Source: Heteronotia binoei (lineage: Eukaryota). From it: DNA of 64,000 nt. Positions within the stretch are counted from its first letter, which is position 1. Each line of letters begins with the position of its first letter. Shown piece after piece: positions 1-64,000 of the stretch. Location of the stretch: the NCBI RefSeq assembly GCF_032191835.1, contig NC_083232.1, forward strand, positions 104,966,001 through 105,030,000. Direction: 5' to 3'. The notes below the pieces were generated by a model. The model was not told the origin of the DNA and made no database searches. It saw only the letters and a list, made by a program, of their open reading frames with translations. The translations under genes were made by a program, and so were the position numbers.

Positions 1-2
1 GG

Positions 3-278
3 GGGGCGAGCCCCAAGACGACACCGGGACCCCTCAAGTGCTACCAGTGCAGGGACCCGAGCCACTTGGCGGCCAACTGCCCGGAGAGGATGCGAGCCAG
101 CACCCCGGTGACGAAGGGGCCAACCAGCGGCATCAAGAAGCCTGGCAAGCCGAAGGAATCGGGTCGCAGCAGCATCGCCCTGTCGATGGTGCTTGACGAG
201 GATTCTATAATGATGGAGGAGCTGGGGGACGACATCTGGGAAGCCGAGCCGGCGGGAAACGAGGACGACCTGCACTAG
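3..278 (+). CDS. Gag C-terminus of element A (partial)
   Basis: Frame from position 3 reads GASPKTTPGPLKCYQCRDPSHLAANC (CX2CX4HX4C knuckle) through to TAG at 276-278. Nearly identical to the Gag end of element B. Confidence 0.93.
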   Translation, partial: GASPKTTPGPLKCYQCRDPSHLAANCPERMRASTPVTKGPTSGIKKPGKPKESGRSSIALSMVLDEDSIMMEELGDDIWEAEPAGNEDDLH

Positions 279-315
279 AGGGTGCCCAGCGGCAGGTCCC
301 AGAGAGAGCGGCACC
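254..315 (+). promoter_or_regulatory. -1 programmed ribosomal frameshift signal: slippery GGGAAAC plus downstream pseudoknot
   Basis: G GGA AAC at 254-260 in the gag frame, with pol in the -1 frame. 6-nt spacer. Stems GACCTGC(267-273)/GCAGGTC(292-298) and GGTGCC(281-286)/GGCACC(310-315). Confidence 0.85.
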
Positions 316-3300
316 ACTATGGGTGAGAATTGTGGGGGAACTGATGTTCATCCCATTGACTTTACTAAATGTCAAGCTTATACGCTTTGTACATGCTCGG
401 GCACTCATAGACTCGGGGTGTACGTGGGAGCTCATAACCCCGCGTTTTGTGGACATGTTGGAAACGGGGCGCGAGCGGCTGCCCCGACCCCTTGAGTTTG
501 AGCAGATGGACGGGACACGAATGAGGGGGGAGCCCTGCGTCGAGCGAACGCAGGAGATACTCATGGGGGTAGAGGACCACTGGGACTTGGAGGTGTTCGT
601 GATTGCCCCCTCTTGCTCCTTCGATATCGTCCTGGGAGTGGGGTGGCTGGCCAGGCACCAGCCGGACATTCAGTGGGGGAGCACACCATTGACTTCCTCG
701 ACCGGCGGTGCACGTCGCATCTGTGGCGGGAATCCTGGGGCCCCCAGCCACCCCCTAAAAACGAAAAGATATGCGTGACGATAGAAGAAATCAGGTCTGT
801 CCCAAGGGAATACAGGGACCTAAAAGGGGCCTTTAGCGAGACTGAAGCGGATGAGCTGCCGCCCCATCGCGCCACTGACTGCGCGATAGAGCTCATCCCT
901 GGGCAGCCGCTCCCAAAGGCTAAGTTGTACTCTATGGGCTGGGCGGAGAAGGAGGAACTGCGGAAGTTCCTTGACAAGAACCTCCGCCGGGGATTCATCC
1001 GCCTGGCCACGGCGCCCCACGCTGCCCCCGTGTTATTCCGCAAGAAGAAGGATGGAAATCTTAGACTTTGCACAGATTTTCGCGGGATTAATGGGATTTC
1101 AATGTCCAACGCCTACCCCATCCCCCTCATCAAGGACCTACTGAGCACGGTCTCAGAGGGGTCGATATTCACCAAGCTGGATCTGCGCGATGCCTATCTT
1201 AGAGTTCGAATCAAGGAAGGGGATGAGTGGAAGACGGCGTTCAACACGCCGATGGGGCAATTTGAGTATTTGGTGATGCCGTTCGGCTTGCAGGGAGCCC
1301 CGGGGGTGTTCATGAACTTTATAAATGAGGTCTTGCGGAAGTACCTGTACCGGGGGGTGGTGGTTTACCTGGATGACATCATTATTTACTCGAAAGACAT
1401 GCCCTCCCACGTCAAATTGGTCCGGGAGGTGCTGACCACCCTCTACGAAAACAAACTCTACGCCAAATTGTCCAAGTGCGAGTTCCATAAGGAAGAATTG
1501 GACTACTTGGGGTTTCGGGTCTCGGGGAAGGCGTTAGCCATGGACCCCGCCAAAATTCAGGCCGTACTAGAGTGGGAGCCCCCGAGGACACGTAGACAGC
1601 TCCAATCTTTCCTCGGTTTCGCAAATTTTTACAGAACGTTCATCCAGGGGTTCGCCAAGGTGGCCCTCCCCCTCACCAACCTGCTACAGACGAAGGGGAA
1701 GGGACCGGAGGCGAAGAAACCGGGGGCGAAACTAAACTGGACTAGCCAGTGCCAAGAGGCGTTTGATACCCTCAAGCGCCTCTTCACGAGCGAGCCGGTG
1801 CTAGTGCACCCGAACGAGCTCAAGCCCTTTGTGGTTCAATGCGACGCCTCTGACACGGCCGTGGGAGCCATACTCATGCAGAAAGATGAGGGGGGCTGCC
1901 TGAGACCCTGTGCATACATTTCCAAAAAATTCTCAGGCGAGCAGAGAAACTGGTCCGTGTGGGACAAAGAAGCCTACGCCGTCACTTTCGCTTTAAAAAC
2001 ATGGCGGTCGTGGCTGGAAGGGGCTAGAGTTCCCTTCGAAATTTGGACTGACCACAAAAATTTAGAAGCCCTAACCGGGCGCCGAAAATTGACTGGCAAG
2101 CAGATTCGATGGGCTGGGTTCTTCGCCAAGTTCGATTTCACCCTCCGCCACATCCCTGGTTCAAAGAACTTCTTAGCTGACGTGCTCTCGAGGCTCCCAC
2201 AACATGAGAGCGAGCGAGAGGAAGTCATAGACTCTTTCATCCCCCCCGAAGCGGTGGCGGGAGCGGTAAAGACACGCTCGCAAGCGGCCGCCTCCCCGAG
2301 CGGGCCGTGGGGGGGAAGCAAGTTGATCTCAGAAGCCGAGGCGGAAGGGAAAAACCGCCCGGAGGGAGTGGAGAAGGGGGAAGGAGGGTTTTGGTTCCAT
2401 GAAGGGAAACTCTACGTCCCCAAATCCCTGCGGGTGGAGGTGCTCCAGCATTGCCACACGAATAAACTGGCCGGTCACGACGGCTATGTAAAAACCCTAC
2501 ACATGGTGCATAGGCAGTTTTGGTGGCCCCAAATGAAAAAGGACATTTCGGAATTTGTGCAAACGTGCCCAACGTGCTTGATGGCCAAGCGGAGGGGTGG
2601 GAAAGTGCCGGGTTTGCTCCAACCCCTCCCCTCCGCTGAACGGCCCTGGTCGGTGATATCGATGGACTTCATTGTAGAACTACCTCCCTCGCGGGGGCGA
2701 ACCGTGATCCTAGTGGTCGTGGACACATTTTCTAAGCAGGCCCACTTCATTCCCTGCCGCAAACTTCCCACCGCCAAAGAGCTGGCCCACCTATTCTTTG
2801 TGCACGTGGCCCGGATCCACTCGTTCCCCGACAAGGTCATTAGCGACCGCGGGCCACAGTTCGTTGCCAACTTTTGGCGGGAGTTCTGCAAGCTACTCGG
2901 GATGGAGCAGGGTTTAAGCTCTGCCTACCACCCGCAAACGGACGGCCAAAGCGAGCGGGTGAACGGGCTTCTCGAGCAATACCTAAGGTGCTATATAAAC
3001 TTCCAGAAGTCCAACTGGGTGGAACTGCTGCCCTTTGCGGAATACAGTTACAACAACAGTCTGCACGGGTCCATCAAAGTTTCCCCCTTCCAAGCTGTGC
3101 ACGGCTACGAGGGAAAGCCTCTCCCAACCCTCCCGGGGGGTGACCGCCCTGCGCTTTCACCGGAATGCCAGCAGTGGTGGAAATCTCTAGAGAGCTCTTG
3201 GAAAATCATCCAAGAAAATTTGGAAGAGGCAAAGAGAGACTATAAAGCCCAGTTCGACAAGAAACACAGCCCGGGGTGGGACTTCAAAGTTGGGGACACG

Positions 3301-3726
3301 GTGTTTCTGTCAACAAAAAACCTCCCGCTTCCCCAGACCTCCCGGAAGCTAGCCTATCGGTTCCTAGGCCCGTTTAAAATCAAGCGGGTGATTAATAAGG
3401 TGACCGTGGAACTGGACTTTCCCAAGCTGTTCAGTAAAATACACCCTGTTTTCCATTGCAGTCTTATCCGTCGAGATCCGGGTGGGTCGAGGTGGCACCC
3501 TCGGGGCCCCGAGCCGGAGCCTATCCTGGTGCGGGGCCAGAGACACCACGAAGTGAAGGAGATCCTCGACTCTAGAGTGCACCGGGGGGCCTTGCAGTAT
3601 TTGGTGCGCTGGCGCTATTTCCCGCCTAGCTGCGATGAGTGGGTCCAAGCTTCAGATCTTAATGCTCCCAAACTGCTTAAGCAATTTTACCTACTGCACC
3701 CAGACAAGCCCCAAGCAAGAGCTTAG
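254..3726 (+). pseudogene. Pol (PR-RT-RH-IN-chromodomain) of element A, one frameshift at about 675-679
   Basis: Motifs LIDSGC (protease), YLDD (RT), HHCC plus SMDF/ISDRG/SERVN (integrase) and a C-terminal chromodomain. The protease frame (323..778) and the RT frame (613..3726) are separated by a G5 run where element B has G6. Confidence 0.93.
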
Positions 3727-3737
3727 GGGGGGCAGTA

Positions 3738-4221
3738 TGTCAGCTTGTGTTCAATTGCCTGCTATTGATACTAACCATGTTGCCTATACTGTTTGTTTGT
3801 TTAAAGACTAACCCCATTGCACCTCTGTAGAATGTTAGACATGTGGGGGGGGGGGCGAAGGAGGAAGGGAGGGGAGCCCTGGGCGCCAAGAGCAATAAAT
3901 GGCTGGCAGAACAGAGAGAGACAACGATGCCGTTTCCCAGGCCCCCCCAAGGCCACCGGCCGAAGGGAGGAGTACGAATGGTTCAGGAAGATAGATAACA
4001 GACGTGTGAAGCTCGTACCTCAGTGAGAGAAAAGTAACTTTGTTTTGAGAATGATTTAAAGCCCCCTTTGATGTACTCCCATATATGCCCCAAGCTAGTC
4101 AATGTATGTTATCACTCTCAAAGCTCTTCAACTGCAGAGACATTGTATTTCTAATAAAGAAACTTATTTCACAAAGAAAGAGTTCTATTATTCTGGAATT
4201 CCTATGAACCCTGCGGTGACA
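3738..4221 (+). repeat. 3' LTR of element A (484 bp), preceded by polypurine tract 3725-3732
   Basis: TGTCAGC...GGTGACA termini. TATA-like ATATAT at 4081, AATAAA at 4153. Homologous to the element B LTRs. Confidence 0.92.
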
Positions 4222-4598
4222 GGCTTGAGGGATGTTTACTTAGCCTCAACCAGGACAAGGACTTTTTCAGCCCTTGCCCCAACCTGGAGGAAGATGTTCC
4301 CACCTGAGATCAGGGGCCGGCGGGGCTTTCTACAGTTCTGCAGGGCCTGTAAAACGGAGCTGTTCCGCCAGGCTTTGGGATGAGGCAGCGGCCCTTTGAC
4401 TATTCTGGCCTCCCCCGTGTTCTGCTGCTCTTCCCTGGAGGCTTTTCTTTGTCTGACATGAGGCCTAGGCTCTTGTTATTGTTTACTGTACTAGCTATTA
4501 TTTTACTGCTTTTACTGTTGATGGGTTTTATGTTGTAAGCCACCCTGAGTCCACTCATGGGGAAAGGTGAGGCACAAAATACACAAACAAACAAATAA
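4222..4598 (+). mobile_element. L2 LINE 3' fragment (element A inserted into it)
   Basis: Resembles the end of the full L2 at 35800-36180: ORF2 C-terminal codons (KTELFRQA), TTGTAAGCCACCCTGAG motif and an A-rich tail. Confidence 0.7.
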
Positions 4599-4819
4599 AA
4601 CCAGAGGTTTGCCTAGACCCAGGACCTTGTCAGAGTACAATAATGAGCCTGCAAAAAAGGCCAGGGACTTCCTTGCTATCAGGTGAAAGAATGCAGCTCC
4701 CGAGGGAGTAGAAATGGCTGTATCTCTAGGGGTTGAAGGCACACTGGCTAGTGCTGTTCCAAAGCAGTGTGTTTTGTTGGTTTGCTTGTTTCTTAAAAGG
4801 TGTCAGTATTTATATAGAG

Positions 4820-4955
4820 CAGGGGTGGCCAACGGTAGCTCTCCAGATATTTTTTGCCTACAACTCCCATCAGCCCCAGCCATTGGCCATGCTGTCTGGG
4901 GCTGATAGGAGTTGTAGGCAAAAAACATTTGGAGAACTACCGTTGGCCACCCCTG
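4820..4955. mobile_element. hAT-type MITE (136 bp, near-palindromic)
   Basis: TIRs CAGGGGTGGCCAACGGTAG / CTACCGTTGGCCACCCCTG. 8-bp TSD ATATAGAG/CTATAGAG. Second copy at 48401. Confidence 0.85.
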
Positions 4956-5280
4956 CTATAGAGTGTTGTACTAATTCCCAGCAACTCTTCCTTCAGGACT
5001 TGGAAGGAGCCCCCTCCCCCCGCTCTGCTGGCAGCCACTCTGTCCCAGAGGGCTCTCAGCCAGCAAGTGGCAAGCCTAGAGAGGACTCCTGGTGACAGTC
5101 GGGCTCCTGCAGTCATGTGATTTAGCAACAGTGACAGTTGTGGCAGAAAATTTCTAAATCGTAATGTTTACATAAACATCCAAGAGCAGGAAACGGCAGG
5201 TTCAGCCAGGGTGGCCAGACAGGGTCACAGCTGGATAATGATGAGAGCTAGAAATATATGAGAAGACCTAACTGAGGCCA

Positions 5281-5620
5281 TCATAGAATTGTAGAGTTCA
5301 AAGGGACCTCCAGGGTCATCTAGTCCAACCCCCTGAATAATGCAGGAAACTCACAAGCACCTCCCCCCTATACCCAAACCCAGTGACCCATGCCTCTAAG
5401 AAGGCAAAGAACCTCCAGGATCTCTGGCTAGCCTGGCCTGGAGAACAATTGCTGACTCACCCCAAAGTGGGGATCAGCATTCCCCTGGGTGGGTAAGAAG
5501 GGGCCACAAGGACTCGGTACTCCTTCCTGCCTGCCTTCTCATGATCTGCCTGAGTTCACAGAACCAGCACTGATGCCAGATCGCCATCCAGCCTATGGCT
5601 AAAAACCTCCAAAGAAGGCC
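5281..5620 (-). mobile_element. Old CR1 3'-end fragment
   Basis: CATAGAATTGTAGAGTT...GGGACCTCCAGGGTCATCTAGTCCAACCCCCTG is the reverse complement of a typical reptile CR1 3' end. Similar short pieces at about 15412, 18955 and 48715. Confidence 0.6.
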
Positions 5621-7763
5621 ACTTTTGGTCTTTGTTTTTACAAGATGGAAGAGGCTCACAACATCCTGGAATTTTATGAGTCTCCCCCCCCCCCACACAC
5701 ACACACATGAGTTTTTGCATTTGTGGTCCAGATAACTGCAGAGTCTCGATTCGCACAAGCTGCCCCCCCCCCCCCAGCCCTTTCCAAGCCTGCCCAACTG
5801 CCTGCCTGCCTGCCTGGGAACTCTCGCGCGCCGTCTTTTCTTTTTGCTCCTTAAAGTTCACTTTTTTTGTCAAGAGCCGCATCCACCCAGGTCCTTCCTT
5901 CCCCTGCCTGCTTTGCCCCCTTGGAACCTCAGGAGGCTGACGGGCACCACTCCCATGGGGCAGGGGGGTTGATTTTTTAACAAGAAAGTGTATTTAATAC
6001 TTTCTACATATAAATCACCCTACAATTTAAAAAACTGAAAAATTACTGGAATGTGGAGTAAACTTGAAAAGTGAAGTCTGTAAGAACGGACTTCTACAAT
6101 CAAGAAAACAACCAACAGAAAACCAGAGCAAGGAAAGCTAACAATACATCTCAGGTCTGATCAAAAAATGGCCCCCACAAGATGGTTTGAAATCCACTCC
6201 CTAGCACAGGAGAGGGACCTCTGCCCTGAAATATCTGGGACCTGCTGATAAGAGTGGGGGGGGGGGGGACTCCAAATTCACATACAAATGGGGGGGGGGG
6301 AGGAAAAGGCCAAGGGCTCACTTTCCCCAAAACACTTCACAGATAAAAATAACAGGTAAAACCACAAAAAAGAAAGCTTACCAAACCATCCCCAACCAAT
6401 AATTAAGGAACAATTCCATTGCTAACTATATAACAGTATTTCTAATAACTGTATTCAGGGCTGCCACCTTTCCAACTCTTGATATCCCCTCCCCTCCCCT
6501 CCCCTGAGGAGTCTCCAGTCTGGACACAGAGCTTGAACATCTGCACCAAAACAACCATTCCTCTGTGCTTTGTTATCCTCCAGTCCATTTCTACTTTGCT
6601 TGGTTCTTTGGATGTTCTGATTCCTGTTCTTGCGGTGCTCCCTCAGGAGGGTGAGGCTGGCTTCCCAGGGTTCTGGGCTCTGCTTCCTGCCAAGCAATAA
6701 GCTTCCTCCCGTCCTCTCTCAGCCTGCGACTTTGGGCTTTCTTGGGCTTTCAGGACTTCCCCAACTTTCAGGACGAAGCTGTTGCTCAAGCCCCTTTACT
6801 CCCAGGCTGGTCTCTTGCCAGGCATGCCCTGCTGAAGATCCTCCAAGGGCCACCCAGCCCAGCCCGTCAGGTCGCTCCCTCAGCCCCTCCTCTCCCGTGC
6901 CGGGTCTTCCCCCTCCTCCTCCTCTGCACTGCCGCACAACTCAGGCTCTACCAGGCTTGCCTGGAGAAATCACCAACTCAGAAGAATTGAATGGTTTTGA
7001 GGAGCTTTTTAGCATGAGAGGACGAATTCTCCTGTCTGTCACTACTCTGCAAGCTGTCATTCCTTAAGAGGCAAGGCGCCTTTGCACTTTCAGCAGCAGC
7101 GCTGGAATTGTTTGGCTGGTCAATGTGAGGTGCCATCTCTGCTAGCGAATCTATCAACTTTTGTTAGACCAAAGTGTTGTGTCTCAGTTCTTAGAAGATG
7201 ACTCAGGGAGTAAAGAATGCCACATTTATTTTCCCATCGGCCACAGTTAGGGTTGCCAGGTCCAACTCAGGAAATATCTGGGGACTTTGGGTGTGTAGCC
7301 AGGAGTAAGGTTATGACAAGCACGACTGAACTTTGAAGGGAGTTCTGGCCATCACACTTAAAGGGACCATGTGCCTTTTAAATGCTTTCCCTCCATTGGA
7401 AATAATGTAGGATAGGGGCGCCTTCTTTGGGGGCTCATAGAACGGGACCCCCTGAAACTTGGGGGATTTTCTGAGGAGAGGCAGCAGATGCTATGCTGAA
7501 GATCTGGTGCCTTTACCTAAAAAAACCCAGACACCCCCCCCCCCCAGAGCCCCAGCTACTCACTGATCAATTCTCCATTATACCCTATGGAGACAGGTCC
7601 ATTATACCCAATGGAGGTGGGAGGAAAGTCTGAATTGGTCATCACAAGAACAGCTCCTCCCCCGCACTCCCCTCCTCCACACTCAACGGTTGGGGGGCTA
7701 GGGAGGAGGTAAGGAAGAAGGAGATTTACCTGCTCCCTTTGACAGATCATCTTTTACGTGGCT

Positions 7764-8069
7764 GCGGCCCTGTGGCGCAGAGTGGTAAAGCAGCAGTACT
7801 GCAGTACTGTGGTCTGAACTCTCTGCTCACAACCTGAGTTAAATTCCGGCAGAAGCTGGATTCAGGTAGCTGGCCCAAGGTTGACTCAGCCTTCCATCCT
7901 TCCGAGGTCAGTAAAATGAGTGCCCAGCTTGCTGGGGGGAAAGCGTAGAGGACTGGGGAAGCCAATGGCAAACCACCCCGTAAAAAGTCTGCCGTAAAAA
8001 CTTTGTGAAAGCAACGTCACCCCAGAGTCGGAAACGACTGGTGCTTGCACAGGGTTAGGGACCTTTCCT
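7764..8069 (+). mobile_element. Sauria-type SINE (tRNA-derived head, ACCTTT tail)
   Basis: A-box-like GTGGCGCAGAGTGG head, conserved body shared with copies at 9193 and 42013, tail GGGACCTTT. Confidence 0.88.
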
Positions 8070-9136
8070 ATCCTTGGTTGATATTGAAGGAGAATGGAAA
8101 TCAGAAGGTCTGTCTCATGTTTTCTTCTCCATTATTGCTAAAAAGCACTTAGAAAATATCAGAGGCTGGGCATTTGCCCAGTAATTAATACAAATATAAG
8201 CTCTAACTGTTCCAAGTCAGCTAAAAAAAAGCTAAAGTGTTTTGGTTGGAGCCAGTTAAAATTCATTTTTGGAAGTATAGTATAAATAAGTAAAACCACA
8301 GAGTATCTAAAAAGTAGTGTTATCTTACCACCATTTTAAGATTACAGAGATTACAGAAAATTCATTTTAAGATTTCTGATATTGCACCTGTATTGTCTAA
8401 CGTTTTATTGCGTCATGTTTATATTTGTTTTAAATTGGCTTAATGTAGAGGTTTACTGATCTGTAAGCTGCCCTGAGCCTGCTTCAGCAGGGAGGGTGGG
8501 ACATAAACCAAATAAAGAAATACCTCCATCATCTTGCCGGCAAGCCCCTGCCTGGGATCTTGACAGGACCACCCCCCCCCCCCCCCGCTATCCTGCCCCG
8601 AAAGCGGAATTCCACCAAGGCGTGGGAAGTCAAGTCTTTCCCAACATCTGGGAGAGATTTTTATCGCTGCCTGAATCACACACTTGGGAATCCTTCCACA
8701 CAAAACAAACTGAAGGGGAAAGAAACCCAAGCACTTAAAACAGGTAGGTACTCAAAAGCAGGTTTGAGGGCAGGTTTATAATATTTGAGCACACTCAAAA
8801 GATGCTAAATGCTGGGCTAAAGGAAGGACAATGGTTGAGAGAAAATGCACTTTTTGAGAGCTGACTCAAAAATACACAATAGGTCTATTTATGAGAAGTG
8901 AACCTCAATTTGGAGTACTGTAAACCTGTTCCCCCCTCCCCCCCCCCCCGCCACCCACAGACAGGTTTCAAAGGTCTGCAAGAGTATGCTCCGGAGGTGG
9001 CACAGGAAACTGAGATGTGTTTGGCCTCTTGATTTTATGTGCACCGTCCTTTTGGTCTGTAGTGAAGTGTGGACATGTGGATAGTACTATTCAACAATTG
9101 TATTTTATTTTTTAAGTATTTTTCATGTTTTTAAAT

Positions 9137-9139
<3 letters not shown>

Positions 9140-9192
<53 letters not shown>
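9140..9192. repeat. (AT)n microsatellite, about 26 units
   Basis: Perfect dinucleotide run abutting a SINE tail. Confidence 0.98.
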
Positions 9193-9196
<4 letters not shown>

Positions 9197-9488
9197 GTAA
9201 AGGTAGTCCCCTGTGCAAGCACCAGTCGTTTTTGACTCTGGGGTGATGTTGCTTTCACAATGTTTTTGCGGCAGACTTTTTACGGGGTGGTTTGTCATTG
9301 CCTTCCCCAGTCCTCTACACTTTTTCCCCAGCAAGCTGGGTACTCATTTTACCGACTCAGAAGAATGAAAGGCTGAGTCAACCTGGAGCCGACTACCTGA
9401 ACCAGCTTCTGCTGGGATCGAACTCAGGTCGTGAGCAGAGGGCTCCGACTGCTGTACTGCAGCTTTACCACTCTGCGCCACGGGGCTC
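9193..9488 (-). mobile_element. Sauria-type SINE
   Basis: Reverse complement begins GAGCCCCGTGGCGCAGAGTGG and ends (ACCTTT)2. Confidence 0.9.
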
Positions 9489-10499
9489 TTTTGTTAATTG
9501 TTATAGAGTGGAATAAATATATGCAGCATGTTTTAATTGTTAAACTCAACTTCTGAATCCTTCCACACATGGACGCAGGTGCATTCATCAGTGTTCAGCC
9601 CAGACTAATAACTGCCCCCTTGAAATCAACTGATCCCCAAACCCACTGAAGTCACCAAAGAGCAAAAAGAGTGGCCGGGACTGCTCCACCCCATTTCCCA
9701 ACCAATCGTTGTTACCCTGCTCTCTTAGAGGGATGCAGATAGGGAAGAGGGAAGCCACGGGGGCGCATGGCATGCAGGGGTGGCATAAGTGTCCTCTCAG
9801 AGCATTGTGTGGCCCCCCCTCCAGAAACAACTCCTTCCTTAGCTGTAAATATGTGGGTGGATCTTTCAGCACCCAGCCAGGCCTGATCCTCCAAGCAGAG
9901 AAGTGTCAGTAGATGCACCCTTGTGCTGGAGGGGCAGAAATTTCCTGAAACTCAAACACTGAGGATGAAAAGGGGCGGTCAGGGATTGAACAGAATCACA
10001 CGGGGATCTGATGCCACAACGATTCCATCGGATGGATTTTGCCAATGAAGAAGGATGCATCAGGCCAGCCACACCAGATTTAGCAGAAAGCGTGGGATGC
10101 TTGTGTTTGGCATGGACTTCCTCAGTCTCCCACAGATGCTGAATGCCCTTCTCCTCACCCAGAGGCCAGTCCTTGATGAGAGAGAGCAGCCTCTGACTTC
10201 TCCAGTTGTAGCCTCAGGAAACAAAATGCCTCTTTCTCCACCTTCAGTCTGTCTCTTAGCAGCACTTGTGGCTTTGGACACCTCTCACTCTTCTGGTCCC
10301 CCCCTGCAAACTGACACACCTCAGGAATCCAGAACAGGAAGTCTGTGAATGTCTCGGAACTGCGAACACTTCAAGCAATACAGTTTAGGTCTCTGAGGCT
10401 GAGCTGGAGAGTACAGACAGCAGATGACAACAGGGTGTGGTATGTTTGGGCAACTAAAAGCAATTACATGGGTATTGATCCAAGTGGGCAGCCGTGTTG

Positions 10500-10715
10500 G
10501 TCTGAAGCAGCAGAACAAAGTAGGAGTCCAGTAGCACCTTTAAGACCAACAAAGTTTTATTCAGAATGGAAGCTTTCTTATGCATGCAGACTTCTTCAGA
10601 CGAGGGGTACCACTGTACCCTATCTCCCCGTCTAAAGAAGTGTGCATGCATACACAAGCTTACATTCTGGATAAAACTTTGTTGGTCTTAAAGGTGCTAC
10701 TGGACTCCTACTTCG
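10500..10715. repeat. Inverted pair of Penelope-like pseudo-LTR fragments with hammerhead-like cores
   Basis: Arms GAGTCCAGTAGCACCTTTAAGACCAACAAAGTTTTATTC and its reverse complement form an imperfect palindrome. Each arm has a CTGAAGA...GAAAGCTT-like motif. Family assignment is from recall of reptile Penelope repeats. Confidence 0.6.
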
Positions 10716-11092
10716 TTACACAGGCATTTGTTTGCATCATGCAGAAACAGAAGCCACGAAATGTCTTTTCTGAAGGTGAACGAAAACAAACACAACACAC
10801 AGATTCCTTCATTAGGGAAGATATCCTTTTAGAAACAAAAAGTCAGCCGCAGAATCCCATCTGCAGGACAGAGATGCTTCCTTTTTTGCCAGTTCCTTTC
10901 CCATGGCATCCTCCAGTGAGGTCCCTGCTGAATGTAAAGGAGCCATATGGCCTCACAGCAACTGGGCGGCCTTGGGGCTCTTGGGCAAGATCCCCTCCAG
11001 CAGATCCTGACCTCCGTCCCTTGGCTGCCTTGGGGAGCCACTGCAACTGCAGCAGGTGAAAGACAGAGGCAGACTTCCCCACACGCGGAGAC

Positions 11093-11262
11093 CAGCCAAG
11101 TTTCATTCTGGGCATAAGGTTTTGTGTGCATTCACACTGAAAAAGTGTGCCTGCACATGAAAACTTATGCCCAGAATTAAACCTTGTTGGCCTTAAAGGT
11201 GCCTGACTGGGCCCAAACTTTGTTCTGCTGCTTCAGGCCAACTTGGCTGGCCACCTGAATCT
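11093..11262. repeat. Second inverted Penelope-like pseudo-LTR remnant
   Basis: Same repeat family as 10500-10715 (CTTGTTGGCCTTAAAGGTGC), with a short inverted arm at 11093-11130. Confidence 0.55.
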
Positions 11263-14200
11263 ATTCCCAAAACTTTGCCAGTAGCAGAACAAACAGGAGA
11301 AACTATGATGCAGAAGGCAGATTCTTTGTTCTTCTTCTGGCAGTGAATGTTCCGTCCGGACCAAGTGCCAGCCCTGGTCAGAGTTCAGCTTCTGTCTTCC
11401 CTACTTGCAAGCAGAGAGGCTTCCCTGCAGCCTGTGGTCTCCCTCCAGCTCAGCGTCCAATGGGGGAAGGTTCTGCCCACAGCAAAGGTGCTGGGAGTCG
11501 CTCCGGGGTCCAGTTGCTTGGTGGTTTCACAGCATCCCTGGCTGAAAGAGCAACTAGCTGGCCAGAAGGGGTCTTAGGTTTGTCATGCTGCTGTGGAAGG
11601 TGAGCTCTTTGGCATTTTGCCCTGCTCCACAAGCTCCACAAGCACCATGCTCCACAAGCACTTCCTCCAGGAATCCCCCAAGCCAGAGCTGGCAACCCTG
11701 TCAGCATGCCAAGAGTGCTCCCTGACCCCACCCCCAGCTAGCCAAGCCAAGCCAGGGCTGGTGCTGCTGACACAGGGTGCTGAGGAGGAAGAAGAGGAGG
11801 GCCCCTCCCTTTTTTGAAGGGGGTGGGAGGGGGGGGGTCGACATTTCATGCCTGAGGAAAAGTTGTGCTATTTTTGGTTGGTTTTAAATAACCAATTCCT
11901 TTTATTATCAGCACTTATATTCTACCTTTCTTAAGACAACTGGGTTGCAAATAAACAATGCAAAGCGCATGCACAACAATAAAGCAGCTGTACAATACAA
12001 CATGATTAAACACCACAGATTGATTTACCAAAAAAGGCCCTCCTAAAAAGTTCACTTTTACACAGTCTGGGCAGGACAAGCAGGTGTGTGTGTGTGTGGG
12101 GGGGGAACAACTACAGTGGCAGACTGGGTCTAAAAATATTGGTTGCCAGGAGACATAAGAAGCCCACCCACAACTTTAAGGCTATTCTTTAATTTTTATA
12201 AGAAATAAAAAAAAAATCAAAAATACGTAAGTGGAAAAAAGGTACAATCAAAACTTTTGCAAAATAAATGTGTATATATATTTTAGTAATTACAGTGTAC
12301 ATATATCGTACATATTATTCGTACATCGGTGCGAAGGGCGGGGTATAAATCCCAATATAAATAAATAAATAAATAAATTATTGGCAGTATACAGTAGATA
12401 CTAAATGTAAACACAGATTGCATTTTCTGCAGGGGAGCTGATCTCTGCCAACTGGAGATCAGTTGTAAAAGCAAGAGGTCCCCAGAGCCCACCTAAATAC
12501 AACATAAATTTTAGTTGCATTACAGTAATAATATTGGAACTTCTATTATATTTTCAAGCTACTAAAAGGACTTTAACATTTTTAACATATTGTCTAAAGT
12601 TTAAGGGGGGCCACTTCCTCAGGGGCTCACTTACCATTGGGCAAGCTGACCCCATGGCAGGTCCGCCATCGAGCAGCTTGGCCTGGCTTCCTCCAGCAAG
12701 TTGTTCTGCCCAGCAGGATATCCAGCCGGTCCCTCGCCAGGAGGGCTCCCCCAAAGGCCCTGCCTGCCCCAAGGGCTGGAGCTCCACAGGAGAGGGAGGC
12801 GGGCCCCAGGCCACGAAGGGCTCCTTTGCAAGGAAGAACCAGCCCCTGGACTGGATGCTGGAAACTAAATGGGGCAACCAAGGATGTGCTTGCAGATTGG
12901 GATAATAATGACGCAGGTTCTGCATTTGGATTTTCTTTTATGGCAAGCAGGAAGAGTCAGGTGGGTCTGGAGCAACAGAACAACATTTGAAGACCAACAC
13001 AGTTTGATTCAGGGTGTGAGCTTCTGTGGGTACGCACATTTCCTCAGATGCTGTGCAGACACCCAAAAGCATCTCACTCAAACTTTGTTCTCATCTTAAG
13101 CAGGATTAAGCAGCAGGGGTTAATGCACATTTGTAGAAAAATGAACCACTGAAAGAAATAAAGAATTGTTCAATTTCAGGGTCCTTCATTTTAAGTGTTT
13201 TGCAGGTGCCCACATCTTCCCTTCTTCCTCTCTCACTAGGGACCCTCATGGACCAAGTACCGACAAAACATCTGCTCCACTTCAACAGCCAAGTCTAAGT
13301 GCAAGGTCTGTGCTCTCTGGGCATGGCCTGCAGGCCAGCTGAGGACATCTCTGCAGGGCCACCCCCCTCTCTCACTCATTTCCCCCCTCTTGAAAAATGT
13401 ACAGAAAACTATACTGTGTGCAGAGTGCATTTCCGTCACCACAACTCCATTGTGCCTCGCATCCATTCAGCCTCCCGTTTCATGCAGTGGTCAGCCCAAT
13501 TACCTGGATAGCCAACAAACAAGGCACAGAGGCCTTCCCCTTGCATTGCCCCCCCCCCACAAAAGGGACGCTCAGAAGAGATTTCCTCTCAGCCTCCGAG
13601 GTGGAGACTTCCTTTTGCGAGTAGCCACTGATGGGCTCACTTTTTTACATGCGGGGGAGGCACAGGGGAATTCCGGGTAGTTTTCCCAAAAGGTCTCTCC
13701 CCGTTTTGAGGGGAGTAGAACAATGGGGAAATTTGGTGGGACCAAAAAAAGCCCTCCTCTAAGACATGTTCTCTTTTAGAATAATTAGCATGCTCCTTGA
13801 AGCCAGGGGTTTCACATTCAAAATTTACAATATAGAAAAGTCTTTCAATTTGTCCAACAAAAAAAAAAAGCTGAATTTTTTTGGGGGGTGGGAAACATTA
13901 AAAAATTGAAATATATCTTAAAATATATTTTTAGAGAAAAAAATTCTCTTTAGAGTTGAGAAAAACCTTGTACAAAGCATTTAACTAATTCCAAATATAC
14001 ATCTTTCTCTTTTTGTTCAGTGAAAATATTGGGGAATTTGGGGGAGCACAGCAAATTTAAAAACAAACAAACACTCTCTTATACTATGTAGACAACATTT
14101 CCTAGTTTGGTTTAAATGTAAATAATTTTGACAATGACTAATGCTGTCATGCATCTAATGATACATTACTAAACAATTCAGCATTTTCAATGTGATAAAG

Positions 14201-15674
14201 TTTAGCTGAATATCACAGTGTGCTATTTGTGACCACGGAAGAGTTTCTGTCTAAATAACTGTTTCTTTCGTTTACTCCCGAACTTGTTTTCTCCTTTCAA
14301 TTTTTATTTTTTCTGCAGCTGGCAAATACACATGTTATGGGAGCAAGAGTTTGCAACTCTTTTTCAACTCATGGGTATACTTTCAATTTTTTTTCTACAA
14401 AATCAGTTCCACTAATATGTCAAATAGTACAATTGTATGTTCTAACTAAGCTATAAATGGTACATTTCACCAGGTTTCATCAAAGAAATGTTGCTTTAAC
14501 AGGAAAGTATTATGTGCTGCAGTTTCACCCCAAATCTATTTTTATTTTTCCTAGAGGGAAAAAGGGGTTTTCTTCATGGCTACAAATTTTCTAGAATTGT
14601 TGCATCTGTCTAATTTCCTTTTAAACCACCAGTGTTTGTGTCCGGAGCAGCAAACCCCACCGTGGAATTCTTGGTTGGCTCTTTCGCATCTCTCCATCAG
14701 AGTTGCATCCTGGGAGCTCCCTGGGGTTGGAAGGACCCTCTGCTTGTTGGGGGGGGGGGGGGCAACCCCCCCCCCCCCAGTCCATCTTTGCCTCTGCATT
14801 GGGGAGGGGGGTTGCTGTGTATCTGATGTAAAATGGACTAATGTTTGGTTGGGTTTTTTTAAACAAAAATTATGGGTATAAATACTTGAAATGGGAATCC
14901 TTTCATTTCAGGTTAGACCAGACAATTTAACTTGTCACCCATTTGTACAGACACACACCAATATAATTTATTTACTTAGAGATTTCACATTCTGCTTTTT
15001 ATGATTAAGTAAAGTCTCAAAGAGGAATTTTTTAAAAAGATTATAATAAAATACTGATTGCACTTTAAGCAGCTAGAGCCTTCACTAGCTGGCAAAGAAA
15101 TTGGGTGCAAAAACACCAAAGTTATTTAGAGCCCTGGACAAACCAACCCTTAAAGAAAATAAACCCAAGAATCTCTCGTGAACCGGCTGCGCTGCTCTCC
15201 CCGCCGCCGCCCGCCGCCTTGGCCAGAGGGCTCTCTGCGGGAGCAGGACAGGGGCTGAGGCGGGAGGGGGACAGAAGGAGGACGACCTGCAACGCTTCTT
15301 AACCAACCCCCCTTTGTTAAAGATGGAGCCCCCCCCCCGCCCCGGCTTTGAAAGAGCGGCTGGTGCACCGATTGCAGAAGAGCGGGCAAATCCCTCAAAG
15401 GCAAGAGCACAGAGTAGAATCCTAGAATCCCGCAGTTGGAGGGGCCCTAAAGGCCATCTAGTCCAACCCCCTGCCCAACGCGGGATTGGCCCGGAGCCTC
15501 CCAGACGAGTGTCGGTCCCATGGCGGCCTAAAGACTGCCAGTGGCGGGCGGGATGGGGGGGCTCCCACCTCCTTCGGGAGCCGCCTCCCCTGCTGAAGGA
15601 CTCCGACCGTCACAGCTTGCCGCCCCCAGCAGCCGCCGCCGGCCTCTCCCTCCCGCCCGCGCCGGGGGACTGAC

Positions 15675-16200
15675 CGGGGTCGTCGTCGTCGCGGGGCACC
15701 TTGCGGAAGCAGTCGTTGAGCGAGAGGTTGTGGCGGATGGAGTTCTGCCAGCCGGCCTGGCTGCGGCGGTAGAAGGGGAAGGTGTCGGCCACGAACTGAT
15801 AGATGCGGGCCAGGGTGAGGCGGCGGCCGGGCGCGCTCTGCAGGGCCATGGCGATCAGCGCCGAGTACGAGTAGGGCGGCCGCACCAGCCGCAGCAGCTC
15901 CTCCGCCGGCCCGCCCAGCCCCAGCCCCGGCCAGCCCCCGCCCGCCTCCCCCAGCCCCGCCGGGACCCCCCCGTAGGGCAGGAAGCCCGCCCCCCCGCCG
16001 CCGCCGCCCCACGGGTAGCCCGCCGCCGGCCCGCACTCCAGCCCGTAGGCCCCCGACGGCGCCGGCGCAGCAGCAGGAGGGTAGGCGGCCTCGCTGCAGT
16101 AGACGGCCAGAGGAGGGGGCGCCTCGCGGGCCCTGCTGCTGGGCAGCCAAGCCCCAGGGCTGCCGTCGGGGGGCTGCCGTCTGTGGCTGCCGGCACTCAT
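15675..16200 (-). CDS. FOXI3-like: FoxI-subfamily forkhead transcription factor, coding exon 1 (FOXI3/FoxI1c-like)
   Basis: [20 protein letters not shown]...[26 protein letters not shown]. Ends at the conserved FoxI phase-1 intron (G|GTCAGT, donor 15674). The N-terminal REAP..LAVYC matches the EAPEMAVYC motif of FoxI1c/FOXI3. Paralog identity is uncertain. Confidence 0.9.
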
Positions 16201-16242
16201 CCCCGCCGCCGCCGCCGCCGCCTCCGCCGAGCCTGCTCGCCC

Positions 16243-16247
16243 TTATA
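16243..16247 (-). promoter_or_regulatory. TATA box of the FoxI gene
   Basis: TATAA on the minus strand, 43 nt upstream of the ATG, isolated in otherwise nearly pure GC sequence. Confidence 0.7.
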
Positions 16248-19200
16248 GCGGCCCGCGCTCGCCCGGCGCCCGCGGAGGGAGAAAGAGAGGGAGGGAGGGG
16301 CTCCGCGGCCGGCTGCCGCCCAGGGGCCGCCCCCCGCCCCTCCCCGCCCCATCCCGGGCCCTGCGGGGGAAGGAGCGGCTTCGACGGGAGCCCAGCAGCC
16401 CACCTGGCCAACCCTGCCCTGCGGCCGCGGGGGGTCCCTCTGTGTCCCGCCTCGGAGGCGGCTCGCTCGGGCTGGTGGCGCCGTCGGGCTTGCTTTCCAG
16501 GGCCGCTTTCCAAGGAGGACGGCCGCTGCCCGGGCTGGGAAAGACCCCTGGGCTCCACGCCCCCCCCCCCCCTCCTTCCAGCGTCCGCGCCAGGCAGGCA
16601 GGAAAGGCCCGCGTCGCCGCTGCCGTCGGAAGGCGCGCCCGAAGCCCTGCGGGGAGGGAGGGAGAGAGAGCTCCCCCGGGCAGCCGCGGGCAGGGGTGGG
16701 GAATAGAGAGGGGAGGAGGGAGCCAGCCGGCTCCCCGAGGGGAGCGCCGGGGCAGAGAAGCAGGCGGAGGTAGCCGCGGGAGTCCCCGCCGGGCCGGGGG
16801 CTCTCGCTGGCAGGGCAAGAAGTACGCCGACTGGCCCCGTCTTCCCTCCCCAGGCAGCGGGGGGGGGGGGGGGAAGCGTCCCGGAAGCCGTCGGTTTCCC
16901 CCGGGGAAGGTTCGGCTCGCGGTGATGGGGGGGGGGGGCAGCCGCGGGGGGGAGGGGGCTGGCTTTGGCAGGAGGGCGCTGGGGGGGGGGGCTCGATGTT
17001 AACTCCCTTCCCCTCCCCCCCGTCTGGCGGTGGTCCCTGGGTTTCCTCTGACCACCGGCTGGGCTGTCGAGGGGCGACGAGGCGTTGGGGCGCGCCAACG
17101 ACTGGGGGGGGGGGGGGGGTCGGCAGGCCGCAGGGTCTGGGCCCCCTTCGTCTTCGCAGGGGCTTTTTTGGCCGGCCAAGCAAGACGCGTAGGGCCCAGG
17201 CGGGGGGAGTGAGGGAGATTGGGGTCCTCCTGTCCCAGGGGGAGGGGTGGGGGGCTGGGGCAAGGCCTCCCGAAGAGCAGGCGGGTCTTCCTAGGGCCTA
17301 CGCCTCCCTCCCCCCTCCGGCCAGGTGCGCCTGAGCCGAGAGCGGCCTTCGGGGGACTGCAGGGCGCCCGCCTCCCCCAATCCCGCCCGTCCCGCAAAGG
17401 GCCGCCTCCCCAAGCCCCAAAGGCCACGGCCGGCCGTCCTGCCGTCCAGCAAGAGGGACTGGCGGCTCCTTTGCAGACTCCCCGGGAGCCCTGGAGAACG
17501 TGCGCCCCCGCCCCCCCCCAGCCCCTCGGCATTGCCCGGGCCCCAGACGCCCACGCCCTTCCCCTCCACCGCGACCTGCTTCTCCTCCTCCTCCTACTGC
17601 TGGGACAAGCCCCCTGCCATCTGGTGGGCCAGGAAAGGGGGGGGGGCTCCCAGGCCAGGCGAGCCTCTCCCCCTCTGGCGGGAACCTGGGGCTCAGTGGG
17701 CCGGCTTCCCAGGCAGCCCTGGGAGGGAGGGAGGCGCAAATGGGCCCTTTCCCTGTGTGCCCCCCAGCTTCTCCCTGGCACAGCCCAGACAGGGGGCTCA
17801 GATTGAAGGCCAGGCTGTCTCTCTGCAGCCCCTTTCCAAACCTCCCCCCCTTCCTCCTCCTGCCGCGGTGTGAGGGGGGGGGAGATGTTGGATAACCTGG
17901 AACTGCTGCCTGGGCTCCAGTGGCAGACGCCCACCTAGACTGCTCTTCCGGAGAGGAGAAAAGCCGCTTTGACCCCCCTCAGAATTGAAGAAATGGAATC
18001 TGTGGATATGGCTGGAAGAGGGAATAAAGGGCTTCCTCTCCCAGAAGCCCCCATCATGGAAGGCAATTGTGCCACTCAAAGAACTGTAGTTATCCCTTCT
18101 TTTAAAACTTATCCAGGGTTGTTGTGGCCTTGGGGAGACTATGGGATGCTTTGCATTTTGCAGACAAAAGCAGTGCTTGAGGATGAAGGCAGGAGTGGTG
18201 ACTTTGCTTGTGAAGGGAGAGAACTTTCCAGAAGCCTGGTTGAGGGAGGCAGCAGCCCCGGCCAGGGCCTGAGAGAGGGCAAGCAGCCCCTGAAGGAGAC
18301 CCTCAGACTTCCGATGCTCCAGAATCCAAAAACTGCAGCCTTGTCCATTTTTCCGCCTCCAAGCTGTACAGCGGAGAATAACCTTCCCGTTTCTAAGCCC
18401 TGCCCCTTCTCCTTCCCTTCCTGAAGCACCCTAGACGATGGTCTAGTATTGGGCGGGGGGTGGGGTTGGGAGGGAGGGAGCAGCTGCCCTTGAAGCCCCC
18501 CTGAGAGGAGAGGAGTTCTGGTAGAGGCACAACTGCAGTCAAGAGCTTTCTGCATCCTTCAGCCTGAACCTTTCCCAGGGTGAAAGTTGCCTTCGTCAGA
18601 CCCCAGGAGGAATGGAGGTGGCAGAATCCTTTTCTCCAAAGATCTTCTGACTAGAATCCGAGGGCTTGCGGGGGGGGGGGGGGCTCTCTTCTCCACAGAG
18701 GCCAAAACTCTGGTTGGCCTCAAAGGTGCTCCCAGCTGTTTGACTCATCCTGTGAATGGGGCGGGGGGGGCGGGGACAGGAAGGGAAGGGAAGAGCCAGG
18801 GCTTGGCTCTCGGGCTCAGGGTCATCCTGGCAATAGCCACTTGGGCCAGAAGAGCCGGGAGGGATCCCAGCGGTTTGGGAGGGGGACATAGAACAAGGCT
18901 CATTGGGGGAATGGGGGTGTGAACAAAGGAGGTGTGAATTTCCTGCATTGTGCAGGGGGTTGAACTAGATGAACCTGGAGGACCCTTCCAGCTCAATGTT
19001 TCTACTGCAGACCTGTCTGGCTTCCTTCTGAAACTTTCTGGATCGTGTCAGGGCTACAGATGTGGCCCCCATGACTTGTTGCCGCTTCTCTATGTTTGAA
19101 ACATCGCAGTGCTTGTTTTTTGGTGTATCTGAAGGGAGGCCGGGCCAGGGGGTCCAGGGTTGCTATGCAGAGGCAGCCAAGCACCTCGGCACGTCTCTGG

Positions 19201-19979
19201 CCCTGGAAGCCCCATGAAAAGTTGCTGCCAGCCCTGGATTACGCAAGACGAGCAGGTGCTCGGGGGGGCACGGAGGGAAGGGGGGCGCCACAGAGTCCCC
19301 TCCCCCGGCTCTCATGCCCCCAACTCTCACTGCCACACTGGACCCTAGCCGGGGGTTTTAGTAATTGTCCTTCTCTGCATGTCTAAAAAAATGTTTTCTT
19401 TGGCATGGTGAGTGGCTAAAGTAAAAGTTTTGTTTCACATCTATTTCTGTCTCCTGGTGTGACTGGGCCTGTCCGTCTGTCTGGCATAGCTGATTTGTGT
19501 CATGGACCCTGCAGCTCTTCATCTCATTAGTGATTTCATTGATTTTTTTTTTTTTTTGCATAAACAAAGTGAGTTTTAGCGAGCAAGGTGTTAATCTTTA
19601 TATCTGGACTGAGCAACCGCTGATCTACAAAAGACCACAGATTACTGTAAGTATAAAGAACAGTACAAAATATTGATAAAACGTCAGATAAAAGATGATC
19701 GGGCATCATGATGTTTGACCTTGAAGAGGAATCATTTTTCTCACTTGTTCCATTGCCTATGGCTGTGTATGAGAAAAGAGAGACCGGGGAACCACTGAGG
19801 GGGGGGGGGCAGCAAGGGCAAGTGGCTGGCTGGGCACCTCCGAGGGGCCCAACAATTAATATACAATTGACACACCAGTCTCGGAACCCTGTGTGGAGGC
19901 ACTTCAGACAGTCTGTTTCTCGGAGGACCACTGCTGAGTCTCTTGCCTAGTGGAGGGGAGGGGAGGGGAGTGCCATTTA

Positions 19980-22900
19980 GGAGGGAAGCCCCTCTCATGG
20001 ATTGCCGCCTTGATGTGGTGAGAGGGCTTGAGCAGTTCAGTGAGGCTGTGGGCTATGCCATGCAGGGGTACCCAAGATAAACAGGCCACAGCTGAGAACC
20101 CAGACAAAATGCGATCCACTGGAGAAGGAAATGGCAACCCACTCCAGTATCCTTGCCAAGAAAACCCCATGGACAGTAACAAAAGGATAAAAGATATGGC
20201 GCTGGAAGATGAGCCCCTCAGGTCAGAAGGTGCCCAATATGCTACTGGGGAAGAGCGGAGGGCAAGTCCAAGTAACTACAGAAAGTGAAGTGGCTGGGCC
20301 AAAGCCAAAAGGACACTCAGCTGTGGATGTGTCTGATAGTGAAAGAACAGTCTGAAACTGAAAAGAACAATACTGCATTGAAACATGGAATGTAAGATCT
20401 ATGAATCAAGGTAAGCTGGATGTAGTCAAACGAGATGGCAAGTCTGAACATCGACATCTTGGGAATCAGCAAACTAAAATGGACGAGAATGGGTGAATTT
20501 AACTCAGAGGATCACTACATCTATTATTGTGGGCAAGAGTCCCGTAGAAGAAATGGTGTGGCCTTTATAGTGAATGAGAGTGAGGAACGCAGTAATGGGA
20601 TACAATCTCAAAAATGACAGAATGATCTTGGTCTATATCCAAGGCAAACTATTCAATATCACAGTAATCGAAGTCTATGCCCCAACCACTGATGCAGAAG
20701 AGCCTGAAATGGACCAGTTCTATGAAGATCTACAACACCTTCTAGAATTAACACCAAAAAAAGATCTCATCATAGGGGACTGGAATGCCAAAGTGGGAAG
20801 TCAAAAGGTAACCGGAACAACTGACAAGTTTGGCCTTGAAGAACAAAATGAAACCGGGCAAAGGCTAATAGAGTTCTGTCAAGAGAACAAGCTGGTCATG
20901 GCGAATACCCTCTTCCAACAACCTAAAAGGCGACTCTATACATAGACATCGCCTGATGGGCAAATCAGACTGATTATATGCTCTGCAGTCAAAGATGGAG
21001 AAGCGCCTTACAGTCTGCAAAAACAAGACCTGGAGCTGACTGCAGCTCAGATCATAAGAACATAAGAGAAGCCATGTTGGTTCAGGCCAATGGCCCATCC
21101 AGTCCAACACTCTGTGTCACACAGTGGCAAAAAATTTTATATATACACACACACTGTGGCTAATAGCCACTGATGGACCTCTGCTCCATATTTTTATCTA
21201 AACCCCTCTTGAAGGTGGCTATGCTTGTGGCCGCCACCACCTCCTGTGGCAGTGAATTCCACATGTTAATCACCCTTTGGGTGAAGAAGTACTTCTTTTT
21301 ATCCGTTTTAACCTGTCTGCTCAGCAATTTCATCGAATGCCCACGAGTTCTTGTATTGTGAGAAAGGGAGAAAAGTACTTCTTTCTCTACTTTCTCCATC
21401 CCATGCATTATCTTGTAAACCTCTATCATGTCACGCCGCAGTCGACGTTTCTCCAAGCTAAAGAGTCCCAAGCGTTTCAACCTTTCTTCATAGGGAAAGT
21501 GTTCCAGCCCTTTAATCATTCTAGTTGCCCTTTTCTGGACTTTCTCCAATGCTATAATATCCTTTTTGAGGTGTGGCGACCAGAACTGCACACAGTACTC
21601 CAAATGAGACCGCACTATCGATTTATACAGGGGCATTATGATACTGGCTGATTTGTTTTCAATTCCCTTCCTAATAATTCCCAGCATGGCGTTGGCCTTT
21701 TTTATTGCAAACGCACAGTGTCTTGACATTTTCAGTGAGTTATCTACCACGACCCCGAGATCTCTCTCTTGGTCAGTCTCTGCCAGTTCACACCCCATCA
21801 ACTTGTATTGGTAGCTGGGATTCTTGGCCTCAATGTGCATTACTTTGCACTTGGCCACATTGAACCGCATCTGCCACGTTGACACCCACTCACCCAGCCT
21901 CAACAGATCCTTTTGGAGTTCCTCACAATCCTCTCTGGTTCTCACCACCCTGAACAATTTAGTGTCATCCGCAAACTTGGCCACTTCACTGCTCACTCCC
22001 AACTCTAAATCATTTATGAACAAGTTATAGAGCATGGGACCCAGTACCGAGCCCTGCGGCACCCCACTGCTTACCGTCCTCCACTGTGAAGACTACCCAT
22101 TTATACTCACTCTCTGCTTCCTATTACTCAGCCAGTTTTTGATCCACAAGAGGACATGTCCTTTTACTCCATGACTCTCAAGCTTTCTAAGGAGCCTTTG
22201 ATGAGGAACTTTATCAAAAGCTTTCTGGAAGTCAAGGTAAACAACATCTATCGGGTCACCTTTGTCCACATGTTTGTTTACCCCCTCAAAGAACTGTAAC
22301 AGGTTTGTGAGGCAAGATCTTCCCTTGCAGAACCCATGCTGAGTCTTCCTCAATAACCCGTGTTCATCAATGTGCCTACTCATTCTGTCCTTAATAATGG
22401 TTTCTTCCAACTTTCCCGGTATTGAAGTCAGCCTGACAGGCCTGTAATTTCCCGGATCTCCTCTGGAACCCTTTTTAAAGATGGGGGTGACATTTACTAC
22501 CTTCCAGTCCTCAGGAACGGAGGCAGATTTCAATGAAAGATTACAGATTTTTGTTAGAAGATCCACAAGTTCAACTTTGAGTTCTTTCAGAATTCTCGGA
22601 TGTATGCCATCCGGACCTGGTGACTTATTAGTTTTTAATTTGTCTATCAGTTGTAGGACCTCCTCTTTTGTCACCTCAATCTGACTCAGGTCTTTAAACA
22701 GCCCTTCCAAAATTAGTGGTTCTGGGGCGGGCAAAAAGTTCTCGTCTTCCACAGTGAAGACAGAGGCAAAAAATTCATTCAGCTTCTCAGCCATTTCCCT
22801 ATCCTCCTTCAGTAATCCTTTTACCCCATGGTCATCCAAGGGCTGCACTGCTTCCATGGCTGGTTTCCTACTTCTAATATATTTGAGATCATGAGGTATG

Positions 22901-23345
22901 CATTGCAAAAGTCAGGCTTAAACTGAAGAAAACTGGGGAAGCCATTAGGCCATTCAGGTTTGACCTTGATCACATCCCTTATGAATATACAGTGGAGGTG
23001 AAGAATAAGTTTAAGGAACTAGAGTTGATAGACAGAGTGCCTGAAGAACTATGGACGGAGGTTCGTGACATTGTACAGAAGGCAGCGATCAGCACCCTCC
23101 CAAAGAAAAAGAAATGCAAGAAAGAAAAGTGGCTGTCTGATGAGGCTTTACAAATAGCTGAGGAAAGAAGGAAAGCGAAAGGCAAAGATGAAAAGCAAAA
23201 ATTCACCCAATTGAATGCAGATTTTCAGAGAACAGCAAGAAGAGATAAGGAGGCCTTCCTGAAGGAACAATGCAAAGCAATAGAGGAAAATAACAGAATG
23301 GGAAGAGATGTCTTCAAGAAAATTGGAGAAATCAAGGAAACAAAA
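19980..23345 (+). mobile_element. RTE-BovB LINE 5' portion, degraded and split by CR1
   Basis: BovB-type 5' end (CCACTGGAGAAGGAAATGGCAACCCACTCCAG). Endonuclease peptides LNIDILGISKLKW, IIGDWNAKVG, GADCSSDH. Resumes at 22886 with MEVKNKFKEL... Confidence 0.88.
21056..22885 (-). mobile_element. 5'-truncated CR1 LINE (1.8 kb)
   Basis: RT ORF2 (YLDFQKAFDKV, PQGSVLGP, FADD) with one in-frame TAG at 22093-22095. (TTCTTATG) tail. Flanked by AGATCAT at 21049-21055 and 22886-22892. Confidence 0.95.
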
Positions 23346-25247
23346 TATAACGGCTATATTGAATGTATATAAGGGAAGCAAAGAGTGGTCCCGCCAGTCT
23401 TTGCAAGACCTGCCAATAAACTGCTATTATATCAATGGTCTGTTTTATGTTCCTGAGAGATTGAGGACTTGACAATGGGACCCAAAATTTTGTGAGAAAG
23501 GTTTCCAAGGCCTCAGTAGCCTTCTGCGTAAAAAGGTGCACATGTGAAGGCTATGAGGAGCAAGGGCATAGAGCACTCCTGGGGGCAACCGCACATTCGA
23601 CAAGGGCTGTGGCCACCTCAGCTGCCTTTTCCACCAGGGCACCTGTGGAGGAAATTTGCCAGGCAGCTACCTGGTCTGCCTTTTAGACATTCGTCAGGTA
23701 CGGAGGAGGCAAGATGGCGCAGTGAAGCGGAGCGTTTTTGCTGGGCTCCAACAACGCTTCGATTTGGCAGGCTCTTGAGGGGGTCCTCTTTGGAGGAAAC
23801 CTCTTTAAAAAGTGTCTGGGGACACTTTGCAGTTTGGGGAGCTGGCAGGGAACTCGCAGGGGAAGCAGAGGCTTCCCCCTTGATCGGAGCCTGCCAACGC
23901 TCTGGCGCTGAACTGCGCCGCCGGGAAGGAGCTGACAAGGCAACTGACTCATTAAAAACTAACCTGTCAAACTTATTAATAAATCGATGCTGAGACAGAG
24001 AAATACTTATCTAAGAGAACGAAAATGCGGAGTGCTGAACGGAGAAGACTGAGGACTGGAAAGCAACGCCTGAAGCCTAAAGCAGCCTAGCGAGCGGCCG
24101 GACGGTGCGGCGGAGAATCGTGGAGTGGCGTGCTGGGGAGGCGGCGAAGAATTTGTGAACTGGCGAGGCCGAACGAGGAAGACGAGGTACGAGAGGGGAC
24201 TTGTCTTTTGTAAGAGCTGAATAACAAAGGGAAGTGTAGCCTGAGGCTGAGGCGGTGGCGAAAAGAGTGAGCGGAGGAAATTGGAAAGCTCAAGCCGGTT
24301 TTGAAATAAGGCAGACGCGCTAACAGGAGACGGAGCGGAGAGGAAGGAGAAAGAAGAAACAAAGGGGACTGTGTACTATAAAGAGAAAGAAGGCTTGACA
24401 AGAAATAGAAAACTAGAGGAAGGCTAAGACAGAACTGAAGAGATAAAAAGAGACGAAAAGACTAAGAGAAAGACTGAGCAAAGGGAAAGAAATGGTGGAT
24501 GGTGGAAAGACCGAACGGCAAGCGGCAAGAACGGAATCAGGAGAAGATAGCGACAGTTCGGGGGAAGGATTTGTGAGTAGAAATAATTTTTGACTGGATA
24601 TTGCAAGTAGTAGAGGGTTTGGGGTAGAAGTTGGACTGGACTAACATTAATGAAGGCAAAAGTGGGGAAAACGCTTAGAAGTAACTGAGCTATTGAGAGA
24701 ATACAGCAAGTTTAAAGGAGGGAGAGGTGGTTCTTAGCTATTTCTAATGGCGGCTGCCTCCCCCTTGAAGAGTGGTTAAGGACAGTGTCAGGAAGAAACA
24801 GAATGTACTGGGACTGTGTGGGAAAGAGAACTGGGGGAAGACATGGACACGTAGCTTAAGGAGAAGGAAGAAAGAAGAGGAAGAAGAAGAAGAAGGAAGA
24901 TAAGGGGAACTGAATGTATTTTCAGAATTAATTTAAGATCAACTTACTAATAGTGATTTACAGTATTTATAGTATAATAAGTTAGTGTTTAAAACTGACA
25001 TAAATTGATTTTGATTTTAATAAAAAGACTTGATTAATCCTTAGCTAAATTATTGGATGGTGTTGGTGATTTGAGGTGGAATTAATTGATTGGGGTGTTA
25101 ATTTGGTAGTTAATGAACTGTGTCTCTTTATACTCTATATATTTAAAGTAAACAATAAGGAAGTCCTGGAAATTGAGTGGTTGGCAGGAAAATTGGTTAA
25201 ATTTGAAGGAAGTAAGAATTAAAAAGAAAGCTTAACAATTTATAGAA

Positions 25248-26243
25248 ATGGACCCTAAAATTAAAAAATTGGGCCAAAGTACCCCACCAGGGGGAAGTAA
25301 ATTGGGAACTTCAGCGATAAATCAAGATGCGCTGGAAAAATTACAAAATATTATGATTGCTGGGTTTAAGCAGAACCAGGAGGCCTTAGAAGAAATAAAG
25401 ACTGAATTAATGGGGGAAATTAAGAAGACGAACGAACAAGTAACCGAATTTCAAAAACAGTTACTTGTCAATACACAACAGGTTCACGAGTTGTCAGTCA
25501 AAGTAGGAGAGCTGAAGGACCAAGGGGAAGAAACAGCAAGAGGGACACAAGAAAACAAAGCCAATCTTTCAGAGCTAGAAGACAGAGTAGCCAGGCTGGA
25601 GATGGAGAAATTGGCATACATATTAAGGTTTCAAAATATCCCTGAGGAAGAAGAAGAAAATATTGAAGACAAGATTGTTGAATTGTTAACCATCGACGGT
25701 GAACAACTGTTGGAAAACGGGAAGATGGAGATAGAGTGGGCAAGAAGAGTGTCTTCGGCGTACACTAAAAGATTAAATATCCCGAGAGAAATTCAGGTCA
25801 GATTTGCACGAATGGCGATATGCGAGAAGATCTGGACGATAGCTAAAAGGGAAGGCCTGAAATGGGAAGCTAAAGATATCAAAGTCTTAAAAGACATACC
25901 TTGGTCCATAAGGAAAAGACGGGGTGAATACAAAAAACTAACTAGCTGGCTTGTAAAACATTCCATAAGATTTAGGTGGTTAGTGCCAGAAGGGATCTTT
26001 TTCACTTATCAGACCAGGAGATATAACCTAACGACAGTGGCAAAGATGGAAGAATTTTGGGAGAAATTCGTAGAATCACAAGGACAGGAATCTGAATCTG
26101 GGGAAGATCAGGAAGAAGATCTCGACCATAATAATGCGGGGAAAACTGACTTGCAGAAAAAGGAAAGAGAAAGGATAAAGACTCGATCGCAGGTACAAAA
26201 GGAAAAAAGGAAAACCCCGGATAGTAATTTACTAACAAGATGA
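25248..26243 (+). CDS. L1 ORF1p (331 aa, uninterrupted)
   Basis: Coiled coil followed by ILRFQNIPEE...PREIQVRF (RRM) and IRFRWLVPEG (CTD), as in vertebrate L1 ORF1. Confidence 0.88.
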   Translation: MDPKIKKLGQSTPPGGSKLGTSAINQDALEKLQNIMIAGFKQNQEALEEIKTELMGEIKKTNEQVTEFQKQLLVNTQQVHELSVKVGELKDQGEETARGTQENKANLSELEDRVARLEMEKLAYILRFQNIPEEEEENIEDKIVELLTIDGEQLLENGKMEIEWARRVSSAYTKRLNIPREIQVRFARMAICEKIWTIAKREGLKWEAKDIKVLKDIPWSIRKRRGEYKKLTSWLVKHSIRFRWLVPEGIFFTYQTRRYNLTTVAKMEEFWEKFVESQGQESESGEDQEEDLDHNNAGKTDLQKKERERIKTRSQVQKEKRKTPDSNLLTR

Positions 26244-29200
26244 CGACTAAAGCTGGATTACAGATTTTTCCCGTCAACATAAATGGATTGAACGAACCTA
26301 AAAAAAGGAGAAGGCCTTTTTACAATTACAGAAGACTGGATCTCAAATAATATGCTTACAAGAAACACACATAAAAGAAGGAGATGTAAAACTCCTACAA
26401 AATAAAAAACTCGGTCAGCTTTCTACTCCTGCGATGGTAAGAAAAAGAGAGGTGTGGCGATCTATGTCAAAAAACATATAAAATCCGAACTGATATATAA
26501 AGATGAACTAGGTAGAGTAGTGATAATAGAAATTGAGATAAACGGAAACAAAACCATCTTGGGCAATATATACACCCCAAACGATAATCAAGAACAATTT
26601 TATACCTCGCTGCATGAAAACTTATCAAGTTACGGATTGGAAAATCTTTGCATAGTAGGCAACTATAATGCTGTACTTGATAAGGAGAAAGACAAAAAAT
26701 ATGAGAAAACCAAAGCGAAAAAACCTCGCAATCAACTCCCAAAAGCCTTCTTTGAAATGGTGGATGAGCTTAATTTAATAGACGCTTGGAGGATGAAAAA
26801 TCCACAAACAAGGGACTTCACTTATTTCTCGCAAGTACACAGCTGTTGGTCTAGACTAGATATGTGCTGGTTATCAGCCCCATTGGGTCGGTCGGTAATT
26901 CAGGCAGATATCAATCCGAAAACATTTGCTGACCATAACCCAATTCGGATTGTTCTGAAAGACGTTCCAAGAAAGACACGGTGGACATTGAATATGCAAA
27001 TTTTAAAAGAAGAGGCATTTATTGAGAAACCCAAAAAAGAGATAAAGATGTTTTTTGAATGTAACCTGCAAAAGGACACATCTATGTTAACAATTTGGGA
27101 TGCCTTTAAAGCTTTCTTTAGAGGGATTGCTATTAGCTATACTGTAAAAAGGAAGAAAGAAAGATTGAAAGCCTATAATGATTTGATAACTGAAGTTAAC
27201 GATTTGGAAAAACAACAAAAAGTCAAAAATACTAGAGAAATTACAATGAAGATCTCTGCACTACAGCATGAAATAAACCTATTATTGGCTAAAGAATTGG
27301 AAAAAAAACTGAAGTGGACAAAACAAAATTACATCGAGAACGCCAACAAGAACAGTAGGTGGTTAGCATACAAATTAAGAAAAGAAAGGGGGGGGGAAAG
27401 CATAAGTTCACTTAAAAATAAAGATAAAGAAGTAGTCTCGGAACAATCCCAAATGAATGAAATTATACAAGATTTCTACCAGAACCTTTATAAAAAACAA
27501 GAGATCGCTCAATCACAACAGGAGGAATATATTGAAAATATGGAGAGCAAACAAATAACCAGAGAGCAGCAGGAAGGATTAGAAAGCTCCATCACTGTAC
27601 ACGAAATAATAGAGGCGTTGAAAAAACAAAAGAGTAACAAATCTCCAGGTCCTGATGGATTACCGATAGAATTTTTAAAAAGATTTGAAGAGATCCTGTT
27701 AATCCCGTACAAGAGCCTGATAGAAGAAATACAAGTAACAGCCAAACTACCCTTATCGTGGAATGAGGCCCTAATTTCGTTGATTTATAAAAAAGAGACA
27801 GACCCTACGGAGATTTGGAATTACAGGCCAATACCGCTTTTAAATGCAGACTATAAAGTATTTGCATTAATTTTATCCAATAGGCTTAAAAAGGTTATAC
27901 CAACAGTTATTGATGAAGATCAAACGGGATTCATCCCTGGCAAAATGATAAGACAAAATACAAGATTTTTCATGAACATCCTAGAGTATTATCGAAGCCA
28001 TCCCGGAAAGCCGTTTGCAGGTATTGCCCTCGATGCAGAAAAGGCATTTGACAACGTCAACTGGAACCTTATGCTAAAGGCACTAGCAGCTATTGGATGT
28101 GGCGAGACGTTCATTAAATTAGTAAGAGCTATCTATACTAAACAAAAGGCAAAAGTCAACATAAACGGGCAGTTCACCGAGGCAATAAGAATTGAACAGG
28201 GTACTAGACAAGGTTGCCCACTATCCCCCTTGCTCTTTATTTTAACACTGGAACTCTTACTAATAAAGATAAGGGAGGATAAAGGAATTAAAGGCACCAA
28301 GATTAAGGGGGAAACATATAAAGTACGAGCTTATGCTGATGATCTCTTACTGATATTAGAAGACCCCATTGCCTCGATAGATCGTTTGATGGAAAGATTA
28401 GAAGAATATGGAAGAATTTCAGGCTTTAACGTGAATACCAAAATTTTTGACTCAAAACATGACTCAAGATCAAATTGTGCAACTAGAAATTAAATCTGGC
28501 TTTAGTTATGAAAAAAGAATTAAATATTTAGGCATCTATTTCACCAATAACTTAAAAACATTACAAAGAGATAATTATGATAAGATTCTAAAAGAAATTC
28601 AATCAGATTTGTATAAATGGAGAGACCTACAAATTTCATTATCAGGAAGAATTGCATCAATCAAGATGAACATACTACCAAGAATCTTATATTTGTTCCA
28701 GACAATACCAATTATTTTATCCCAAGCTTTCCTGCGTCAACTAAATAAACTGATAACTATATTTATTTGGCAAAACAAAAAACCCAGAATTAGACTAAAG
28801 GTTTTGCAAGACAGTAAATTAAGAGGAGGATTAGCCTTGCCGGACTGGAATATATATTACAAGGCATGCTGTCTAGTTTGGCTAATAGACTGGTTTGATC
28901 TGGAAAACAAAAGGCTACTAGTTCTGGAAGGTGATGGTCTGGCCAAAGGATGGCACTCCTATCTGTGGTATCAGCCTCCGACAAAGAATAACATTTTTCA
29001 CAGACACAAGATAAGGAAAGCGTTATTTAAAGTCTGGAATGAAGTGACAAATACGATCTATACCCGCATACCCTCCTGGCTGTCACCGGTAGAAGCCTCC
29101 AGCCAACCTAATCTATATTGTTGGGAAAATAAATACAACTATGGGAATTTACTAGATAAAGAGAATAACCTAAACTTAGACAATAATATGAAATTGGATT

Positions 29201-29952
29201 GGTGGCTGAGAAACCAAGTGAAATCCAAATATCAGATAGATAAAGAAATAGGATTTTCTAAAAAGTTAAACGAATTTGATTCAATAATCCGGGATAATCA
29301 GAAACTCATCTCCAAAATTTATAATTGGCTTTTACAAATTAAAATGCAAAGTGAAGTGGTTAAAAAAAGCTGGATTAAATGGTTGAAAGATTTTGGTTAT
29401 AATATTGAGATGGAAGAATGGAAAAAAAATTGGGAACAAAATTTAAAATTAACAAAGTCTGCAGTGTTTAAGGAAAATATATATAAGATGGTGTACAGGT
29501 GGTATTTAACACCAGAAGGATTGAGTAAGATATACCCAAAGTATTCCAACAAATGTTGGAAATGCAGAAAAGTCAAAGGGTTCCTCTATCATATTTGGTG
29601 GCAGTGTGAATTCGCCAGGAAATACTGGGCCCAGATTAGTACATGGATACAAAATATACTAAGAACAAGGCTTCAACATTCTCCAGAATTATATCTATTA
29701 AATGTCTATAAAGGGAATTTACCTAAACAAGAGAAGAAATTGTTACTGCATATAATAACTGTTGCAAGAATTTTTTATGCAAAGTACTGGAAAGTCTCTA
29801 AACTGCCAGACAGGGGAGAGTTTTTACAAAAATTATTAGATGCAGCTGAGATGGATACTTTAACTGTAAGATTAAAGGAGGTAATATACGAGATTGTAGA
29901 AAGACCTGGGACTATTTATATGATTGGATTAAAAGTATGGGTCTTAATATGA
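26240..29952 (+). pseudogene. L1 ORF2 (EN-RT-Cys-rich), frameshifted at about 26320, 26420 and 28440
   Basis: NINGLN, CLQETH, GNYN, SRLDMCW (endonuclease). QGCPLSP and YADD (RT). KCWKC...HIWWQC (C-terminus). Confidence 0.9.
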
Positions 29953-30765
29953 AGAAACTGGAACTCTGTTATGGAGATGCCTATTAAGCTCCTTGGGTGG
30001 AGGGTTGGGTGATGGTTTATGTATGTATTTGTGTATTTATATATATGTATAACCTAGTCCTGTATAAGTAATTGATAAATAAAGTGTTGTTTTGTATTAA
30101 AAAAAAAGACATTTGTCAGGTACTAGAGAATTGATCAGCAGTCTTCTATAGACGCTGCCTTTGGGAGACGGGTCCTCCAACAGGTGTTGGATGAGTGACC
30201 TCCTGCTGTACCCTCCCAACCGATCTTTGTTCTATAACCACTTTGGATACCTTCTCCCACTGAAGGAGAATGAAATATTGGACTTACCAGAAGGTTTCTT
30301 CTCTTCAGTGGGGCGAAGGCTTTAGTTACTTGCCACGCTGAAATGTGACTATTTCAACTGTAGTTACTGTTTTTGGCATGTTCAATATTAAAAGTTGTTG
30401 TAGTTTTTTCCATATTCTGAGTGGTGAGAAGTTTTGGGCGAGGCTATTTTATGTCTGGAAGAACACCCTCTCTAGGTCCTGGAAGGCACACAGCAAAATT
30501 TGTATAGCCCTTCCTGGCATGAGAGGAGGCCTGACTTGACTGATCTGGATGCCTTCCCCCCACTGAAGAGAAGAAACCTTCCGGTAAGTCCAATGTTTTA
30601 TTATGCAACACCATTAAGTCAATAATTAGTGATCACAGCAATAACCATGGGGGGAAATACTCTATATGTTACTAAAAATGATTATACGTTCCGCACATCA
30701 TACAATACAATGTAAAGGGATAAGAAATAAAGCCCAAATATATGGAGATGTCCAGAAGTCCTCTG

Positions 30766-31416
30766 TGTCAAGCTCTGTTCATTGATACTATTGCTGAATG
30801 TTGATTACTAACCAGATTGATTAATGCACATATATGCTCACTAACCTATGACAGTAGAATAGTAGAAGGGGGGCCAAGTAGGGAATAGCCAAAGAGTAGC
30901 TTCCCAGGAATATCAAAGGTTGTGAGGCAGTCTTTGAAGTGGATACTGCCTGGCAGATTCTCACCTCCCCCCTAGAGGCAGCAAGGACATTGCCGCTGGG
31001 GAAATGTAACTACCAACTGAAAGGGATAAGGTGGAGCCGTGTGAAAAGTCTTACATGCAAAAGCAGCCTTTGTTTTGGGAATTGGGGGGGTAGATGCAAT
31101 TGCTTTAGAATGCATGTAGAATGTTAAATACCAATGATTCGAATTGCTTGCCATCAGTTCCAATACCTATCATGCTGAAGTAACTTTGGAGTATACAATA
31201 AATGCAACTTTGTTTCAAATAACAAGTCTGCTTATTTGGGAACTTCAATGAACCTTTGCTGACATTTTGGAACTGATCCCCATGAAGGTTTATCAGCGCT
31301 GGTAACTTTGCAGCAGATGGCTGAAAAGGCACCCAGCGACCGAGAGCTTTCAGATCCAATCGACATCCCAACGTCTCCGGCGCGGCACTGGGAACTTCAA
31401 TGAACCTTCGCTGACA
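30766..31416 (+). mobile_element. Internally deleted Gypsy element D: 5' LTR (30766-31264), PBS, 24 gag codons, last 28 bp of 3' LTR
   Basis: TSD CTCTG at 30761-30765 and 31417-31421. LTR end TGGGAACTTCAATGAACCTT(T/C)GCTGACA occurs twice (31237-31264 and 31389-31416). MAEKAP start homologous to elements B and C. Confidence 0.88.
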
Positions 31417-32167
31417 CTCTGGGTGGGTCCAGACCACACCAAGACGCTGGCCCTTTATCCTTCGTTTTGAAATTTAATCTTCCACTGATGGACTATATGA
31501 TAAATAATACTAAATCCTTAAACATTATTTTACAGGCAGGGGAATCACACCCGCCAAGAAAACTGACCTGAACTCTTATCATTGACAGCACAACTTATTC
31601 CATAGGATGCCGAATGATGAACAATATGCAATTCAACAAGCACTTCCTCTGTCCTGTTAAAGTCTCATTTGGCAAATAAAATGTTACTTTTTAAAAAAAA
31701 TTTAACTTTATTGAGAATAAACAAACGATCTTAACAAAAGAGTTAAACATTCATCCGGGTAATTCTGAGTAATCCCTATACATGAAACAAAAAACAGAAA
31801 ACAGAGTGAAAGTGGATTCAAACAACACGTTAATTATCACTTTTAAATAAAGTAGATTATTATCATAACATAAATTCCTCTTCAACCTAATTCCCCCCCC
31901 CCCTTCTTTCCCTTCTGTCTTCCTTTCAATCCATCTGTACAATTTCTTCCATTTATTACTTGCTACTGATTTCGCCTGCCCTTTCAGAAGTGCTGAAAGT
32001 ATATCTGCCTCAGCGGCAAAAAGCACTTTTCCCACCAATTCCTCCAAATTTGGGCAATTCCCTTTCTTCCAATATTTGGCTATTAAAATTCTAGCAGCAG
32101 TGATAGTATAAATCACCAAATGTTCATCTTCTTTTGGTATCTCCTTACCTTTTGGTATCTCCTTACC

Positions 32168-35100
32168 TGCTTACCAAGACTAAGACGAGCCGCCCCCGCT
32201 CCCGGCCCCAGCCTCGACGCTGAGACGCCGGAGACGGTGCCTGGAGGTGCGGATTGAGCCGGGCTATTGGCCGAGGACGCGGATGACTGCTGGCTGTGGA
32301 CGCGAGCGAGTGAGGACGAAAAACGGCGAGAAACGAGGGGCGCTGTGTCCGGAGTGTGCAGACGGGAATGGGCTGACGGCCGGCGGGGCTGACGACTGGC
32401 GAGGTTAACGCCTGCGAGCGGAGACGGCCGGGAGTTTGAGGCGATAGAGCCTACAGACTGGCTATTTGGGGGACCGTCCGCCTGAGGATTATCTACCCGA
32501 GGGACCATCTCGCCGGAGACCCTGCCGGAGACTGCACAAGGCGGTGGTGCGAGGTGTGAGGCGCAGAGTGTGAGGAATAGGGAGGAGTGCCCAAGAGTGG
32601 CAGTTCGGTCAGGGAGACGGTGGCATCAGGGTGTTTGGAGACAGCTGCGGGTGAGGAACACCAATGAGAACGTTAATACTACCAACTGTAAGAACTATGC
32701 AACCTTACCATCTAAGAGTAAGAACAAGACTGAGACTTAATACCCGCCTCTGCCACAAGACAGCCACCTACACCCCGCACCTTAGACTCTGCCGCCTTGC
32801 ACTTTTTTGGACACTATCGCACTTTAGACTTTCCCGCCTTGCACTTTTTGGACTTCTGACACTACCGCACTTTTGCTTTTAGAGCCTCCATAATATAATC
32901 AGTAGAATTTTGCACTTTAACACTCTGTATTTACGGGATACAGCAGCACTTTGCCTACCGAGTTTCCATTATCATTAGTCGACACACTGGTATCCACCAC
33001 AGACGATGACTGGCCTGGGGATTCCAGTACTCCTGGGGAGGGGAAGGTATGACGGTGGGAGCAGGCAGATCTACAAGCGAAGGAGGCTGCGACATGAGAG
33101 TGCTCGACCACCTTCCAGCCTGCGTCCCATCCCGACAATGACAGGTAGTGGGACCAGATGAACTTACCCGCCTCCGACACTGGTGTTGTGCAACGCCAGG
33201 TCCATCAATAATAAGACCGGTGTCCTTCGAGACTTCCTACTGGAACAGGACGCGGACCGGGCTTGCGTGACCGAGACCTGGGTCCGAGATGGGGAGACTG
33301 TGGCTCTCTCCCAGATGACCCCCCCGGGTTACTCGGACCTCCACCAGTCCCGGACTAGCGGGCGGGGGGGAGGAGTGGCATTACTCATACGAGAGGCTTA
33401 CACCTTTAGGGCTCTCCTGGCCCCGGAGATTCCAGGCATTGAATGTGCCGGCCTGATGTGGGACGTTGGGGAGGGGTTGGCGATTTGGCTGGTGTACCGA
33501 CCGCCTAATGCACCAGCCGCCTTACCATCCCTGGTGGAGGCCGCGGCGGGCTGGGCGTTGGAGTACCCATGGCTATTGGTCTTGGGTGACTTCAATGTCC
33601 ACGCCGACGACGCGGCCTCCAACCTGGCGATGGATCTGGTGTCATCCATGGTGACACTAGGACTCTCCCAGGTTGTTACAACGCCCACTCATCAGGCGGG
33701 ACACGTTAGACCTGGTCTTCGCAGCGGGAGTACAAGTGAACGATATTGCAATAGAAGCAGTGCCATGGTCGGATCACTTTGCCCTCAAGGCTCGTATGGA
33801 TATGTCACCCCAAACCCGTTTGGGCGGAGAGCATATTTTGGTTCGCCCGCAGAGCCTGATGGACCCGGAACGGTTCCTGACGGCTCTATGGGATATCTGG
33901 CCCACTGGCGATTCCCTGGAGGCTCTGGTTGAGTCCTGGAACGATGGACTCTCCAGGGCTATCGAGGAGATCGCGCCTAGGCGTCCTCTGCGCCCCCGCC
34001 TCAAACCGTCTCCCTGGTTCAACCAGGAATTGCGGCAATTGAAGCGGGACCTCAGACGACTAGAGAGGCAATGGCGGCGTACTCGAGACGAAGCGACCCG
34101 AACATCTTATAGAGAGAGTTTGAAGACCTATGAGATGGCAATCAAATCCGCAAAGAAGACATACTTTGCGGCTAAGATTGCGTCCGCAACTTCGCACCCG
34201 GCACAATTGTTCGAAATAATTCGAGACCTGACGACTCTGCCCCAGGGCAGACCAAATTCCGTTGAATTAGAGATAAGCTGTGAGGCTTTTGCGAACTATT
34301 TTGCGGACAAGATCGCGTCACTCCGCCACGACCTCCCTGTCAACTTTGAGACAGTTAACGCAACCGAGGCCCCGAGCATGTCTTCGAATTATATCCTGGA
34401 CGGTTTCAGCCCCCTCAGCCTGGAGGAAGTCGACAGGATTCTCTCATCTGCCCACCCAACAACTTGCAAATTGGACCCATGCCCTTCCTGGCTTATTAAA
34501 TCTTGCCAGGGGGATCTCAGATATCCTATACGGGATATCATAAACAGATCCCTAACGGAAGGGCTTTTTCCGGCGCCCCTTAAAGAGGCCGTGGTCCGGC
34601 CCCTCTTAAAAAAACCATCTTTAGACCCGGCCCAATTGGCACACTATAGGCCGGTCTCAAACCTGCCCTTTCTGGGCAAACTTATTGAGAGGGCAGTGGC
34701 GAGGCAGCTACAGACTTTCCTGGAGGACGCTTCCATCCTCGACCCACTTCAGTCCGGCTTCCTCCCAGGTCACGGGACGGAGACGGTGTTGGTTGCCCTG
34801 GTGGATGACCTTCAACGGCATCTGGATCGGGGTGGCTCGGCAGTACTGATGTTGTTGGACCTATCGGCGGCGTTCGATACGGTCGACCATCGGTTGCTGA
34901 CTTGCCGCCTTGCCGACGCGGGGATTCAGGAGTTGGCCTTGCAGTGGCTTTCCTCCTTCCTTGAAGGTCGGGGACAAAGGGTCGCGATTGGGGGGGAACT
35001 GTCCCAGAGGCGCTCACTTAACTGTGGGGTGCCCCAGGGAGCGGTTCTCTCCCCGATGTTATTTAACATCTATTTGCGACCTCTTGCCCAGATTGCCCGA

Positions 35101-36180
35101 AGGTATGGGCTGGGGTGTCACCAGTATGCTGATGACACCCAGCTCTATCTACTTATGGATGGCCGACCGGTCTGCGCCCCAGAAAACCTGGATCGGGCAC
35201 TACAGGCCGTGGCTGAGTGGCTCAGACTGAGTGGACTGACACTGAATCCTGCGAAGACAGAGGTCCTTTGTTTGGGCCGTCGGGGACCGGGGGGGGGGAA
35301 ATCCCCCTGCCAGCTTTTGACGGTGTACCGCTGAGGCCAGCGGACAGGGTCAGGAGCCTGGGGGTGCTATTGGAGCCGTCCCTAAAGATGGAGGCTCAGA
35401 TAGCGGCCACTGCCAAGTCCGCGTTTTTTCATCTTAGACGGGCAAGGCAGTTGGCCCCCTTCCTGGCCCCCCACGACCTAGCAACAGCGATCCATGCCAC
35501 GGTCACCTCGAGGTTGGATTACTGCAATGCCCTCTACATGGGGCTGCCCCTGTGCCGGACCCGGAAATTGCAGCTAGTGCAGAATGCTGTGGCCCGGCTG
35601 TTACTGGGCCTCCCAAGGTGGGAGCACATCCGGCCGGGCCTTGGGGCTCTGCACTGGCTTCCAATAATATACCGAGTCCAGTACAAGGTGCTGGTCATCA
35701 CCTTTAAAGCCCTATATGGCCTGGGACCTGCCTACCTGAGGGACCGTCTCTCCCCACACATTCCCCAGAGAGTACTGAGGTCTGGCACTCAAAATCTGCT
35801 CACCATCCCCGGGCCCAAGGAAGTGCGTCTCAAGGCAACTAGAGACAGGGCCTTTTCCACAATGGCCCCTATGTGGTGGAACCAGCTACCGGAAGAGGTG
35901 AGGGCCCTGCGGGACCTTGCTCAGTTCCGCAGGGCCTGTAAGACAACCCTCTTCCGGTTAGCCTATGCCTGATTAGATAATGTAGCTACCAGATTTTTGT
36001 GATTATACTGTATAGTTTTAATGTTTAATTTTAAGGTTTTTAGGTTTTAATTGTCTGATTTTAGATGTAATAACTTGCTCTGATTTTACTGTTTTATTGT
36101 TTTATTGTCGTTGTAAGCCGCCCTGAGCCACTTGTGGGAAGGGCGGGATAGAAGTCACCAAATAAATAAAATAAATAAAA
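32168..36180 (+). mobile_element. Apparently full-length L2 LINE (4 kb)
   Basis: CpG-rich 5' region, endonuclease (LCNARSINNK, VTETW, GDFN, WSDH), RT (PQGAVLSP, YADDTQ), L2-type 3' end TTGTAAGCCGCCCTGAG...(AAAT)n. Frameshifts near 33705 and 35290. Confidence 0.9.
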
Positions 36181-37393
36181 ATCATAGATAGTAACATTGT
36201 CTCTGGTTCAAAATGAAAATTCATACCTAACATTTCTTTTAAAAATATATAAACTTTCACCCAATTTTTTTTAACAATATCACAAGTCCACCATGCATGA
36301 TAAAATGTGCCTGGCTTAATTCCACACTTCCAACACTTAGGTGAAAGACTATTGTTCATTTTGGACACTAGTACTGGTGTAATGTACCACCTATGGAACA
36401 TTTTATAAAAATTTTCCCTGTAACTAACTGGTTTGATAACTTTATAATTGTTTTTCCATGCTTGCGACCATTGCTCCAACTGTATGGTCTTTCCCAAATT
36501 CTGCGACCATTTAATCATTGTTTCTTTAACCACTTCCTCTTCTAATTTTATTTGCATCAAATAGTTATATACTTTTTTGATTGTTTTATCTTCTTTTGCC
36601 AATAATATTCCATCTAAATCAAAGTTCTTTTTTGTAAAACCAATTGTTTTATCTTTATTAAATTTAGCCATAATCTGCATATTCAGCCACCAGTCTATTT
36701 TTATTCCCATTTGTTCCAATTCCTCCTTTTTCCTTAATTTATCTTCACCATCCAACAGTTCCTGATATGTTAAAATTTTTGAAGGTTCCCACAGTTGTGG
36801 TTTTATAGATGCTTCTACTGGTGAAATCCACCTGGGTGTCTTAGTATATATCATCTTTTTTTATTTTTGTCCAGACATTAACTATGGCTTTTTGAATTAA
36901 ATGGTCTGTAAAATATTTCTGGCCTTTCTCTATATACCATAAATTTGCATGCCAACCAGTTGAGAGGTCATGTCCTTCTAAGGCAAGAATTCTCTTATTC
37001 TCCAACTTTATCCAGTCTTTCAGCCAAACCGTCACATTAGCCATATAATAGGTTTCCCAATCTGGCAGTCCAAGGCCGCCATTTTCTTTTTTATCACTTA
37101 GTATTTTCCATTTAACCCTAGGCTTTTTTCCAAGCCACAGAAAATCCCTGATTACTCTATTTAATTTAGCAAAAAATTCCTTCTTGACAGCAAAATTAAT
37201 TGTTTGAAATAAGAACATCACTTTCGGGAGGATAGCCATTTTTATAAGGGCTATTCTACCCATAAAAGATAGTTGCATGCCTTCCCATTTTTTCAATAAA
37301 TTTCCAATTTCCCTAAGCAGTGGCACAAAGTTGTTTTCGTATATACTACTGCATTTATTTGTTAGATTTATTCCCAAATACTTCACTTTTTTC

Positions 37394-37475
37394 ATTTATA
37401 ATAATAATAATAATAATAAATTTTATTTGTATCCCGCCCTCCCCGCCTAGGCAGGCTCAGGGCGGCTAACAACAA
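37394..37475 (-). mobile_element. Short L2-type 3' tail inserted in L1 ORF2
   Basis: TTGTTAGCCGCCCTGAGCC...GGGAGGGCGGGATACAAATAAA followed by (TTA)n. It breaks ORF2 between KAGF and KKVKYLG. Confidence 0.75.
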
Positions 37476-40400
37476 CGAAAGCCGGCTTTCGTTTCTAATT
37501 CATTAGCCTCCAACTTTGTCATATTCTTTGTTAATATTTTTGATTTCTGTTTGTTTATTTTCAAGCCAGCAACTTGACCGTAGGCATCTATTTCTTTCAA
37601 AACTTCATCTACTGATTGCAATGGATTTTGAATGATTAAAATAATAACATCGGCGTAAGCCAATAGTTTGTAAGTTTCGCCTTTTACTGTCAAACCTCTA
37701 ATGTTCTTGTTGCTTCTGATGGATTCATTAAATACTTCCAATGATAAAATAAAAAGTAATGGGGAGAGGGGACAGCCTTGCCTAGTTCCTTTACTGACTT
37801 TAACTTCTTCAGTTGTTATGCCATTAATAATTATTTTAATTTTTTGTTCATAGTAAATTGCCTGTACGTTTCTGATAAAATCGTCACCAAACCCCATAAT
37901 CTTAAACTGTTGCAACATAAAATTCCAGTCTAAAATATCAAAAGCCTTTTCCGCGTCAAGCAACAATAATGCTAATTGCTTGTCTCTATTTAACTCGTAG
38001 TACTCCAAGGTATCCAAAATAATTCTAATATTAGTACCTAAGTGCCTTTTTGGCAGGAAACCTGTTTGATCTGGATGTATTAATATATTTAAGACTTTTT
38101 TCATTCTATTTGCAAGTATCGGTGCATAGATTTTATAGTCCACGTTGAGTAATGCTATTGGCCTAAAGTCCCTGATTTCTTCACATTCACAGTCCATTTT
38201 CGGTATAAGAGTTATGTTCGTGTATCTCCACGTATTTGGCACTTCTGCGGTTGCCCATACTTCCTCTATCATTTTTTTAAACTGATAAATTAAACTCTCC
38301 TTAAACACAATATAATACTCGGCAGGGAGGCCATCCGGACCCGCCGCTTTATTTCTCTTTTGTTTGCCCCAAGCTTCTTCAATCTCAAACATTGTAATTG
38401 GGCTATTCATTATCCTCTTCTGTTCTTCTGTTAACTTAGGTAGAGGTCTACTCAAAAGATAATTTTCCTGCTTCTTCTCATCAACTTCTACCGAATCATA
38501 TAATTGTGTATAAAACTCCGTAACTATCTTTTTCAGATCCTCCAAGAGATGCTTATGATTCCCTTCTTTATCCTTCAATGTCTTGATTGTTCTTTTCTCC
38601 CGTTCCTTCTTGATTTTGTACGCCAACCATCTCCCTGATTTGTTAGCGTTCTCAAAAAAGTGCTGTCTTGCGAAGAGAACTTGCCTTTCCATTTTCTCTA
38701 AAAACATTACATGGATCTTGTGTTGTAACAATTTTATCCTATCCTTAACCTCCTGAATATTTGGTGTCTTTTTAAGCTGCTCTTCTTGTTGTTTTAAATG
38801 TTCGGTTATTTCTTCTAGTTTCTTATTTTCTTCCCGTCTCTTATGTACAATATAATTCTTAATTAACCCTCTGACATAAGCTTTACTCGTTTCCCACACA
38901 ATTTTGGATGAAATCTCCTTCTGATCATTTAGCTTAAAAAACCATCCCATCTCTTCTTTTATGTATTCAATAAATTTCTTATCTTTCACTAAACCTGGAT
39001 TCATCCTCCATCCTCCTGTTCTTCTTCCATTTTCCAAAGACAGTAAAATTGGATTATGATCTGCCATAGTATTCGGGAGGATTTCAATATCTCTCACAAA
39101 CTTCATTAAACTTACTGAAAGCCAGCACATGTCTATACGGGACCACGAACTGTGTCTATGAGAAAAAAAAGTAAAATCCTTCCTGCCTGGATTCAAAGAG
39201 CGCCATAAATCAACCATTACAAATTCTTCAGCCATTTAAAAAAAAAATCCGGTAAAACGTTACTCTTACATTTTTTCCGTTTATCAGTATTTTTCCCCAG
39301 TTTCTTATCTCCTTCTGGACAGTTAACTGCGTTAAAGTTGCCAATTAGACATATGTTTTCATAGTCATATTCACCAACAATCGAGTAAATATTTTTATAA
39401 AAGGCGCCCAATTTCTCATTTGATGCATAGATATTAACTAACAGAAATTTCTGTTGGTCCCTGATTATCTCAATTCCTTGAAATCTTGCATCATGTGATG
39501 AAAAAATCAATTTGGCTTGTATATCACCCTTAATGTAAGTAACCAATCCTCTCTTCTTCTTCTCTTTTTCTGATGTAATTATCGCTTTACCCAATCTCTT
39601 ATCCTTTAACAAAATTTCATCTTTTTGTTTCATGTGTGTCTCCTGAATACATATGATGTCTACATTAAGTTTCTTAAGTTGCATAAATACCCTTCTTCGT
39701 TTATTAGGCGAATTTAAACCATTGACATTTACAGATAATATCTTCAATTGCTTTGCCATAATTAATTTAATAGTCCTCTATATTCTGGTTGTATGTTTTT
39801 CTTTTTTTTTCTGGAGTCTTGTTTCTATTTGGATTGAATCCTCACTATGAGTAACCTCACCCTCCTCTTGTTCATTTGTCTGTGGGGGATCTACCTGTTT
39901 TCGTATCTCATCCAAGTCCTTCCAACTTTCAAATTCTTTTGAATGACCCTTACTTGGATTTTTTGACCAATTCTTTGCCTGGTTATTTAAAAACTCTTCT
40001 AATTTAGGCCTGGAATCAATTTTATATCTCGTGTTCAGAAAAGTAAACAATAGCCCCTCTGGCACAAGCCACTTATACATTATCCCGTTATCCTGTAACA
40101 TGATCGCCAATTTCATATATTCTTTTCTGCCTAATTGGCCATGGGACTTCTCTCATTATTTTAATCCTTTTCCCTTTAACTACTATTGGTTGTTCTCTTA
40201 CTAATCTCCACACTTTCTCCTTTATCCCCTTTTTGACGAATTTAAGATGTATCTCTCTAGGTAGTTCATTTTTTTACATATAAAGAGTTAACTCTATACA
40301 CATAATCAAATTCCTTTTCTATCTCAGATTTCTCCATTTCCAAAATTGGTGTCAGCGCAGTCCCTAGTAAGCTTATCAGATCTTCATTCTTTTCCTCCGG

Positions 40401-42012
40401 GACGTTCAGAAATCTTAAAACATATTCTGCACTCCCCATTTCTATCTTAGTCACCTTTTCAGTTAGTTCTGATTGCTTAAGTTCTATTGTGCTGACCCGC
40501 TGTTCCGTTATCATTAACTTATCCTCTATAGATTTAGTTATTTTAACTAACTCTGTTATCTCTTTTTTCGTATCTTTTGAACAACACTCTAAGCTCTCTA
40601 ATTTATCAGCCAATCCTTTCATCTGTCCACTTAGTTGACCCTGCATTTGATTTAGAGCATCCAGAAACATATTTTGTAATTCTTTATACGTCTCCTGAGT
40701 TATTACAGTTCCAACCGATTTAGGTTGCCCCGGGGAGAATTTTGTTTTGGGCTGTTGAGACATCTTCCGTTCTGTGGGGTTACAAAAGTTAAATTTGGTT
40801 AAAATATTAACCTTCAAATAATTTAAGTATGTTTTAAGTTGTACCCCCCCCATTGGTTTATTTTCTATATTCGGTTTCTATTTTTATAAAATCGCTTTCT
40901 GTTACAGGGCAGACCTTCTGTTAGGGATTCTTTCAACTTCTGTCACTATCTATCACTTTCCTGTCACCACTTCTCCAACTTTTACTACTCCGCTAATCCA
41001 ATATCCAGAGACTACCATCCAATAATGTCTTCTCACATAATACAGCGTCCTCCAGAAAAAAGAAAAAAAAAACAGAAACAACAAAGGAAAAAGAGTTCTT
41101 ATTTTAGTGTCTCTTAAGTCTTTCAATAGTTCACTTTACATCTTCTCTCTTCCTTCAAGCCGTCTTCTTCTGTTTACTCCCACACTTAAATAATAATCAC
41201 CTTCTCTTTCTCCTCTCACAACTTTTGTCTTCGTCTCCAGTGCTGTTGTCAGTTATCAATTTACAGTCTCAAAACTAATCTGCCAAACTCCGTCACCTCC
41301 GTGCCTTCTTTTTTCACTTCTGCCTGCAGCTGAGTTGAGTCCAAAGTTAATTTGCTCCACTCTCAGAAAGCATTCAAATCTCTGAAGCTTAAAGGGACGG
41401 CAACTCCAAAATAAACAGTAGCAGTAGACAATGGAAAAAAAAAAAAAGGAAACGCTCCCTTCAAATTCAAACTAACTCAGTCTGTCTCATTAAGCGTCAA
41501 AGAGGGGAGCGGTTCCAGAGTAGCCAAAAGAAGAGCACAAAAACAGAAAAAAAAACCTTAAAGAGCCTTGAAAGGGAGAGTGGGGGAAGGGTGTATCCGT
41601 GCTGAAGCCGTTGCCGCCTCCGCTGCGTTTTCCCAGCTTCACGCACTCGTCCTCCTCACACAGTCCAGCCGTCCCCCGGCACAGAAACAAAGAAAATCAA
41701 ATAGCCCAACAGGGCAAAATAGAAAAAAAGGACCAAGAGAGGGGTCCTAACGGACTTCTCCTGCAGCGCCTGCCATCTTCCACCTCTGTACTCCAGAGGC
41801 GGGGCTGCTTCGTCGGAAGACGCCGAAGGGCTCGGGACAAGGTAAGAGGTGAGAGAACCAGGCATTTAAAAAGTAAACCCCGGCTACTTCTCACCTGGCT
41901 CCTTCAGTGCACTTGCTCCTCGACTGGAGTCTCATGCGGACCCTAGGGCCCCCCAAAATCCTTCGGTCGGTTTGCCTCAGGAGAGAGCTCTCTGTTGGCT
42001 TCAGGTTTAGGA

Positions 42013-42278
42013 AAGGAAAGGTCCCCTGTGCAAGCACCACTCGTTTCCGACATTTTCACAGCAGACTTTTTACAGGGTGGTTTGCCATTGCCTTCCCAAG
42101 TCATCTACACTTTCCCCCCCAGCAAGCTGAGTACTCATTTTACCAACTTCGGAAGGATGGAAGGGTGAATCAACCTGGAGCCGGTTACCTGAACCCAGCT
42201 TCTGTCGGGATCGAACTCAGGTCATGAACAGAGCTTAGGACTGCAGTACTGCAGCTTTAACACTGCGCCACGGGGCTC
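42013..42278 (-). mobile_element. Sauria-type SINE with 18-bp TSD
   Basis: TSD TTGGCTTCAGGTTTAGGA at 41995-42012 and 42279-42296. Confidence 0.92.
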
Positions 42279-42296
42279 TTGGCTTCAGGTTTAGGA

Positions 42297-43192
42297 CCAA
42301 CCAAATTGAAATGTTGTATAAGAGATGTATCCGTTTGTGCACCCCTAATTTTAGTCCGATGCTCAAAGATCTAACAAAATTAAGGTCTGGAAATTTGATC
42401 TTATCTGTCTCCCCTACGTGAGGACATGAAGAGCAGTGGCCACATTTCCTATGTCCTTTAATCTCCTCCTCCCTTCTATCTTTGCACAAAATGTCTGAGC
42501 GAATAAGTCTCAAGAATTTGAGTTGTATGTGTCAAGCAATGTGAATCTTTCTTTAATAATATAATGCTAATAGTATGATGCTAACTGAAGGTATTTGTAA
42601 AGCTCCATGAATGTTACTAACCATGAACTGAACTGGGCACATCAAAGCAGGAAATAGCCAGAGTGTAGTTCACGTCTCTTTTGCCTCTCTCGCTTTCACT
42701 AACTAATGCAGGAATTTACTCTTTGAAGATAAGCGCCTCCAGGGACAGGTTCTCAGGCCTGGTCCCAGGAAAAGAAACCATAGGGGAGATAAGTTGCCAT
42801 GTGAAGATTCACACATGAATACAGCATTGTTTAGAGAATGTAGCTTTGTTTAGGAAATCTTTGATGTGCCACCTTTAAGTATGCCCTCCACTGTTACTAT
42901 GTATCAGTTCCAATACCTAGCTCAATAGAAGCATCTTGGATTATCAATAAATCAAACTTTGTTTCAAATCAAAGACTGATTTCTTTGAGATCTAATTGCT
43001 TGACAGTATGAAAACCTATTACAAGTAGGAGAGAACACCCTGGAAGGTCTTGGACATTTTGCCAGTGTTTAAGAACTATAGATTTAATTGATTCAGCTAA
43101 AGATGTAAAGTCAAAAGTCCAATGTGTATTATTAGATGTATCTCCTTATAAAGAAGAAAAGCACCATCCCTAAACCTCTTCTTCAAACGTAT
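42297..43192 (-). mobile_element. Penelope-like element remnant (RT linker / GIY-YIG region), split by a solo LTR
   Basis: Degraded peptides KHWQNVQDLPGC, RLIRSDI...KGHRKCGHCSSC (CxxC motif before GIY-YIG) and HRTKIR...LIQHF. Confidence 0.65.
42530..43005 (+). mobile_element. Solo LTR (476 bp), same group as element D
   Basis: TGTCAAGCAAT...ATTGCTTGACA termini, TSD GTATG, AATAAA, and the same ATCAGTTCCAA 11-mer (42903-42913). Confidence 0.92.
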
Positions 43193-45355
43193 CATAAAAA
43201 CATAAGATAAGCCATGTTGGATCAGGCCAATGGCCCATCCAGTCCAACACTTTGTGTCACACAGTGGCCAAAAAACCCAAGTGTCATCAAGAGGTCCACC
43301 AGTGAGGCCAGAAGCACAAGAATACAGAGCATCACTGCCCCAAACAGAGAGTTCCAATGATAAGCTGTGGCTAATAGCCACTGATGGACCTCTGCTCCAT
43401 ATGCTTATCCATTCCCCTCTTGAAGCTGTATATGCTTGTAGCCACCACCACCTCCTGTGGCAGTGAATTCCACATGTTAATCACTCTTTGGGTGAAGAAG
43501 TACTTCCATTTATCCATTTTAACCCGACTCCTCAGCAATTTCATTGAATTCCCACAAGTTCTCGTATTGTGAGAAAGGGAGAAAAGGACTTCTTTCTCTA
43601 CCTTCTCTATCCCATGCATAATCTTGTAAACCTCTATCATGTCACCCCTCAGTTGATGTTTCTCCAAGCTAAAAAGCCCCAAGTGTTTTAACCTTTTTTC
43701 ATAGGCAAAGTGTTCTAACTCTTTAATAATTCTAGTTGCCCTTTTCTGCACTTTTTCCAATGCTATATCTTTTTTGAGGTGCAGTGACCAGAATTGTACA
43801 CAGCACTCCAAATGAGGCTGCACCATCGGTTTATACAGGGGCGTTATGATACTGGCTGATTTGAACATATGAAGCTGCCTTATACTGAATCAGACCCTTG
43901 GTCCATCAAAGTCAGTATTGTCTTCTCAGACTGGCAGTGGCTCTCCAGGGTCTCAAGCTGAGGTTTTTCACACCATTTTGCCTGGATCCTTTTTTGAAGA
44001 TGCCGGGGATTGAACCTGGGACCTTCTGCTTCCCAAGCAGATGCTCTACCACTGAGCCACCATCCCTCCCCTTTTGTTTTCAATTCCCTTCCTAATAATT
44101 CCCAGCATGTTGTTGACCTTTTTTATTGCAATTGCACATTGTCTTGACATTTTCAGTGAGTTATCTACCACAGTGAACCTCATCTGCCACATTGACCCAG
44201 CCTTGACAGATCCCTTTGGAGTGCCTCACAATCCTCTCTGGTTCTCACCACCCTGAACAATTTAGTGTCATCTGCAAGCTTAGCCACCTCACTGCTTACT
44301 CCCAACTCTAAGTCATTAATGAACAAGTTAAAAAGCATTGGACCCAGTACTGAGCCCTGTGGCACCTCACTGCTTACCATCTTCCACTGCGAAAATTGCC
44401 CATTTATACTCACTCTCTTCTTATTATTAATTAGCCAGTTTTTGATCCACAAGAGGACCTGTCCTTTTACTCCATGACTCTAGAGCTTACTAAGGAGCCT
44501 TTGATGAGGAACTTTATCAAAAGCTTTCTGGAAATCAAAGTAAACAACATCTATTGGTTCCCTCTTGTCCACATGTTTGTTCACCCCCCTCGAACTCTTA
44601 ACAGGTTAGTGAGATAAGATCTTCCCTTACAGAACCCATGCTGAGTCTTCCTCAATAACTCGTGTTCATCAATGTGCCTACTCATTCTGCCCTTGATAAT
44701 GGTTTCTACCAACTTTCCTGGTATTGAAGTCAGACTGACTGGCCTGTAATTTCACGGATCGCCTCTAGAACCCTTTTTAAAGATGGGAGTGATATTTGCT
44801 ACCTTCCAGTCCTCAGGAACAGAGACAGATTTCCATGAAAGATTACATATTTTTGTCAGGTGATCACAAGTTCACCTTTGAGTTCTTTCAGAACTCTTGG
44901 ATGTATGCCATCCAGGCCTGGTGACTTATTAGTTTTTAATTTATCCATCAGTTGTAGACCCTCCACTCTCGTCACCTCAATCTGGCTCAGGTCCTTCAAC
45001 ACCCCTTCCAAAATTAGCGGTTCTGGAGTGGGCAAACGCTTCTCATCTGCCACAGTGAAGACGGAGGCAAAAATGTATTCAGCTTCTCAGCCATTTCCCT
45101 ATCCTCCTTCAGTAATCCTTTTACCCCTTTGTCATCCAAGGGCCCCACTGCCTCCCTGGCTGGTTTCCTGCTTCTAATATATTTGAAGAAATTTTTATTG
45201 TTGGTCTTTATGTTTTTTGCAATATGCTCCTCATAGTCCCTTTTTGCCTGCCTGATCACAGTTTTGCATTTGATTTGCCACAGCCTGTGTTCCCTTTTAT
45301 TAACCTCACTTGGACTAGCTTTCCATTGCTTAAAGGAATCCTTCTTACATTTTAC
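43193..45355 (-). mobile_element. 5'-truncated, degraded CR1 LINE
   Basis: Multiple CR1 ORF2 pieces homologous to 21056-22885, plus a CR1 3' UTR and tail. Confidence 0.92.
43864..44070 (-). mobile_element. tRNA-derived SINE with CR1-like tail, inside CR1
   Basis: GGTGGCTCAGTGGTAGAGC...GGTTCAATCCCC (A and B boxes), tail CTTCATATGTT. Confidence 0.85.
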
Positions 45356-46021
45356 AGCTCTGAATAAAAAGGGTTCCGGTGTTCATTAGAAACCCATGGC
45401 CTTGCAGAAAGGTGCAGCTAGAGATATTCTGGCTTCTATTTCTGTTGTGACTCACCCACCGCCTCCCTCCTGCTGCATCTTCCCCATAGCTCTTCCCAGC
45501 TATCGTCTGAACTTCATCTGCTAGCAGGCAAGAAGTGCTGTGACTCCTACCCACAGGCCTGCCTTTCTCTCTCTCTCGGTCTTGGCAGCCGTCTCTCAAA
45601 ACCAGGAATAAAGGCCAAGGGAGACAGCTCTTCTTCCAGACCCTCCACCTCATACAAAGCTGGATTTAATCCTGACACGGAGGAGCTCTTTCTTTTGCCT
45701 GATTCATCCTGAAGCTGTTGACAGTTACCTGACAAGCTACCTTTGCTTTTGCTGCAACGGCATCCCCGGATTTTGGACAGCTCTTGTACAGTCATCTTCC
45801 CTCAGTTTGCTGGTAACCTGAGAGCGGCTCATTACTTGTTCACACAACAAGCCATCCGATGGAGACTCTTTTTAGGATTCTTGAGGATTCATTTGCATAA
45901 AACACCTGGAAAGACCAAGCAGCAGATCTCTGGTTAAATATCTAACAGGTGGCTAAATATCTAAAAGACAGTGGCAAAAGTCTGCCACCCAGTGGAAGGA
46001 ATACTATGTTTGGCCTACCCC

Positions 46022-46210
46022 GTTTGGTGTAGTGGTTAAGTGCACAGATTCTAATCTGGGAGAACTAGGTTTGATTCCCCACTCCTCCACATAAAACCAA
46101 CTGGGTGACCTTGGGTCAGTCACAAGTTCTCAGCAGAGCTGTTCTCTTAAGAGTTCTTTCAGTCCCATCTGTCTCACAGGGTATCTGTTGTGGGGAAAGG
46201 AAGGGAAGGG
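46022..46210 (+). mobile_element. tRNA-derived SINE (third family)
   Basis: GTTTGGTGTAGTGGTTAAG...GGTTTGATTCCCC head, then CTGGGTGACCTTGGG. Confidence 0.75.
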
Positions 46211-47195
46211 TAAGCCACAAAGTGAAGGGTGGAATGTAAATTCATTCTCCCTCCCCACCCTCCTTCATTTCTCTCTAAGGGAACCCTGAGTTTAGTGCCC
46301 AGGGGGCCCAATCTGCCCATCATCCCACTCTCCTTTCCACCCCCACCCCTGCCTGCTTCCTCCCTGCTTCCTTCCTACAATATCAACATCCAAAGAGTGC
46401 CCTTGCAGCTGGACAATTGGCACAAAAACTGCCTACACCTTTCTCTTTATATCCCTGCAAGAAAAGTGGCTGGAGCCTGGTGTCAGCCGATCCTCCCGCT
46501 TCCCAGCCATCCCACTTCTGCCAAGGTCCCAGGCAATAGTCCCTCTATGCAGTGGAGTCTTGTGAGCAAAAAGTCTACTTCATGACACTAAAGTTGTGAG
46601 CTACTGAATAAATTTGTTGCTCTGGGGCCATTTTTCATGAGCCAAGACAAAAATGTGTGACTCAGTGGCTAAAAACTGTGAGATAGCTCACGCTAACTCT
46701 GGTTAGAGAGAACTCTGGTCACAGGAAGGCTGCAGTCTCAGAGCTGGAGAAAGAGCGGCTTGCCCCGCCCCTTGTCCCTCCGGGCTCTCTGGGGCCTGGA
46801 CTCTTGCCTGGGCCTCTCCCAACTGACCTCGGCTGCTCAGCCCATGGTCCAGCCTCTGCCCCTTCCTGTTGGAGCCTCTCATCCCCCGCTGGCTCCCAAA
46901 CGGGCTCACCTTCCTTGGCATCTCCACCTCACCCCCTGCCTGGCTCTGGTCTTGCTGCCAGGCCCAGTCTGTTCAGCCCAGCAGAGCCCCCCCCCCCCGC
47001 CCGCTACTCTCAGCCTGGCATCCTGTCCCCCCCTCCCCCATCTCAGAACAGCCCAGGTGGGTCCCCCTCTGCCTCTCTAGGGGGGGGGGCTTCTGCTCCA
47101 CCAGCCACCTGTTCCAACTCACCAGGGTGATGGCCTATGCCTCTGCTCCCCCCCCCGGTGATGGACTCTCCTATCTGGGGCTCTTTTGGATGCCA

Positions 47196-48265
47196 GGTGG
47201 CTCAGTGGTAGAGCATCTGCTTGTGAGGAACTCCAAAGGGACCTGTTGAGGCTGGGTGAGTGGGCATCAACATGGCAGATACAGTTCAGTGTGGCCAAGT
47301 GCAAAGTAATGCACATTGGGGCCAAGAATCCCAGCTACAAATACAAGTTGATGGGGTGTGAACTGGCAGAGACTGACCAAGAGAAAGATCTTGGGGTCGT
47401 GGTAGATAACTCACTGAAAATGTCAAGACAGTGTGCGTTTGCAATAAAAAAGGCCAACGCCATGCTGGGAATTATTAGGAAGGGAATTGAAAACAAATCA
47501 GCCAGTATCATAATGCCCCTGTATAAATAGATGGTGCGGTCTCATTTGGAGTACTGTGTGCAGTTCTGGTCGCTGCACCTCAAAAAGGATATTATAGCAT
47601 TGGAGAAAGTCCAGAAAAGGGCAACTAGAATGATTAAAGGGCTGGAACACTTTCCCTATGAAGAAAGGTTGAAACGCTTGGGACTCTTTAGCATGGAGAA
47701 ATGTCAACTGCAGGTTTACAAGATAATGCATGGGATGGAGAAAGTAGAGAAAGAGGTACTCTTCTCCCTTTCTCACAATACAAGAACTCGTGGGCATTCT
47801 ATGAAATTGCTGAGCAGACAGGTTAAAACAGATAAAAAGAAGTACTTCTTCACCCAAAGGGTGATTAACATGTGGAATTCACTGCCACAGGAGGTGGTGG
47901 CGGCCACAAGCATGGCCACCTTCAAAAGGGGTTTAGATAAAAATATGGAGCAGAGGTCCATCAGTGGCTATTAGTCAAAGTGTGTGTATATATATACATA
48001 AATTTTTTTTGGCCACTGTGTGACACAGAGTGTTGGACTGGATGGGCCATTGGCCTGATCCAACATGGCTTCTCTTATGTTCTTAAGCAGAAGGTCCCAG
48101 GTTCAATCCCCGGCATCTCCAACTAAAAAGGGTCCAGGCAAATAGGTGTGAAAAACCTCAGCTTGAGACCCTGGAGAGCCGCTGTCAGTCTGAGTAGACA
48201 AGACTGACTTTGATGGACTGAGGGTCTGATTCAGTATAAGGCACCTTCATATGTTCATATGTTCA
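47196..48265 (+). mobile_element. tRNA-derived SINE split in its anticodon arm by a CR1 insertion
   Basis: GGTGGCTCAGTGGTAGAGCATCTGCTT at 47196-47222 resumes AAGCAGAAGGTCCCAGGTTCAATCCCC at 48085. Same family as 43864. Confidence 0.85.
47223..48084 (+). mobile_element. 5'-truncated CR1 LINE (0.86 kb)
   Basis: ORF2 C-terminus essentially the same as the CR1 at 21056, with a TTCTTATGTTCTT tail. Confidence 0.93.
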
Positions 48266-48400
48266 CCTAGGCTGTCCCCCCCCCCCCCCATATACACTTG
48301 TGAACAGAGACTTCCTTTGAAAATATAAAAACTAGAAGGAACTAAACTTGGGATACAGATACATGGTGATAAGATAATATAGCATTATACTGCTGTAGCA

Positions 48401-48536
48401 CAGGGGTGGCCAATGATAGCTCTCCAGATGTTTTCTGTCAACAACTCCCATCAGCCCCAGCCATTGGCCATGCTGGCTGAGGCTGATGGGAGTTATAGGC
48501 AAAAAACATCTGGAGAGCTACTGTTGGCCACCCTTG
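48401..48536. mobile_element. hAT-type MITE (136 bp)
   Basis: Same family as 4820. TSD CTGTAGCA/CTATAGCA. Confidence 0.85.
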
Positions 48537-48950
48537 CTATAGCACAAGAGGAGCAATTGCTGTTTTATTCTCCAGATGTGGCAGGAAAGAATATTCAACA
48601 AATGGTGTGTGGCGCAAATGCCATATGGAAGGAAACTGGCGCTGGGAGGGCTGCCTGTGCCTTTTGCTGGAAAATGTAGACCATGTCTTCCATGCAACAT
48701 GCTCATGTGCTTAGAATCATAGAGTTGGAAGGGACCTCCCAGGTCATCTATTTCTGCACAATGCAGGAAACTCACAAATACCTCCCCCTAAATTCACAAA
48801 TTGGACTGCACTTTTCTTATCACGAGTAAAGCAAGAATGTGGCAAGAAATCATGTGGATGTTCCCTTCCCCCCACAAAAAAAGCACTCCAGTTTGGAAGC
48901 AAAGTTGGAGAAATACCTGGCTGGTGGAAACTCACCAGTGATCTGCTGGC

Positions 48951-49826
48951 TGTCAAGTCTGTCTATAACTCTGGCTCAGTCAAAGAGCATTCTGGGTAGA
49001 ACCAAAGTATAATCAAATGCTGCTAGCTCATACTCTCCCTACCCCTCCTTTCCTGTAGCGTGTAGCTTTGCTTTGAAATGGAAAGATGTGAAAGTCTTAT
49101 CTGTGCCTTCTCAGGCCTGGCTCTCGGAAGGGAGTCAGGAGCCCACTACAATCAAGGCCATGCATGTCAAGTCTGATGTTTCAATAACGAGTCCTTGTTG
49201 ATAAAAGTTTCAAGTTTATTGTAACATGTTGCAAGACTGGTCGACAGAGATTGAGAGAACTGGCGAGCATATACAGAGGGCAAACATTTAAGGTACAGAT
49301 CAGAGGAATTCCTACGGGAGGGGGTATTCCTAAGCGAGCACATTCACACATCGTTGTTACTTTATCATTCTCAGGCCTGGCTGGCCTTGGGCACTTCCTT
49401 GGTACCCATTATCTCTGAGAAGGCACAGTAATCTTTTTCTCATAGCTAGTTTCAGAGCTTTGCTACATAACAAAAGGAAAGAGGGGGGTAGGGAGAGGTT
49501 GAGCTAGCAGCACTTGAATACAGTATGGCTTTTACCCAGGAGTCATTTCCTGAACCAAAGTTTGAACCAGAGTTTAAATCTATACTAGTAAAGCATAAAT
49601 CGGACTTGACAATGCAAGCCTGAGAACGAATTGGTAACATCAATGTGTGAATGTTCCCTGCATAATCCTCCCCCCTTAGGAATTCCTTTGAAGTGTCCCT
49701 TATATGCAGTGTATCTACAGTATATTCTTTAGTCTTTTTAATGCTGGCCTAGCCTCAAGTATCAGTATCAATAAAATAGCTTCTTTGTATCCACAACGAC
49801 TCGTTATTGAATCTGCCGACTTGACA
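48951..49826 (+). mobile_element. Solo LTR (424 bp net) carrying a nested LTR
   Basis: TGTCAAGTC...GACTTGACA termini, TSD CTGGC. Confidence 0.9.
49165..49611 (-). mobile_element. Solo LTR (447 bp) nested in opposite orientation
   Basis: TGTCAAGTC...GACTTGACA termini, TSD ATGCA. Related to the host LTR. AATAAA on the minus strand. Confidence 0.9.
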
Positions 49827-50914
49827 CTGGCTTGCAACTGAAATGCCTTGTGTCAAGTGAAGAAAGTGAAACCCTTAAGTGAGCCTTGCCTGGGCAAAGA
49901 CTGTTGCCACCATGGGTACACCCCCCCCCCCAGCTCTGCCCCCTACTCACCCCACGGATTCAGATGTTGATGCCCAAGGACTTTCCTTGAGTGAAATAAC
50001 CTGGGCTTCAGTATTTCCCTGATGGTTTTGGTTGTCCATATTGCAGACTAATTTGAGTTCACACAGACCGCGAGAGAAAGTGGATTTAAAATACCCCAAT
50101 AACACAAAATATATGTACATATTCCAAAAGAAGTATTGAACATTTACATATTTTTAAAGATGTGATTCCGTGATTTTCAGAGCACAACAGCAGAGTACTT
50201 TCCTTGAGAACTACCAGAGGCAGTTAATAAATGCATTTGAGGTAGCCAATCCATATTGATACCATTTCCTTTGAACCCCATAAACTGGCACTGGTGCTCT
50301 CGAGCTTCCAAGGGATAGCACAAGTCTCCTAAAGAGTTCCTCCACTAGGAGTTCCTCAGCTTCAGTGGCATCCTTAGAAGACAAGAAGTTAGAAGCTGAA
50401 GTGTTGGGTGGGGAATGGCCTTTATAAGGGAAGCCTGAAAGGCTGCAAGACTGACCACTCTCCTAAGCAGAGCCAGGTGCATGGGATTCTGTCGCCTGAG
50501 GCAGGACCCCAATGCCTCCCCCCCCCCGTAGGATTTTTTATTAGTGTGCTTTGCGAGTGTGCAGCATGATGACTTTGCAGCATGTCCCTTCTGCAGTGCT
50601 CTCCAAGTTCAGCAGGCGTTGCAGATGGGAAGCAACATTTTTTCTTGGCTTTAAGGGATCAAGGGAGCTCCCCCGACCCCTTAAAGCCAAGAAAAAACAC
50701 TGGGCACTTCCCCTCTGCAGCACTCACCCAATTCAGCGGGCGCTGTGGACAGGAAGCGAGTCCGAGGCTCGGGGATGGCGTGAGTGGGGAGAGGCCGCCC
50801 ACCCTCTGCTGGCAGCTGGTGCCCTAGGCATTTGCCTAGTTAGCCTACTCCCACGCACTGGCCCTGAGCAGAGCTGACCCCCTTCCAAGTCCATGAGCTT
50901 CAACAGAATTGTGT

Positions 50915-51085
50915 GTGTGTGTGGCGTGCCATCTGACTTAGGTGACCCTGTGGATTAATGAGCTTCAGAATGTCCTGCTCAGGTTTTGCAGGGTGATGGA
51001 GTTGATTCCCCTCATGTTCTTGCTGCCTTCCACTTTGCCTAGCATGATTGTCTTTTTCAGTGACTCTTGTCTTCTCATGACGGGA
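50915..51085 (-). mobile_element. BovB/RTE 3'-end fragment
   Basis: MRRQESLKKTIMLGKVEGSK peptide followed by a (CA)n tail. Confidence 0.7.
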
Positions 51086-51759
51086 CCAAAGTGGAGTCCA
51101 GGGATGGCCAACAGAAGGGCTGAGGGCAGGAGCCAGCCCGTCCAGGGCTCTTGTCCATCCCATGAGCAGCTGAGGCGAGGGAAGGAACAGAAGGCTGCTG
51201 GGGGGGTGGAGTGGGGGGGAGCCACTCCTATGGCGGTTTCAGCGCAGTGGGACAACCTCCTCTGTGTCAGCGTAGTGTTCATTGAGGTTCCAGAACGAAA
51301 GAACTCTTTCTTCAGAAATAAGTTTCTTTATTGGATACACAATGTTTCTACTGGAGAAGACCATTGAAAGTGATAACATACATTGGATGGGTGCTATCAT
51401 ATATTGGGGTACATCAAAGGCAAGGCCCTTTAAATCACTTGTTAAAACAAAAGCTGCTTTCTCCCTCAGAGGTGTTTGATTCACACGCTTGCTATCTGTC
51501 TTTCCTGAGTCTACCCACACTCCCCCTTTCATTTGGCAGCCTTGCCTGGCCTGGGAAATGGCGCGGTGTCTCTGTGTACTGTTAGCCATTTATTACCCCT
51601 GGCGCCCAAAGCCTCCCTCCCTTCCACGGCCTCCCTCTGACATACCTTGCATTCTACTACAGGGCAAAGAGGTTAGTCTTGAACAAATAAACAGTATAGG
51701 CAATATGGTTAGTATCGATAGGAAGCGATTGAACACAAGCTGACATACTGCCCCCCCCC

Positions 51760-54700
51760 CAAGCTCTTGCTCGGGGCTTGTCTGGGTGCAGTAGGTAAAA
51801 TTGCTTAAGCAGTTTAGGAGCATTGAGGTCTGGGGCTTTGACCCATTCATCGCAGCTGGGCGGAAAGTAGCGCCAGCGTACTAAATATTGTAGGACCCCC
51901 CGGTGCACTCTAGAATCGAGAATCTCCTTCACTTCGTGGTGCTTCTGGCCTGGACCATCGTGGGTTCTGGTTCGGGGCCCCGAGGGTGCCACTTTGACCC
52001 ACCCGGATCTCGACGGATAAGACTGCAATGGAAAACAGGATGTATTTTACTAAACAGTTTGGGCAAGTCCAATTCAACAGTCACTTTATTGATCACCCGT
52101 TTGATCTTGAAGGGGCCGAGGAACCGGTAGGCTAGCTTCCGAGATGTCTGGGGAAGCGGAAGATTTTTGGTTGATAAGAACACAGTCTCTCCGACCTTAA
52201 AATCCCACCCCGGGCTGTGTTTCTTGTCGAATTGGGCTTTATAGTCTCTTTTGGCCTCTTCCAGGTTCTCCTGGATGACTTTCCAGGAGCTCTCTAATGA
52301 TTTCCACCATTGCTGGCATTCTGGAGAGATAGGGGGGGTGCTTCCGCCCGGGAGCGTTGGGAAAGGCTTCCCCTCGTACCCGTGCACAGCCTGAAACGGG
52401 GAGACCTTTATTGAGCCATGCAGGCTGTTGTTGTAGCTGTATTCTGCAAAGGGTAACAGCTCTACCCAGTTGGTTTGCTGAAAGTTCACATAGCACCGGA
52501 GGTACTGTTCCAGAAGCCCGTTCACCCGCTCACTCTGCTCGTCCGTCTGCGGGTGGTAGGCAGAACTTAGTCCCTGTTCCATTCCTAATAGTTTGCAGAA
52601 CTCCCGCCAGAAGTTGGCAACGAACTGTGGCCCGCGGTCACTAATGACCTTATCGGGGAACGAGTGGATCCGGGCCACGTGCACAAAGAACAGATGGGCT
52701 AACTCTTTGGCGGTGGGGAGTTTTTTGCAGGGGATGAAGTGGGCTTGTTTGGAAAATGTGTCCACCACTACAAGAATCACTGTCCGCCCTTTCGAGGGTG
52801 GTAGCTCCACGATAAAATCCATTGAAATCACCGACCAGGGCCGCTCTGCCGAGGGAAGCGGTTGGAGCAGCCCGGGCACCTTCCCTCCCCTCCGTTTGGC
52901 CATTAAGCATGTTGGACACGTTTGTACAAATTCAGAAATGTCCTTTTTCATGTGGGGCCACCAGAACTGCCTGTGCACCATGTGCAGGGTTTTCATGTAG
53001 CCATAGTGGCCGGCCAGTTTGCTGGTGTGGCAGTGTTGTAGCACTTCCACCCGGAGTGACTTCGGGACATAAAATTTCCCATCATGGAACCAGAAGCCCC
53101 CGTCCCCTCTCACCAACCCCTCCGGGCGGTCTTTCCCTTCCGCCTCCGCCTCAGAGATCAGCTTGCTCCCCCCCCACGGGTGTCGCGGGGGCTTCGCTGC
53201 CTGAGAACGGGTTTGGACTGCGCCCGTCACTGCCTCGGGGGGGATGAGAGAGTCTATGACTTCCTCGCGCTCACTCTCGTGCTGCGGGAGCCGAGAGAGC
53301 GCGTCAGCCAAGAAATTCTTCGACCCGGGTATGTGCCGGAGGGTGAAGTCGAATTTGGCGAAAAACCCGGCCCACCGTATTTGTTTGCCGGTTAGTTTTT
53401 GGCGCCCCGTGAGCGCTTCTAGGTTTTTGTGGTCAGTCCAGATCTCAAAAGGAACCCTAACCCCCTCCAACCAGGATCGCCATGTTTTCAAGGCGAAGGT
53501 GACGGCGTAGGCTTCCTTGTCCCACACCGACCAGTTCCTTTGCTCGCCCGAGAATTTCTTGGAAATGTAGGCACAGGGTCTTAGGCAGCCCCCCTCGTCC
53601 TTCTGTATCAGTATGGCTCCTACGGCCGTGTCGGAGGCGTCGCATTGAACCACGAAGGGCTTGAGCTCATTCGGGTGCACTAGCATGGGCTCGCTCGTGA
53701 AGAGCCGTTTTAAAGTCTCAAATGCTTCTTGGCACTGGCTAGTCCAGTGGAGCTTCGCCCCAGGTTTTTTCGCTTCGGGCCCCTTCCCCTTGGTTTGCAA
53801 AAGGTTGGGGAGGGGCAGGGCCACCTTGGCGAACCCCTGAATGAACGTTCTGTAGAAATTTGCGAACCCGAGAAATGATTGGAGCTGTCTATGTGTCCTC
53901 GGGGGTTCCCACTCTAACACTGCTTGGATTTTAGCCGGGTCCATGGCCAGGCTCCTCCCGGACACCCGGAAGCCTAGGTAGTCTAATTCTTCCTTGTGGA
54001 ACTCACATTTGGACAATTTGGCGTATAGTTTGTTCTCATACAGGGTGGTTAGTACCTCGCGGACTAGTTTGATGTGGGAGGGCATGTCTTTCGAGTAAAT
54101 AATGATGTCATCCAGGTACACCACCACCCCCTTGTACAAGTATTTCCGAAGGACCTCGTTGATAAAGTTCATAAAGACTCCGGGGGCCCCTTGCAGCCCG
54201 AACGGCATCACCAGATACTCAAACTGCCCCATCGGCGTGTTGAACGCCGTCTTCCATTCATCCCCCTCCTTGATCCTAACTCTAAAGTAGGCGTCCCGTA
54301 GGTCTAACTTGGTAAATATGGACCCCTCCGAGACGCTGCTCAGCAAGTCTTTGATGAGGGGGATGGGGTAGGCATTGGACATCGAAATCCCGTTAATCCC
54401 GCGAAAATCTGTGCAAAGTCTAAGACTTCCATCCTTTTTCTTGCGGAATAGGACGGGGGCCGCGTGGGGGGCCGTCGCTGGGCGGATGAACCCCTGACGG
54501 AGGTTTTTGTCGAGGAACTTTCGCAATTCCTCCTTTTCCGCCCAGCCCATTGAATACAACTGGGCTTTTGGAAGCGGCTGCCCTGGGATGAGCTCTATAG
54601 CGCAGTCGGTGGCCCGATGGGGCGGTAGCTCATCCGCCTCGATTTCACTAAAAGCCCCCTTCAGGTCTCGGTACTCTCTCGGGATCGTTCTCACTTCCTC

Positions 54701-55230
54701 TATAGTCACGCAAATCTTTTCGTTTTTGGGGGGAGGTTGGGGTCCCCAGGACTCTCGCCATAAGTGGAAGGTACACCGCCGGTCCAGGAAGTCAATAGTG
54801 TGCTCCCCCCACTGGATGTCCAGCTGGTGCCTAGCTAGCCACCCCACTCCTAGCACAATATCAAACGAGCAGGAAGGCGCGATCACAAATACTTCTGGGT
54901 CCCAATGGTCCTCTACCCCCATCAGTATCTCCTGCGTTCTGTCGACGCAGGGTTCCCCTTTCATTCGTGTCCCGCCAACTGCTCGAACTCAAGGGGCTAG
55001 GGTAGGCGCTCGCGCCCAATTCCTAACATGTCCACAAACCGCTGGGTGATTAGCTCCCGCGTGCACCCCGAGTCTATGAGCGCTCGAGCATGTACAAAGC
55101 GCTTTAACTCCACATTTAATAAAGTCAGTGGGATGAACATCAGTTCCCCCGAGATTCTCACCCGTAATGGTGCCGCTTTCTCCGGGACCTGCCGCTGGGC
55201 ACCCTCTAGTGCAGGTCGTCCTCGTTTCCC
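51760..55230 (-). pseudogene. pol of element B, with a stop at about 54998 and frameshifts at about 54975 and 51950
   Basis: A 1011-aa open segment (54964-51929) closely matches element A Pol. The chromodomain lies in a shifted frame. Confidence 0.92.
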
Positions 55231-56682
55231 GATGGCTCGGCCTCCCAGGTGTCATCCCCAAGCTCCTCCAGCATTATAGAATCCTCGTCAAGCACCATCG
55301 ACAGGGCGGTGCTGCTGCGGCTCGACTCCTTCGGCTTGCTGGGTTTCTTGGTGTTGCCGCTCGGCCCTTTCGTGGCGGGGGTGCTGGATCTCGCCCGGTC
55401 GGGGCAGTTGGCGGCTAGGTGGCTCGGGTCCCCGCATTGGTAGCACTTGCGGGGCCCCGGGGTGGTCTTGAGGCTTGCCCCTCCTCCCGCTTTTTTGGGC
55501 TCCGCTTTCGCTGCCGGCCGCCCGTCCCGGCTGGAGCGCGGTTGGAGCCCCTGGCGTTGGATCGCCACCTCCTTCATGTTGTTTTCGATCTCCCCCGCCA
55601 GCTGGATCCAGCCCACCAGGGTGTCGGGGCGGACCTGCCCCAGCGCCCGGTCCAGGATGCCCGAGTTGAGCCCTTTCTTGTATGCCCGGATCTTCATGGC
55701 CTCACTCCAGCCCCTTATTTTGCGGCTGTGGTTTCGGAACTCTAGGGAGTACTCTCGGATCGACTTCCCCCCTTGGCGCAGCCCCTCGAGGGCCGCTATG
55801 GCTACGGTTTCCCTTAGGGGGTCTTCGAATTGGGACAGGAGGGCTTGCAGGAAGCCCGCCACGGTGGCCACTTCCGGCCCGTTTGCCTCGAAGAGGGTCA
55901 CGTACCACAGCTGGGCTTCGCCCTCCAGTTTCGACCCCAGGTAGGCTACTCGGCCGCGCTCGTCGTGGAAGGACGCCCCCAGTAGTGCATGTAGGTATTT
56001 GCCTGGATGATGAAGTATTCCACCTTGTCTGGGCTGCCGTCGAACGTGACGAGCAGCTCTCGGGTCTTTACCCGGGGTGCCGGGGCTTGGGGGGCGCCCG
56101 GCGCCGTGGGCGCTGCCGGCACAGCCGGAACCACCGGCGCTGCTGGGATGGCTGGCGCGGGGGTTGTTGCGGGATCGGGGCCGCCGCTCCTCCGGCGCCC
56201 GCGATGGCGCGGTCCACTTGCTTCTGCACCTCCTTTAGTATTAGAGTCATGGTGAGACTCATCTCCCGGCGGAGGTCGCAGCCCAGGATCTCGACCTCCC
56301 GCTGGAGTTCGTCCATGGTGGCGGCTTTCGGGGAGGAGGCTCGCGATTCCTCGTCCTCACCATCTCGGGAGTCACAGCTGTCCCTCCTCCGGCTTGGCCC
56401 CGGACCTTCCTCGGGCTCTCCCCTTCTTTGGGGTCCGTCCGTTGGCTCGGGCGAGCCAGGTGGTGCCTCCGGGTCCCCGGGGTTGCGGAGGAGGTTGGCG
56501 TGGCGTTGCACGGCTTCTTCCATTAGGGTGGTGGAGGTGCGGTGCTTCCACTTCTGTGGGGTGATGAAGAGCACTTGGCTGCTCACCTTCCGTGGCTTGC
56601 GTTTCTCGGTAACGTACCAAGCCGGGGACCCTGGCAGCTCTGGTATGCAGGGCTCTCGGTCGTCTGGTGCCTCTGTAGCCAT
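55206..56682 (-). pseudogene. gag of element B, two 1-nt frameshifts (about 56160 and 55978)
   Basis: MATEAP...ELLVTFDGSPDKVEYFIIQANTYM...QFEDPLRE...CYQCGDPSHLAANC. Restoring one base in each 5-nt run gives a continuous ORF. Confidence 0.9.
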
Positions 56683-57574
56683 TCGCTAGAAGTAACCTTC
56701 GCCGATAAGCCCCCTCGTTAGGGATCACTTTCAAAATGTCAGCGTAGTGTTCATTGAGGTTCCAGAACGAAAGAACTCTTTCTTCAGAAATAAGTTTCTT
56801 TATTGGATACACAATGTTTCTACTGGAGAAGACCATTGAAAGTGATAACATACATTGGATGGGTGCTATCATATATTGGGGTACATCAAAGGCAGGGCCC
56901 TTTAAATCACTTGTTAAAACAAAAGCTGCTTTCTCCCTCAGAGGTGTTTGATTCACACGCTTGCTATCTGTCTTTCCTGAGTCTACCCACACTCCCCCTT
57001 TCACTTGGAGGTCTTGCCTGGCCTGGGAAACGGCGCGGTGTCTCTGTGTACTGTTAGCCGTTTATTACCCCTGGCGCCCAAAGCCTCCCTCCCTTCCACG
57101 GCCTCCCTCTGACATACCTTGCATTCTACTACAGGGCAAAGAGGTTAGTCTTGAACAAATAAACAGTATAGGCAATATGGTTAGTATCGATAGGAAGCAA
57201 TTGAACACAAGCTGACACTCTGCAGGAGTGAAGCAGAGCCCTTTCCCCTCAGTGGCAGCCTCACTGGCAAGGGAGCAGCCACGGCAGCCACATGCTTCCC
57301 GGCTCGGGCTTCCAAGGCAATTTCGGAGGCCTCTCCACTTAGCCTGCAGCTCCAAGGAGGCTGTTCTGGATGGCTGGGGGGATCTGTGCTTGCATGGGGA
57401 GTGGGGGGGCAGATGATCCTCAGGTAGGGGCTGCTGGTGGCCAGCACTGCTGCTGTGTTCACACCCCCAACTGTGGAACTGTGCTTTGGCCCATGGGGGA
57501 GGCATTCTTTGGCAGCTTCTTCCACACATTGGGGTCTAATACTGCCATTGAGCACATGATTCCTCCCCTGCGGA

Positions 57575-60278
57575 CAACCCAGCACCTTCACCATAGGTGG
57601 ATGCCATCACAGGGTGATGATGCTGGCGATCGCCAGTCATGCTGTTTACTGGGTGGCCTGGGGTCTCTGCGACCTGTGGAGGGAGACTTGTGCACACCAT
57701 GTTCAGTCCCGCATCACATGATCCCGTGGTCTTTGGCCTGGGGCCTCTGCACCTGTGGAGGGAGACTTGTTCACGCCATGCCCAGGCCCCCATCACATCA
57801 TCCCGTGGTCTTTGGCCTGGGGCCTCTGCCACATGTGGAGGGAGCCCTGTGCACCCTATGCCCACTTCCCCATCACAACATCCCATGGTCTTTGGTCTGA
57901 GGCCTCTGCCACTGGTGGAAGGAGATTGGTTCATGCCATGCCCTGCCCATCATCACATCATCCCGTGGACTTTCGCTTGGGGCCTCTGCCACATGTAGAG
58001 GGAGCCTTGTGCATGCCATGCCCAGTCCCCCATCACATCATCCTGTGGTCTTTGGCCTGGGGCCTCTTCCACATCTGGAGGGAGCCTTGTGTACGCCATG
58101 CCCACCCCCCCATCACATCATCCTGTGGTCTTTTGCCAGGGGCCTCTGCCACCTGTGAAGGGAGCTTCTGAACGCCATGCTCAGTCCTGCATCACATGAT
58201 CCTGTGCTTTTGGCTTGGTGCCTTTGGAGATGTGGAGGAGACTTGTGCACACCATGCCCAATCCCCCACCACATGATCCTGTGGTCTTTGGCCTGGGGTT
58301 TCTGCCACCTGTGGAAGCAACCTTGTGCACGCCATACCAAGTCCTGCATCACATGATCCCGTGGTCTTTGGCCTGGGTCTCTGCCACCTGTAGAGGGAGC
58401 CTTGTGAATGCCATGCCCAGTTCCCCATCACATCATTGGCCTGAGGCCTCTGCCACCTGTGGAGGAAGCCTTGTGCACGCCATGCCCTGTCCATCATCAC
58501 ATCATCCCGTGGTCTTTCACCTGCGGCCTCTGCCACATGTAGAGGGAGCCTTGTGCACACCATGCCCAGTCCCCCATCATATGATCCCATGGTCTTTGGC
58601 CTGGGGTCTCTGCCACCTGTGGAAGGAACCTTGTGCATGCCATACCAAGTCCTACATCACATAATCCCGTGTTCTTTGGCCTGGGTCTCTGCCACCTGTG
58701 GAGGGAGCCTTGGTACGCCATCTCCAGTCCCCATCACATCATCCCGGGGTCTTTGGCCCGGGGTCTCTGCAACATATGGAGGGAGCCTTCTGTACCCCAT
58801 GTCCAGTCCCCATCACATCATCCCGAGGTCTTTGGTCTGGGGTCTCTGCCACATGTGGATGGAGCCTTGTGCATGCCATGCCCAGTACCACATCACATCA
58901 TCCCATAATCTTTGGCCTGAGGCCTCTGCCACCTGTGGAGGCAGTTTATGAACGCCATGCCCAGTCCTGCATCACATGATCCCGTGCTTTTGGCATGGTG
59001 CCTTGTGCACGTCATGCCCAGTACCACATCACATCATCCCATAGTCTTTGGTCTGGGGCCACTGCCACCTGTGCAGGGAACCTTGTGTCTTTGGTCTGGG
59101 GCCACTGCCACCTGTGTCCAGTCCGCATCACATGATCCCCTGGTCTTTGGCCTGGGGACTCTGCCACCTGTGGAGGGAGCCTTGTGTACGGCATTTCCAG
59201 TCTGCATGACATCATCCCCTGGTCTTTGGCCCGGGGCCTCTGCCACCAGTGCAGGGAGACTTGTGTACGCCATGCCTAATCCCCCATCACATGATCCCAT
59301 GGTCTTTGACCTGGGGTATCTGTCACCTGTGGAGGGACCTTGTGCATACGATGCCCTGTCCCCATAACATGATCCCGTTGTCTTTGGCTTGAGGCCTCTG
59401 CCGCCTGTGGAGGGAGCCTTGTGCACACCATTCCAGTCCCGCATCACATGATCCTGTGGTCTTTGGCCTGGGGCGTCTGCCACATGTGGAGGGAGCCTTG
59501 TGCATGCCATGCCCAGTACCACATCACATCATCCCATAGTCTTTGGCCTGAGGCCTCTGCCACCTGTGGAGGGAGTTTATGAACGCCATGCCCAGTCCTG
59601 CATCACATGATCCCGTGCTTTTGGCATGGTGCCTTGTGCACGTCATGCCCAGTACCACATCACATCATCCCATAGTCTTTGGTCTGGGGCCACTGCCACC
59701 TGTGCAGGGAACCTTGTGTACGCCATGTCCAGTCCGCATCACATGATCCCCTGGTCTTTGGCCTGGGGACTCTGCCACCTGTGGAGGGAGCCTTGTGAAT
59801 GCCATGCCCAGTCTCCCATCACATCATCCTGTGCTCTTTGGCTTGCGGCCTCTGCTACCTGTGGAGGGAGCCTTGTGTACGGCATTTCCAGTCTGCATGA
59901 CATCATCCCCTGGTCTTTGGCCCGGGGCCTCTGCCACCAGTGCAGGGAGACTTGTGTACGCCATGCCTAATCCCCCATCACATGATCCCATGGTCTTTGA
60001 CCTGGGGTATCTGTCACCTGTGGAGGGACCTTGTGCATACGATGCCCTGTCCCCATAACAGGGCACACCATGCAAGGTCCCCCATCACATGATCCCGTAG
60101 TCTTTGGTCTGGGGCCACTGGCACCTGTAGAGGGAGACTTGTGCACACCATGCCCAGTCCTCCATCACATCATCCCGTGGTCTTTGGCCTGGGTCTCTGC
60201 CACCTGTGGAGAGAGCCTTGTGCACGCCATGCCCATTACCACATCACATTATCCCGTGGTCTTTGGCCTGGGTCTCTG
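57575..60278. repeat. Tandem array of about 80-bp units (about 34 copies)
   Basis: The GTCTTTGG anchor recurs at 57729, 57808, 57888, 57968, 58048 and 58128. Consensus CATGCCCAGTCCCCCATCACATCATCCCGTGGTCTTTGGCCTGGGGCCTCTGCCACCTGTGGAGGGAGCCTTGTGCACGC. Confidence 0.95.
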
Positions 60279-61039
60279 TGTCAAGGTAGATTAATAATGG
60301 CTTAAGCCTGGGGGAATCCGGCCTAAGCAATAGGCCTGGTTAAAATCATAATGAATCCACTGCTGCTAATGTTTCACCTTAGTTGCTTCCCTTCCTCCTT
60401 TTCTTATTTTGATTTGTAACTGGTGTGAAGGAACTAGTTGGCGCCTTCTCAGGGCCTGAGGTGGGAGGAAGCCTTGCATAACAACCCAAGGACACTGGCT
60501 AGCTAGCGACTGAGAAAGTATCTAGTAGTGACGTGTGAATGTTTCCTCCTGTAACCCCCCCCCTGTAGGAATGTCTTTGAAGTGTATCTTAAAACCCATG
60601 TATCAATGTATTGGTTTCATTCTTAGCAAGCTAGAGGCTTGCGCCAGAGTACCGATTATCAATAAATGTAGTCTTAGTATCAACTTTGACTCATTCTTGA
60701 ATCCGTCGGCTTGACATTTTGCTAAGAATCAACTTTGAAGCTTAACCACCCTGGCCACTTTGTAGCTAAATGGCTGAAAAGATACCAGAAGGCAGTGAGC
60801 TTCCCTACACCGAAGAAGGGCCATCTATTCCCTGCCACATCTTGGATGCACGGAGAGTAGCAGCATCTCCTCCACAGTTCCAGCAGCTGCTCATCATCCC
60901 GAGGCAGTGGCAGCCCCAGACCTCCACCAGTACCATGGATGAGGCCCCGGCTAGGCATGAAGCCATCCTGACCTGGCACATGCAAAGGATGCGAATGGCG
61001 AATGCGGAAGGGTCCAATCTGGGACCCATGGAGCCGGAG

Positions 61040-61910
61040 TGTCAAGTCTGCTTTAACTTTGGTCAGGCCTGCACCCAATCTTTGGTTCAGGAGAGAAGCC
61101 ATACTGTATTCCAATGCTGTTAGCTTGAACTCTCCTCACCCCCCTCCTTTCCTTTGTTATGTAGTTTGCTTTGAAATGGGAATATGTGAAAGAGTTTATC
61201 GGGCCTTCTCAGGCTGGACATCGGGGGAGGTTGGAGCCAAAAGACGCTCAAGGCCAAAGCAGGCCTGAGAAAGAAATTGTAACATCAATGTGTGAATGTG
61301 CCCTGCATAGTACCCCTCCCTCAAGAATCCCTTTGAAGTATACCTTATATGATTGCATTCTACTGTATGATCTTTAGTCTTTCAATCTCACTGTGTCAAG
61401 ACATGGAACTTCAAGTAAAGACGGATCATAGTGTTGTAACAATTAATCCATTTATTGAGAACAAATAGTCAGCAGAGAGGCAGATTGCGTTTGATACCGG
61501 CCCAAGGTTGAGGCCAGCCTTTTCTACATTTCTAAAAGCAGGAAACAATACAACCCTTTTCACACCCCCAGAGACAGCCGGGTCTTCCCAGGGCTTTATC
61601 TCTTTCTCAGAGGAAGAATCCTTGAAGATGTGGACTTCAAAGCCGCAGATGGCTTTTCGGCTGGGCATGAGATTTTACTCCTTGCAGTTACAATATGCTT
61701 GGGGAAGGGCACTTGCTACAGTTCTCAGGGTTAGTAAAGCAGAGTTCATATTAAGGTACATCATGGCGTTAGTCATGTCAAGCATTTCTAATCTACAATT
61801 CAGTTTCAGTAAGTTACACGTTTGACACACTGTAGTCGAGAACCATGATATCAATAAACTAGCTACTTTGTTATCAGCAAAGACTCGTTATTGAATCTGC
61901 CGACTTGACA
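61040..61910 (+). mobile_element. Solo LTR (same family as 48951) inserted in the gag of element C
   Basis: TSD CGGAG (61035-61039 and 61911-61915). Last 29 bp identical to the 48951-49826 LTR end. Confidence 0.92.
61394..61827 (-). mobile_element. Solo LTR (434 bp) nested in opposite orientation
   Basis: TGTCAA...TTGACA termini, TSD CACTG (61389-61393 and 61828-61832). Confidence 0.88.
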
Positions 61911-64000
61911 CGGAGGAGACTGATACTATCGTGGTGGTTCCAATACACGAGGAGTGCCCGGAGCCAGACGAGGGAGAACTGGGTGCAGCAGCTCCTAAAG
62001 ATGAGGAGGACGAAACAGCTAGGGAGTTTCAAGCCATGGTCTGCAAAGAAGTGGAGAGCGTGGTCAAGGGCCTGAAGATGGAGATGCAGGCCATGACCAA
62101 TCGAATGGCGGGAGAGATCAGCAGAGAGATCTCTCACTCTCTAGGGCTGCCTGGGCCCAGGAGGATTACTCACCCCCCCCCCCCAATCTGCCAGCCACCA
62201 GCACCAGCGATTCCCATGCCAGCGGCACTGGCCGTGGCCCCAGCGCCGCCCACAGTGCCCTGGCCGGCGGCCCCCCCTCCTGCTCCTCGTGATGGAGGGA
62301 GAGGAAGGGAGCTCGATGCTACCTTCGACGGGGACCCGGAGGAGGTGGAATACTTCACAATCCAGGCGAACAGCTATATGCATTATTGGGGGAATACCTT
62401 CCCGGATGAGTTCAGCTGAGTGGATTTTCTGGGGTCGAAGCTGAGGGGGGCGGCCAAAAGGTGGTACGTGAGCCTGTACGAAGCCATGAGCCCAGAACTG
62501 GACTATGTAGCAATGTTCCTACAGGCTCTGTTGGCCCAGTATGAAGACCCCCTCCAGGAGACCCAGGTGTTGGCAGCCCTGCACGACATGCAACAGGGGC
62601 AGAAGTCAATCTGGGAGTATGCTGCGGACTTCCGAGCCAATGCAGCCAAGGTGCGAGGGTGGAGTGAGCTGATGAAAATCGAGCACTTCACCCGGGGGCT
62701 GAATGTGGGCATATTGGATTGGGCCCTCACCCAAGCCCGACCTACCACGTTGGTAGGTTGGATCCAGTTAGCAGGTGAGGTTGAGACCAATATGAAATGT
62801 GTCGCCATGCAACGCCAGCAGCAAAGCGGAAAAGGGGGACGGGACCCGAAAGCAACCCCAAAAGCAGAGGTGAAGAAACCGGCAGGGGGTTCCAGTGGGG
62901 GTAAGCCAGCCGGAACCCGCAAGTGCTTTCAGTGTGGAGACCCAGGGCACCTAGCGAGCAGCTGCCCGAACCCGCCGCGAGCACTACCAAGTGCCCCGAA
63001 GCAAAGCACTCCCGTCCTGAAGAAGGCCCCTGACCACCCTAAGGAAGCGGCGAAAGGCAACATGATGGCAATTGAGGAGGCAGAAGAGGAACTGTTCCTG
63101 AGCGATGAGCTGAGCGAGCTGGTCTGGATGGAGGAGCTGTCAGGAAACGAGAACGACCTGCTCTGAAGGGTGCCCACCAGCAGGTCACAGAGGAGCCGGC
63201 ACCAATGAGGGTGAGAGTGACTGGATCACTTTATTTTGTACCAGTGAGACTGTTGAACCCCAAACTAAAGAGATTAATGCAAGTGAGGGCTTTAATTGAC
63301 TCGGGGTGCAACCAGGAATTAATAACACCCTGGCTACCACCCCCCTACCCTGCCCCATACAGTTCGAACAGATGGATGGGTCAGTGATGCGGGGGGAGCC
63401 CTGTGCTTCAGAGACTCAATTTCTGCCAATGGGGATCGAGGAGCATTGGGAGCAGGAGTCATTTGTAATCGCCCCCTCCTGCTCTTACCCAGTAGTGTTG
63501 GGGGTCAGTTGGCCGGCCAGGCATGAACCAGACATTCGGTGGGGGAGGCAAACCACAAGGTTCATAGACCCGCTGTGCAAAGATCACCTATGGAACGTAG
63601 AGTGGGGGCCTCGCCCTCCGCCCTCCACTGAGAGGGTGTGCCTGACACTGGAAGAAGTCCTGGAAATCCCCCAGGCATACCGGGAATTGATGGGGGTGTT
63701 CAGCGAGCAGGGCACCAACGAGCTGCCGCCCCATAGGGACACGGACTGTGCTATCGAGTTAATACCGGGGGAATCGCTCCCCAAAGCCAAATTGTACCCG
63801 ATAGGATGGGCCGAGAAGGCGGAGCTGCGCAAATTTCTGGACAAGAACTTAAAACGGGGGTTTATTAGGCCGGCCTCAGCCCCCCACGTGGCCCCGGTTC
63901 TGTTCCGGAAAAAGAAGGACAGCTCGCTTAGACTTTGCATAGATTTTTGCGGGATAAACGTGATTTCAACCTCCAACGCCTACCCCATCCCCCTCATTAA

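Follow-up and report, generated by a model that had tools for sequence, protein, structure and literature searches.

How does an LTR retrotransposon begin reverse transcription when the sequence just beyond its 5' LTR lacks the TGG with which a tRNA-type primer-binding site (PBS) starts? The window, the whole 64,000-nucleotide stretch of DNA analysed here, holds three elements that raise this question: B, on the minus strand, and C and D, on the plus strand. The original prediction was that each is primed by its own RNA, through an 11-mer in the LTR that is complementary to a site 2 nt past the LTR end.

Chromovirus families in the window

By sequence, all three elements belong to the Ty3/Gypsy chromoviruses, and none has a tRNA-type PBS. 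The layout found is that of Ty3/Gypsy elements: gag capsid and zinc knuckle, then reverse transcriptase (RT), RNase H and integrase in order, between LTRs of the form TG..CA and with a 5-bp duplication of the target (Table 1). The pol frame of B, 1011 aa long, encodes RT, RNase H, the zinc and core domains of integrase and a Tf2-1-like SH3 domain; the capsid and zinc knuckle of this element lie in a frame separate from pol. Pfam Chromo was matched at 3.5e-9 in B, where the domain is out of frame, and at 5e-10 in a fourth element, A (1-4221, plus strand), whose chromodomain is intact. Among proteins of solved structure the best relative is Ty3 Gag-Pol (2e-130); the search of solved structures with Crotalus gag returned no match. 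In the protein databases the nearest entries, Gypsy polyproteins of Anolis and Crotalus, are 50-53% identical, and PF00385 is present in most of the relatives. Close matches also come from fish, frog, a charophyte alga and a fungus, in keeping with the known spread of the Tf1/sushi group.

Table 1. Positions in the window of the LTRs, candidate priming sites and coding regions of elements A to D.
Feature	Position	Strand	Details
B 5' LTR	56737..57217	-	481 nt, TGTCAG...CTGACA; from LTR-LTR local alignment
B proposed self-primer ATCACTTTCAA	56836..56846	-	Predicted first 11 nt of R; exact PBS complement
B TATA-like box AATATATG	56870..56877	-	Starts at -31 from the 11-mer
B AATAAA polyadenylation signal	56799..56804	-	Inside R-U5
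B candidate PBS TTGAAAGTGAT	56724..56734	-	Exact complement of ATCACTTTCAA
B candidate U5/leader stem around PBS	56700..56744	-	CGCTGA 56739-56744 with TCGGCG 56700-56705; RNAalifold on B, D, C
B coding region	51929..56682	-	Three pieces
B start of gag	56068-56682	-	
B capsid and zinc knuckle	55206-55901	-	
B pol	51929-54964	-	RT, RNase H, integrase, SH3
B chromodomain	~51760-51930	-	Out of frame
B polypurine-tract region	51746..51766	-	Run of ten G; adjoins 3' LTR upstream
B 3' LTR	51265..51745	-	Repeats the 11-mer, at 51364-51374
C 5' LTR	60279..60716	+	Proposed self-primer ATTCTTAGCAA at 60619-60629
C candidate PBS TTGCTAAGAAT	60719..60729	+	2 nt (TT) past LTR end 60716
C internal region	60770..64000	+	gag start 60770; pol runs past window end
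C capsid and zinc knuckle	62420-63166	+	
D 5' LTR	30766..31264	+	Proposed self-primer ATCAGTTCCAA at 31153-31163
D candidate PBS TTGGAACTGAT	31267..31277	+	2 nt (TT) past LTR end 31264
D 3' LTR, last 27 nt	31390..31416	+	Joined directly to start of gag
Further D-family LTR, R-U5	42903..43005	+	No PBS after it
A 3' LTR	3738..4221	+	Element A ~84% like B; 5' end of A before window

B and D are real integrations, each bounded by a 5-bp target duplication: CAGAG (57218-57222 and 51260-51264) for B, CTCTG (30761-30765 and 31417-31421) for D. Duplications were judged for these two elements, the 3' end of C being outside the window. The LTRs of B differ at 8 of 481 nt in local alignment. D (30766-31416) is internally deleted: what remains is the 5' LTR, the PBS and some 110 nt of leader plus gag, joined to the LTR remnant. 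The gag of C is split by a nested solo LTR (61040-61910) with its own duplication, CGGAG. In B, C and D alike gag opens with ATGGCT some 40 nt past the PBS, and the leaders can be aligned; the three are related yet distinct families. Since the frames of B are broken and D has lost its interior, the primer sites are relics of past activity.

Further LTRs in the window bear on the position of the 11-mer. Element A carries a homologue of the B primer site, ATCACTCTCAA (4111-4121), that is one letter off B's; its PBS would lie outside the window. The additional D-family LTR has an 11-mer (42903-42913) identical to that of D, the remainder being 79% alike; its likeness to D (31153-31264) sets in precisely with the opening letter of the 11-mer, and the U3 regions have no detectable similarity. 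An unchanged 11-mer beside diverged flanks fits a constrained U3/R boundary. The break in U3 between these two LTRs suggests, for its part, rapid turnover or exchange of U3.

The LTR ending at 61910 was considered as a 5' LTR without a PBS, and hence as a counter-example; this was rejected, for it is a solo LTR, nested in the gag of C and flanked by CGGAG. The LTR ending at 49826 (48951-49826) is a solo LTR too, flanked by CTGGC. Both belong to a family related to C, and the former contains a stretch of about 450 nt without counterpart in the latter.

The window contains other repeats as well. Between B and C (57600-60300) lie about 33 copies of an 80-bp satellite, and the LTR of C begins at the end of this array (60279). 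A family of repeats about 2 kb long is present in three copies 88-97% alike (21051-22886, 43191-45186 and, inverted, 47221-48085), one of which includes a tRNA-Pro-like sequence at 43995-44067, detected by ARAGORN. Hairpin-like inverted repeats at 4815-4960, 48396-48542 and 10514-10717, with arms of 68-92 nt that are about 90% complementary, resemble miniature inverted-repeat elements.

Complementarity between the LTR and the site beyond it

In each of B, C and D the 11-mer, which lies in the 5' LTR about 100-114 nt from its downstream end, is matched by an exact complement (11/11) in the internal region, 2 nt (TT) past the terminal CA. The LTR of B, for instance, terminates in ...GCTGACA (56737), which is followed by the TT spacer (56735-56736) and then by TTGAAAGTGAT. 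The three 11-mers are all different, pairing having been kept through changes in both arms. A chance origin of these matches was rejected: only 0.3% of positions in the window have an 11-mer whose reverse complement sits at most 500 nt upstream, most of them in long hairpins, and since all three of the LTR/internal junctions match, at the same +3 offset, the estimate for coincidence is about 3e-8.

To B, C and D we added six relatives of B pol—three elements from Crotalus adamanteus, one from Pimephales and two from assembled contigs—making a covariation set of nine. All six relatives have a further primer/PBS pair of the same geometry, 10-12 nt long. The LTR 11-mers of the three Crotalus elements, AGGGTAAACTT, AGGGCTGACTT and AGAGCTGGTTT, each have their exact complement 2 nt past the LTR; a relative from an assembled contig has AGTTCCCGCTT, which forms a 12-bp duplex; the Pimephales element has GTCAGATCGTT, with a spacer of 1 nt; and in a relative with a long LTR the pair is 10 nt long and its arms are 691 nt apart. 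The spacer between LTR and PBS is thus 2 nt in eight of the nine elements, and the 5' LTR ends in CA in all except one decayed Crotalus copy, which ends in TA. None of the nine has TGG at the start of its PBS.

Pairing of the Watson-Crick type was found at 98 of 99 cells across the nine elements, with at least two types of pair at each of the 11 positions. When the PBSs were dealt to the wrong elements, the mean number of paired cells was 41.5 and the maximum 77, against the 98 of the true assignment. The median difference between any two of the nine primers is 8 positions, and complementarity ends at nucleotide 11 in most of the elements. RNAalifold recovered the duplex from the three Crotalus leaders, with six of the 11 pairs changed on both sides. 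The duplex also lies within the minimum-energy fold of five of seven short leaders; in the leader of B it is the TTGAAAGTGAT/ATCACTTTCAA duplex that was found there. The coordinates originally given proved exact throughout, as did the pairs named for C and D, and the two accompanying claims, that the PBS covaries with the predicted start site across families and that B has no TGG tRNA-type PBS, were borne out by the set of nine.

The upstream arm has the surroundings expected of a promoter. It begins at a pyrimidine/purine step in all nine elements, and an AT-rich or TATA-like box starts at -31 in seven of them, at -34 in C and at -29 in D. For B, in which TATATG occurs 29 nt upstream of ATCACTTTCAA, the start of transcription is predicted at A 56846, with T/A as the -1/+1 step. 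From this indirect, promoter-like context, together with the likeness to Tf1, we infer that the upstream arm would be the 5' end of the transcript. The single public RNA run in which the element B family was present, a metatranscriptomic run in the form of contigs, covers all bins of B at a likeness of at least 85%; because contigs show no starts, ends or strand, this run supports neither expression nor a start of transcription.

A candidate priming cycle and its alternatives

Taken together, the sequences make it very probable that B, C and D are vertebrate chromoviruses of the Tf1/sushi kind which prime reverse transcription with their own RNA, not with a host tRNA. The transcript would begin in the 5' LTR, about 30 nt beyond the TATA-like box, with the A at the head of the 11-mer; its first 11 nt would then fold back and pair with their complement, located 2 nt beyond the LTR. 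If these elements behave as Tf1 does, the RNase H that they encode would cut after nucleotide 11, and the 3' end so freed would prime minus-strand DNA through U5 and R. In the standard scheme of reverse transcription the 2-nt spacer would give rise to the dinucleotide trimmed by integrase, and plus-strand synthesis would copy the primer back over the PBS, which would be renewed in each cycle. Pairs that are perfect yet specific to a lineage would be the outcome of this renewal and of the co-inheritance, on one RNA, of three sequences: the primer, the 3' LTR copy of it and the PBS.

At primer positions 10-12 the composition is uneven: in eight of the nine elements the two final primer letters are A or T (AA or TT), and in six of nine a T follows the presumed cut. 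This bias may be a cut-site preference of RNase H or merely shared ancestry.

An inverted repeat in a leader might serve another purpose. The duplex could be a structural RNA element, acting in packaging, dimerisation or translation control, with priming left to some other RNA; long-range pairing does, in most of the folds, enclose the entire R-U5 leader, and the priming steps set out above are modelled on Tf1 rather than observed. We nevertheless consider such a role improbable: the downstream arm is at the place of a PBS, 1-2 nt past the CA of the LTR, in nine elements out of nine, no alternative TGG-type PBS is present, and the upstream arm coincides with the predicted start of the transcript, a coincidence for which a purely structural helix would have no need.

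Self-priming of Tf1 requires, according to the openly available papers, a three-duplex "pretzel", and pairing of U5 with the leader just past the PBS had been proposed for the present elements. This part of the prediction held in B and D, where RNAalifold gives a stem of 6 bp; in C the stem is half broken, and a search for its counterpart in the Crotalus elements found none. The energies of leader-versus-loop duplexes, compared with those of shuffled leaders, gave z near -1.5 in B, C and D and of about -1.7 to -1.4 when the relatives designated Ca3 and Pp5 are included with them; in Ca1 and Lg4 the values were close to zero or above it, and only En6 had a strongly negative one. Outside one long-LTR element the scores were weak. 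In most elements the flanking duplexes were no better than the shuffled controls, and they are not conserved across groups. Of the duplexes of the Tf1 pretzel, the modelling makes the central one alone clear in B, C, D and their relatives, the other two being not clearly present.

The diversity of the pairs was originally given a meaning of its own, that of private replication keys: family-specific pairs would have been selected against cross-priming or recombination between co-resident families, several of which, with different pairs, do occur within this one 64-kb window. We find no support for this reading and consider it very unlikely, given that primer and PBS are on the same RNA, so that co-inheritance accounts for the pairs and yields their diversity while nothing points to selection for exclusivity; within families, moreover, the 11-mer is conserved, not diversifying. 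We hold it just as unlikely that diversification of the pairs under selection insulates the reverse transcription of the families, or that a compatibility barrier of this kind drives their splitting.

To the suggestion that fragments of host tRNAs, or small host RNAs of another kind, bind to the PBSs, whose complementarity to the LTR would then be secondary, we give almost no credence: tRNA halves do prime some Copia lineages, and there is a TGG one letter inside the PBS of D, but B and C are without TGG, complementarity stops at 11-12 nt instead of the 18 nt usual for tRNA sites, and the PBSs of the nine elements are all different, every one being complementary to the LTR of its own element at a constant place relative to the promoter, where a limited pool of tRNAs would yield shared ones.

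Relation to known self-primed and tRNA-primed elements

Self-priming by the RNA of B, C and D is the preferred reading. It is well supported, from sequence comparison, that the signal is real and was correctly read as self-priming; it is a feature already known for the clade and calls for no new mechanism. The novelty that the original prediction implied does not survive the literature, which gives self-priming as a feature of the whole Tf1/sushi group, vertebrates included, and describes it as common there from fungi to vertebrates (Butler 2001; Lin and Levin 1997; Neumann 2019).

The value of the finding is in annotation. Pipelines for finding LTRs that seek a tRNA-type PBS miss or mis-score these families, and the primer/PBS rule, which needs no RNA data, locates in each copy both the 5' LTR and the predicted U3/R boundary. 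The finding also shows recent activity of several self-priming chromovirus lineages together in this genome, the LTRs of B having 8 differences in 481 nt.

The closest parallels in priming are Tf1 and Tf2 of Schizosaccharomyces pombe and Tj1, Tosmo1-3 and Tcry1 of other fission yeasts. In these the PBS is complementary to the start of the mRNA made from the same element, as is predicted here, and the two groups have in common a PBS right after the CA of the 5' LTR, a primer of about 11 nt and an integrase chromodomain. In the elements from fungal hosts the pretzel has been shown or drawn, whereas here the central duplex alone is clear. Cleavage by RNase H and priming itself have been demonstrated for Tf1 only.

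Among vertebrates, sushi-ichi of Takifugu and the vertebrate Tf1/sushi group (Butler et al. 2001, J Mol Evol 52:260) are likewise chromoviruses, and later papers report them as self-primed. The published model of the Sushi LTR also applies: the ends of the LTRs described here fit TGTYANR...CNTNACA, and AATAAA is found near the LTR 3' end. They differ from sushi-ichi in residing in a reptile-type host genome, and even their nearest proteins, those of Anolis and Crotalus, are only 50-53% identical. The Tcn1 clade of mosses and club-mosses, which is related to Tf1/sushi, resembles them in its predicted self-priming; its hosts are plants and its relationship to them is distant. With tRNA-primed Ty3/Gypsy elements and retroviruses, finally, B, C and D share the order LTR-PBS-gag-pol, the 2-nt spacer after CA and, upstream of the 3' LTR, a polypurine tract; they depart from them at the PBS, which in the tRNA-primed elements is about 18 nt long, starts with TGG and matches the 3' end of a host tRNA.
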